Below are positions 1 to 37,241 of a DNA stretch of 37,241 nucleotides, in pieces. The notes beneath the pieces were generated by a model. It had not been told where the DNA came from, did no database searches, and saw nothing but the letters and a program-made list of their open reading frames with translations. How positions within the stretch are numbered: position 1 is the stretch's first letter; the number at the start of each line of letters is the position of its first letter. A program made the position numbers and the translations under genes. Origin of the DNA: Planctomycetaceae bacterium (lineage in GTDB: Bacteria > Planctomycetota > Planctomycetia > Pirellulales > Thermoguttaceae); NCBI GenBank assembly GCA_037442445.1, contig JBBIQF010000084.1, forward strand, positions 1 to 37,241, read 5' to 3'.

Positions 1-1104
1 GTGGCGGCCTGCGATGTGAACGCCCTCCGGGCCGAGGCGGTCGCCCGCATGAAGAATTGCCGCGCGTACACCGACTACCGCAAGCTGTTGGACCAGCGCG
101 ACGTGGATGCGGTTGTCATCGCCACGCCGGACCATTGGCATGCGCTGGCGAGTATCCATGCCTGCCAGGCCGGCAAAGACGTGTATTGCGAGAAGCCGCT
201 ATCGCTTACGGTCCGCGAGGGCCGGGCCATGGTGGCGGCCGCACGCCGTTATGGCCGGGTGTTCCATACCGGCAGCCAGCGGCGCTCCATGAAACATCAC
301 CGGCTGGGCTGCCAGATCGTGCGGGCCGGCGTGTTGGGCAAGATCCAACGGGTCATTGCCCACAATTACCCCAGCCCCTGGCACTGCGGATTGCCGGCGC
401 AGCCCGTGCCCGATGGGCTCGATTGGGACCTGTGGTGCGGCCCTACCGAACCGCGGCCCTATCATGCCGATCTGTATGCCCCGCGAGGCAACCCGGGCTG
501 GATTTCCTTTTGGGCCTATTCGGGCGGGGAGATGACCGGCAACGGCTCCCACGGCCTGGACCAGATCCAATGGGCCCTGGGCATGGATGAAACCGGCCCG
601 GTCGAGTTCTGGCCCGAGCGCCAGGAGCCGCTGCGGGCCCCGGTGTACAGCGCCCCCGAAAGCCGCCAGCGGGGCGATCGCATCTGCTCCCAGAACCGCG
701 TGTTCTACCGCTACGCCAATGGCGTGACGGTGGTGTTGGATACCGGCCCGGTAGCCGGCGCGGTTTTCGTGGGCCAGAACGGCAAGGTCGTGGTCGATAA
801 CAACCGTTTCACGTGCGACCCTCCGGAACTGGCCCAAGCAGCCCTCGCCCCCGGCGCGCCCCGCCTGGAGGTCAGCGAGGATCACTTCCGCAACTGGTTC
901 GATTGCATCCGCACCCGCAGCCGGCCTATCGCCGATGTCGAGATCGGGCATCGCTCGGCCGTGATCTGCCATCTGTGCAACCTGGCCCGGCAACTGGGGC
1001 GCAGGCTCCGCTGGGACCCCCAGCGCGAGCAGGTGTTGGGTGATGACGAGGCCAATGCCCTGCTAGACCGGCCGCGCCGCAAGGGTTTCGAGCTGCCCGG
1101 CTGA
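1..1104 (+). CDS. Gfo/Idh/MocA-family oxidoreductase (5' end cut by window edge)
   Basis: Long ORF with family core motifs DAVVIATPDHWH and VYCEKPL (EKP motif) plus the C-terminal alpha/beta domain. The N-terminal Rossmann GxGxxG segment is absent, so the gene begins upstream of base 1. Confidence 0.85.
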   Translation: MAACDVNALRAEAVARMKNCRAYTDYRKLLDQRDVDAVVIATPDHWHALASIHACQAGKDVYCEKPLSLTVREGRAMVAAARRYGRVFHTGSQRRSMKHHRLGCQIVRAGVLGKIQRVIAHNYPSPWHCGLPAQPVPDGLDWDLWCGPTEPRPYHADLYAPRGNPGWISFWAYSGGEMTGNGSHGLDQIQWALGMDETGPVEFWPERQEPLRAPVYSAPESRQRGDRICSQNRVFYRYANGVTVVLDTGPVAGAVFVGQNGKVVVDNNRFTCDPPELAQAALAPGAPRLEVSEDHFRNWFDCIRTRSRPIADVEIGHRSAVICHLCNLARQLGRRLRWDPQREQVLGDDEANALLDRPRRKGFELPG

Positions 1105-1407
1105 GGCCTATGCCCCGGCGAGGGCCTTTGGCGAGGCGGTGGCCCGCGGCCTTGGGCCGCTAGCGCGCGGATTCACCCGTCCAAGTCCGGCTTTGCGCCG
1201 GACGGCCAATTGCGGAGGCCTTTGGGCGGGGACCGCAAGCGGCGCATCTTATCCCCCGGGGCCAGAATCGCGTCAGGGTTGCCGCACCGCGTGGCGGGTT
1301 GGTATGCTTGCAAGGTGCGCCGGTCGGGGGCGGCGGGAAGCCAGAGGTTCGGCAGAGCCATGGCGCCGGCACTTGGCCTTGCACGTGCAATTGTATCCGG
1401 AGCGGCG

Positions 1408-2085
1408 ATGACCAAACCGCGAGCCTGGGTATGCTGGAGCAGCGGAAAGGACAGCGCCTGGGCCTTGCATGTCGAGCGGCAGCGGGGCGAGGTCGAGGTG
1501 GTGGGCCTGTTGACCACGGTGACCGAGGCCTACAACCGCGTGTCGATGCATGGGGTGCGCGACGAGGTGCTCCGGGCCCAGGCGGCGGCGGTCGGGCTGC
1601 CACTGGTCCGCGTGCCCATCCCGGTCCCTTGTTCCAACGCGGCGTATGAGGCGGCCATGGGGCGGGCGATGCAGCAAGCACTGGCCGATGGGGTGGCGCA
1701 TGTCATCTTTGGGGACTTGTTCCTGGAAGATGTGCGCCAGTACCGGGAGACCCAACTGGCCGGCACCGGCATTTGCCCGCGTTTTCCGCTTTGGGGCCGG
1801 CCCACCCGGTTGCTGGCCGAAGAGATGATCGCTGCCGGGTTGGTCGCACGGGTGACGTGCCTGGACCCCAAGCGGGTGCCGCCCGAACTGGCCGGGGCCG
1901 TGTTCGACCGGCAGTTCCTGTCGCGATTGCCGGCCGAGGTGGACCCGTGCGCCGAGCGCGGGGAGTTCCACACCTGTGCGCTGGCCGGCCCCATGTTCCA
2001 GCGGCCGATCGCGGTGGAAGTCGGGCCGACCGTCGAGCGCGACGGGTTCGTGTTTACCGACCTGGCGCTGGCCAGCACGCAGTAG
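1408..2085 (+). CDS. Dph6-related / MJ0570-family (DUF71) PP-loop ATP pyrophosphatase
   Basis: From the internal ATG at 1408 (GGAG 6 nt upstream) the protein reads MTKPRAWVCWSSGKDSAWAL (PP-loop-like SSGKDS) and continues with FGDLFLEDVRQYRE and ERGEFHT, typical of this family. The upstream part of ORF 1210-2085 looks like non-coding Arg/Gly read-through. Confidence 0.75.
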   Translation: MTKPRAWVCWSSGKDSAWALHVERQRGEVEVVGLLTTVTEAYNRVSMHGVRDEVLRAQAAAVGLPLVRVPIPVPCSNAAYEAAMGRAMQQALADGVAHVIFGDLFLEDVRQYRETQLAGTGICPRFPLWGRPTRLLAEEMIAAGLVARVTCLDPKRVPPELAGAVFDRQFLSRLPAEVDPCAERGEFHTCALAGPMFQRPIAVEVGPTVERDGFVFTDLALASTQ

Positions 2086-2228
2086 GGTGGGCACTTTGCA
2101 CCACGCACCGGGTAGGGTGGGTGCTTTGCACGCGATTCATGAAGGGAACGCGTGCGTGCCAAGCACGCACCGGACGACCAGGTACGCGCCCCATCAACGG
2201 CAAGCGTGCGTGCAAAGCACGCATCCGA
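2082..2228. repeat. REP-like composite repeat block (2 direct + 2 inverted/hairpin copies)
   Basis: GTAGGGTGGGCACTTTGCAC (2082-2101) and GTAGGGTGGGTGCTTTGCAC (2112-2131) are direct copies. GCGTGCGTGCCAAGCACGCACCGGA (2150-2174) and GCGTGCGTGCAAAGCACGCATCCGA (2204-2228) are a second direct pair. Each copy of that pair is a hairpin (GTGCGTGC-caa-GCACGCAC). Their core GCGTGCAAAGCAC is the reverse complement of GTGCTTTGCACGC in the first pair. Confidence 0.8.
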
Positions 2229-2254
2229 CAGGTTGGCGTTCGCAGGAAAGACCC

Positions 2255-3271
2255 ATGCAGAGCAAATGGTGGCTGGTGGCGATTGTCGGCGTGGTGGTGG
2301 CGGCCAGCCTGCTGGCCAAGGCCATGCTCCGGGGCCACGCTCCGGGTACGTCCGGGGGGGCCATGCCGCCTGCCTCTGCGGACAATGCGGGATCGCTTTC
2401 ACAGCCGGGCAGCGTCCCCGGGGTTTCCGGCGCTGGGGGCCCGAGCGGCCAGCACGGCGGGCCGAGTGGCGCATCGTACCGCCGCATCGTGTCGCTTTCG
2501 CCTAGTATTACCGAGACGCTGTTCGCCTTGGGGCTGGGCGATCGGGTCGTCGGGGTAACGCGGTACTGCCGCTGGCCCCCGGAGGCCCAACAGCGGACCG
2601 TGGTGGGGGGCTACCTGGACCCCAATTACGAGGCCATCGTGGCCTTGCAGCCCGATCTGGTGATCCTCCGCGGCGAAAAAGACGCGTTCGTCCAGGGGTT
2701 TCGCAACCTGGGCCTGGAGGTTCTGGCGGTGCGGCACCAGAGCGTGGCCGACATTCTTTCGGCCATCGAGGTCATCGGCCGCACCTGCGGCGCAGCCGAG
2801 CAAGCCGATCGGCTGCTGGCCGACCTGCGAGCCCGCATCGACCGGTTGCGGTCCAAGACGGCGGGTTTGCCCCGGCCGCGGGTGCTGCTGGTTGTCCAGC
2901 GGGCGTTGGGGACCGGTACCATCCAGGACGCTTATGTGGCCGGTGCCGACGGGTTCTTGAACGATATGATCGATCTAGCGGGCGGGCAAAACGCCTGCCC
3001 CAAGACCTCGGTGGGGGCTCCGGTGGTTTCGGCCGAGGGGGTGATGCAAATGGACCCGGAAGTGATCGTGGACCTAATGTCGCCCGAGCGTGCGGCCGGC
3101 CGGTCCCATGCCGAATTGCTGGCCGACTGGCAACCGCTCGGCAGTGTGGCGGCGGTGCGGGCGGGCCGGCTTCATGTGGTCGATGACGACGGGATATTGG
3201 TCCCCGGCCCGCGGTTTTATCGGCTGGCCGAACGACTGGCCCGGCTGGTGCACCCCGAGGTGGCCTGGTAG
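2255..3271 (+). CDS. ABC transporter periplasmic substrate-binding protein, BtuF/FhuD (cobalamin/siderophore) type
   Basis: N-terminal hydrophobic anchor MQSKWWLVAIVGVVVAASLL, then a Gly/Ser/Pro linker. The core YRRIVSLSPSITETLFALGLGDRVVGVT...PNYEAIVALQPDLVI is typical of Peripla_BP_2 proteins. It is followed by the cognate ATPase and FecCD permease. Confidence 0.85.
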   Translation: MQSKWWLVAIVGVVVAASLLAKAMLRGHAPGTSGGAMPPASADNAGSLSQPGSVPGVSGAGGPSGQHGGPSGASYRRIVSLSPSITETLFALGLGDRVVGVTRYCRWPPEAQQRTVVGGYLDPNYEAIVALQPDLVILRGEKDAFVQGFRNLGLEVLAVRHQSVADILSAIEVIGRTCGAAEQADRLLADLRARIDRLRSKTAGLPRPRVLLVVQRALGTGTIQDAYVAGADGFLNDMIDLAGGQNACPKTSVGAPVVSAEGVMQMDPEVIVDLMSPERAAGRSHAELLADWQPLGSVAAVRAGRLHVVDDDGILVPGPRFYRLAERLARLVHPEVAW

Positions 3272-3284
3272 CGTGGGAAGCGGC

Positions 3285-4100
3285 ATGACCTCGGCGCCCG
3301 AGCTGGCCAACGTGTTGGAGATTCGGGACCTGTCGTTCCGCGCGGGAGCCAAAGAGATCCTGCGGAACGTGTCGTTTACGGTCCGCCGGGGCGAATACCT
3401 GTCGATCGTGGGGCCGAACGGGGCGGGCAAGACCACGCTGCTCAAATGCATCGACCGCCTGCTGCCCGGCGGGGAGGAATCGGTCTGGGTGTTTGGCCGG
3501 CCGTTGCGCCAATACACTCAGCGCGAGCTGGCCCGGCGCATCAGCTACGTGCCGCAGGGCGATGGCCGGATTTTCCCCTTCACGGTCGAGGAGTTCGTGC
3601 TCATGGGCCGGTACCCGTACCTCAGCCCGTTCTCGTCGGTCGATCCGGCGGGCCGGCAAGCGGTCAACCGGGCGCTGGAGGTCACGGGAACCCGGCCATT
3701 TGCGGCCCGGCGGTTGGAAACCCTTAGCGGCGGCGAAAGGCAGAAGGTTTACTTAGCCGCGGCTCTGGCCCAACAGGCCGATATCCTCCTCCTGGATGAA
3801 CCCACGACGTATCTCGATTACCGCCATCAGGCGGAAATCCGCGACCTGTTGGCCGAGATCAATCGCACCTCGGGGGTGACCATCGTGGCCGTCACCCACG
3901 ATGTCAACCGGGCGGCGCTGGACAGCCACCGGATTGTGGCCCTGCGCGAGGGCCAGGTGGTGTTCGTGGGCCTGCCCTGCGAGATCATGCAGCACGACGT
4001 GCTGGAGGCGATCTACGGCACCTCGTTTTTGCTGGCAGCCCATCCCCAGGCCGGGCTGCCGGTAGTGCTGCCCGAGCCGCCCCGGGAGGCCCGGCCATGA
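3285..4100 (+). CDS. ABC transporter ATP-binding protein (FecE/BtuD type)
   Basis: Walker A GPNGAGKTT, ABC signature LSGGERQ, Walker B ILLLDEPT, H-loop VTHD. The start could also be the GTG at 3273. Confidence 0.9.
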   Translation: MTSAPELANVLEIRDLSFRAGAKEILRNVSFTVRRGEYLSIVGPNGAGKTTLLKCIDRLLPGGEESVWVFGRPLRQYTQRELARRISYVPQGDGRIFPFTVEEFVLMGRYPYLSPFSSVDPAGRQAVNRALEVTGTRPFAARRLETLSGGERQKVYLAAALAQQADILLLDEPTTYLDYRHQAEIRDLLAEINRTSGVTIVAVTHDVNRAALDSHRIVALREGQVVFVGLPCEIMQHDVLEAIYGTSFLLAAHPQAGLPVVLPEPPREARP

Positions 4101-5086
4101 AACGCGGCATCGTGCTGGCGGCATTCGCCTTGCTGGCCTTGGGAGTCGGGCTGGGGGCGCCTTTCGTGGGAATCCATCCGGTGGCGCTGAGCGACCTGTG
4201 GCGAGGCCAGGGGACCGAGAGCAACATCCTGTGGAGCCTGCGCCTGCCCCGGGTGGCCCTGGGGCTTTTGGCCGGCGCCGGCCTGGCCACAAGCGGAATG
4301 GTGTTCCAGGCCGTGTTCCGCAACGTGCTGGCGACCCCGTTTACCCTGGGGGTGGCCAGCGGGGCCTCGCTGGGCGCCATGATCTACATCCATCTGGGGC
4401 TGTCGGTTTCGATCGCGGGCATTGGCGGCGGCACCTGGTTCGCCTTTGCCGGCGCGGTGCTGACCATCGCTTTGGTGTACGGGTTGACCCGCCTGCGCCG
4501 CGGTTTCCTCACCACCACCATGCTGCTTTCGGGCCTGGCCATCAATCTGTTCTTCTCCAGCCTGATCCTGCTCATCCAATACCTGAGCGACTTTACCGAC
4601 GCGCACCTGATGCTCCGCTGGATGATGGGGGGCCTGAGCCGCACCACCAGTTTCGACGACGTGCTTACGGTGCTGCCCTTTGTAACCGCGGGGACGGCGG
4701 TGGTGATCTACCTGACCCACGAGCTGAACCTGCTGACCACCGGCGAAGAACTGGCCGCCAGCCGAGGCGTGGCGGTGCACCGCACCAAGGTGACGCTCTT
4801 CTTTGCGGTGTCGCTGATGGTGGGGGCCATTGTGGCAGTGACCGGGCCCATCGGCTTTGTGGGGCTGATGGCGCCGCATATCTGCCGGCTGGCGATCGGC
4901 CCCGACCATCGCTACCTTACGCCGGCCACGATGCTCTTTGGTGCGGCATTGCTGACCGCCTGCGACGCCCTGGCCCGCACCATCCTCCCGCCCCATGAAC
5001 TGCCCGTGGGTATCCTCACGGCACTGATGGGCGGGCCGTTTTTCGTGTGGCTGCTGTTGGGGCGCAGCCTTGAGCAGAACTATTGA
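4097..5086 (+). CDS. FecCD-family iron-siderophore/cobalamin ABC permease
   Basis: Multi-span hydrophobic protein with FecCD hallmarks (LRLPRVALGLLAGAGLATSG, TGPIGFVGLMAPHICRL). Its ATG overlaps the ATPase stop as ATGA (4097-4100). Confidence 0.9.
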   Translation: MKRGIVLAAFALLALGVGLGAPFVGIHPVALSDLWRGQGTESNILWSLRLPRVALGLLAGAGLATSGMVFQAVFRNVLATPFTLGVASGASLGAMIYIHLGLSVSIAGIGGGTWFAFAGAVLTIALVYGLTRLRRGFLTTTMLLSGLAINLFFSSLILLIQYLSDFTDAHLMLRWMMGGLSRTTSFDDVLTVLPFVTAGTAVVIYLTHELNLLTTGEELAASRGVAVHRTKVTLFFAVSLMVGAIVAVTGPIGFVGLMAPHICRLAIGPDHRYLTPATMLFGAALLTACDALARTILPPHELPVGILTALMGGPFFVWLLLGRSLEQNY

Positions 5087-5155
5087 GGGGGGGGCCGAGC
5101 GGGCGACACACAAGGCTGGCGTGGCCGCAAGAGCCGGACCCGGCGAGGGCTGAAG

Positions 5156-5303
5156 CACGAGCCGGGCCCATCACGAGCCGGGCCCACGAGCCGGGCCCGT
5201 AAGGGCCCGGTGCGGCCCGATCAACAGTTGACTCCGTAAGGGCCCGGTGAAGCCGGCCGCTCGCCGACGGCCACTGCCCGCCGGTCGCTCGCCGACGGCT
5301 ACT
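5156..5303. repeat. Three adjacent short tandem/duplicated GC-rich repeat families
   Basis: (C)ACGAGCCGGGCCC occurs three times in tandem (5156-5169, 5172-5185, 5186-5198). CCGTAAGGGCCCGGTG occurs twice and identically (5197-5212, 5234-5249). CCGG(C/T)CGCTCGCCGACGGC(C/T)ACT occurs twice (5253-5275, 5281-5303; 21/23 identical). Confidence 0.85.
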
Positions 5304-5700
5304 CCCCGGCAACCGCTCCCTGGTGGTGGCGGCGGCTCGGAATGGTCGCGGGTCGGAATGCTTGCCGAACGTGCCGAACATGTCGATTTTGCGGTGTGGA
5401 TGAAGTTTCGGGGCGGCGTGGCCGATAACAAGGCGGACAACGGTGCTGGCCCTGTGCTGGGCTGCGCCGCCTTTGCCGCCGAGCGGCACGGGCAGCCCAA
5501 TGCGGGCAATTTTTCCGTAACCTGTTGGCTACGGGGAAGTTGCGCAGCGGGAAGGCCAGGGCCTGCGGCCGGCATTTGCCGTAAGTTCTTTGAAAATAGG
5601 CGCTTACCGTCAATCGACCAGTCCGCCAGAGGCGGCTGGTACCGGGGTGCAGGCATACCCATCCACGGTGGGGTAAGATGCCTGCGGCACCCCAGTGGCC

Positions 5701-5729
5701 TTGACTCTACTCTTTATGCCGTCTACACT
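5701..5729 (+). promoter_or_regulatory. Sigma-70-like promoter TTGACT-N17-TACACT upstream of the HU/IHF gene
   Basis: TTGACT at 5701-5706, exact 17-nt spacer, TACACT at 5724-5729. It lies about 70 nt upstream of the GTG start and its GAGGAGG Shine-Dalgarno (5790-5796). Confidence 0.55.
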
Positions 5730-5802
5730 TGGAGCGTCTGTGCGTGCTCTCGAAGGAGTTCGGTGCGGCCCGAGGGTCGAGTACTCAAGAGGAGGACGAG
5801 TC

Positions 5803-6189
5803 GTGACCAAAAAAGAGATTGTTCGCACGATTTCGGAGCAAATCGGGCTGACCCAACTGCAAACCAAGGAGATCGTCCAGAAGATGTTCGACGCCATCGT
5901 CGATACCTTGGTGGAGCAGCGCCGGATTGAACTCCGCAATTTCGGGGTGTTCGAGGTCAAACGCCGGGCCCCCCGCAAGGCCCGCAATCCCCGAACCGGC
6001 GCGCGAGTGGAAGTGCCGGCCAAGTTCGTGGTTACGTTCAAGCCGGGCAAAGAGATGGAGCAGCGGGTCCGGGAGCTGGAAAGGCAAGTCGCCAGCCGGG
6101 CCGCCCAGGCCGAGCCGAAGCGGGCCGACTCGAACTCCCGGCCCGTGGCCGGCGCCCTAGGGGTGTATAACCCCGAGCGCCGGGGCTAG
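5803..6189 (+). CDS. HU/IHF-family nucleoid-associated DNA-binding protein with C-terminal extension
   Basis: GTG start 7 nt after GAGGAGG. Sequence VTKKEIVRTISEQIGLTQLQTKEIVQKMFDAIVDTL...RNFGVFEVKRRAPRKARNPRTGARVEVPAKFVVTFKPGKEM matches the HU/IHF fold including the beta-arm NPRTG. A tail of about 40 aa rich in Ala/Arg/Pro follows. Confidence 0.85.
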   Translation: MTKKEIVRTISEQIGLTQLQTKEIVQKMFDAIVDTLVEQRRIELRNFGVFEVKRRAPRKARNPRTGARVEVPAKFVVTFKPGKEMEQRVRELERQVASRAAQAEPKRADSNSRPVAGALGVYNPERRG

Positions 6190-6468
6190 CCCATCGCCCC
6201 CCGAACGGCCGGCGGCGCAGGCTGCTCAGGGCGGTTTGCAGCCCGAACGGCATCGGAATTGGTCTCGACGCGGTCGCCCGGATCGACTACTCTATCGCAC
6301 CCATCGAAGCATCTCTTTTCCGCTGCTTCGAACCTTTCCCGCACCTCGATACACGTCAATCCAAACCGGCCCCTGTGGGCCAAGATGCCTCTTCCGCCCT
6401 TTGGGGCTGGTCATTGACGGTGCGCGCCTTGGGGCGCAACGCCGCGAGTAACCAGCAGGAGTCCTCGA

Positions 6469-6687
6469 ATGCGCAAAGTTCTGTTCGCCATTGCCTGCGG
6501 TTTGTTAGTCGGGTCGGTGGGGGGATGCTTCATCCCCGCCTATTCGGCCGACCCCACCCGGCGAACCGCCGAGTTGCTGTACACGTCCGAAAACCTCCGC
6601 CTGATCCTCGACGAGTGGGAACGCATCTGGTTCCTCGATCAGCCGGATCACGCCACCCCGTACCGCACGCACGGCGGGATCATCTGA
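6469..6687 (+). CDS. Small putative lipoprotein (hypothetical)
   Basis: AGGAG sits 8 nt before the ATG. Signal peptide with a lipobox-like LVGSVGGC, and a non-repetitive charged mature part. I recognise no family. Confidence 0.5.
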   Translation: MRKVLFAIACGLLVGSVGGCFIPAYSADPTRRTAELLYTSENLRLILDEWERIWFLDQPDHATPYRTHGGII

Positions 6688-6916
6688 ACGGGTGGGCTTG
6701 GCGGAGCGCCAGCCAGCCGATGGCCCCAGCGGCGCCCCGCGGCTGGGCGCCAGGCACTTGCGCTACGTTCCGGCACGGTATAGGCTTGTACCAGGCGCTG
6801 GCGGATCGCGCGCCGGCGCATCCCCGAGCCATCGCGGGCCGCCGCGCTGTGCCGGCCCAGCACGGGTGCCACTGCCGGCGTGCTCCCGCTTGCCCCGCTT
6901 GTTCTGAGGACACTGC

Positions 6917-7825
6917 ATGAGCCACATTGGCCCGCCGCTGGTCATCGGCCTGGGCGAGGTGCTGTGGGATATCTTTGCCGACTCGCGGCGACCGGGCGGG
7001 GCGCCGGCCAATGTGGCGTTCCAAGCGTCGCAACTCGGCTGCCGGGGAGTGGTCTGCTCGCGCGTGGGGCAAGACCCCCTCGGCCGTGAACTGCTGGCCT
7101 TCCTCGCCGAGCAAGGGATGGCCACCGAGTTCATCCAGCAGGATCCGGTGCATCCGACCGGCACGGTAACGGTCGATACCTCGCAGCCGGCACACCCCCG
7201 GTTCATCATCCACGAAGACGCCGCCTGGGATTACTTGGAGTTCGACGAGCCGTGGCGGGCACTGGCGGGGCAGGCGGCGGCCATCTGCTTCGGCACCCTG
7301 GCCCAGCGCTCGGCGGTGTCGCGCCAGACCATCCACCGCGTGTTGCGGGCGGCCAGCCCCGGCTGCCTGATCGTGTACGATGTCAACCTGCGGCAAGCGT
7401 GGTACCAGCGGGATTGGATCGAGGCATCGCTGGCCGCCGCCGGCTGGGCGAAGCTCAATACCGACGAGGCCGCCGAACTGGCCCGGCTGCTGGAGCTGGG
7501 ACCGCTCGATCATGTCGCTTTCGCCCGCGCGCTGCAACAGCGTTACGGCCTCCAGGCGGTCTGCATTACCCGGGCAGAGCGCGGGGCGATACTCGTCAGC
7601 GGCCAGACGGTAGTGAATCAGCCGGGGGAACCCGTGGAAGTGGTCGATACCGTTGGGGCGGGCGACGCCTTTACCGCTGCTTGGATCGCGGCCGGCTTGT
7701 GGAACTGGCCCCCCGCAGCGCAGGTGGCTTTTGCCAACCGGGTGGGCGCCTTGGTCGCCAGCCGCCCCGGGGCCATGCCGGTGCTCCGCGAAGAGTTCGC
7801 CCAACTGGCCAAAGAGTATTCGTAG
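6917..7825 (+). CDS. PfkB-family sugar kinase (fructokinase/ketodeoxygluconate-kinase-like)
   Basis: N-terminal GEVLWDIF...GGAPANVA and the C-terminal PfkB signature DTVGAGDAF. GAGGA lies 7 nt upstream of the ATG. Confidence 0.85.
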   Translation: MSHIGPPLVIGLGEVLWDIFADSRRPGGAPANVAFQASQLGCRGVVCSRVGQDPLGRELLAFLAEQGMATEFIQQDPVHPTGTVTVDTSQPAHPRFIIHEDAAWDYLEFDEPWRALAGQAAAICFGTLAQRSAVSRQTIHRVLRAASPGCLIVYDVNLRQAWYQRDWIEASLAAAGWAKLNTDEAAELARLLELGPLDHVAFARALQQRYGLQAVCITRAERGAILVSGQTVVNQPGEPVEVVDTVGAGDAFTAAWIAAGLWNWPPAAQVAFANRVGALVASRPGAMPVLREEFAQLAKEYS

Positions 7826-8019
7826 CGTGCCGGCGCCGGCCCGGGATCGCTCACGGCGAGACGGCCGAATATGCCGGGCAAAGGGAACATGTCGGCCGCA
7901 CCGGGTCACCCGCCCGGGCAGCAAGTTTTGCCGGGGGCGTGCCGATGGGTGTCAGGGAAGCGGACGGCAGCCGCCGCTTGGGCTGCGCGCCGCCGGACCG
8001 CCTTGCGCTGCCGTGGCCG

Positions 8020-8739
8020 ATGCGACGTTTCTTGCTGTACATCGTATTGCCGGCGCTGGCGATTGCCGGACCGCCCTTGGCCCTGGCCGGCTGGAAATGG
8101 TGGAAGGCCCACGGGGGCCGGTTGGCCTGGCCGGCGCTGGCGATTTCGTCATCGGGCCAATCGCCAAGCAACTCCGAAAACGAAGACGCGATCCTCCCTG
8201 GCCAGGCGCCTTGGGCCCAGGGGAGCAGCCCCGCTGCACCTGGGGCCAGCCCCGCCCAGCCACCAGACCCGTCGGGGCGCCGCACGGGTGCAACCGGCCC
8301 TGACGTGCCCGCCATCGAACTGGCCGAAGCGATCCGCTTTGACATCACCCCGGGCTGGGTGATGACGCGGTGGCCCCGGGTGTCGGCCGGCCTAGCCGAG
8401 CTTCAACTCCAAGGTTATCGCGTGCCGCTGGTGACCGGAACTGCCGAGGACGATCTTGCCGGGGCCTTGACGTACTACTTCAACCCCTGGCAGCAGGTCG
8501 AGCGGATCACGTTCCGCGGGACGACCGGCAACGCGGGAAAACTCATCGAGTATCTGGTGCGGCAATACCGTTTCGGCCGGCGCTTGACCAACGACCCGCG
8601 GATCGTGCGTTTCGAGGTCCCCGGGCCGCGGGGCGAACCCCACAGTTGGCTGGAAATCCGGCCCGCCGGCGTGGTCAAAGCCAGCGAACCGTTCCAGCGC
8701 CTCAGCGTGGTACTGGTGCTCAATCGGCCGAACGAGTAG
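8020..8739 (+). CDS. Hypothetical membrane-anchored protein
   Basis: N-terminal hydrophobic helix MRRFLLYIVLPALAIAGPPLALAG, a Ser/Pro-rich linker, then a globular-looking C-terminal domain (IRFDITPGWVMTRWPRV...YYFNPWQQVERITFRG). The start is uncertain (alternative ATG at 7945). No family recognised. Confidence 0.5.
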   Translation: MRRFLLYIVLPALAIAGPPLALAGWKWWKAHGGRLAWPALAISSSGQSPSNSENEDAILPGQAPWAQGSSPAAPGASPAQPPDPSGRRTGATGPDVPAIELAEAIRFDITPGWVMTRWPRVSAGLAELQLQGYRVPLVTGTAEDDLAGALTYYFNPWQQVERITFRGTTGNAGKLIEYLVRQYRFGRRLTNDPRIVRFEVPGPRGEPHSWLEIRPAGVVKASEPFQRLSVVLVLNRPNE

Positions 8740-8866
8740 CGCCCCGGCACATGGGCAGGGGCGCGACAGCGGCGGCCTGGAAGGCGCACCGGGGCCCCGA
8801 CGAGCGAGACATCCCGCCGGGCGAATAAGGGCCCGGCCACACCGGTTGCCACGGCTTGCGATTGCA

Positions 8867-10366
8867 CTACTTCCACAGGTCGAGGCCCGCCGGCAGCTTC
8901 ACCTCCGGCGGCGGCAGTTTCAGCGCGCGGGCAATCTCTTGCAATCGCCCCAGGATGGCCTCGGCCAGAGTGCTGGCGTAGTGGATGTTGTGTATCCCGT
9001 TGGCCGAGCGGAGGAAGGCCAGATCGTGCTCGACATCGGCCAGCCGGGCGCCCAGGTCCTTGGCCTGGGGCTCGGGCAGGGCCGCCGCCTGGAGGGCCGC
9101 GCGGACCTTCTTTGCCGCGTCTTCCAAAGCCGCCAGGGCCGCTTTCCACTGTTGGTGGTATGCCTGGAGGCGGGGCAAGGCGGCGGCTTCATGGCAGGAA
9201 CCGCACACCTGGATCGAGCCCTTCCACGTGACGGCCCCGGTGGGGCCCTCCTCCTTGTAGTGGTGGCACGTGCGGCATTCCAGCCGCACCGAAACCATGC
9301 CGTTGGTATGCGGCGGGATGCTCTTGCCGCCGGTACCCCGGAGCATGTTCACCTGGTCGCGATGATGGTCGGGATGGCAGGCCGTGCAATCCCCAGCCGC
9401 GTGTTCGATCTTCTGCTTGTCCAGCGAATGCTCGATGGCGAGGTGGCAGTCCAGGCAATCGATCTTGTGATCGGTAACGTGCTTCTGATGCAGGAAAACG
9501 TGGTCATCGATGCGGGCCAGGTCTTCCTCCCGGTTGTGGCATACGCCGCACCGTTCGTGGGGCACCTCGCCGCGTCCGCGGATGAGGTCGCCATGGCAGT
9601 TCGCGCAATCCACGCCCCGCTCGAAGGCCAGTTGATGGGTGAACACCGTGCCCCCGCCCAGGTCGAACTTCTTATCGGGGATTTCGTGGCAGCGGGTGCA
9701 GGCCCCCAGGCCTTCGTTGAACCGGCCCTCCTTGAAATGGCAGAGGAAGCAGGTCGTGGTGGTTACGGTCATGTGGCTCCCCTGGACGATCTGGCTGTGG
9801 CAGCTCGTGCAGCGAAGCCGCTTGCCGCGGCGCAGCTCGCCCAGATGCTGGGCATGATCGAACGGGACGCCATGGAAGTCCACCCGGCCGGACAGCAGCC
9901 GCGTCTCGTGGCAGCCGGACCGCAGGCAACTGGCATCGGGGATTTCGGCCGCCGGCCGGGGGCCTTCGCTCTGCGTAACGTACTTGGCCAATTGCACCAA
10001 TCCCAAGAGCTTGCCCCGCACCTTGCCCCCGAAGCCGGGCGGGAAGTGGCACTCGATGCACGACACATCGCGGTGCGAGGAGGCCTGCCACGACTGGTAA
10101 TACGGCTCCATGATGTGGCAGCTCCGGCAGAACTCGGGGCGCGAGGTGTACCATCCGGCGGCGAAGGTGCCGAACATGCCCACCAGCAAGACCACGCCTG
10201 CCAGGGCCGCCAGCCGAACCAGCAGCCAGCGGGCCACATGCCCGGCGCGCCGCACGCCCGGGTGGCGCTGGAGCCAGGCCCGCCAGCCGCCGCCGGCTGG
10301 GCCGGATTCCGGGGCGGCGCCGGATTCCGGGCTGCCCCCGAGCATTTCGGCAGATTCGTCAACCAT
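8867..10366 (-). CDS. Membrane-anchored multihaem cytochrome c with NapC/NirT-type N-terminal module (11 CXXCH + 1 CX4CH)
   Basis: A TM helix is followed by CRSCHIMEPYYQSWQASSH and CIECH, the NapC/NirT/NrfH-type head. Nine further CXXCH motifs follow (CTSCH, CFLCH, CTRCH, CANCH, CGVCH, CLDCH, CTACH, CRTCH, CGSCH), plus CLRSGCH (CX4CH). The C-terminus is a helical region with GIHNIHYA. The ATG at 10366 has a strong GGGAGGTG 6 nt upstream; an alternative ATG lies at 10411. Confidence 0.85.
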   Translation of the reverse strand: MVDESAEMLGGSPESGAAPESGPAGGGWRAWLQRHPGVRRAGHVARWLLVRLAALAGVVLLVGMFGTFAAGWYTSRPEFCRSCHIMEPYYQSWQASSHRDVSCIECHFPPGFGGKVRGKLLGLVQLAKYVTQSEGPRPAAEIPDASCLRSGCHETRLLSGRVDFHGVPFDHAQHLGELRRGKRLRCTSCHSQIVQGSHMTVTTTTCFLCHFKEGRFNEGLGACTRCHEIPDKKFDLGGGTVFTHQLAFERGVDCANCHGDLIRGRGEVPHERCGVCHNREEDLARIDDHVFLHQKHVTDHKIDCLDCHLAIEHSLDKQKIEHAAGDCTACHPDHHRDQVNMLRGTGGKSIPPHTNGMVSVRLECRTCHHYKEEGPTGAVTWKGSIQVCGSCHEAAALPRLQAYHQQWKAALAALEDAAKKVRAALQAAALPEPQAKDLGARLADVEHDLAFLRSANGIHNIHYASTLAEAILGRLQEIARALKLPPPEVKLPAGLDLWK

Positions 10367-10465
10367 CGATCGCACCTCCCGGGCGCCCGTCGGCGCACCG
10401 GATCTACCCATCCCAGCGAAAGCGTTTCCCTCTTGCCCAAACCGCGCGGTCGCCGCCGGCCACCG

Positions 10466-13126
10466 CTATTTCTCCAAGCCGGCCACGATCATCGCCACCA
10501 ACAGCCCAAGCCCGATGGCCAGCGCCGTGAAGCCCAGCAGGCGCACCGTCCACAGTTTCCGCCGCGAGGGGACAAGTGCCCGCCGGGCTTCCAGCTCGCC
10601 GTTGGCCCGCAGGCGCTCGTAGAAATCCGGCCGCTCGTGCCGCAATTCGTCCTCGCTCACCAGGCCCGTCAGGGCCGACAAATCGGCCGGGAACTTATCC
10701 GGCCGGAAGTGCGTGTTGAAAAAGTGCACCGCAAACACGAACCCCGTGGCCAGTAGCGCCTGCGTGGAATGGATCACCTTGGCGATATTGAGGGTCACGG
10801 CGGGCAGGAAGGCGGTCAACAACTGCGGGAACCAGAGCACCAGGCCGGTGAAGCCGATGATCACCACGTCGGCACAGGCGCCCCAGAAGTCGAACTTCTC
10901 CCAGTAGGTCCAGCGCTCGAAGCGCGGCCGGGGCCCCAGCCCGAAAAACCACCGCAGCATCCGCACCAGGTCTTTCACGTCGCGCCAGTTGGGCACGGGC
11001 GAATCCGGGCCGAAGATCGCCTCGCGCAGCGACCCGTTCCGCCGGTGGCGGACCACGTGCCGGATCATCCGCCCCACATACACGAAAAAGCAGCCGAACG
11101 TCACCACCGCGAAGATGCGGTGCCACACGCTGGTCGATTGGAACCCTCCCAGGGCATAGGCCAGCGACTTGGCCCACTGGGTGTCGCTGTACTTCAAAGG
11201 CAAGCCCGTCAAGGCCAGCCCCAGGAACGAGATCAAAAGGCACCAGTGGCTAATGCGGTGGAAGGGGACGAAGCGCACATAGGCCGGCTCGCCCGGCCGG
11301 AGCCCCCGCGGCCGGCCGTTCTGCCACACGTCGACAAGGCTCCGAATGAACCATAGCACCGTGTGCACGCCGAAGACGGCAAACACCGTCACCAGCAGGG
11401 TCATGAAGAATAGATACACCCCGTGTACCAGCCGGCTCCGCTGGGGATCGGTGTGATCCAGGTGGGGATCGAACTTCAGGAAGTTCCCGCCGGTGACCAT
11501 GTGGCACTGGCCGCAGGTCTGGGCCCGGTTGGCGGGCGAGAGCGTGGAGTTCGGATCCGCCACCGCCAGAATTTCATGGGCGCCGTGGCAATCGGAACAC
11601 TTGGCCGCCGGCCCATACCCCAGTTCGGTCAACTGGCCGTGCAGGCTCATGGCGTAGCTGGTCGAGAGGTTGGCGTGGCAGTTGCCGCAGCGGTGCGGCA
11701 GCTCCTGGCGGAAGGCGGCCGACTCGGGGTGCACCTGGTCGTGCCCCTGATGGCAATCGGTGCAACTGGGCTTGCGCCGCGACTTGCCGCCGGGGGCCTG
11801 CCGGTCGGCAATCGCCCCGGCCCCGTTGCCCCGCGCATGTACGCTCTTCTCCAACCACTCCTCGATAAAGCGGTGGCACTTGCCACAGGTGTCGGCCACG
11901 CGCGTGGGGTGCAAGGTGGACTTGCTGTTGCCCGGGTAATAGATGCCGTGCGACCCGTGGCAGTCGGCGCACACCGCCGTTACCTGGAGTCCCGATTTGT
12001 ACAGCCCGTGGCCATGCACGCCGCTGCGGTAGGTGTCCAGATCGTTCTTGTAGGTCTCCAGGCGCTGGCGATGGCAATTGTCGCAGGTGTTGACCTGGTT
12101 ATCGGGAAACAAGGGAGACCGCGGGTCGCGCCAGGCGATCAAATGGTGCAACGTCGGGCCGTGGCACTTGCTGCACTCCAAGGGCGTGCCCCGGCCAAGC
12201 TCGTCCCGCTTCTCGCCGGCCTTGCCGTGCACGCTCTCGTTGAGCTGCGCGTACTGCTCCCTGTGGCAGTGGACGCACGCTTTGCGGACCTCGGCCAGCG
12301 GCTGCCGGAACCCATCCTCCACCGCGTGCGCCATGCGAAGGTCCGGCTCCTGATAATTGCCGCCGTGGCAATCATGGCAATTGACGCCCCGGGCGAAGTG
12401 GACATCCTCGGCCAGTTGGTCCTTGGGAACGTACAGCCTGCGGTTGGCCGCGTCCCACAGGTCCGAATCGCCGTGGCAGGTCAAGCACTGGTTTTGGTCC
12501 GCGGGCACCTGGGATCCTTTGGGCGGCGGCAAGGCGGCCGCTTTGGGCGGGGCCTGTGGCTCCGGGGTCGCCGCGGCGGCTCCAGGCGCTTTGGCGGGGG
12601 CCTTCTCTTTGGCAACAGCCGGCGCAGGTGGACCAGCGCCCGGTGGCGGAGGAGGCGGCGGCACCGTCTTGGCCCCGCCGGCCGGAGGGGGCGGAGGCGG
12701 TGTAACCTTGGCTCCACTCGGGGGAGGCGGCGGAGGCGGCGCGCCTTTGGACTCGCCCGCCGGAGGTGGCGGCGGAGCCTTCGCGCTATCCGGTGCGGGA
12801 GGGGCCGGCAGCGGCATCGTGCCTTGAGCCGCCGGCGCAGGCGGCGGGGGTGGCGGTGGCGGCGCAGGCGAGTCGGACGGGGGCGGCCCCGACTGCTGGG
12901 AGGGCTTCGGCGCGGGGCCGGCTGCGGAGGATTCCTCCACAGCCTTGGGAGCCTCGGGAGCAGAACCGGGCTTGCTAGCCGGTGGTGGCGGAACCGCCTT
13001 GCGGGCCGGGGGAGGGGGCGGTGGCGGCGCAGGAACCGCGCTCTCCGAAAAGAGGCCGGCCGCAGCCCATACGCCGGGCCCCGGCCCGACCGCAAGCGAT
13101 AGAACGATCACCCCAAGCACATTCAT
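10466..13126 (-). CDS. Fusion protein: signal peptide + ~175-aa polyproline spacer + 11-haem cytochrome c domain + C-terminal multi-span b-type cytochrome domain (FdnI/HydC-like)
   Basis: Begins MNVLGVIVLSLAVGPGPGVWA, followed by the Pro-rich region. It has 11 CXXCH motifs, several in the paired C..CH..H...(about 20 aa)...C..CH arrangement. The C-terminal ~330 aa carry about 6 hydrophobic helices with candidate haem-b His ligands (FHRISHW, VWHRIF, KVIHST, FAVHFF). The upstream part of ORF 10466-13360 looks non-coding. Confidence 0.85.
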   Translation of the reverse strand: MNVLGVIVLSLAVGPGPGVWAAAGLFSESAVPAPPPPPPPARKAVPPPPASKPGSAPEAPKAVEESSAAGPAPKPSQQSGPPPSDSPAPPPPPPPPAPAAQGTMPLPAPPAPDSAKAPPPPPAGESKGAPPPPPPPSGAKVTPPPPPPAGGAKTVPPPPPPPGAGPPAPAVAKEKAPAKAPGAAAATPEPQAPPKAAALPPPKGSQVPADQNQCLTCHGDSDLWDAANRRLYVPKDQLAEDVHFARGVNCHDCHGGNYQEPDLRMAHAVEDGFRQPLAEVRKACVHCHREQYAQLNESVHGKAGEKRDELGRGTPLECSKCHGPTLHHLIAWRDPRSPLFPDNQVNTCDNCHRQRLETYKNDLDTYRSGVHGHGLYKSGLQVTAVCADCHGSHGIYYPGNSKSTLHPTRVADTCGKCHRFIEEWLEKSVHARGNGAGAIADRQAPGGKSRRKPSCTDCHQGHDQVHPESAAFRQELPHRCGNCHANLSTSYAMSLHGQLTELGYGPAAKCSDCHGAHEILAVADPNSTLSPANRAQTCGQCHMVTGGNFLKFDPHLDHTDPQRSRLVHGVYLFFMTLLVTVFAVFGVHTVLWFIRSLVDVWQNGRPRGLRPGEPAYVRFVPFHRISHWCLLISFLGLALTGLPLKYSDTQWAKSLAYALGGFQSTSVWHRIFAVVTFGCFFVYVGRMIRHVVRHRRNGSLREAIFGPDSPVPNWRDVKDLVRMLRWFFGLGPRPRFERWTYWEKFDFWGACADVVIIGFTGLVLWFPQLLTAFLPAVTLNIAKVIHSTQALLATGFVFAVHFFNTHFRPDKFPADLSALTGLVSEDELRHERPDFYERLRANGELEARRALVPSRRKLWTVRLLGFTALAIGLGLLVAMIVAGLEK
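12512..13036 (-). repeat. Polyproline low-complexity coding region (runs of 6-8 Pro separated by short A/G/K/S-rich segments)
   Basis: Translated residues ~31-205 of the fusion cytochrome, e.g. APPPPPPPARK, APPPPPPPPAP, GAPPPPPPPSGAKVTPPPPPPAGGAKTVPPPPPPPGAG. Confidence 0.9.
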
Positions 13127-13311
13127 CCTGGACGATCTCCCGATAGGCTCGCGACACCTGCCACCCCCGCGCCTGTTGGCCCCGCTGCCTATCGCGCCGG
13201 GGCCCAAAAGGGGATGACCGCATCGGCACTCGATTTGGCCGGCCAACCACGGCCAGCCAAGCGCAGTGCTGTTGGAATCTCCGGCCGCTTTCAAGGCTGG
13301 CCGGCGAGACC

Positions 13312-13413
13312 GGCAGCTTACGCCGGCTCCATCTCCGGAAGCTTCTCGCTTGCCTGCCACACGGGCAGCTTACGCCGCCGGCTCCAAAGGCAGAGCTTGC
13401 GCTGCCGGCTGCG
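13312..13413. repeat. Triplicated GC-rich motif in the intercistronic spacer of the minus-strand cytochrome operon
   Basis: GGCAGCTTACGCCGGCTCCA (13312-13331). GGCAGCTTACGCCGCCGGCTCCA (13364-13386), identical apart from a GCC insertion. A degenerate third copy GGCAGAGCTTGCGCTGCCGGCTGCG (13389-13413). Confidence 0.7.
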
Positions 13414-13422
13414 GAGGGCGGG

Positions 13423-13980
13423 TTACTGCTTTTCGTACTTCGGATGCTCGTGGTGTCCCTGCGTCAGGTGGCAGCGGGCGCAAATATTGCCCGGCAGTAC
13501 CTTGTAAATCGAATCCCGGGCGATTTTTTCCTGTTCGGGGCTGAGTTTCTTGACGTTGAGGAAGGGCTTGCACGCCTCTTCATGCTTGCTCCCCGGCCCG
13601 TGGCACGCCTCGCAGGTGACGCCCAACAGGTTCTGAAGCAAGTCGGGCGTAGCGCCGGCCGCATACCCCCCTTCGTGCCCGTAGGCGGTGACGTGGCACT
13701 TCATGCATTCCGGATCGGCCTGGTATTTGGTGGGCATCTCGGTGAACGCGGTGGCGTGTTTGGTCTTCTTCCAGGCCGTGTACTGCTTGAAGTGGCAGGA
13801 TGAACACCGCTTCACACCGACATAGGTCTGGCCCGTGGGCGGGGCGGGTTCCGGGGCGGCTTGTTCCTCAGGGGGTTGCGCGGGGGCCGAGTGGGGTGTG
13901 ACGCCAAGCATCCACACCGCCCAACCCAAGATCACCACCACCGCACCACGATAGAGCCAGGGCGACGACATCCGGATCAT
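13423..13980 (-). CDS. Tetrahaem cytochrome c (cytochrome c554-like small multihaem family)
   Basis: Signal/anchor MIRMSSPWLYRGAVVVILGWAVWMLGV and four CXXCH motifs (CSSCH, CMKCH, CEACH, CARCH). The first sits in the context CSSCHFKQYTAWKKTKH. GAGGAG lies 8 nt upstream of the ATG. Confidence 0.85.
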   Translation of the reverse strand: MIRMSSPWLYRGAVVVILGWAVWMLGVTPHSAPAQPPEEQAAPEPAPPTGQTYVGVKRCSSCHFKQYTAWKKTKHATAFTEMPTKYQADPECMKCHVTAYGHEGGYAAGATPDLLQNLLGVTCEACHGPGSKHEEACKPFLNVKKLSPEQEKIARDSIYKVLPGNICARCHLTQGHHEHPKYEKQ

Positions 13981-14551
13981 GGACTTCGCTCCTCAAGCAA
14001 CTGGGGTGGAAAAACAACACGTCACACGCCGTTCAGGCCAAGCTAGCCTGGGAGTGCTTTTGGGCAGCGGAAGAAAGGGCGGCCGGCCGCCCCATGGCGC
14101 CACATCGAAGCCACGGACACCATGCGCAAGCATGGACCAGCTCTTCCTCCCGGCGGGCGAGCCGCAGAGCACCGGGCTCCTGCCACCAGCAGGCTTTCCC
14201 TCTCGGGGAATCGTCCGCGGTGGGAAGCAGGCGCCGGCGTCCTGCCGCGACCCAACCCTTTGCAACGACCAACGAGCGGTCCCGTTCGCCGGAGGCGCGG
14301 GATTCGGGCCCCGCACAGCGCTTCCTTGCAGCTCCGGCCGTGCCTCGGAAACACTCGGATTCGTAAACCTACTAGATCGCGGGGCATTCGTCAACTACCC
14401 GCCGCCAACTGCCCGGCGGGATTGCACGGAGGAGCCTGCGAAAAATCGCCCGGGACCGAGCGATACGGCTACGCCGCCGGAGAGCGGCCCGGCCAAGACG
14501 CGGCCGTTTGGCCTAATCGCCATAATTTACCTATTTGCTAACGTTTATTAC

Positions 14552-14580
14552 TTGACTCCATTCGGCTCCTCTGCTACAAG
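14552..14580 (+). promoter_or_regulatory. Candidate promoter TTGACT-N17-TACAAG with AT-rich upstream element, ahead of the Rieske/cyt b operon
   Basis: TTGACT at 14552-14557, 17-nt spacer, TACAAG at 14575-14580. It is preceded by the only AT-rich stretch of the region (cataatttacctatttgctaacgtttatta, 14521-14550) and lies about 50 nt upstream of the Rieske ATG. Confidence 0.45.
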
Positions 14581-14630
14581 GGGCACTGCACCATGCGGCG
14601 TTACTGCTTCCACCTAGGAATGAGGCATCG

Positions 14631-15110
14631 ATGAGCGACTCTCCCACACCCGTGCCGCGGCGAAATTGGTTGCTGCGATTGCTTCAGTGGAGCATCGCGG
14701 CCAGTGTCGCGGCCATCTTCTATCCGGTGGTGCGGTTCCTCTGGCCCCGCCCGGCCACGGTCTCCGGGGCGGCCGAGGTGACCGCACCGTTCACTGTCGA
14801 GGAACTCAAGGCTCGCTATGCCCGGGGCGAGGTGCCGCCACCGTTCAACTTCGACAACAAGCCGTGTCTGGTGGTGCTACTTCCCGACGGCGAAATCCGG
14901 GCGTTCAATGCCATCTGCACGCACGTGGCCTGCACGGTGGCATTCCGCCTGGACAAGAAGGACATCTTCTGCAACTGCCACAACGGGGTGTACGATCTGA
15001 ACGGGCAGCCGGTTTCCGGGCCGCCTCCCCGGCCCCTCCAGGCGTACAAGGTCATCCGGCGTCGCTTGCCCAACGGGCAGGAGGAGATCGTTGTCTCACG
15101 CACCGCTTGA
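14631..15110 (+). CDS. Rieske [2Fe-2S] subunit of a cytochrome b6f/bc-type complex
   Basis: Twin-arginine-like N-terminus (PRRNWLL) plus a TM helix. Rieske cluster boxes CTHVAC and CNCHNG. Confidence 0.9.
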   Translation: MSDSPTPVPRRNWLLRLLQWSIAASVAAIFYPVVRFLWPRPATVSGAAEVTAPFTVEELKARYARGEVPPPFNFDNKPCLVVLLPDGEIRAFNAICTHVACTVAFRLDKKDIFCNCHNGVYDLNGQPVSGPPPRPLQAYKVIRRRLPNGQEEIVVSRTA

Positions 15111-16317
15111 AAGTGCCCTGCCCGCCATGCCGCCGGGCAGCCGATGGAAAACCTTCCTCGACGAGCGCCTAGGGCTGGATGCCCTCGCGCAACTGGCCGA
15201 GAAAAAGCGGGTGCCGGTCCACCGGGCCACCGTGTTCTATTTTCTCGGCGGGATGGCCCTGTTCTTGTTCGGCATCCAGGTGGTGACCGGCATCCTGCTT
15301 TCGCTGTACTACAAGCCCTCGCCCGACCAGGCCTTCGAGAGCGTGCGGGCCATCATGACCGAGGTGGAGTTCGGCTGGCTGATCCGCTCCATCCACAGTT
15401 GGAGTGCCAATCTGCTGATCGGCGTGCTGTACCTGCACCTGTTGACCACCTTCATCGTGCGGGCCTATCGCCGGCCGCGCGAGTTCACCTGGATCACCGG
15501 GCTGGTGCTCTTGGCCCTGTTTCTGGCCTTCGGGTTTAGCGGCTACCTGCTGCCCTGGAACCAACTGGCCTTCTTCGCGACCAAGGTGGGCACCGATATC
15601 GCTGGCGGGGTGCCGCTGGTGGGCAAGTACATGCTGCTTTTGGCCCGCAGCGGGGAGGAAGTCACCGGCGATACGCTGGCCCGATTCTATTCGCTCCATG
15701 TGGTCATTCTGCCGCTGGTCACGCTGGCGGTGTTGGGGGTGCATCTCTATCTGGTGCAGAAGCACGGGATGAGCATCCCGCACCCGGTGATCCGGCGCTA
15801 CGGGGGCGAAGAGAAGGTGCCTTCGATCCCCTTCGTGCCCCACTTTTTGCTCCGCGACATGGTGGGCTGGTATGTGGCGTTGGGGCTCTTGGCCGTGCTG
15901 GCCGCCCTGTTCCCCTGGGAACTGGGGGTCAAGGCCGACCCATTCGGCTCCGCCCCGGAGGCGATCCGGCCCGAGTGGTACTTCCTGTTCATGTTCGCCA
16001 CGCTGGAGCAGACACCCTCGCACGTGTTCGGCCTGGAGAACAAGCAGGCGGTGGTCCTGTTTTTCAGCCTGGTGGGGCTGGTGGTGCTCTTGGTGCCGTT
16101 TCTGGATCGGGCCGCTGCCTGGGGCGGACCGCGGCGGGTGCTCAGTTTTCTGGCCACTTGGGCCGTGTGCGCGTTTGTCGTCCAGACGGGCGTGGGCCTG
16201 GGGCTTTTGGATTTCCATCTGGGGACTTCGGTGGCCACCAGCGGTATAGCGGCCGTGGTGCTTGCCGCGGGGTATGTGGCGTATTGTCGCTTTGCTGGCC
16301 GGGAACAGTGCTCATGA
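15091..16317 (+). CDS. Cytochrome b (fused cytochrome b6 + subunit IV-like)
   Basis: The N-terminal half matches cytochrome b6 (YFLGGMALFLFGIQVVTGILLSLYY...SIHSWSANLLIGVLYLHL...GYLLPWNQLAFFATKV). The C-terminal half carries the Qo-site PEWY motif (RPEWYFLFMF). A TTG at 15091 follows AGGAGGAG by 4 nt and overlaps the Rieske gene by 20 nt; an alternative ATG lies at 15127. Confidence 0.9.
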   Translation: MSHAPLESALPAMPPGSRWKTFLDERLGLDALAQLAEKKRVPVHRATVFYFLGGMALFLFGIQVVTGILLSLYYKPSPDQAFESVRAIMTEVEFGWLIRSIHSWSANLLIGVLYLHLLTTFIVRAYRRPREFTWITGLVLLALFLAFGFSGYLLPWNQLAFFATKVGTDIAGGVPLVGKYMLLLARSGEEVTGDTLARFYSLHVVILPLVTLAVLGVHLYLVQKHGMSIPHPVIRRYGGEEKVPSIPFVPHFLLRDMVGWYVALGLLAVLAALFPWELGVKADPFGSAPEAIRPEWYFLFMFATLEQTPSHVFGLENKQAVVLFFSLVGLVVLLVPFLDRAAAWGGPRRVLSFLATWAVCAFVVQTGVGLGLLDFHLGTSVATSGIAAVVLAAGYVAYCRFAGREQCS

Positions 16318-18083
16318 AACAAGCCGTGCACCTGTGGGTTTTGGGCGTGGGGCTAGCGGCCGTTTTGTCCGGTTATGCCGGGGGGCCGGATGGGTGGCTG
16401 TTTTCGTCGGCGTTGGCCGCGGCAGAACCGAGCGCGGTGCCTCCCCCGCCCCCGCCACCCCCGCCGCCGGTGGCGACGAAAAAACAGCCGGCTGCCGAGA
16501 AACCGGCAGCAGCGCCCCCCGCCCCACCGCCGCCACCCCCACTGGCGAAGCCCGGGGAAAAGGTTGTAACGCCGCCACCCCCGCCGCCGGTGGCTAAGCC
16601 GGGCGAGAAGGCGGTGGCACCTCCCCCAGCCGCGCCACCCCCGCCACCTCCTGTGGCCAAGCCAGGGGCCAAACCCCCAGCAGCCCCACAACCGGCCGGG
16701 CCTTCCAAGCCCGCTGCCAAGGCGGCGGCCGCGGGTGGTACCCGGCCTAACCAATGCCTCGATTGCCACGGCAACCCCGAGGTCTGGGAAGGCCCGCAGC
16801 TTCGGCTGCATGTGACCCAGAAGGACACGGCGGCCGATGTGCACTGGCAAAAAGGGCTCCGCTGCGTCGACTGCCACGGCGGCAACCCCGAGACCGACAA
16901 GGTGAACGAGGCGCATGCCGAGGAAGACGGCTTTCGCCGATTCCGCCCCGATGGCGACTACACCAAACCGCCCGACCCGCTGGTCGTCGTCCAATTGTGC
17001 GGCGAGTGCCACGCCGATATCCAGCGGATGCGGCCGTTCAATCCCCGCGCGCGGGTGGACCAATTGCAGGAGTACTGGACCAGCGGGCACGGCCGGCGGC
17101 TTAAGGAGGCCAAGGACCGCGAGGTGGCCACGTGCGTCTCGTGCCATGGCCGGGCACATGGGACCGCGGCCGATCGGGGGCCTCACGGCGTCCGTCTGGT
17201 GGCCGATCTCGACTCGCCCGTGTATCCCAAAAACGTGGCCAAGACGTGCGCTACCTGCCACGCTGACGAAAAGCGGATGGCCGGGCGCGAGTATCACGGC
17301 CGGCCCATCGGCCACGAGCAATATGCCCAGTGGTCGCGGAGCGTCCATGCCGAGACGCTCTTGGAAAAGGGGGACCTTTCGGCCCCCACCTGCAACGACT
17401 GCCACGGCAACCACGGGGCCTTGCCCCCGGACGTCGATTCGGTGGCCAACGCCTGTGGCACCTGCCACGGCAAGGTGGCCAGTTTGTTTGCCGCCACGCG
17501 AATGAAACACGCCTTCGAGAAGGCCGGGCTGCCCGGCTGCGCCACCTGCCACGGTGCGCACGAGATTCACCATCCCACCGTGGAAATGCTGGGGATGGAG
17601 GAGGGCGCGGTATGCGTGCAGTGCCATGCGCAAGGGAAGTACGGGGCCACGGTGGCCGGCGCCCAGGCCGCCCGGCGATTCCGGGGCGATCTGGATGCCC
17701 TGCGGGAAGAGATCGCCGCGGCCGAGGCCACGATCGAGATGGCCGAGCGGTTGGGCATGGCCATCCCCGGCCCGGCGAGCGATCCCCGCACCGATGTGCG
17801 ACTCCACCTGCGCAAGGCCAGCGATGCCCTGACCGCCGCCCGCGTCGAAATCCACAGCTTCGCCGCCGAGCCGCTGGAGAAAATCCTCGATTCGGGCCGG
17901 CAAATCGCTGCCGAAGCACAACAAAGTGCCGAGACCGCCATCCGCCAGTATCACGCCCGGCGGGTCTGGCTGGCGGCGTCGCTGGTGCCCATCGTGCTGG
18001 TCATCGGGGTGCTGCTCTTGTATATCCGCAGCCTGCCTCCCGTGCCGCTCCCGGGCGAAACGCCATCTGCCCCGCAGGCGTAA
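16314..18083 (+). CDS. Nonahaem cytochrome c with N-terminal polyproline spacer and C-terminal membrane anchor
   Basis: The ATG overlaps the cytochrome b stop (ATGA at 16314-16317). Signal peptide, Pro-rich residues ~43-135, and nine CXXCH motifs (CLDCH, CVDCH, CGECH, CVSCH, CATCH, CNDCH, CGTCH, CATCH, CVQCH). C-terminal TM helix WLAASLVPIVLVIGVLLLYI. Confidence 0.88.
   Translation: MKQAVHLWVLGVGLAAVLSGYAGGPDGWLFSSALAAAEPSAVPPPPPPPPPPVATKKQPAAEKPAAAPPAPPPPPPLAKPGEKVVTPPPPPPVAKPGEKAVAPPPAAPPPPPPVAKPGAKPPAAPQPAGPSKPAAKAAAAGGTRPNQCLDCHGNPEVWEGPQLRLHVTQKDTAADVHWQKGLRCVDCHGGNPETDKVNEAHAEEDGFRRFRPDGDYTKPPDPLVVVQLCGECHADIQRMRPFNPRARVDQLQEYWTSGHGRRLKEAKDREVATCVSCHGRAHGTAADRGPHGVRLVADLDSPVYPKNVAKTCATCHADEKRMAGREYHGRPIGHEQYAQWSRSVHAETLLEKGDLSAPTCNDCHGNHGALPPDVDSVANACGTCHGKVASLFAATRMKHAFEKAGLPGCATCHGAHEIHHPTVEMLGMEEGAVCVQCHAQGKYGATVAGAQAARRFRGDLDALREEIAAAEATIEMAERLGMAIPGPASDPRTDVRLHLRKASDALTAARVEIHSFAAEPLEKILDSGRQIAAEAQQSAETAIRQYHARRVWLAASLVPIVLVIGVLLLYIRSLPPVPLPGETPSAPQA
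16440..16718 (+). repeat. Polyproline coding repeat (10-Pro run, then three copies of PPPPP[LV]AKPG[EA]K)
   Basis: DNA reads cct ccc ccg ccc ccg cca ccc ccg ccg ccg (10 consecutive Pro codons), followed by PPPPPPLAKPGEKVVT / PPPPPPVAKPGEKAVA / PPPPPPVAKPGAKPPA. Confidence 0.9.
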
Positions 18084-18112
18084 GCAAGCTCCGCGGCCGG
18101 ACTGATGTTTTA

Positions 18113-18153
18113 GCCGGGAGGCCCGAAGGCCCGGCGCTCGTTCGGGGGGTTTT
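18113..18153 (+). terminator. Possible terminator hairpin after the nonahaem cytochrome gene
   Basis: GCCGGG-aggcccgaagg-CCCGGC (18113-18135) forms a 6-bp GC stem. A GGGGGGTTTT tract follows about 14 nt later, so the geometry is non-canonical. Confidence 0.3.
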
Positions 18154-18242
18154 CGCGGGCCCGATGCCGGGTTAGATTGACCGGCAATCGGATTTGCACG
18201 AATGCACGGTGCTGCGGAGCGCGGGCATCCTGGCTAGCCCGT

Positions 18243-18332
18243 GCAGCCGGGACGGCAAAACCACAAAGCAGCCGGGACGGCTGCACTACAAGGCAGCCGG
18301 GACGGCTAAACCACAAGGCAGCCGGGCGGGCG
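18243..18332. repeat. Four tandem ~25-bp repeats (GCAGCCGGGACGGC core) upstream of the P-II gene
   Basis: Cores at 18243-18256, 18269-18282 and 18293-18306 (all GCAGCCGGGACGGC) and at 18319-18332 (GCAGCCGGGCGGGC). The period is 24-26 bp. The second unit forms a perfect hairpin GCAGCC-gggac-GGCTGC. Confidence 0.85.
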
Positions 18333-18374
18333 CGCTCCACTGGCGTCGCCAAGCGTGTTCCGGGAGTTTCGCGG

Positions 18375-18677
18375 GTGAAGCAGGTCATCGCCATCGTCAA
18401 GCCGTACCTGGTCGAGAAGGTGCTCGATGCCCTCAAGTACGCCCCCTTGGAAGGGTGCAGCGTGACCGAGGTGAAAGGTTACGGCCGGCAGAAAAGCTAC
18501 CTCGACGAATACCAGGGTAGCGAGTATTCACTGGCCTTCTTGCCCAAGGTAGAAATCACCCTTTGGGTGGACGAGATGCGTGTGGAAGAGGTGGTGCGGA
18601 CCATTGTCGAGGTGGCCCGCACCGGGCGCATGGGCGATGGCAAGATTTTCGTTCTGCCGGCCTGGGGCGAAGCGTAA
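18375..18677 (+). CDS. P-II family signal-transduction protein (GlnB/GlnK-like, short C-terminus)
   Basis: The GTG start has GGGAG 8 nt upstream. Sequence VKQVIAIVKPYLVEKVLDAL...VTEVKGYGRQKSYLDEYQGSEYSLAFLPKVEI...ARTGRMGDGKIFV matches P-II, including the T-loop with the GSEY tyrosine. It ends about 10 aa earlier than E. coli GlnB. Confidence 0.85.
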   Translation: MKQVIAIVKPYLVEKVLDALKYAPLEGCSVTEVKGYGRQKSYLDEYQGSEYSLAFLPKVEITLWVDEMRVEEVVRTIVEVARTGRMGDGKIFVLPAWGEA

Positions 18678-18698
18678 GCCGAGGGAGTTGGCCCGCCC

Positions 18699-19757
18699 AT
18701 GTCCGAGCCTCTGGAGTTCGCCTGGAGCTGCCCCCGGCCGCTGGACATCCACGCTACGGTGCAGATGGCGCACGGCGGTGGCGGCCGGCTGATGCGCGAC
18801 CTGGTGCACGAGGTGTTCCTGGCGGCCTTTGCCGGGCGCGGCCCCAACCAGCCGCCCCACGATAGCGCCGTCGTGTCGGTGGGGGGCATTCGCCTGGCGT
18901 TTACCACCGACAGTTTCGTGGTCAGCCCCCTGTTTTTCCCCGGGGGCGATATCGGCAAGCTGGCGGTATTCGGGACGGTGAACGACCTGGCCATGGCCGG
19001 GGCCAAACCCCGATGGCTCAGCGCGGCATTCGTTCTGGAAGAGGGGTTCCCGCTGGAGACGTTGCGGCGAATCGTGGCTTCGATGCAGGCGGCGGCCCAA
19101 CAGGCCGGCGTGGAGATCGTTACCGGCGATACCAAGGTCGTGGACCGCGGCAAAGGCGACGGCGTGTACGTCAATACGGCCGGGATCGGCATCGTGCCGC
19201 CGGGGGTCGATGTCTCGCCGCAGCGGGTCCGGCCAGGCGATGCGGTGTTCGTCAGCGGCGATTTGGGGCGCCACGGGATCGCCATCCTCTCGGTGCGCGA
19301 AGGCCTTGCGTTCGAGGGGGCGCTGGCCAGCGATTGCGCGCCTTTGGCCGGCCTGGTCGAGCGCCTGGCGGCCTTGGGGGCCGATCTGCATTGCCTGCGG
19401 GATTTGACGCGCGGGGGATTGGCCGCCGCTTTGAACGAGATCGCCCTGGATGCCAAGGTGGGCATTGCGCTGGACGAGGAGGCCATTCCCGTGGCCGAGC
19501 CCGTGGCCGGCGCGTGCGAACTCTTGGGTTTGGACCCGCTGTACGTGGCCAACGAAGGCCGCCTGGTGGCGTTTGTATCGGCCGAGGCGGCAGATCGGGC
19601 CTGGGAGATCCTGGCCGCCTGGTCCGGCGACAGCCGCCCGGCCCGCATCGGCCGGGTGTCGGCCGAACATCCCGGCATCGTCGCCGTGCGAAACGCTTTG
19701 GGCGGCCAGCGGATCGTGGACCTGCTGGCAGGCGAACCCCTGCCGCGAATCTGCTGA
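18699..19757 (+). CDS. hypE: [NiFe]-hydrogenase maturation protein HypE (carbamoyl dehydratase)
   Basis: Collinear similarity to E. coli HypE as I recall it: AHGGGG near the N-terminus, FTTDSFVVSPLFFPGGDIGKLAVFGTVNDLAMAGAKPRWLS, IVTGDTKVV, LRDLTRGG, and the diagnostic C-terminal PRIC. Confidence 0.92.
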   Translation: MSEPLEFAWSCPRPLDIHATVQMAHGGGGRLMRDLVHEVFLAAFAGRGPNQPPHDSAVVSVGGIRLAFTTDSFVVSPLFFPGGDIGKLAVFGTVNDLAMAGAKPRWLSAAFVLEEGFPLETLRRIVASMQAAAQQAGVEIVTGDTKVVDRGKGDGVYVNTAGIGIVPPGVDVSPQRVRPGDAVFVSGDLGRHGIAILSVREGLAFEGALASDCAPLAGLVERLAALGADLHCLRDLTRGGLAAALNEIALDAKVGIALDEEAIPVAEPVAGACELLGLDPLYVANEGRLVAFVSAEAADRAWEILAAWSGDSRPARIGRVSAEHPGIVAVRNALGGQRIVDLLAGEPLPRIC

Positions 19758-19885
19758 CCGCTGGGGCTCGCTTCGCCGCAACGGGACTTCAGCTTCCAGG
19801 CCCCATACGCTAAGCTTTTCCTCAGCTTGCAAGGCCCATCGGCGGCGGAAGCATCCCCGGAGGTTGGGGAAGGCAGCGAGGTGGC

Positions 19886-20785
19886 ATGGCACAAGCCGAG
19901 GTATGGACAGTTGGCCGGCTGTTGGCCTGGACCACGGAGTTTCTCAAGCGGCACGGCTCGCAGACGCCTCGCCTGGATGCCGAGGTCCTCTTGGCCGAGG
20001 CCCTGGGATGCCGCCGCATCGATCTGTACACGGCTTTTGAAGAGGTGCCTTCGGAGGCGGCCCGCGCGGTGTTCCGGCAGCTTGTCCAGCGCCGGGCCGA
20101 AGGCGCTCCGGTGGCCTACCTGGTCGGCCGGCGGGAGTTCTATTCGCTGTGTTTTCGGGTGACGGCCGATGTGCTCATTCCCCGGCCGGAAACCGAACTG
20201 GTCGTCATGACGCTCATCGAACTGGCCAAAGCCCGGCTGGCCCGGTGCCCCGAGCAGCCCCTCCGCGTATGCGACGTGGGGACCGGCAGCGGGGCCATCG
20301 CCGTGGCCGTGGCCAAGCACCTCCCTCAAGCCCGCCTCACGGCGCTGGACACCAGCGCCGCGGCCCTGGCCGTGGCGCGCGAGAATGCCGAAACGCACGG
20401 CGTCTCTGGCCAGATCGAGTTCGTCCAGAGCGACCTGTTCGCCGCAGTTGCGCCTGAAGAGCGATTCGACTTCATCGCCAGCAATCCGCCCTACGTCAGC
20501 GAGGCGGAGTTCGAACACCTGGCCCGGGATATACGCGACTTCGAGCCGCGGGCAGCCCTGGTCGCCGGGCCCTTGGGGACGGAGGTGATCGCCCGGCTGG
20601 TGCCCGAAGCAGCCAAGCGCCTGGCTCCGGGGGGCCACCTGTTGATCGAGATTAGCCCCATGATCCACGACGCGGTGCAGGCCATCCTCGGGGCCGAGAC
20701 GCTTCTGGAAATCGGGCCCACCGTGCGCGATGCCGCGCGGCATCCCCGCGTGGTGCAAGCCCGACGCATCCAGGCCCCGCCGTAA
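19886..20785 (+). CDS. prmC: Peptide chain release factor N5-glutamine methyltransferase
   Basis: SAM-binding DVGTGSGAIA, catalytic NPPY, and HemK/PrmC N-terminal helical domain (RLDAEVLLAEALG...DLY). Confidence 0.9.
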   Translation: MAQAEVWTVGRLLAWTTEFLKRHGSQTPRLDAEVLLAEALGCRRIDLYTAFEEVPSEAARAVFRQLVQRRAEGAPVAYLVGRREFYSLCFRVTADVLIPRPETELVVMTLIELAKARLARCPEQPLRVCDVGTGSGAIAVAVAKHLPQARLTALDTSAAALAVARENAETHGVSGQIEFVQSDLFAAVAPEERFDFIASNPPYVSEAEFEHLARDIRDFEPRAALVAGPLGTEVIARLVPEAAKRLAPGGHLLIEISPMIHDAVQAILGAETLLEIGPTVRDAARHPRVVQARRIQAPP

Positions 20786-20807
20786 GTGGGGCCGGGGCGC
20801 GGGCGGC

Positions 20808-21278
20808 CTAGACGATCACCCGGCGGGCTTCCACCAGGATCTCGCCCATCGTGTGCAACTTCCCCCGGTTGCATCCCGGGCAAATCCGCGCCACCGCCTG
20901 CCACATGGCGGGCGTGCGGAGGTTGGACTGCCAGAACGGCCAGGTGCGGCACTGCATGGGCCGATGCGCATACACCCGGCACTGCCGGCTGGAACGGTCG
21001 AAGAACACGCAGTCGCCCTGGTCGACTTCGATGAGGCTCTTGCGGTCTTCCACCACGCGGACGTACTGGGCCTCGAACGCAGCCACGGAAAGGCCCAGGG
21101 CTTGGGCCAGCGTCTCGATCTCCTCGGCGCTTAGCCACACGTACCCCGGGGCACCCGTGCAGCAATCGCCGCACCCGGTGCACTCGAAGCGCAAACCATT
21201 GCGGAACCAGGGCTCCGGCGACGCACCGTCGGCCCGGCTTTTCGGCACCGCCGCATTGCCCGTGTGTCGTGAAGACAT
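20808..21278 (-). CDS. YkgJ/UPF0153-family Cys-cluster (CxxCxxCC) protein
   Basis: Family motif ECTGCGDCC plus downstream CVFF...CRVY...RPMQCRTWPFW. The ATG at 21278 is preceded by GAGGTGGCC. An alternative ATG at 21341 overlaps the moaA stop as ATGA and would add a repeat-encoded MRARSREQGARSRERGAIEVA extension. Confidence 0.75.
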   Translation of the reverse strand: MSSRHTGNAAVPKSRADGASPEPWFRNGLRFECTGCGDCCTGAPGYVWLSAEEIETLAQALGLSVAAFEAQYVRVVEDRKSLIEVDQGDCVFFDRSSRQCRVYAHRPMQCRTWPFWQSNLRTPAMWQAVARICPGCNRGKLHTMGEILVEARRVIV

Positions 21279-21291
21279 GGCCACCTCGATG

Positions 21292-21340
21292 GCTCCCCGC
21301 TCCCTGCTCCGTGCTCCCTGCTCCCTGCTCCGTGCTCTCA
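21292..21340. repeat. Seven tandem heptanucleotide units (GCTCC[C/G][C/T] type)
   Basis: gctcccc gctccct gctccgt gctccct gctccct gctccgt gctctca, read directly from 21292-21340 on the + strand. Confidence 0.9.
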
Positions 21341-22339
21341 TCCGCCGATTTGGTGCATGGCATGTGCCGGCGGACCGAGTTGGCCCGTATCGGTCCCGTG
21401 CTGTTGTTTCTTGGCGCCCACCGCCTCGTGGAACAGCCGGGCCAGGTCCTCATCCGAGCCTCCGCCGCGAAGCACCGCGCGGGCATCCCACACCTCGTGC
21501 GAGAACAGGCAATTGCGGATCTGGCCCTCGGAGGTCAGGCGTAGCCGGCTGCACCGGGAACAGAACGGTTGGCTCACGGTGGCGATGATGCCTACGGTTC
21601 CCTGGCCGTCGGGGAAGCGGTACTCGCGGGCCGGGGCCCGGTCGCCCGGCGCCGAGACCGGCACCAGCGGCCCGAAGTGCTGGCCGAGAATCTCCAGGAT
21701 TTCGGCCCCGGTCAAGACCATCTCCCGGGTCCAGCGGGCATCGCCGTCTAAGGGCATCACCTCGATGAATCGCAGGGGAAGGCCGCGCTGCCGGGCAAAC
21801 TGGGCCAGGGGGACCACGTCCTGCTCGGTCCGGCCGCGGATGGCCACCGTGTTGAGCTTAATCTGCCGGAACCCGGCCGCTACCGCGGCGTCGATGCCGG
21901 CCAGCACCCGCGGCAGGTCATCGCGGAGGCTGATCTCGGCGAACCGCTTGCGGTCCAGCGTATCGAGGCTGATGTTCAGCCGGTGCAGCCCCGCGGCGCG
22001 GAGCGGCTGGGCCAACGGCTCCAAGAGCACGGCGTTGGTGGTCAGGGCCACGTCCTCGATACCCGGCGTGCGGGCCAGCATGGCCACCAGGTCGCAGATG
22101 CCTTTGCGCACCAGGGGCTCGCCGCCGGTCAGCCGGAGTTTGCGAATGCCCAACCCTGCCGCCACGCGGACCACCCGGGCGATCTCCTCGAACGAAAGGA
22201 TGGCGGCATGCGGCCGGAACTCCACCCCCCAGGCCGGCATGCAGTAGTAGCACCGCAGGTTGCAGCGGTCGGTGACCGACACCCGCAGGTCGGTGTGCAC
22301 CCGGCCAAAGCGATCGACCAATGGCCCAGCCACGCTCAC
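21338..22339 (-). CDS. moaA: GTP 3',8-cyclase (molybdenum cofactor biosynthesis protein A)
   Basis: Radical-SAM CNLRCYYC, second cluster CSRCSRLRLTSEGQIRNC, C-terminal GG. The GTG start at 22339 overlaps the moaE stop as GTGA. The upstream 165 codons of ORF 21338-22834 are read-through across moaE. Confidence 0.9.
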   Translation of the reverse strand: MSVAGPLVDRFGRVHTDLRVSVTDRCNLRCYYCMPAWGVEFRPHAAILSFEEIARVVRVAAGLGIRKLRLTGGEPLVRKGICDLVAMLARTPGIEDVALTTNAVLLEPLAQPLRAAGLHRLNISLDTLDRKRFAEISLRDDLPRVLAGIDAAVAAGFRQIKLNTVAIRGRTEQDVVPLAQFARQRGLPLRFIEVMPLDGDARWTREMVLTGAEILEILGQHFGPLVPVSAPGDRAPAREYRFPDGQGTVGIIATVSQPFCSRCSRLRLTSEGQIRNCLFSHEVWDARAVLRGGGSDEDLARLFHEAVGAKKQQHGTDTGQLGPPAHAMHQIGG

Positions 22340-22779
22340 GCCGCACCTCCGCCCACTATGGGCGGGCTCAGTCCGGGATGGACCCACTGGCTGGTTCCGT
22401 CGGCCCAATGCTCCTCTTTCCAGATGGGGACCGACTCTTTCAGCCGGTCGATGAGCCACTGCCCCGCCTCGAAGGCCGCCTGGCGATGCGCGGAGCTGAC
22501 GGCCACGGCCACGCTGATCTGGCCGACTTCGACCCGCCCCAACCGGTGGCCCACGCTGCACGCCAAGAGGGGCCAGCGCTTTTGCACCTCGCAAACCAGC
22601 TCGGCGAGCAGTTTTTCGGCCAGAGGTGCGTAGGCCTCGTAGTGCAGCCACTGGGTGCGCCGGCCATCGGTCATTTCGCGCGTGGTGCCCAAAAAAAGGA
22701 CCACCGCCCCGGCAGCCGGCGATTGGACCGACTGGAGCACGGCAGCGACATCGATGGGTTCGCTCGTCAGGCGGATCAT
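22336..22779 (-). CDS. moaE: Molybdopterin synthase catalytic subunit
   Basis: MIRLTSEPIDVAAV...GAVVLFLGTTRE...VGQISVAVAVSSAHRQAAFEA...KESVPIWKEE matches MoaE, including the PIWK(K/E)E motif. Confidence 0.88.
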   Translation of the reverse strand: MIRLTSEPIDVAAVLQSVQSPAAGAVVLFLGTTREMTDGRRTQWLHYEAYAPLAEKLLAELVCEVQKRWPLLACSVGHRLGRVEVGQISVAVAVSSAHRQAAFEAGQWLIDRLKESVPIWKEEHWADGTSQWVHPGLSPPIVGGGAA

Positions 22780-22956
22780 GTGCGTTTCCCGGCGTGCGGG
22801 GCCGGCCCGTACGGAGCCCGGGCATCCTGGCCACACGGCGATGGAGCGCGGGCAGCTTGGCCGCAACACACGCGGCCGGCTTGGCCGGGCTTTGGCTCTA
22901 CCCGCCGCGCTCCCACTAAGTATACGGATTGCGGCAGCCGGGTCACGGGGAGGGGC

Positions 22957-23202
22957 CTACCCGCCGCTTACCGGGGGGATGCAGGCCAGCCTGGCGCCGT
23001 CGGGCAGCGGCTGGCCATCGCCCAGGTACTGGTCCTCCAGCGCGAACATCATGGCCGGCAGCAAGGGGGCCAGGACCGGGCAGACTTCCGCCAGCCGGCG
23101 GCGGAGGTCGGCCACGGTGGCCCCTTCGGCCAGGTCGATGGCGATCGCAGGCCGGCCCGCGACCTGCCGCGCTACCGCAAACAACTGCACCTCGACCCTC
23201 AC
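22957..23202 (-). CDS. moaD: Molybdopterin synthase sulfur-carrier subunit (MoaD/ThiS fold)
   Basis: An 81-aa ubiquitin-like protein ending in the obligatory C-terminal GG (IPPVSGG). The GTG start overlaps the upstream gene's stop as GTGA (23199-23202). Confidence 0.85.
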   Translation of the reverse strand: MRVEVQLFAVARQVAGRPAIAIDLAEGATVADLRRRLAEVCPVLAPLLPAMMFALEDQYLGDGQPLPDGARLACIPPVSGG

Positions 23203-26200
23203 GTGACGACCCGCTCCTTTCCCGTAGCGCTCAGCAGGCTTTCGACCTCCGGCAGCAACCCGTAGCTATAGGCCAAAAGCTTGATGGGATGGATGGTGGG
23301 CTTGCTGGTGCCCTGCTCCATCTGGATCTTGCAGGTGCTGCACTCGGTGGTGCCCGCCTGGATATCGGGATGGCGGAGCCGGCAGATCAGGTTCCAGCCG
23401 ATCCGCAGACTGGTGCGGTAGTGCTCGCGCCTTAGGCCGAACATGCCCGCCATGCCCGAACACCCCTCCTCGATCCGCATGACGGTCAAGCCGGGGATCA
23501 ACCGCAGCAGGTTTTCGCCCGGCGAGCCCACTTCCAGGGCTTTCAGCCGGCAGGGCATGTGGTAGCCCAGGGTGGCGCTTATGGGCCGCAGGTCGAGTTG
23601 CAGCCGGCCCTGGGTATGCATGCGCCAGAGGTAAGTGCACGCCTCGCTGGTGTGGCTGGCCACCAGGCGCGCATCGTCGTCGTCCAGCAGGGCGAGGTAT
23701 TCGCGGATCAAGCACAAAGCCGCCGCCGGCTCGGTGGCCACGATATGGTAGCCCTGGCGCACGGCCTCGGCCAGCACCGAGACATTGTGATGGGCCACGC
23801 GCCGGGCGAAATCCAGCTCGCCCAGCGACAAAGCGCGCAGTCCAGAATCCTTCTGATCCGGGGGCACATACACCGCCACCCCGTTGTGTTCCAGCACCGC
23901 CACCAGGGCCTGGCCAAGCTGCGGATCGTGATAGTTGGCATAGGCATCCACGAAATAGGCCACCTTGTGGCCGGTGCGGCGCGTGGGGCGGGTCAGGCGC
24001 CGCCGTGCCGCCCGGCGCACAAAGCTCCGTGCCGCCACGCGCGGCAGCTTGCGCCCCTGGGCGATCCCCAGCAGTTTTTCCAGAAGCCACCGCATCTGCC
24101 GGTTCTCCAGGGCCCAGTTGACCACCGGCGCCAGCCGGCCCCCCAGCATCCCCAGCAGGTCCAGGCGGATCAGCGCCGCTTCGGAAAACCGCAGGCCCTT
24201 GGCCGCCACGTAGGCGCCTTTGCTTTCGACCATCAGCCGCGGGATATCGACCCGCGCCGGGCATTCCAGGGCGCACATGTGGCAGTTGAAGCAGAGGTCG
24301 GCCACGGCCTTGAACTCGGCGCTGGTGAGGCTTTGCAGGCTCACCCGGCCGGTGATCACCCCGCGCACCAGGTTCGCTTTGGCCCGCGGCGAGGCCTCTT
24401 CGGCCGGCAGCACCCGGAACATGGGGCACATTCGGCTGTCGGGCGCCTGGGTGCGGCAATCGCCACAGCCGTTGCACGATCGCACCAAGTCGGCCGCCTG
24501 CCCCGGGTTCCAACTGAGCTGCAATTCGATGAGGTCGCGGAGCGCAGGCCGGTCCGGCTCGTCCGCCGGGGCATCCCGGGCGGCCTTGGTCTCGGGCACC
24601 GGCGGGCGCACAGAGGCGGTGATCGTCCCCTGCCCGTCGCCGATCACCTTGCCGGGGTTCAACAGGTTCTGCGGATCGAGAATCGCCTTCACCTGGCGCA
24701 TCACTTCGTACAGCTCGCCGTACTGGCGCCGGAGGAAGGGGGTGCGGCTGAGCCCCGCCGCATGTTCGCCGCCGAGGATGCCACCGACAGCAAACACCTG
24801 CTCATACAGGTCCTCGGCCAGGCACTGCATCGTGCGGACCTGCTTGGGATCCGAAAGGTTGAGGAAGGGCTGCACGTGCAGTTGTCCCTGGCCGGCATGG
24901 GCGAACACCGAGGCCACCACCTCATGCCGCTTGAGCAGGTTCTGCAACCGGACCAGAAAATCCGAAAGGGCCTCGGGGGGGACGACGATGTCCTCGACGA
25001 TGGGCACCGGCTTGGTGCATCCCCGCAGCGTGATTCGCCGGGCCAACTGCCAGAACAATTCGATCTCGGCCGGATCCAGGGCCTGCCGGCTTTCGATGGC
25101 CAAGCGGCGGCGCCGGCAGATTTCCTCGGCCAACCGGTAGGTCCGCTCGCGGACCTCCACCAGGCGGTCGCCGTCCGTTTCGACCAGCAGGGCGGCCTCG
25201 ATATCGCGGGGAATGAGCAGCTCGAACCGCGGGTCGTTTTCGCGGGCCAGGCTGAGGTGGCGCCGGTCCATCAGGTCGCACGCGCTGGGGCGGTGCGGGA
25301 GCACCTCCAGCACCGCACGCGTGGCACTGTCGAGGCTGTCGAACAGTAGCAGCGTCACGCCCCGGTAACGCGGCACAGGCTCGGTACGCAGGCGGGCCTC
25401 GGTCACCAGGGCCAGCGTCCCCTCGGAGCCGGTCAGCAGGCGGGCGAAGTCGAAATAGTCGTCGGCCAGGACCTCGGCCAGTCCGAAACCGCCGGGATGC
25501 ACCGGCGTGCGGGGCTGGGCAGCGCGAATCACCGCGGCGTTTTCCCGCACCACGCGGACCAGGGCGTTGATGAGGTCCCGCTTGCGGGGATGCGGGTCCT
25601 GGCTGGCGCCGTCCACCAGAGGTTCGCGCCCTGCCTGGAGGACGGTTCCATCGGCCAGTACCACCTCCAGTCCCAGCACATGCCGCCGCGCCGAGCCATA
25701 TTTGAGCCCGTGGCTGCCGGCGCCATCCACCGCCACCACGCTCCCCACCGTGGTCACGGTGCTGTTGCCGGGGTCGGGGCCGAACAGCCGGCCCCGCTTG
25801 CGCAGGTGATGGTTGAGGCGTTCGAGCACCAATCCCGGCTGGACCCGCACCCAGTCGTCGCCGGTCTGGAGGATGCGGCGGAGATAGACGGAAAAATCCA
25901 GAATCAGCCCGGGACCCAGCGCCCCGCCGGCCACCCCGGTGCCGGCCCCCCGGGCGTGCAGGGGGATTTGCTTTTCGGCCGCGTATTGGGCACAGGCGGC
26001 CACGTCGGCGGTCGAGCGCGGGCGGACTACCCCCAAGGGGGCGATTTCGTAGATGCTGCCATCGCCCGCAAAAAGCTGGACGAACACCTCGTCGCAGCGG
26101 ACCTCGCCGGAAACCAGGCCGCGGAGGTCGTCCAGGATGCGTTCGCGCTCGTGCTCCCAACCGGCCATAGGGGCCCTACGCTCCCGGCCCAAGCTGCGGG

Positions 26201-26204
26201 CCAT
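23199..26204 (-). CDS. FAD-binding oxidase fused to a (Fe-S)/CCG-domain module (GlcD-GlcF-like 2-hydroxyacid dehydrogenase fusion)
   Basis: N-terminal FAD_binding_4-type region (PRSTADVAACAQYAAEKQIPLHARGAGTGVAGGA). Two ferredoxin-type clusters (CNGCGDCRTQ...CP, CFNCHMCALECP). The C-terminal Cys-rich CCG-type repeats include CSGMAGMFG and ECSTC. The size (~1000 aa) is typical for this fusion. An alternative ATG lies at 26168. Confidence 0.85.
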   Translation of the reverse strand: MARSLGRERRAPMAGWEHERERILDDLRGLVSGEVRCDEVFVQLFAGDGSIYEIAPLGVVRPRSTADVAACAQYAAEKQIPLHARGAGTGVAGGALGPGLILDFSVYLRRILQTGDDWVRVQPGLVLERLNHHLRKRGRLFGPDPGNSTVTTVGSVVAVDGAGSHGLKYGSARRHVLGLEVVLADGTVLQAGREPLVDGASQDPHPRKRDLINALVRVVRENAAVIRAAQPRTPVHPGGFGLAEVLADDYFDFARLLTGSEGTLALVTEARLRTEPVPRYRGVTLLLFDSLDSATRAVLEVLPHRPSACDLMDRRHLSLARENDPRFELLIPRDIEAALLVETDGDRLVEVRERTYRLAEEICRRRRLAIESRQALDPAEIELFWQLARRITLRGCTKPVPIVEDIVVPPEALSDFLVRLQNLLKRHEVVASVFAHAGQGQLHVQPFLNLSDPKQVRTMQCLAEDLYEQVFAVGGILGGEHAAGLSRTPFLRRQYGELYEVMRQVKAILDPQNLLNPGKVIGDGQGTITASVRPPVPETKAARDAPADEPDRPALRDLIELQLSWNPGQAADLVRSCNGCGDCRTQAPDSRMCPMFRVLPAEEASPRAKANLVRGVITGRVSLQSLTSAEFKAVADLCFNCHMCALECPARVDIPRLMVESKGAYVAAKGLRFSEAALIRLDLLGMLGGRLAPVVNWALENRQMRWLLEKLLGIAQGRKLPRVAARSFVRRAARRRLTRPTRRTGHKVAYFVDAYANYHDPQLGQALVAVLEHNGVAVYVPPDQKDSGLRALSLGELDFARRVAHHNVSVLAEAVRQGYHIVATEPAAALCLIREYLALLDDDDARLVASHTSEACTYLWRMHTQGRLQLDLRPISATLGYHMPCRLKALEVGSPGENLLRLIPGLTVMRIEEGCSGMAGMFGLRREHYRTSLRIGWNLICRLRHPDIQAGTTECSTCKIQMEQGTSKPTIHPIKLLAYSYGLLPEVESLLSATGKERVVT

Positions 26205-26211
26205 TGGCCGC

Positions 26212-26862
26212 TCAGCGCCGTTCGCCGTGAATGAGCGTCATCACCTCGGCACGCGTCGAGGGATTGTTGCGAAAAGCCCCTTTCATCGCCGACGTTACGC
26301 ACACCGATCCGGGCTTGCGTACCCCCCGGACCGTCATGCATGTGTGCACCGCCTCCAAGACCACCGCCACCCCCTTGGGTTGCAATTCCTCCATCAACAG
26401 GTCGGCGATGGTTTCGGTCATACGTTCCTGGACCTGCGGCCGGCGGGCTACCCCCTCGACCACCCGCGCCAGCTTGCTCAGCCCGATCACCCTGCCGTTG
26501 GGCAAGTAGCCGATATGCGCCTTGCCCACAAACGGCATCAGATGGTGCTCGCAGATACTCTCGAAGCTGATGTCGCGGACCAGCACGATTTCGTCGTATT
26601 TTTCGGTGAAAAACCGCTGGAGGTGCACCCGCGGATCTTCGTGCAGCCCGCTGAACAGTTCGGCGTACATCCGGGCCACACGCCGCGGCGTGTCGCGCAG
26701 GCCCTCCCGATCCGGATTCTCGCCCACCGCTGTAAGGATTTCCCGCACCGCCCGCTCGATGCGGGCCAGGTCCACACCCGGCCGGACCGGCCGGGCAAGC
26801 TCGTCCGCTTCATCGGCCAGCGTGCCGGAAATGACTTCAGTTCCGCTATTGACGATCGCCAT
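26212..26862 (-). CDS. folE: GTP cyclohydrolase I
   Basis: [15 protein letters not shown], the Zn-ligand motifs CEHHLMPF and HTCM, and QVQERMT. The internal ATG at 26862 gives a typical ~216-aa protein. Confidence 0.9.
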
Positions 26863-26901
26863 GCGTGCCGTTCTCGAAAATCTTGCGATAACCCACACGG
26901 A

Positions 26902-26930
26902 ATCGTACCCCCCCTCTTGGCGCGGGTCAA
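26902..26930 (-). promoter_or_regulatory. Candidate promoter TTGACC-N17-TACGAT for the folE-moa operon
   Basis: On the minus strand, TTGACC (26930-26925), exact 17-nt spacer, TACGAT (26907-26902). It lies about 40 nt upstream of the folE ATG. Confidence 0.5.
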
Positions 26931-27291
26931 GCCAAACTCGCTTGTCGCTTGTACTGAAAGCACGTTCGGTCGCCGCCTTCAGTCCCGCAAACGCCAAAGC
27001 GGCCTAAACGGTGGACACTAACCGGTTCTCGCCGGAGTCCTCTTAGCTCGCCGCCGGAACCGGCCGGGGCAGAAGCCCGTTTGCCCCCGCCGCCATCGGG
27101 CCACGTGGGGACTTGCCTAGCCGGCCCGGCCGGCACCACAATGGCCACACCACCGCGGCAAGTTACCACGGCAAGTGTCGGCTTGCGGCCCCGCCTGGTA
27201 CCCCCGGCCGGTTGGCTGGCGGGGTTCCAGGGGCGCTGCGAGCCGAAACGCGTTTGGACCGCAGCGATCGCCTGCAACAAGGGTTCCCACG

Positions 27292-29754
27292 ATGAAACGC
27301 CACTACGCCAACAGTATTGCGATCTGCCTGGCCACGGTGCTGGTTCTTTCTGCCGTGGCTCTCGGTGCGGCACCGACACAGCGCCTGGCAAAAGCCCCGG
27401 CATTGGACGAGCGGCCTGCCGAAGAGGGCACGTGGGGTTATCGGCCGGAAGATGGGCACACCATCGAGATCACGCCGCCGGCGTTTTCGTGGCGGCCTAT
27501 GCGGGAGATTGCGACCTGGCAACTCGAGTGCGCCCGGGGCAATCGCTTCGCCGAGGGGCAGGCGTTCTACCGTGCCGAGGGAATCCGCTTCAACGTGCAT
27601 TGCCCGCCGCGGACATTTCCGCCGGGCAGCTATGTATGGCGCTATCGGGGGGTTGACCGGGCGGGTAACGTCACGGCCTGGAGCCGGCCACGGCGCTTCA
27701 CCATCGCCCAAGGTGCCGCCGAACTGCCATTGCCGCCGCGGGAAGAACTCTTGGCCCGGGTGCCCAAGTCGCACCCGCGGTTGTTCTTGCGCCCGGAAGA
27801 CGTGCCCCGGCTGCGCCAACTGGCCCGCGGCGAGATGAACGCCCAGTTCCGCCAGCTCGAGGCCCGCTGCCAGCGGCTGCTCAAGAGCCCGCCGCCCACG
27901 GCCGAGCCCCCCAAGTATCCCCCCGGCACCGAGCCGCTCAGCGAGGCGTGGCGCGAAATCTGGTGGGGCAACCGCATGTACACCATCGCCGCCTTGGACT
28001 CGGCCGCCACGCTGGCCTTCACCTGGCGCCTGGGGGGCGACGAGCGGTTCGGCCAACTGGCCCGCCGCATCCTCATGGACTGCGCCCGCTGGGACCCCAA
28101 AGGGTCCACCGGCTTCCGCTACAACGACGAAGCCGGGATGCCGTACAACTACTACTTCTCGCGGACCTACACCTTCGTGTACAGCCTGCTCTCGGAGGAA
28201 GAGCGCCGCCAGTGCCGCCAGGTGATGAAGGCCCGCGGCGACGAGATGTACCAGGTCCTCTGCCCGCGGCACTTTTGGCAGCCCTACAACAGCCATGCCA
28301 ACCGCGCCTGGCACTTCCTGGGCGAGGTGGGTATCGCCTTTCTGGGCGAAGTCGAGGGGGCCGACGACTGGCTGTGGTTCGCCATGAACGTGTTTGCCAC
28401 CGTGTATCCGGTCTGGAGCGATGACGACGGTGGCTGGCACGAAGGCGCCAGTTACTGGGCCGCCTACTTGGAACGCTTCACGTGGTGGGCCGACGTGATG
28501 AAGGCCGCCGTGGGCATCGATGCTTACCGCAAGCCGTTCTTCTCGCGGGCCGGTTACTACGCCATGTACCTGATGCCGCCGGGAAAGACCGATGGCGGGT
28601 TCGGCGATTTGGCATCCTCGCGAACGGCGCAGGCCAACCGGAGCCTGATGCAGGTCTTCGCCGCCCAGGCCCGCCACCCGCACTGGCAGTGGTATGTGGA
28701 CCAATTGGGCGGCGGCCGGAAGCAGGCCGGGCTGCCCACCCCGGGCCCTTACATCCATTTTCTGCGGGGGACGCTGCCGGCAGTACCGGCCAAGACGCCC
28801 GAGGACCTGCCCACCTCGCGGGTCTTCCGCGGGACCGGGCAGGCGTACCTCAACAGCACGCTGTTGGATGCCCGCCAGGGCGTGCAGGTGGCTTTCAAAT
28901 CGAGCCCCATGGGGAGCCAGTCGCACGGGTACGATGCCCAGAATGCGTTTTTGCTGTCGGCTTATGGGCAGCGGGTGCTGATTTCCAGCGGCTACCGCGA
29001 TATTCACGGCAGCGAGCATCATCGGCGATGGATGTGGAGCACGCGGTCGGTCAACAGCATTACCGTGGATGGCCGGGGCCAGTTGCCCCACTCGGCCGCC
29101 ACAACCGGACAGATCACCGCCTTTGCCACGTCCAAGAGTTTGGACCTCGTTTCGGGCGAGGCGGGGCCGTGCTACCGCACCGGCCTGCGCCCGGACCAAG
29201 GCCGGTTCCTCGACCGCTTCAGCCGCACGCTGATCTTCGCCAAGCCCGACCTGGTGATCATCTTCGATCGGCTTGCGGCGCCGAAGGATTCGTCTTTCGA
29301 GTTCTGGCTCCATGCGCCGGCGGAGTTCCGCATCGGGGGCCCGCGGGACATCGAGGTCCGCTGCGGCGAGGTCTCGTGCCCCATCGCGTTTCTGGCTCCG
29401 GAGAACCTCGCGATCGTCCAGACGGATCGGTTCGACCCGCCGCCCCGCCCCCGCGTCAAGCTCCACGAGTGGCACCTGACGGCCTCGACCCCCAAGGTCC
29501 GGCAGGTGGAGTTCGTTACGCTGTTGCGCCCGCACCGGACCGGCCAGGCCGTGCCTACACAGGCGGAATTGAAGCGCGCGGCCGGCGGATACGTGCTGTC
29601 GGCCCGGGTTGGCGGCGGCCGGATTCTGGCCCTCTTGCCCGTCGATGCAAGCGCCGAGCTATCGGCCGAGGGGCTTTCGACCCGCGGCCAGGTGGCCGTG
29701 CGGCGCTACACGGATGACGGCGCCGTGGTAGATACCGTCGTGGAAAAGCCCTGA
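27292..29754 (+). CDS. Secreted heparinase II/III-family (DUF4962-type) polysaccharide lyase-like protein
   Basis: Signal peptide MKRHYANSIAICLATVLVLSAVALGA. A large alpha/alpha-toroid-like middle region (WWGNRMYT..., NSHANRAWHFLGEVG, DDGGWHEGASYW). The heparinase_II_III-type block is GSQSHGYDAQNAFLLSAYGQRVLISSGY. Assignment is from recalled family features only. Confidence 0.7.
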   Translation: MKRHYANSIAICLATVLVLSAVALGAAPTQRLAKAPALDERPAEEGTWGYRPEDGHTIEITPPAFSWRPMREIATWQLECARGNRFAEGQAFYRAEGIRFNVHCPPRTFPPGSYVWRYRGVDRAGNVTAWSRPRRFTIAQGAAELPLPPREELLARVPKSHPRLFLRPEDVPRLRQLARGEMNAQFRQLEARCQRLLKSPPPTAEPPKYPPGTEPLSEAWREIWWGNRMYTIAALDSAATLAFTWRLGGDERFGQLARRILMDCARWDPKGSTGFRYNDEAGMPYNYYFSRTYTFVYSLLSEEERRQCRQVMKARGDEMYQVLCPRHFWQPYNSHANRAWHFLGEVGIAFLGEVEGADDWLWFAMNVFATVYPVWSDDDGGWHEGASYWAAYLERFTWWADVMKAAVGIDAYRKPFFSRAGYYAMYLMPPGKTDGGFGDLASSRTAQANRSLMQVFAAQARHPHWQWYVDQLGGGRKQAGLPTPGPYIHFLRGTLPAVPAKTPEDLPTSRVFRGTGQAYLNSTLLDARQGVQVAFKSSPMGSQSHGYDAQNAFLLSAYGQRVLISSGYRDIHGSEHHRRWMWSTRSVNSITVDGRGQLPHSAATTGQITAFATSKSLDLVSGEAGPCYRTGLRPDQGRFLDRFSRTLIFAKPDLVIIFDRLAAPKDSSFEFWLHAPAEFRIGGPRDIEVRCGEVSCPIAFLAPENLAIVQTDRFDPPPRPRVKLHEWHLTASTPKVRQVEFVTLLRPHRTGQAVPTQAELKRAAGGYVLSARVGGGRILALLPVDASAELSAEGLSTRGQVAVRRYTDDGAVVDTVVEKP

Positions 29755-30434
29755 GCGGTCTGCGCGGGGCGGAGTATTCGCCATAACCGGCAAGCTGGCC
29801 ACAGCCGGCAGAGTCCCTTCGGCTTGTGCAATCGGCATAACCGTCGCTTGCGGCGCGACCGTTAGAAAGAGTTAAAGTCGCACCGCAGAGCGAATCGAAA
29901 GAAGTGTTGGGAAGGCTTGTTCGGCGCACGCTGGCGGCGCAGTGTTCGCTGCGAGGCCGGCGGGTGGCGGTTCGACAAGCGACGGTCCGAAGGGGGGACG
30001 CTGCTGGAACGGACAACGGCCGCCCCGCGCTTGCGGGGTGGTGGCCGGTCTGCGGCCAAGCCGCGGACGCTCTGCACGTTTCTCCCCGGATGGACTTGCG
30101 GCGCTTGGCCCCTGGACTTTTCGAGGTGGGGGCCGGGCGGTTGAGCGACACGTGCCTTCCCTATTTTACGGATTTTCGCTGACTTCCGGATACCCCGGTT
30201 GCCGATGTATGTACTAGTGGCGCGGGTCGGAGGGATACGATCCGGCGCCTGCGTAACAGCGTCATACCCTGCCCCGACCCAGATGTCCGCCTTCGGCCGC
30301 CCGGCTTCCCGCCGGCCCGATGGAACGACGCGCGGCCCAAGCGGACAAGGGGCGGACCGCTTCGGGCGGCCGTGGACCGCGGCCCGGCCGAAGCGCCATG
30401 CAAACCAAGCGAGTGAGATATCGGAGAGCCTGCA

Positions 30435-31007
30435 ATGAAGGTTTTTACCACAGGTCAGGTGGCCAAGATCTGTAAAGTGGCCCCGCGCACGGTCAGCAAA
30501 TGGTTCGATTCGGGCCGGCTCAAAGGATATCGCATTCCAGGGTCGCAAGATCGCCGCATCCCGCGCGAGTATCTGATCCGCTTCCTCAAAGAGCATGGTA
30601 TGCCCTTGGGCGACCTGGAGGACGAGGCGATGGCCAAGGTCCTCATCGTCGCCCAGGATCAGATCCTCATCGAAAACATCAAGCGCGAGCTGCCCCTGGA
30701 GCGGTCCTTCAAAGTGGCCGTCGCCTCCAGCGGCTTCGATGCCGGCATCCAAGCCGAAAGCTTCAAGCCCGACTGCATGATCGTCGATTTCTCCATCGGC
30801 CGTACCGAGGCCCTCCAGATCTGCCAGAACCTGCGCCGCAACACCGATTTCGCCGATGTGATCCTGATCGCCCTCCTGCCCGACGACGGCAGCTCGATCA
30901 GCTTCGATCGCTCCACGATCAACGAGACCTTCAAGAAGCCGTTCGATGCCGCGCTGTTGGCCGAGCGGCTCCGCACCCTCATCGGTGCCAAAAAAGAATT
31001 GGTCTAA
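30435..31007 (+). CDS. Excisionase/MerR-type HTH domain fused to a response-regulator receiver-like domain
   Basis: N-terminus FTTGQVAKICKVAPRTVSKWFDSGRLKGYRIPGSQDRRIPREYLIRFL (HTH_17-like). The C-terminal (beta-alpha)5-like domain has the putative phospho-Asp in CMIVDFSIG and the K-P pair in FKKPFD. The first acidic pair is degenerate (LIVAQDQ) and Ala replaces the conserved Thr/Ser (ILIALLP). Confidence 0.75.
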   Translation: MKVFTTGQVAKICKVAPRTVSKWFDSGRLKGYRIPGSQDRRIPREYLIRFLKEHGMPLGDLEDEAMAKVLIVAQDQILIENIKRELPLERSFKVAVASSGFDAGIQAESFKPDCMIVDFSIGRTEALQICQNLRRNTDFADVILIALLPDDGSSISFDRSTINETFKKPFDAALLAERLRTLIGAKKELV

Positions 31008-31071
31008 AGCCACGACCTCGCCCGGCACCTGGCCGGGCGCCTCCGCCTCCCACTCGCCGGTCCGAATCAAC

Positions 31072-31109
31072 CCGTCGCGGCCGAACCCCCGCGACGGTTT
31101 TTGTTTCTT
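31072..31109 (+). terminator. Rho-independent terminator
   Basis: Perfect 9-bp stem CCGTCGCGG / CCGCGACGG with an 8-nt loop (31072-31097), immediately followed by TTTTTGTTTCTT (31098-31109). It lies 65 nt after the HTH-receiver stop. Confidence 0.85.
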
Positions 31110-31151
31110 GTGGCGTTCCCCAGCGCCTGTCCCGCCACCGCCCCGGCGGCC

Positions 31152-32129
31152 CTACTTCCCCACCAACTGGCCGCTGGCGTCGTACTTCTTCAGCCCGGGT
31201 ACCGGCTCGAAGATCATCTTGCCATCCGGCCCGCGGCGCGGAGGGGTCAAATAGCGGGCCAGGTTCCTCTCCGTGGCCGGAAACTGCTCGTGATGCCAGT
31301 GCGAGAAGTCGCCCTTGAACAGCCGGCCGCTCTGCATGTCGGCGACCATCTCTTTCTGCGAGGGGACCTCGGGGACATTCAGCGTCGAATGCATCCGCCG
31401 CGAGGCCTTGTCGCCGGCCTGGATCTGGGCCGGCGTCTTGCTCACCCCGCGGCTGAAGCCCGGATTGGGCAACCGGCGGTCGATCCGCACGCAATCGTAC
31501 ACCTCCTGCCCGTTGACCATGATCTTGCGAATATAGATGTCGCTGTTTTCCGGCAGGCCTTGCAACCCGTGCTCGCCTTTCTTGACGTAGTGAAAGCCCT
31601 TGCCCCGCAGTTCGGCGACGAGTTCCTCGAGCGGGACCGGGCCGGGATGCTTCTTGAGCAACCGCGGGGCACGGATCAGCGGCAACTCTTTGTGGAGCTT
31701 GATGGCCACCTTCTCCACCACCGAAAGCGCGTGGCGCATGAGTTTCTCGGCCCGGGTGAGGCTCTTGGCTCTTGCGATGGCGGCCTCGGCCACCTTCAGC
31801 GCCCGCAGTGCCGATTCCAGCCGCGACTTGAGCTTGGCGACGCGGGAGACGATCAGGGCCCCTTTGGCCGATTTGCCGATGGCATCGCCGATATAGGGGA
31901 CCACGCCCAGCAGCGTAAGTCCGGCGCCGACGTAATCCTTACGGCGAATGCTGTTGGCGGCGCTGAGCAAATCGGAGGTGGGTGTGGGATCGATCACCCC
32001 CGCGGCGTCCAACGCGGTCTGCAATCCCAGCTCCGCCAGCTCGCGCCGGCAGTACTCGATCTCTTTCTGCGCCTCCTCGGCCTGGCGGCGCGCCTCCCGT
32101 TCCGCAATGCTCGGGTTACCGGTGGCCAT
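31152..32129 (-). CDS. Hypothetical protein with pre-toxin-TG (PT-TG)-like segment and uncharacterised C-terminal domain (polymorphic-toxin-like)
   Basis: GGGAG lies 9 nt before the ATG. No signal peptide is evident. Residues ~45-100 (VIDPTPTSDLLSAANSIRRKDYVGAGLTLLGVVPYIGDAIGKSAKGA) resemble the PT-TG module found N-terminal to toxin domains. A helical linker follows, then a ~160-aa globular C-terminal domain (GFHYVKKGEHG...DFSHWHHEQF). The domain call is from memory and not verified. Confidence 0.55.
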   Translation of the reverse strand: MATGNPSIAEREARRQAEEAQKEIEYCRRELAELGLQTALDAAGVIDPTPTSDLLSAANSIRRKDYVGAGLTLLGVVPYIGDAIGKSAKGALIVSRVAKLKSRLESALRALKVAEAAIARAKSLTRAEKLMRHALSVVEKVAIKLHKELPLIRAPRLLKKHPGPVPLEELVAELRGKGFHYVKKGEHGLQGLPENSDIYIRKIMVNGQEVYDCVRIDRRLPNPGFSRGVSKTPAQIQAGDKASRRMHSTLNVPEVPSQKEMVADMQSGRLFKGDFSHWHHEQFPATERNLARYLTPPRRGPDGKMIFEPVPGLKKYDASGQLVGK

Positions 32130-32404
32130 GGGCGTTTCTCCCTCGCAATTGGCCAGCCCCTGGAATGATACGGTTTACGAGCCAGCCACTTCATGCCCCC
32201 CGGTGGGAACCCTGCTTTCCGCTGCCACCCTATTCCATTATGGGGCCGGCTGGGGTCGAAGTTGCCGCTTTCTGGTCGGCCGGCCCCGCCGGGCAGCCCG
32301 TTTCGCCCGCACAGGTGGCATACGCGGCCGCTGGCACACCGCGGCATTGCCTCCATGGGGGGACAAACTGGCATCGCGATGCAGTACAGGCAGCGCTGAA
32401 TCCC

Positions 32405-33616
32405 CTACCGCCGCGGGGGGAACCACGCTGCCGGACGCTGCTCGATGGTTGCGGGGATCCGCATTTCCTGCCCACCACGCAGCACGGTAACCACGATCTG
32501 GGTGCCAATCTTGGCACGCGCGACGGCCAGCCGCACATCCTCGGCGTCGCGGACGGTCTGATCGCCCACGGCCACGATGACGTCGCCCGGCTGGATGCCC
32601 GCTTTGGCCGCCGGCGAGTCGGCCGCCACCGCCGTCACCACCACGCCGCGAGCCTCCGTAAGTCCAAAATGCTTCGCCAGTTCCGGGGTGACCTCTTGCA
32701 TCTGGATGCCCAGCCAACCCCGCGTGATGCCCGTGGTCTTCAAGCGCTCGAAAACCCGCTGCGCCAACTGGCTAGGGATAGCGAAGCTGATACCCCGATA
32801 GCTTTGCCCCACAATCGCTGTGTTGATCCCCACCACCTCGCCCTGCATGTTCACCAGCGGGCCGCCGCTGTTACCCGGGTTGACCGCGGCATCGGTCTGC
32901 AGGAAATCGCGGTACCCGGTGTTATCCAAGTCCACGCGGCGTTCCTTGGCGCTGATGATGCCGGCAGTAACCGAGCGGGCTAGACCGTAGGGGTTTCCCA
33001 CGGCCAGGACTTCGTCGCCCACTTCGAGCCGGTCGCTATCGCCCCATTTGGCAGCAATCAGGCCGTTGGCGCTGAGCTTCAGGACCGCCCGCGCGCTTAC
33101 CGGGTCGGCACCGATGATCTGCACGTCGTCGATGATCCGGCCATCGCTCAGTTTGACCCGCACGGCCGAGGCCTGGTCGATCACGTGCGAATTGGTAAGG
33201 ATGTAGCCCTGGGCATCGATGATCACCCCCGAGCCTTGCCCGACCGCCTCGTACTGGGGCGGGGGGAGGAACGCCCATTCGTCCAGCACCCGCGGGCCGG
33301 CCATGACCCGTACCGTATCGATGCCCACCACGCTGGGCTCGATGATCTTGGCGGCCAGGCGGTAGCGGCTGGTCTGTTCGCCCAGTTGGCCGAGCTGCTG
33401 CCGGGCTGCATCGTACCTGGCCCGCTCTTCCCCCCGGGTGATCGCATAGCTGATTTCCTGCGCCAGATACGGTAGCGCCAAGAGCACCAACAGCCCCGCC
33501 AAGAACAGCAACAGCGCCGGCAACAGCGTGTGCCGAGGGCCGCGGCCTGGGCGGGACGCCGGTGTTTCGATAGGCATCTCTTCCTCGCGACGCTCGATGA
33601 ACTCGGGCATGGACAT
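32405..33616 (-). CDS. HtrA/DegP-family periplasmic serine protease with one PDZ domain
   Basis: N-terminal TM anchor. Catalytic triad contexts TNSHVI, D...AVLKL and GNSGGPLVN. PDZ segment GVVVTAVAADSPAAKAGIQPGDVIVAVGDQTV. Confidence 0.9.
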   Translation of the reverse strand: MSMPEFIERREEEMPIETPASRPGRGPRHTLLPALLLFLAGLLVLLALPYLAQEISYAITRGEERARYDAARQQLGQLGEQTSRYRLAAKIIEPSVVGIDTVRVMAGPRVLDEWAFLPPPQYEAVGQGSGVIIDAQGYILTNSHVIDQASAVRVKLSDGRIIDDVQIIGADPVSARAVLKLSANGLIAAKWGDSDRLEVGDEVLAVGNPYGLARSVTAGIISAKERRVDLDNTGYRDFLQTDAAVNPGNSGGPLVNMQGEVVGINTAIVGQSYRGISFAIPSQLAQRVFERLKTTGITRGWLGIQMQEVTPELAKHFGLTEARGVVVTAVAADSPAAKAGIQPGDVIVAVGDQTVRDAEDVRLAVARAKIGTQIVVTVLRGGQEMRIPATIEQRPAAWFPPRR

Positions 33617-33948
33617 CCTATAGCCTCCGAATCACTGCCGGGATACTTCGCGTCAAGGCCGCCGCGTGCCCCCCTGCGGATTGCCACGCCGAATGGGACC
33701 GCCCAACATGGCCGCCCAACGTGTTGCTCCGCCCGAGGCGGTGGCATCCCAAAACGAAGCCCGTTTGAACGGCGCGGCCGACGGGCCTATTCTGCCGCAC
33801 TCGACGGACAAGCGACATGTCCTCCGGTGATTATAGGGCGCCGCGGGCCTCCGCCCAGATGGCAGCCCCCGCCCGCGGCTCTTCCACCAACTACACCGGT
33901 GCGGGCGAAGCCGCCTGCAACCTTCGGGCGCCGACCCCAGGGCCGGCA

Positions 33949-34995
33949 CTAGAGGATCAACATCGCATCGCCGTAACTGTAGAAGCGGTACTCCTCGCGA
34001 ATGGCCTCTTGATAGGCCCGGACCATGAGGTCCCTTCCGCCAAAGGTGTAGACCAATACCAAGAGCGTGGTGCGGGGCAGGTGAAAGTTGGTCATCAAGG
34101 CATCGACAGCCCGGAATGTAAATGGCGGCCGAATGAACAGGTCGGTCATGCCCGTGAAGGGCTTCAGCGAACCGTCGCGGGCCGCGGTCTCCAGCACGCG
34201 AACGCAGGTGGTCCCTACGGCGATCACCCGGCCGCCCCGCTGCCGGGCCCCCTCGATGGTCCGCACCGTGTGGTCGGTCAAATTGGCCCATTCGGCGTGC
34301 ATGTGGTGTTCGGCGAGGCGCTCGGCCACGATGGGTTTGAACGTGCCCGGCCCGACATGCAAGGTGACCCACGCCAGCACCACCCCCATGCGCTGGAGCT
34401 TGCGGAGTAGGGACTCGGTGAAATGCAGCCCGGCCGTGGGGGCAGCCACGGCCCCCGGATGGCGGGCGAACACCGTCTGATAGGCTTCGCGGTCGGCCTC
34501 GACCATCTCCCCCTTGCGGATGTACGGCGGCAATGGCACCCGCCCCACCCGCTCCAGGATGGTCATCGCATCCTCTTGCGATTCCGGCCGGACGATCCAA
34601 TGGCCTTCGGCCTGGTGGGCCCCAATCCGCAACCGGATGTCGTCGCGCCCCTTAGTGTCCAGCAGGGTGACGGTCTCGCCCGGATGCATTTTGCCCCGCG
34701 TTTTCGCCAGGATTCGCCAGATGCCCTCCGGCGTGGCCTCTAGGAACAGCCCCTCCCAATGGCCACCCGTATCGGTCCGATACCCCACCAGCCTGGCCGG
34801 TATGACCCGCGTGTCGTTCAGCACAAGACAGTCGCCCGGCAGGAGGATCTCGGGCAGGTCGCGGACATGCCGGTGCGTAATTGCCCTGCTGGCCCGCTCG
34901 ATGACCATCAGGCGCGCATCGGCCCGGTTGGCAAGCGGGGCTTGCGCAATCAAATGGCGGGGCAACTCGTAGTCATACTGGTCCAATTCGGACAT
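33949..34995 (-). CDS. queA: S-adenosylmethionine:tRNA ribosyltransferase-isomerase
   Basis: MSELDQYDYELPRHLIAQAPLANRADARLMV...LVLNDTRVIPARL...GAVAAPTAGLHFT...VTLHVGPGTFKP...MHAEW...VGTTCVRVLE...NFHLPRTTLL, collinear with QueA. Confidence 0.92.
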   Translation of the reverse strand: MSELDQYDYELPRHLIAQAPLANRADARLMVIERASRAITHRHVRDLPEILLPGDCLVLNDTRVIPARLVGYRTDTGGHWEGLFLEATPEGIWRILAKTRGKMHPGETVTLLDTKGRDDIRLRIGAHQAEGHWIVRPESQEDAMTILERVGRVPLPPYIRKGEMVEADREAYQTVFARHPGAVAAPTAGLHFTESLLRKLQRMGVVLAWVTLHVGPGTFKPIVAERLAEHHMHAEWANLTDHTVRTIEGARQRGGRVIAVGTTCVRVLETAARDGSLKPFTGMTDLFIRPPFTFRAVDALMTNFHLPRTTLLVLVYTFGGRDLMVRAYQEAIREEYRFYSYGDAMLIL

Positions 34996-35248
34996 GACTC
35001 CGGCATGGGCCCGCTGGGGGGGCAATCCCATCTGGCCTGCACCCGGCCCGAAAGTCTCTGGCACCGGCACATACCCCGGTGCACCCGAGGCCTTGGGCCT
35101 TCATGGAGAGTATAGACGCCCCTTGGGGCTTGGTGCAGCCCCACAAGTCGCGGGTTGAAAGACCGCGGTCTGCCGACACTCCCCACTGGCCGGCCGCGGA
35201 CCCAAAAAACCGTTTGCGTGGCATGCTTTAGCAAGGGATGATGTCCGA

Positions 35249-36454
35249 ATGCTGCCATATCGCGTCGCCCTGTGCATCACCGACCTGGAGGTAGGCGGGG
35301 CCGAGGTTGCCCTGGTCGAACTGGCCACCCGCTTAGATAGGGCCCGGTTCTGGCCGGTGGTCTACTGTTTGGGCCCCAGGCCGAAAGGGCCCGAGGCCTC
35401 ATGCGCGGCCAGACTCCAAGCGGCGGGCATTGCGGTCCATTGCCTCGGGGCGCGGCGGTGGCGCGACGCGGCGTGGGCCATCCCCCGGCTTGCGGGCCTG
35501 TTGCGGGCCCAGCGGCCGCACCTGGTGCAATCGTTCCTTTTTCACGCGAACCTTGCGGGCCGAATAGCGGCCCGGCTGGCCGGGGTGCCACGGGTCGTGG
35601 CCGGCATCCGGGTGGCCGAACGTCATGCGGCTTGGCATCTTTGGCTTGACCGGCTCACCGCCCGCTGGGTGGACCGCTACGTGTGCGTCAGCCAAGCCGT
35701 TGCGGAGTTCTCGGTCCGCAAGGGCCGACTCCCCCGCCAGCGGGTGGTGGTCATTCCTAACGGCGTGGACGCCACCCGCTACCCCGCTAGTCAAGCCGCG
35801 GATTTGACGCAATTCGGCATCTCCCCACAGAGCAAGGTGGTCGCGTTCGTGGGGCGCTTAGAGCCTCAAAAAGGGGTGGACTGGCTGCTCGAAACCGCCT
35901 TGCGGTGGCTCCGCCCGGCCGACTGCCATTTGTTGGTCGTGGGTCAGGGGCCTTCGTATCCGGAGCTGCTGGCCATTGCACGCCGGCTAGGGCTATCTAG
36001 CCAAGTACATTTTGTGGGGTGGCGGCGCGATGTGCCTGAGATACTGGCGGCAAGTACGCTTCTGGTTCTCCCCTCTCGGTGGGAGGGGATGGCCAACGTC
36101 TTGCTCGAAGCGATGGCCAGCGGGCTGCCGGTGGTAGCTACCGATGTCGAGGGGGTCAGGGAGGTGCTGGCGGATTCCAGCGATTTGCAGGTGGTGCCGT
36201 TCGGCGACACCGAGCGGTTTGCCGGCCGGGTAAAAGCCATTTTGGAGAACCCCGGGCTGGCCGCAAGTCTGGGCCAGGCCAATCGCAAGCGTGTTGAATG
36301 TGCGTTCAGTATCGAAGGGACGGTAGCGAGCTACCAGCGGCTGTGGGAGTCGCTGATCGCGTGCGGCCAGGGGCCTGAAAAGGAAAAATCTTTGCACGAC
36401 TTAGGTCCAGGGCGATCGCCGCAACCCGATACGTGTCAAAACCCTATGGCGTAG
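35249..36454 (+). CDS. Glycosyltransferase family 4 (GT-B fold)
   Basis: N-terminal ITDLEVGGAEV and the C-terminal GT4 signature PSRWEGMANVLLEAMASGLPVVATDVEGVREVL. Confidence 0.85.
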   Translation: MLPYRVALCITDLEVGGAEVALVELATRLDRARFWPVVYCLGPRPKGPEASCAARLQAAGIAVHCLGARRWRDAAWAIPRLAGLLRAQRPHLVQSFLFHANLAGRIAARLAGVPRVVAGIRVAERHAAWHLWLDRLTARWVDRYVCVSQAVAEFSVRKGRLPRQRVVVIPNGVDATRYPASQAADLTQFGISPQSKVVAFVGRLEPQKGVDWLLETALRWLRPADCHLLVVGQGPSYPELLAIARRLGLSSQVHFVGWRRDVPEILAASTLLVLPSRWEGMANVLLEAMASGLPVVATDVEGVREVLADSSDLQVVPFGDTERFAGRVKAILENPGLAASLGQANRKRVECAFSIEGTVASYQRLWESLIACGQGPEKEKSLHDLGPGRSPQPDTCQNPMA

Positions 36455-36490
36455 CCACGTGACGTAACTGGGAAGTTGGCCGCGGGGGCC

Positions 36491-36518
36491 TTGATTGGCG
36501 GCGGAAAAAGGCTACATT
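36491..36518 (+). promoter_or_regulatory. Candidate promoter TTGATT-N16-TACATT upstream of mraZ
   Basis: TTGATT at 36491-36496, 16-nt spacer, TACATT at 36513-36518. It lies immediately upstream of the GTGG[G/C]G repeat array and about 40 nt before the mraZ ATG. Confidence 0.5.
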
Positions 36519-36526
36519 GGGGGCCT

Positions 36527-36552
36527 GTGGGGAAAAGTGGCGAAAAGTGGCG
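36527..36552 (+). promoter_or_regulatory. Putative MraZ operator: three direct GTGG(G/C)G boxes at 10-bp spacing
   Basis: GTGGGGaaaa GTGGCGaaaa GTGGCG (36527-36532, 36537-36542, 36547-36552). Each box is preceded by AAAA in units 2-3. The array lies between the candidate -10 and the mraZ ATG (36556). Confidence 0.6.
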
Positions 36553-36555
36553 GTT

Positions 36556-37002
36556 ATGCCCCTCACCGGAACGTACTGTCGAGCGGTGGATCAGAAGGGC
36601 CGGCTGCCACTGCCCAAGCCGCTTCGGGACGCCATGAAATGCCCCACAGGAGGGGTGCTTTATTTGGCCCCGGGTACCGACGGTTCGTTGGCCCTTTACA
36701 CGGAGGAGGCGTTCGCACGGTTAGCCGATCGGGTGGACCAGGCGTCCCCAGCAAGTCGGGATGTCCGGGCATTTACACGTCTGTTCTATGCCCGGGCGCA
36801 TCGGGTGGAACTCGATCGCCAAGGCCGAATTCGCATCCCGACAGAGCTTGCCGAACTCGTGGAATTGGGTAAGGATGCAGTATTGCTGGGCGTCCAGGAT
36901 CACGTGGAGATTTGGCCCAAGGACCGTTGGACCCAGTATCTGGCGGAGCGCCAGAAGGATTTCGACACGATCGCCGAGGCGGCACTAGGAGCTGTTCGCT
37001 GA
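36556..37002 (+). CDS. mraZ: Division/cell-wall cluster transcriptional regulator MraZ
   Basis: Two SpoVT/AbrB-like halves, each with the DxxGR motif (VDQKGRLPLP and LDRQGRIRIP). Typical size (~148 aa) and N-terminus. Confidence 0.9.
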   Translation: MPLTGTYCRAVDQKGRLPLPKPLRDAMKCPTGGVLYLAPGTDGSLALYTEEAFARLADRVDQASPASRDVRAFTRLFYARAHRVELDRQGRIRIPTELAELVELGKDAVLLGVQDHVEIWPKDRWTQYLAERQKDFDTIAEAALGAVR

Positions 37003-37241
37003 ACGTCCGTCCGTTCGCCATTGCGTGAGAAGAGCGGAACGCCAGTCCCAGGCCACCCGATTGGCGTTTCGTGCCTCGCCATCGCGAGGTCGAGGCATTC
37101 TCACGGACCGGAGAGGCAAGGACGCCTCCCGGTCGCGAACAGCCCGTGGCCAGCCCGTGCACTTCCTGGCGCACGGCAATTCGGCACGGCCAGGCCACCC
37201 GGCGGATTCCCCTATTGGGCCCGCGTGCGCACGGCGCCCGG

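Follow-up and report, generated by a model that had tools for sequence, protein, structure and literature searches.

A planctomycete cytochrome cluster in which three quinone-reactive modules adjoin multihaem c proteins

Two divergent cytochrome operons

The DNA analysed here (the window) is a 37,241-bp stretch of a Planctomycetaceae bacterium genome and carries six cytochrome-related genes, A to F, arranged as two divergent operons (Table 1). The six open reading frames lie at the coordinates and on the strands given by a first-pass annotation of the same DNA, and Pfam and NCBIfam searches, of the kind that annotation had called for, returned domains matching the family assignments of A, B, C, D and E. 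Its count of 35 CXXCH motifs in the translated frames (4 in A, 11 each in B and C, and 9 in F) was reproduced; the two genes without a count encode a Rieske protein (D) and a fused b6/subunit-IV cytochrome b (E). All six frames of the window together contain 36 such motifs, 35 in the frames of A, B, C and F and one at position 24293, and this concentration is far beyond chance. A motif count in the cluster genes found no CXXCK, again in agreement with the earlier reading. Three distinct quinone-reactive modules are clustered here, as had been proposed: a Rieske/cytochrome b pair, a fusion of an FdnI-type cytochrome b with a multihaem c domain, and an NrfH-type head.

Table 1. Coordinates of the genes and features of the cluster and its downstream neighbours.
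Feature	Position	Strand	Size	Basis or property
C, membrane-anchored NrfH/NapC-headed dodecahaem cytochrome c	8867-10366	-	499 aa	
B, CbcL/MtoC/MtrH-type fusion	10466-13126	-	886 aa	11 CXXCH, Pfam, fold
Pro/Ala-rich low-complexity linker of B	12497-13072	-	residues ~19-210	composition scan
A, secreted c554-like tetrahaem cytochrome	13423-13980	-	185 aa	4 CXXCH, Pfam
Divergent intergenic region between A and D	13981-14630		650 bp	
D, Rieske [2Fe-2S] protein	14631-15110	+	159 aa	twin-arginine N-terminus
E, cytochrome b, fused b6 + subunit-IV type	15091-16317	+	408 aa	8 TM helices
F, nonahaem cytochrome c subunit	16314-18083	+	589 aa	9 CXXCH
P-II-like gene	18375-18677	+		95 bits, below cut-off
Orphan hypE	18699-19757	+		TIGR02124 434.8 bits, cut-off 251.6

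The product of gene A begins with a hydrophobic segment followed by SAPA/Q, and matches both the Pfam family Cytochrome_C554 (52.7 bits) and the structure of cytochrome c554 (PDB 1bvb, E 5.8e-13). B comprises a signal peptide, a Pro/Ala-rich linker, an 11-haem periplasmic c domain and a cytochrome b of the six-helix, dihaem FdnI/HydC type; its 5' end is ambiguous, the reading frame being open to 13360. In Pfam it matches multihaem domains as well as Ni_hydr_CYTB (37.8 bits, cut-off 30.1). Of the six hydrophobic helices, four exceed the hydropathy threshold and two were read from the sequence, and histidines 627, 669, 786 and 801 are invariant. The membrane domain is predicted to fold like FdnI, the sole significant PDB match of the AF2 model (1kqf_C, E 3.8e-4, TM 0.73 on the target). 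More than 3,300 homologues of B were found; the linker is confined to its closest relatives (880-910 aa), the rest of the family measuring 700-750 aa. The c domain of B is paralogous to F (BLASTP E 1e-32, 27% identity).

C has one N-terminal transmembrane helix and, as noted in the first pass, 11 CXXCH motifs and one CX4CH (CLRSGCH). Its 5' end is also ambiguous, an alternative ATG at 10411 giving a protein of 514 aa. The head matches Pfam Cytochrom_NNT (45.9 bits) and NCBIfam NrfH (59.5 bits) and aligns with NrfH itself (2j7a_C, E 2.5e-8), including the CXXCHxM motif of haem 1 (CRSCHIM). Because the CX4CH motif is kept in 22 of 29 orthologues and is CXXCH in another four, we take it as a genuine twelfth haem site.

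On the other strand, D scores 43.9 bits against Pfam Rieske, with the b6f iron-sulfur subunit as its top NCBIfam match, and carries arginines at residues 10-11, CTHVAC at 96 and CNCH at 114. E begins at a TTG overlapping D by 20 nt, an arrangement shared by the nearest relative. The PEWY motif and fused build attributed to E were borne out: Cytochrome_B (174.8 bits) and Cytochrom_B_C (37.6 bits) are both matched, PEWY stands at 294, the histidine pairs are at 102/116 and 203/218, and the top PDB matches are cytochrome b6 chains (E 1e-55). A phenylalanine occupies the position of the b6 haem-ci cysteine (FYFLGG vs FYCLGG). E and F are joined by the expected ATGA stop/start overlap, at 16314. 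F consists of a signal peptide, a Pro/Ala-rich linker (nt 16386-16751), nine haems, a helical region and a C-terminal transmembrane anchor (residues 551-569), and the position of its gene is conserved in all loci that contain D-E-F.

The spacer that separates the two operons is 83% identical to its homologue in L001, a 90%-identical relative, and the blocks conserved between them include TTGACT-N17-TACAAG (14552-14580) and the palindrome CCATGCGCAAGCATGG (14120-14135). A consensus scan found no strict sigma-70 consensus in the spacer and Rfam gave no match to it. The shared 650-bp region described earlier is present and carries conserved blocks, whereas the control function assigned to it is putative.

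Linkage of the operons and their neighbours in relatives

The idea that the two operons belong together implied synteny in relatives, and synteny was found. In 12 of the approximately 16 Planctomycetota loci with long flanks, A-B-C and D-E-F are no more than 10 kb apart, in divergent or colinear order or with a duplicated B, and the same linkage (<=10 kb) occurs in nine more distant loci from Bacteroidota, Terriglobia and other Planctomycetota. In the Bacteroidota locus L072 the genes form a single colinear operon, B'-B-(ImcH-like)-D-E-F-A. The ImcH-like proteins that hold the position of C in other phyla have three transmembrane helices, a CX3CH and 5-6 CXXCH motifs. Far from being confined to one genome, the arrangement is widespread, and the grouping of the two operons is not accidental. 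That two functionally unrelated gene sets became neighbours by chance is a reading to which we assign very little probability: D-E-F is not near B in three of the approximately 16 long-flank loci (L017, L021 and L026) or in most loci from distant phyla, and can occur without B and C, but the linkage survives rearrangement and spans phyla, and F and the c domain of B are paralogues.

The first-pass annotation saw no catalytic partner, and Pfam scans of the 20 flanking open reading frames of the window likewise found neither a terminal oxidoreductase nor a porin. Furthermore, no oxidase or reductase recurs beside the cluster in 81 loci, a point that the annotation had wished to see checked for the minus-strand operon. 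Genes that do recur there encode sigma-54 regulators, a 4Fe-4S protein and factors for cytochrome c maturation.

In 13 of the approximately 16 long-flank loci the cluster is flanked by genes for a 14-haem cytochrome and a protein of about 750 aa, as it is in Thermoguttaceae L084 and Gemmataceae L085. The cytochrome scores 221-229 bits against the DmsE/MtrA-family model TIGR03508, above the cut-off of 192. The AF2 model of its partner (pLDDT 76) is a barrel whose top match is MtrB (6r2q_B, E 8e-19, TM 0.63/0.70), the next PDB matches having TM below 0.45; identity to MtrB is about 10%, and one member passes the Pfam MtrB_PioB cut-off, most scoring below it. Such a conduit beside the cluster suggests electron exchange with the cell exterior. 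The pair is absent from the window (tblastn) and from the vicinity of the cluster in L001 and L083, the two closest relatives examined, and the case for extracellular transfer in this organism is accordingly drawn from less closely related genomes. The earlier suggestion of extracellular redox chemistry is strengthened by the relatives, but the window itself has no conduit.

Relationship to known electron-transfer systems

In its combination of a periplasmic multihaem c domain with a HydC/FdnI-type cytochrome b, B resembles CbcL (GSU0274), here compared by description, and its Burkholderiales counterparts are 44-45% identical in the b domain. CbcL is described with nine haems; B has 11 and adds the 190-residue Pro/Ala linker. 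B also differs from this family in sharing an operon with a c554-like protein and an NrfH-type dodecahaem cytochrome, and in the divergence of that operon from one for a Rieske/cytochrome b complex. The CbcL/MtoC/MtrH family, which includes CbcL of Geobacter sulfurreducens, MtoC of Dechloromonas and Gallionella and MtrH of Rhodoferax, is characterised by 3 to 23 CXXCH motifs and a HydC/FdnI-type b domain with 4-6 transmembrane helices and conserved histidines (PMC6295460). The parts are not new in themselves, B for one being a member of this family, a survey of which extends over 15 phyla, Planctomycetes among them (PMC6295460). Members from Proteobacteria lie within mtrAB/mtoAB clusters together with CymA (PMC6295460).

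The planctomycete relatives recall the Mtr/Mto clusters (mtoABCD; cymA-mtrH-mtrABC of Rhodoferax) and PioAB in that an MtrA/DmsE-family cytochrome and an MtrB-like barrel accompany a CbcL-like protein, a NapC/NirT-headed protein and a small periplasmic cytochrome, five components equivalent in role to MtoA, MtoB, MtoC, CymA and MtoD. They differ in the merely distant relationship of the barrel to MtrB, in a cytochrome with 14 haems instead of 10, and in the inclusion of a Rieske/cytochrome b complex in the cluster; the window, moreover, is without the outer-membrane pair.

The grouping of Rieske, cytochrome b and multihaem proteins is not new either, being known from the Geobacter extKLMNOPQS cluster with its Rieske protein ExtO, cytochrome b ExtP, ExtQ, multihaem ExtM/N/S and porin-like ExtI (PMC5877670). 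Both clusters place a Rieske protein and a b6-type cytochrome among several multihaem cytochromes, with an outer-membrane protein in the wider cluster (PMC5877670). The ExtP model gives 215.8 bits with E, below its cut-off of 290, and E is fused to subunit IV; the ExtM model gives only 19 bits with F (cut-off 800), and the c554-like C-terminal part of the UshA-like selenoprotein model matches A. The rhodanese and selenoprotein of the ext cluster are absent here, and CbcL-like and NrfH-like genes are present.

Compared with b6f and bc1 complexes, D is likewise a twin-arginine Rieske protein and E has histidine pairs spaced by 14 and 15, PEWY and matches to b6 chains; the differences are the fusion of b6 with subunit IV, the missing haem-ci cysteine and the replacement of cytochrome f/c1 by the C-terminally anchored, 589-aa nonahaem F. 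C shares the single transmembrane helix and CXXCHxM motif of NrfH. NrfH and CymA have four haems and ImcH seven, whereas 12 haem sites are packed into the 499 residues of C, which has no NrfA partner nearby. Planctomycetal Rieske/cytochrome b operons with multihaem c subunits, a description that fits D-E-F, are also known as R/b-2 and R/b-3 of the anammox bacterium Kuenenia; unlike these, the present cluster has no HAO-like octahaem protein or NAD(P) oxidoreductase subunit in or near it, the partners of D-E-F being CbcL-like and NrfH-like proteins.

Destination and direction of electron flow

Our preferred reading, held with about even confidence, is that in this Thermoguttaceae-like planctomycete the six genes supply one half of an Mtr/Mto-like pathway of extracellular electron transfer, the half that lies in the inner membrane and periplasm, and that electrons flow outward. 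Three enzymes would link the quinone pool to one periplasmic network of 35 haems, counted as CXXCH motifs. Within the D-E complex, quinol would be oxidised by a Q cycle at the PEWY Qo site, conserving the most energy of the three gates, and the membrane-anchored nonahaem F would fill the role of c1/f. B, as an F-module paralogue fused to a membrane-spanning FdnI-type dihaem b, would provide a further gate, and C would act electroneutrally at the periplasmic face as an NrfH-type quinol dehydrogenase head with twelve haems; A may shuttle electrons between the three gates and downstream partners. Electrons would pass from quinol through the periplasm to an outer-membrane conduit or a periplasmic acceptor. 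The gate could be chosen by acceptor potential on the model of ImcH and CbcL in Geobacter, for which such use has been proposed. Gene content, domain and fold assignments, haem-binding and histidine-ligand motifs, the conserved linkage and the MtrAB-like neighbours in relatives are observations; complex formation, the direction of flow, the use of the gates by potential and the acceptor are what we infer from them.

The same genes could instead serve housekeeping respiration, D-E-F being the planctomycetal complex III and A, B and C accessory quinol dehydrogenases or carriers, with electrons delivered to terminal enzymes encoded elsewhere (oxidases; nitrite, nitrate or sulfur reductases). The E family is very large, its members are named 'cytochrome bc complex cytochrome b subunit' in the sources, and identity of about 70% is maintained across Pirellulales, Thermoguttaceae and Gemmataceae; this size and conservation fit a general-purpose bc complex. 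Additionally, ccmE/F/A/B/C directly follow D-E-F in several genomes, A accompanies D-E-F beside an ATP synthase operon in L087, where B, C and Mtr-like genes are lacking, housekeeping genes flank the window cluster, and neither the window nor the closest relatives have an outer-membrane conduit nearby. We nevertheless judge this account rather unlikely: the MtrA-like and MtrB-like pair adjoins the cluster in most long-flank loci, in Gemmataceae it adjoins D-E-F alone, no oxidase or reductase recurs in the 81 loci, and the literature connects the families of B and of its ImcH-like partner with extracellular electron transfer (PMC6295460). D-E-F, as a highly conserved planctomycetal cytochrome bc family, may have a role in general respiration too.

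Outward flow has also to be weighed against an inward current, in which an extracellular or periplasmic donor (Fe(II), reduced minerals or humics, or H2 via a periplasmic hydrogenase) would feed the multihaem network and B, possibly also C, would reduce quinone. The FdnI-type b would then form a proton-motive redox loop, and the Rieske/cytochrome b complex would feed a high-potential acceptor or run in reverse to supply reductant. The one significant fold match of B's membrane domain, FdnI, acts as a quinone reductase in formate dehydrogenase-N. The relatives' conduit, beside which no MtrC-like gene was noticed, has two components (MtrA-like and MtrB-like) in the manner of MtoAB/PioAB, which are typical of iron oxidisers. 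Downstream of F, at a distance of 600 bp, is a bona fide hypE; in four Burkholderiales loci hypD and hypE are separated by the B homologue with its ImcH-like partner, and a NiFe-hydrogenase gene stands upstream. Homologues of CbcL/MtoC/MtrH and of CymA are known from iron reducers as well as from iron oxidisers, but ImcH-type partners so far only from reducers (PMC6295460). With no iron-oxidation marker seen, no hydrogenase or other hyp gene in the window to accompany the orphan hypE, and hypE adjacency limited to the window's own subclade and Burkholderiales, we consider inward flow unlikely. The P-II-like gene and hypE, whose link to the cluster is uncertain, adjoin it in L001 as well.

Six genes around one spacer

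The first-pass annotation had described a divergent cluster of six genes with 35 CXXCH motifs (4+11+11+9), labelled their products and noted no terminal enzyme. ORF listing and motif counting recovered the same genes and the same number of motifs, and Pfam and NCBIfam profiles, among them the search that the annotation had proposed, back its protein labels. The minus strand encodes a c554-like tetrahaem protein (A), a fusion of a multihaem c domain to an FdnI-type cytochrome b (B) and a dodecahaem protein with an NrfH-like head (C); the plus strand encodes a Rieske protein (D), a fused b6/subunit-IV cytochrome b (E) and a nonahaem cytochrome c (F). Read in six frames, the window (67% G+C) contains 36 CXXCH motifs, 35 of them in frame with A, B, C or F, so this motif density is not due to chance. 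No CXXCK motif occurs in the six proteins, and the E/F junction is an ATGA overlap at 16314. According to Pfam and NCBIfam scans, housekeeping genes flank the cluster; porins and genes for cytochrome maturation are absent from these flanks, and so are terminal oxidoreductases, in agreement with the annotation. Rfam models matched no RNA family anywhere in the window.

Blocks of the 650-bp spacer between A and D are kept in the closest relative, locus L001. A consensus scan of the spacer found no strict sigma-70 consensus, a terminator scan found one terminator-like site, within chance expectation, and an inverted-repeat search found two short palindromes. A 16-bp palindrome, CCATGCGCAAGCATGG, and the element TTGACT-N17-TACAAG are both conserved with L001 and are candidate operator and promoter sites.

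Features of the cluster and its surroundings, with conduit genes of related loci
Feature	Position	Strand	Remarks
Upstream flank			PfkB kinase, DUF6690
DUF6690 gene	7252-8739		convergent with C
C	8867-10366	-	499 aa, 11 CXXCH + CX4CH
B	10466-13126	-	886 aa, 11 CXXCH
c domain of B	11267-12529	-	paralogous to F
Linker of B	12497-13072	-	Pro/Ala-rich, ~190 residues
A	13423-13980	-	185 aa, 4 CXXCH
Palindrome	14120-14135		candidate operator site
TTGACT-N17-TACAAG	14552-14580		candidate promoter site
D	14631-15110	+	Rieske
E	15091-16317	+	408 aa, cytochrome b
F	16314-18083	+	589 aa, 9 CXXCH
Linker of F	16386-16751	+	Pro/Ala-rich, ~120 residues
Part of F	16734-18083	+	paralogous to c domain of B
Downstream flank			P-II-like gene, HypE, PrmC, MoaA, FAD-oxidase/CCG protein, GTP cyclohydrolase
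P-II-like gene	18375-18677
hypE	18699-19757
MoaA gene	21338-22897
MtrA-like/MtrB-like pair	L002 13753-17558		not in window
MtrA-like/MtrB-like pair	L084 8557-12322		not in window
MtrA-like/MtrB-like pair	L085 1993-6542		not in window
Continuation of the operon	L072 18067-20555		Bacteroidota, not in window

Family assignment of the encoded proteins

B consists of a signal peptide, the Pro/Ala-rich linker, 11 haem sites and six hydrophobic helices. All 11 CXXCH motifs and His 627, 669, 786 and 801 are invariant among 15 aligned homologues, and PF01292 (Ni_hydr_CYTB) scores 37.8 bits (cut-off 30.1). Only the membrane domain of the AF2 model is interpretable; the multihaem domain has pLDDT <50, as expected because the model contains no haems. 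The single significant PDB match of the membrane part is FdnI of formate dehydrogenase-N (1kqf_C, E 3.8e-4, TM 0.73 on target). With an N-terminal periplasmic multihaem c domain and a C-terminal HydC/FdnI-type b domain of the 4-6 TM class with conserved His, B fits the CbcL/MtoC/MtrH type at family level. This family has been surveyed in 15 phyla, with two planctomycete proteins included and Rieske proteins unmentioned (PMC6295460). To judge by this family-level resemblance and that survey, B may be an orthologue of Geobacter CbcL (GSU0274) itself or act in the reduction of low-potential acceptors. B has more than 3,300 homologues; the nearest of the named ones are from Thermoguttaceae MAGs and reach at most 80% identity, and unnamed hits reach 93%. 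In both B and F a low-complexity linker separates the signal peptide from the first haem; such long linkers are confined to the closest relatives, of 880-910 aa against 700-750 aa in the rest of the family, and may be periplasmic spacers.

C has the single N-terminal TM helix (residues 48-66) and haem-1 CXXCHxM site (CRSCHIM at 80) of the NapC/NirT/NrfH family. Its head matches NrfH (2j7a_C, E 2.5e-8) and Pfam NNT (45.9 bits), and with 499 aa and 12 haem sites the whole protein exceeds the small tetra-/pentahaem type. The CX4CH motif (CLRSGCH) is kept in 22 of 29 orthologues and is a CXXCH in 4 others, so C is a dodecahaem protein. C scores 59.5 bits as an NrfH equivalog against a cut-off of 134.2, and no NrfA/CXXCK partner for it is present in the window; a nitrite-ammonification (Nrf) role was rejected on the same grounds, there being no CXXCK protein and no NrfA. 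ImcH is defined by three N-terminal TM helices with a CX3CH beside them and about six CXXCH in ~500 aa (PMC6295460), and C, with one TM helix, a CX4CH and 11 CXXCH, was rejected as a member.

A has a signal-like N-terminus and the fold and family signature of tetrahaem c554, with four CXXCH, a PF13435 score of 52.7 bits (cut-off 20.8) and a match to cytochrome c554 (PDB 1bvb, E 5.8e-13). It was rejected as the Nitrosomonas c554 (CycA) itself, with a Cyt554_Nsmonas score of 56.1 bits against a cut-off of 400 and no HAO nearby.

D has RR at residues 10-11 and the CxH...CxxH boxes of Rieske proteins (CTHVAC at 96, CNCH at 114; Pfam Rieske 43.9 bits, cut-off 20.3). E has eight helices, with the two His pairs of helices B and D (102/116 and 203/218) and the PEWY Qo motif (at 294) that mark cytochrome b of the bc/b6f type. 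Its Pfam Cytochrome_B score is 174.8 bits, and its best PDB matches are cytochrome b6 chains (E 1e-55), here fused to a subunit-IV-like half. E is not b6f proper: it carries FYFLGG rather than FYCLGG, and so no Cys for haem ci/cn; b6 and subunit IV are fused in 408 aa; and the NCBIfam b6 score of 220.7 bits lies below 325. F has a signal peptide followed by a Pro/Ala linker, carries nine haems and is anchored at its C-terminus. It is clearly paralogous to the c domain of B (27% identity, E 1e-32): both start with NQCLxCHG...DVH...C.DCHGGN...AHAxEDGFR and lead into a TM helix. Two different quinone-reactive cores thus bear one and the same type of multihaem module.

The Geobacter extKLMNOPQS cluster likewise brings a Rieske protein and cytochrome b together with multihaem cytochromes and a porin-like protein (PMC5877670). 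The window proteins differ from it in falling below the model cut-offs, E scoring 215.8 bits as ExtP (cut-off 290) and F 19.4 bits as ExtM (cut-off 800). As with ExtP, ExtM, b6, NrfH and Nitrosomonas c554, no window protein reaches the cut-off of the DmsE equivalog model, and for this reason none was assigned as an orthologue of these proteins. An assignment to the anammox R/b-2 or R/b-3 complexes was also rejected, since neither the six proteins nor the flanks include an HAO-like octahaem protein or NAD(P) oxidoreductase subunits.

Conservation of the cluster and a conduit in its relatives

A survey starting from B, with one genome per species, gave 80 loci: those of Planctomycetota at 46-62% identity, and at 34-41% those of Fibrobacterota, Ignavibacteria, Gemmatimonadota, Bacteroidota, Acidobacteriota, Hydrogenedentota, Burkholderiales and others. 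The first-pass annotation had made synteny of the two operons in relatives a test of its proposal, and the linkage was borne out: in tblastn searches with the six window proteins, 12 of the roughly 16 Planctomycetota loci with long flanks have D-E-F no more than 10 kb from B, and B is linked with D-E-F in nine more distant loci as well. Layouts vary, being divergent as in the window, colinear (A-B-C-D-E-F) or extended by a second B paralogue (B'-C-B); a Bacteroidota MAG has a single operon of B', B, an NNT-headed cytochrome, a Rieske protein, cytochrome b, F and A. In this MAG (L072) the colinear operon goes on with genes for a 425-aa protein with no Pfam match and a 413-aa multihaem cytochrome, which may be a different porin-cytochrome pair. 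A survey starting from E found its family at ~70% identity across Pirellulales, Thermoguttaceae and Gemmataceae. In locus L086 the six genes are arranged as in the window, with ccm genes after them, L087 has A-D-E-F only, adjoining an ATP synthase operon, and the Gemmataceae locus L085 has D-E-F-ccm without B or C. When the ORFs of 81 loci were clustered, no terminal reductase recurred beside the cluster; the recurrent neighbours were ResB/CcmF, sigma-54 regulators and a 4Fe-4S protein.

At the position of C, 18 loci of other phyla encode ~500-aa proteins with three TM helices, an adjoining CX3CH and 5-6 CXXCH, and these counterparts match the published definition of ImcH. Outside the Pirellulales-like group, and so in many phyla, the gene for the ImcH-type protein adjoins the CbcL-like gene (L035, L040, L041, L043, L046, L055, L061, L064, L069, L072-L077, L080), and many of the ImcH-type loci hold two tandem CbcL-like paralogues. 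In 47 of 81 loci a CbcL-like protein is accompanied by a quinol dehydrogenase with a NapC/NirT head and, since ImcH-type proteins take the position of C in other phyla, this pair is the widely conserved core.

ORF clustering also yielded a ~750-aa protein with no Pfam match that recurs in 12 loci behind a 14-haem cytochrome of the DmsE/MtrA family (TIGR03508, 221-229 bits against 192). The AF2 model of the ~750-aa protein is all-beta (pLDDT 76), and its top PDB match is MtrB (6r2q_B, E 8e-19, TM 0.63/0.70), with TonB-dependent receptors far below (TM <0.45). One member of this barrel family passes the Pfam MtrB_PioB cut-off, and six have a precomputed match to this Pfam model. The MtrA-like/MtrB-like pair lies beside the cluster in many Planctomycetota, namely in 13 loci and in L084 and L085. 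In a Thermoguttaceae MAG its two genes, MtrA-like first, run towards a convergent A-B-C operon, beyond which D, E, F and CcmF follow divergently; in the Gemmataceae locus L085 the pair precedes D-E-F by 3 kb. L001 and L083, the closest relatives, do not have the pair next to the cluster, and an 836-aa protein downstream of C in the 80%-identical L083 does not belong to the barrel family. A tblastn search of the window found no MtrB-like or MtrA-like gene, the only matches being trivial ones at the CXXCH level within B and C. Thus the conduit of MtrAB/MtoAB/PioAB systems is absent from the window whereas it is present in relatives. The DUF6690 gene occupies the site at which relatives carry the MtrB-like gene. 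An invariant C...CH with a spacing of 11-38 residues (C220 and C242-H243 in member P0121) runs through the barrel family and may attach haem covalently within a porin; the family weakly matches the NCBIfam 'GSU2204 family CXXCH-containing (seleno)protein'.

Proposed route and direction of electron flow

The first-pass annotation had interpreted the cluster as a candidate quinol-to-periplasm electron-transfer hub, an interpretation that the analysis supports in part. Its anatomy and synteny stand, and the idea of extracellular redox gains real support from the relatives; the parts belong to known families in a widespread arrangement, and the outer-membrane half is not in the window. The analysis shows three quinone-reactive modules, the shared multihaem module, the secreted tetrahaem protein, the conserved linkage and the Mtr-like conduit in relatives. 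On the mechanism inferred, quinol would be oxidised through any of three gates, and A would pass the electrons into one periplasmic haem network shared by all. D-E-F would run a Q-cycle and conserve the most energy, C would act electroneutrally at the P side, B would carry electrons across the membrane through two b haems, and exit would be through an outer-membrane conduit or to periplasmic acceptors.

Outward flow, with the gate picked by acceptor potential, is the direction we favour, by analogy with ImcH and CbcL in Geobacter. Electrons may instead flow inward from Fe(II), minerals or H2, as the FdnI-like core of B would suggest, FdnI being a quinone reductase, and as the two-component conduit, which resembles MtoAB/PioAB, would also allow. 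The hypE gene just downstream of F also favours this alternative: it is bona fide but orphan, and in four Burkholderiales loci (L055, L074, L075, L078) hypD and hypE enclose the homologue of B and its ImcH-like partner, with the gene for a NiFe hydrogenase large subunit upstream, a neighbourhood that hints at a link of the cluster to H2 metabolism. Alternatively, D-E-F may be the general bc complex, to which B and C are accessory.

With low confidence we further propose that the cluster and the MtrAB-like pair of its relatives together form a system for extracellular electron transfer that has not been described before and is spread widely among phyla (Planctomycetota, Bacteroidota, Acidobacteriota and others). 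In it a proton-motive Rieske/cytochrome b Q-cycle engine would be wired via the shared multihaem module to an Mtr-type outer-membrane conduit. If such a system exists, respiration with extracellular acceptors, or the reverse process of mineral- or H2-driven electron uptake, would conserve energy at the quinol step, and the CbcL-like and NrfH/ImcH-like gates would be lower-gear bypasses. The gene set bears on how far the inner-membrane step of extracellular electron transfer conserves energy, a step that has mostly been discussed via non-pumping cytochromes such as CymA, ImcH and CbcL. Soils, peat and sediments harbour abundant non-anammox Planctomycetota, which, to our knowledge, are not considered electroactive. 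As a genetic basis for the respiration of minerals or humics, or for electron uptake, in Planctomycetota, the conserved set would be concrete and testable; it joins a bc-type complex, CbcL-like and NrfH/ImcH-like quinol gates and a periplasmic shuttle, to which relatives add an MtrAB-like conduit. It also offers an evolutionary example of one multihaem module on two different quinone-reactive membrane cores. Metagenomic surveys mention new multihaem clusters and, now and then, CbcL in Planctomycetota but do not describe this arrangement, and a 2026 peat study reported conduits in Acidobacteriota and Verrucomicrobiota only. In the literature searched, no paper describes the combined cluster, although CbcL-like proteins have been counted in Planctomycetes or Planctomycetota MAGs; this absence is not proof of novelty.

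Besides the MoaA gene of the window, MoaE and ThiS/MoaD genes are present in L001; because genes for molybdenum-cofactor synthesis lie near the cluster, the source genome probably encodes molybdoenzymes elsewhere.

Follow-up and report, generated by a model that had tools for sequence, protein, structure and literature searches.

An 11-haem cytochrome c/b fusion of the CbcL/MtrH/MtoC family and its cytochrome gene cluster in a Thermoguttaceae planctomycete

Introduction

The CbcL/MtrH/MtoC family, as delimited by Zhong and Shi (2018), spans proteins with 3 to 23 haems from 15 phyla (PMC6295460). Its members join an exported N-terminal part with multiple CXXCH motifs to a HydC/FdnI-like membrane C-terminus, typically of six helices (PMC6295460). 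CbcL of Geobacter has six transmembrane helices (PMC6295460, Table S2) and nine low-spin bis-His haems with an apparent midpoint of -194 mV, and it passes electrons to PpcA (PMC9129911). It is required for the reduction of acceptors below about -100 mV (PMC9129911; Zacharoff 2016 cited there). The first-pass annotation of the locus described here had portrayed CbcL as a fusion of nine c haems with a dihaem-b domain; both papers agree with this and give the b domain six helices (PMC6295460, PMC9129911). Table S2 of Zhong and Shi (2018; PMC6295460) also lists a planctomycete homologue, OHB84720.1.

Here we analyse a window of 37,241 nucleotides, the whole of the stretch studied, from contig JBBIQF010000084.1 of a Planctomycetaceae bacterium (Thermoguttaceae). 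It encodes a cytochrome c/b fusion that is an ordinary member of this already catalogued family.

Results

The gene for the 886-aa c/b fusion lies at 10466..13126 on the minus strand, as defined by its open reading frame, its motifs and 119 full-length homologues. The frame is open from 13360; the ATG at 13126 yields 886 residues, and the stop codon occupies 10466-10468. This start is backed by a signal sequence beginning MNVLGV, which is kept in relatives at 89-93% identity, and by the loss of DNA conservation 5' of the ATG, where comparison with relatives reveals indels that are not multiples of three. GC3 in this frame is 0.83. Long antisense open reading frames, such as 11423-13102 on the plus strand, were dropped as GC-rich artefacts because of their codon-position GC. 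The deposited gene call (P0121) is N-terminally truncated and lacks both the signal peptide and the Pro-rich spacer.

A single 886-codon frame carrying a signal, a Pro-rich part, haem-c motifs and membrane helices in that order had been proposed at the outset, and every part was found again. Separate multihaem c and cytochrome b genes could in principle have been misread as one through a frameshift or an assembly error. We found no evidence supporting this reading, which is already refuted and retains next to no probability. The fusion is full length in 119 of 119 independent homologues, with 95-100% of the query covered, and is therefore not a frameshift artefact; the same continuous architecture appears in candidate stretches on no fewer than 575 contigs of species-representative genomes, spread over many phyla.

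The predicted signal peptide, residues 1-21 (13064..13126, minus strand), reads MNVLGVIVLSLAVGPGPGVWA|AAG and is kept in relatives P0001-P0004, P0122-P0127 and P0131; cleavage at VWA|AAG is plausible from its sequence. Behind it, as first noted, stands a polyproline region; Pro makes up 40% of residues 25-200. We delimit it as a low-complexity spacer at residues 27-205 (12512..13048, minus strand; about 40% Pro) with 13-aa imperfect repeats, its DNA containing a 39-bp imperfect tandem repeat. The appendage had been listed as an extra relative to CbcL, and the novelty that this implies is not supported. The spacer is clade-specific, being confined to the closest clade, whose members are 846-915 aa long, against 700-760 aa for most homologues; it is a lineage habit, because the neighbouring bc-complex cytochrome carries one too.

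The periplasmic cytochrome c domain comprises residues 206-560 (11447..12511, minus strand) and is defined by its CXXCH motifs, by Pfam c7, c3 and Paired_CXXCH matches (Paired_CXXCH_1, E 7.6e-6) and by a confident AF2 model. Our count bears out the claim of 11 CXXCH motifs, at residues 214, 250, 284, 318, 348, 386, 414, 455, 480, 510 and 538; composition shuffles contained 0.03 on average and never more than 2. All 22 Cys residues of the periplasmic part sit in these motifs. The doubled pattern CHGxH...CxxCH, also claimed earlier, occurs as three pairs, at 386/414, 455/480 and 510/538. Across the 119 homologues, 11 His residues outside the motifs are invariant (H243, H267, H300, H327, H371, H393, H430, H462, H496, H517 and H555), and a MAFFT alignment of the same set contains no Met in the c domain that is invariant or at least 90% conserved. 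All 11 c haems are probably bis-His, to judge from this pattern. PF03264 (NapC/NirT/NrfH) reaches only 20.9 bits, against a cut-off of 24.1, and does so in an internal haem region only; by this measure the fusion would stand outside the NapC/NirT/NrfH quinol dehydrogenases.

The membrane part had been described as about six hydrophobic helices with four well-spaced His residues. AlphaFold (pLDDT 90.6, pTM 0.79) places six long helices at residues 565-603, 621-645, 661-697, 741-765, 777-807 and 855-885, and hydropathy agrees with this layout. Loops predicted to face the cytoplasm hold 6, 13 and 11 Lys plus Arg residues, versus 2, 1, 0 and 1 in those on the periplasmic side. The core is an FdnI/HydC-like four-helix dihaem-b domain, residues 616-810 (10697..11281, minus strand), assigned from PF01292, Foldseek and HMMER and containing H627, H669, H786, H801 and an ERWxYWEKFDFWG motif. 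Pfam evidence here consists of the protein's own match and the precomputed Pfam annotation of homologues. On residues 620-802, PF01292 scores 37.8 bits (E 2.2e-9), above its curated cut-off of 30.1, so that the domain does not fall to a non-haem family. The model folds like FdnI of E. coli: 1kqf_C is its top Foldseek match (E 8e-6, target-normalised TM 0.81), and a profile search gives E 2.7e-5 for the same chain. FdnI is the only PDB sequence match for the membrane part, and hence there is no structure of the CbcL/MtrH/MtoC family.

All four named His residues are present: H627 in RISHW, H669 in VWHRIF, H786 in KVIHST and H801 in FAVHFF. HMMER sets them opposite H18, H57, H155 and H169 of FdnI. 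Their conservation in orthologues is borne out by the 119 homologues, where H669, H786 and H801 never vary and H627 is kept in at least 90%, and by 11 distant relatives from other phyla, in which all four are invariant. The spacing from H786 to H801 is 15 residues, versus 14 in FdnI. The two alignments differ in the register of FdnI H169, which MAFFT pairs with H806 and HMMER with H801. We kept H801 as the fourth ligand, since it shows no variation, whereas one relative has Asn in place of H806.

Two further helices flank this core. TM0, residues 565-603 (11318..11434, minus strand; AF2), is a family-specific linker running from periplasm to cytoplasm. It contains H588, a fifth invariant His in the 119 homologues and the 11 distant relatives; neither TM0 nor H588 has a counterpart in FdnI, whose aligned segment (residues 12-201) is empty opposite TM0. 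H588 is predicted to lie level with the haem on the cytoplasmic side. The sixth, C-terminal transmembrane helix covers residues 855-885 (10472..10564, minus strand; AF2), with G865, G872 and L875 conserved.

These features place the protein in the family: 11 CXXCH motifs, six helices, a HydC/FdnI-like domain with conserved His residues, and similarity to OHB84720.1 of Planctomycetes bacterium RBG_16_64_12 (56% identity over 671 columns, E 0.0). Relatives are encoded on at least 575 candidate stretches of species-representative genomes from many phyla. Two marks of novelty suggested by the first-pass annotation fall away. A haem count above that of CbcL lies within the published range of 3-23 (PMC6295460), and 11 haems are unremarkable because the best 82 relatives span 8-21. 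The lineage is not new either, Planctomycetes members, among them OHB84720.1, having been listed in 2018. Geobacter loci were absent among the best 80 loci of the scan of species-representative genome contigs, and a plasmid tblastn in search of CbcL returned only Loktanella FdnI genes. Our sequence comparison with CbcL rests on four usable fragments machine-read from an alignment image with gaps and copied rows (PMC9129911 supplement), which place CbcL colinear with residues 616-647, 678-709 and 712-750. The best of them scores 148 against 30.7 +/- 5.1 for shuffles, about 23 sd; two of the four, b and d, do not rise above shuffles. The betaproteobacterial loci L029 and L073 were considered as MtrH/MtoC orthologues and set aside, being 11-haem forms and not of the 9-haem MtoC type.

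The fusion lies between two other cytochrome genes on the same strand. Upstream is a gene for a 185-aa c554-like tetrahaem cytochrome (13423..13980, minus strand; PF13435 E 8.6e-14, four CXXCH), whose synteny is conserved in Planctomycetes relatives. Downstream is one for a membrane-anchored cytochrome of the NrfH/NapC-like kind, 514 aa long and with 11 CXXCH motifs, of which CRSCHIM is the first (8867..10411, minus strand; PF03264 E 1.6e-11, 44.7 bits against a cut-off of 24.1); with TIGR03153 (NrfH) this protein scores 59.8 bits, under that model's cut-off. An NrfH-like homologue occurs within flanks of 8-10 kb in about 30 of 84 related loci, these being from several phyla; in about 17 it follows the fusion gene directly. 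The order c554-like, c/b fusion, NrfH-like 11-haem protein is thus a conserved same-strand module. Operon boundaries rest on strand and spacing only, because a promoter and terminator scan of 8300-14700 found sites no more often than in shuffles. The window holds no outer-membrane conduit and no terminal reductase.

In the window, divergent genes for a Rieske protein, a cytochrome b and a multihaem c adjoin the cluster. Most Planctomycetes relatives have this arrangement too, as do some loci from Acidobacteriota and Bacteroidota. The bc-complex cytochrome and the c/b fusion have paralogous first haem modules. Both observations would suit a role of the fusion as an accessory subunit or partner of the Rieske/cytochrome b complex, in a supercomplex with its 9-haem cytochrome c rather than as an independent exit. 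We regard this as improbable: Rieske/cytochrome b genes are missing from the flanks (up to 8-10 kb per side, where the contig is long enough) in 64 of 84 related loci, and the fusion owns a complete quinone-type module. Cytochrome maturation genes cluster there too, which suggests a general cytochrome gene island and not one complex.

The resemblance to FdnI raises the question of whether the protein serves an enzyme of the formate dehydrogenase-N or hydrogenase type as its membrane anchor (gamma subunit), the c haems being incidental to that role. NCBIfam FdnI/FdoI models do match, weakly, and JGI labels many homologues 'cytochrome b subunit of formate dehydrogenase'. The scores with TIGR01583, NF007924 and NF007558, however, are 28-36 bits against equivalog cut-offs of 116-341. 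We found no fdnGH, hya or phsAB, and no genes for molybdopterin or NiFe catalytic subunits or for FeS subunits, in the window or in four related loci with Pfam-marked genes. The haem-c domain, moreover, fills the place of the catalytic subunits. A gamma subunit is accordingly a very remote prospect.

Discussion

Our data make it likely that this protein is an inner-membrane c/b fusion of the CbcL/MtrH/MtoC type, connecting the pool of menaquinone with multihaem cytochromes in the periplasm. By homology, it may act as a self-contained quinol:multihaem oxidoreductase, as was first proposed. The exported 11-haem domain lies on the periplasmic side, and TM0 takes the chain to the cytoplasmic side. 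The FdnI-type four-helix bundle comes next, its four conserved His residues lying at the positions that in FdnI ligate two stacked b haems, and the sixth helix brings the C-terminus back to the periplasm. By analogy with FdnI, H669 and H786 would bind the periplasmic-side haem b and H627 and H801 the cytoplasmic-side one, with the quinone site beside the latter, near the conserved ERWxYWEKFDFWG loop. Both placements are based on FdnI as Jormakka et al. reportedly described it in 2002. With haems and quinone site so arranged, electrons would therefore cross the whole membrane.

CbcL genetics and biochemistry, together with a heterotrophic lineage, suggest that the usual direction would be menaquinol oxidation. 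Protons would be released inside, and electrons would move outward, first through the b haems and then through the 11 haems c, to cytochromes of the periplasm, whether soluble or anchored, of which the c554-like tetrahaem protein, predicted to be co-transcribed, would be the obvious acceptor. The membrane potential would assist this flow, which would suit low-potential acceptors. The NrfH-like 11-haem protein may provide a second quinol exit on the periplasmic side, analogous to the ImcH/CbcL pair of Geobacter.

The same protein and cofactors could mainly run the other way and reduce quinone, as MtoC and Fdn-N do. Donors in the periplasm or outside the cell would then supply electrons to the 11-haem domain, and both b haems would carry them across the membrane to menaquinone on the cytoplasmic side; proton uptake from the cytoplasm would make the enzyme one half of a redox loop generating proton-motive force. 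The structural template, FdnI, runs this way: in the 2002 work of Jormakka et al., its electron flow is said to be quinone-reducing. MtoC, found in Fe(II) oxidisers, belongs to the family, in which no sequence feature tells oxidases from reductases (PMC6295460), and the last four haem spacings resemble those of MtoC and MtrH, not CbcL. Yet the window contains neither a donor-oxidising enzyme nor an MtoAB-type conduit, and the co-encoded NrfH-type protein is of the quinol dehydrogenase type. The lineage, represented by MAGs of Thermoguttaceae and Pirellulales, is known as organoheterotrophic, which also argues against quinone reduction. We consider this direction unlikely, though it is the most serious competitor to menaquinol oxidation.

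More doubtful still is the idea that the H588 helix and the set of c554-like protein, c/b fusion and NrfH-type protein beside a bc complex together make up an undescribed respiratory module. If so, the fusion would have a third membrane cofactor or a quinone site unlike that of FdnI. The NrfH-type partner would make a dual-exit or even a coupled two-quinone-site system, and ordinary, non-anammox Planctomycetes would have a route for extracellular or low-potential respiration.

None of our findings will surprise a specialist. They add a well-supported and correctly delimited Planctomycetes (Thermoguttaceae-like) member to the family and reveal that the deposited gene model lacks its signal peptide. 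They are also of use for annotation, many homologues going under the names 'hypothetical protein', 'cytochrome c3 family protein' and 'cytochrome b subunit of formate dehydrogenase'. The conserved three-gene module and the invariant H588 offer handles on how the quinone pool is coupled to periplasmic haem wires.

Among described systems, OHB84720.1 aligns over the whole haem and membrane parts with nearly equal motif spacing. Its deposited call is N-terminally truncated and has neither Pro-rich spacer nor signal peptide; ten motifs align, and one more is cut at the start. MtoC and MtrH (Dechloromonas Daro_1404, Gallionella Galf_2006, Rhodoferax Rfer_4073) belong to the same family and have the same six-helix layout. 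The spacing of their last four haem motifs, 25/30/28, is identical to that of the planctomycete protein and is kept in 69 of its 82 best relatives. They differ in having nine haems and adjoining mtoAB or mtrAB outer-membrane conduits, which are absent from the window here.

In CbcL (GSU0274, Geobacter sulfurreducens), too, a periplasmic multihaem c domain with bis-His haems is followed in the same chain by a dihaem-b domain of the HydC/FdnI type with six helices. Helix spacing is similar, the last haem lies 32 residues from the first helix (28 in the planctomycete protein), and the two share the motifs YxRF...GLPLK(Y/F)S, FGPDS and PN(F/W)RD(I/V)KD...RWF...GPxPxFERWxYWEKFDF. CbcL has nine haems rather than 11, a last-module spacing of 28/43/28 rather than 41/25/30/28, and 619 residues rather than 886, the greater length here being due to the Pro-rich spacer of about 180 aa. 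It also comes from another phylum and a Geobacter gene context, whereas the neighbours here are c554-like and NrfH-like. FdnI, the cytochrome b556 of E. coli formate dehydrogenase-N (1KQF chain C), has the same four-helix fold, ligand positions and membrane orientation; sequence identity is about 18%. FdnI forms a subunit of its own and works with FdnGH, whereas the planctomycete protein has, beyond the shared bundle, TM0 with H588, a helix at the C-terminus and an 11-haem domain in the same chain.

Gene model and homologues

The single 886-codon ORF described in the first-pass annotation at 10466-13126 (minus strand) is confirmed. It ends at a stop codon at 10466-10468, is open from 13360, and yields 886 amino acids when read from the ATG at 13126. 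This ATG is the right start: it coincides with the onset of DNA conservation in alignment with an orthologous locus (L001), with indels upstream that are not multiples of three, and relatives at 89-93% identity share the N-terminus (hydrophobic MNVLGV..., then PAPPPPPPP). Codon-position GC analysis (GC3 0.83) favors the target frame and disfavors the long antisense ORFs opposite it. The deposited NCBI call on this contig (P0121) is truncated at its N-terminus. It comprises 680 amino acids, begins at the GTG of V207, and omits 12508-13126 (minus strand), which encodes the signal peptide and Pro-rich spacer. Maturation of a c-type cytochrome requires a signal peptide, and a protein without one could not be matured. 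The call for a second Planctomycetes protein, OHB84720.1, is truncated as well (first residues MCHGEADLW).

More than 2256 cluster representatives match the target at E <= 1e-5. The best 120 are full length (840-1539 bits), which argues against the ORF being two genes joined by error, and 97 of them carry 11 CXXCH motifs. At least 575 candidate stretches in species-representative genomes encode relatives. In nearly all of the best 80, almost the whole query is matched, at 34-62% identity as calculated from the best aligned segment; these 80 include Planctomycetota (Pirellulales, Thermoguttaceae, Phycisphaerae), Acidobacteriota, Bacteroidota, Chlorobiota/Ignavibacteria, Gemmatimonadota, Myxococcota, Burkholderiales, Gammaproteobacteria, Thermodesulfobacteriota, Omnitrophota, Elusimicrobia and others. 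These sequences show that the c/b fusion is real.

Haem-c domain and Pro-rich spacer

The 11 reported CXXCH motifs are present at residues 214-538, where composition shuffles predict 0.03, and account for all 22 periplasmic cysteines. Eleven further histidines outside the motifs (H243, 267, 300, 327, 371, 393, 430, 462, 496, 517 and 555) are invariant in a 119-sequence alignment, and no methionine in the c domain is invariant or ≥90% conserved in this MAFFT alignment. Such a pattern is consistent with electron transfer by 11 bis-His haems and with the absence of an open catalytic site. In the PDB, the domain matches nothing but the generic modules for haem packing found in NrfA, MccA, OmcA/MtrC, NrfB and HAO. 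Motif number varies among 82 complete relatives: 8 (n=1), 9 (n=1), 10 (n=8) or 11 (n=23), with larger forms of 13 (n=3), 18 (n=2), 19 (n=38) and 21 (n=6). Of the 82, 69 retain 25/30/28 as their final three motif spacings.

The polyproline region reported ahead of this domain is also present (40% Pro in residues 25-200). It contains an imperfect 39-bp (13-codon) tandem repeat of 3.3 copies at 12640-12772, which suggests that the spacer grew by repeat expansion. The spacer is a clade feature: it occurs in homologues of 846-915 amino acids, most homologues having 700-760. Nor is it specific to the target, since the 9-haem cytochrome c of the adjacent Rieske/cytochrome b (bc) complex (16314-18083, plus strand) carries about 130 Pro-rich residues behind a signal peptide. 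The ATG of this cytochrome overlaps the cytochrome b stop codon (ATGA); the protein has nine CXXCH motifs and a C-terminal TM anchor, and its first haem module is a clear paralogue of that of the target.

Membrane domain and proposed electron path

The C-terminal part contains six long helices and the four histidines of the first-pass annotation, H627, H669, H786 and H801. Residues 620-802 match PF01292 (Ni_hydr_CYTB, the FdnI/HydC family; E 2.2e-9) with 37.8 bits, above the gathering cut-off of 30.1 bits. Among all PDB sequences the sole match to the membrane part is E. coli FdnI (1kqf_C; E 2.7e-5 with the family profile), with whose four haem-b ligands, H18, H57, H155 and H169, the four histidines align in that order. 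Modelled with AlphaFold2 on 119 sequences, residues 203-886 (mean pLDDT 90.6, pTM 0.79) have 1kqf_C as top PDB Foldseek match (E 8e-6, FdnI-normalised TM-score 0.81, rmsd 3.5 A). H669, H786 and H801 are invariant in the 119-sequence alignment and H627 is ≥90% conserved; 11 relatives from other phyla, at 35-40% identity, keep all four without exception. NCBIfam FdnI/FdoI equivalogs score 28-36 bits, well under their cut-offs of 116-341, so the domain is FdnI-type but not an FdnI orthologue. Predicted cytoplasmic loops carry 6/13/11 K+R and periplasmic loops 2/1/0/1. This obeys the positive-inside rule and places the haem-c domain outside, with the bundle oriented as in FdnI. The structural reading of the first-pass annotation is supported, and nothing that it named as grounds for rejection was found.

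A fifth conserved membrane histidine appears to lack a counterpart in FdnI. H588 (11360-11362, minus strand) lies in TM0, the family-specific first helix (residues 565-603), and is invariant in 119/119 close and 11/11 distant relatives; no residue of the aligned FdnI segment (residues 12-201) lies opposite TM0. H806 (or H804), in the fifth helix near its cytoplasmic end, is nearly invariant too.

Domain order, topology, FdnI fold and conserved ligands are established. By analogy with FdnI, H669/H786 would hold a periplasmic-side haem b and H627/H801 a cytoplasmic-side haem b. The quinone site would lie at the cytoplasmic face beside the conserved ERWxYWEKFDFWG loop, which aligns with the N110-Q113 region of FdnI. 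With the site and haems so placed, electrons would cross the whole membrane. The FdnI basis for these assignments is reportedly Jormakka et al. 2002. The example of CbcL and the heterotrophic lineage point to menaquinol oxidation, with electrons passing outward to periplasmic cytochromes and aided by the membrane potential; a reverse, MtoC-like flow is a possible alternative. Outward flow, the direction we infer, would favor low-potential acceptors at a cost in yield.

Gene neighborhood

The target is flanked by a c554-like tetrahaem gene (13423-13980, minus strand) and, 55 bp from its stop codon, by a downstream NrfH/NapC-like gene (8867-10411, minus strand; 514 amino acids). The latter product has one TM helix, 11 CXXCH motifs and one CX4CH; its first motif, CRSCHIM, is of the NrfH-type CXXCHXM form. 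It is probably a second quinone-interacting module, encoded on the same strand as the target. The order c554-like/target/NrfH-like is kept in Planctomycetes relatives at 50-90% identity, where the cluster usually adjoins divergent Rieske/cytochrome b/multihaem-c genes. Of 84 loci, about 30 carry a homologue of the NrfH-like partner in their flanks, and in about 17 it follows directly downstream; they include Phycisphaerae, Acidobacteriota and Elusimicrobia. ImcH and CbcL homologues of Desulfuromonas acetexigens have consecutive accession numbers, which gives a precedent for pairing CbcL-type and NapC-type modules.

In three more distant Planctomycetes loci, additional genes adjoin the cluster (L002 11753-15558, L003 12213-16192, L004 11775-15675). 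They encode a 735-797-aa protein without a Pfam match and a ~500-aa multihaem cytochrome, beside ResB/Ccm maturation genes, and could represent an outer-membrane conduit; the window contains no counterpart. Separately, 23199-26204 (minus strand) encodes a 1001-aa GlcD/HdrD-like oxidoreductase, a fusion of FAD-linked oxidase (PF01565/PF02913), 4Fe-4S dicluster and CCG domains, that is unconnected with the target.

Comparison with CbcL, MtrH and MtoC

The CbcL/MtrH/MtoC family was defined by Zhong & Shi 2018 and spans 15 phyla; its members have 416-1034 amino acids, 3-23 CXXCH motifs, mostly six TM helices, and conserved TM histidines (PMC6295460). The target does exceed CbcL in haem number (11 versus 9), as first noted, but this is unexceptional given the range of 8-21 among its relatives and that of the family. 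Such proteins were also first noted as uncharacterised in its lineage. No experimentally studied member comes from its phylum, but two Planctomycetes members with 11 motifs each are already catalogued (PMC6295460). One of them, OHB84720.1, which belongs to the 90% cluster of the homologue P0115, shares 56% identity with the target across 671 alignment columns. A lake survey also noted CbcL homologues in Planctomycetota MAGs.

CbcL (GSU0274; 619 amino acids) has CXXCH motifs at 34, 57, 82, 105, 129, 158, 186, 229 and 257, and TM helices starting at 285, 351, 399, 477, 511 and 589. It shares the six-helix plan of the target and a similar gap between last haem and first helix; in MtoC and MtrH, the final haem spacings equal those of the target. 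Compared as machine-read fragments (supplement, PMC9129911), CbcL aligns colinearly to target residues 616-647, 678-709 and 712-750. The best fragment, PNFRDIKD...FERWYWEKFDF against PNWRDVKD...FERWTYWEKFDF, scores 148 (shuffles 30.7 +/- 5.1). The nine haems of the CbcL periplasmic domain are low-spin and bis-His; the domain has an apparent midpoint of -194 mV and passes electrons to PpcA, and CbcL is required for acceptors below about -100 mV (PMC9129911). Given the family traits, the identity to OHB84720.1 and the CbcL fragment match, the target is one more member of a kind already known and catalogued, and its novelty is small.
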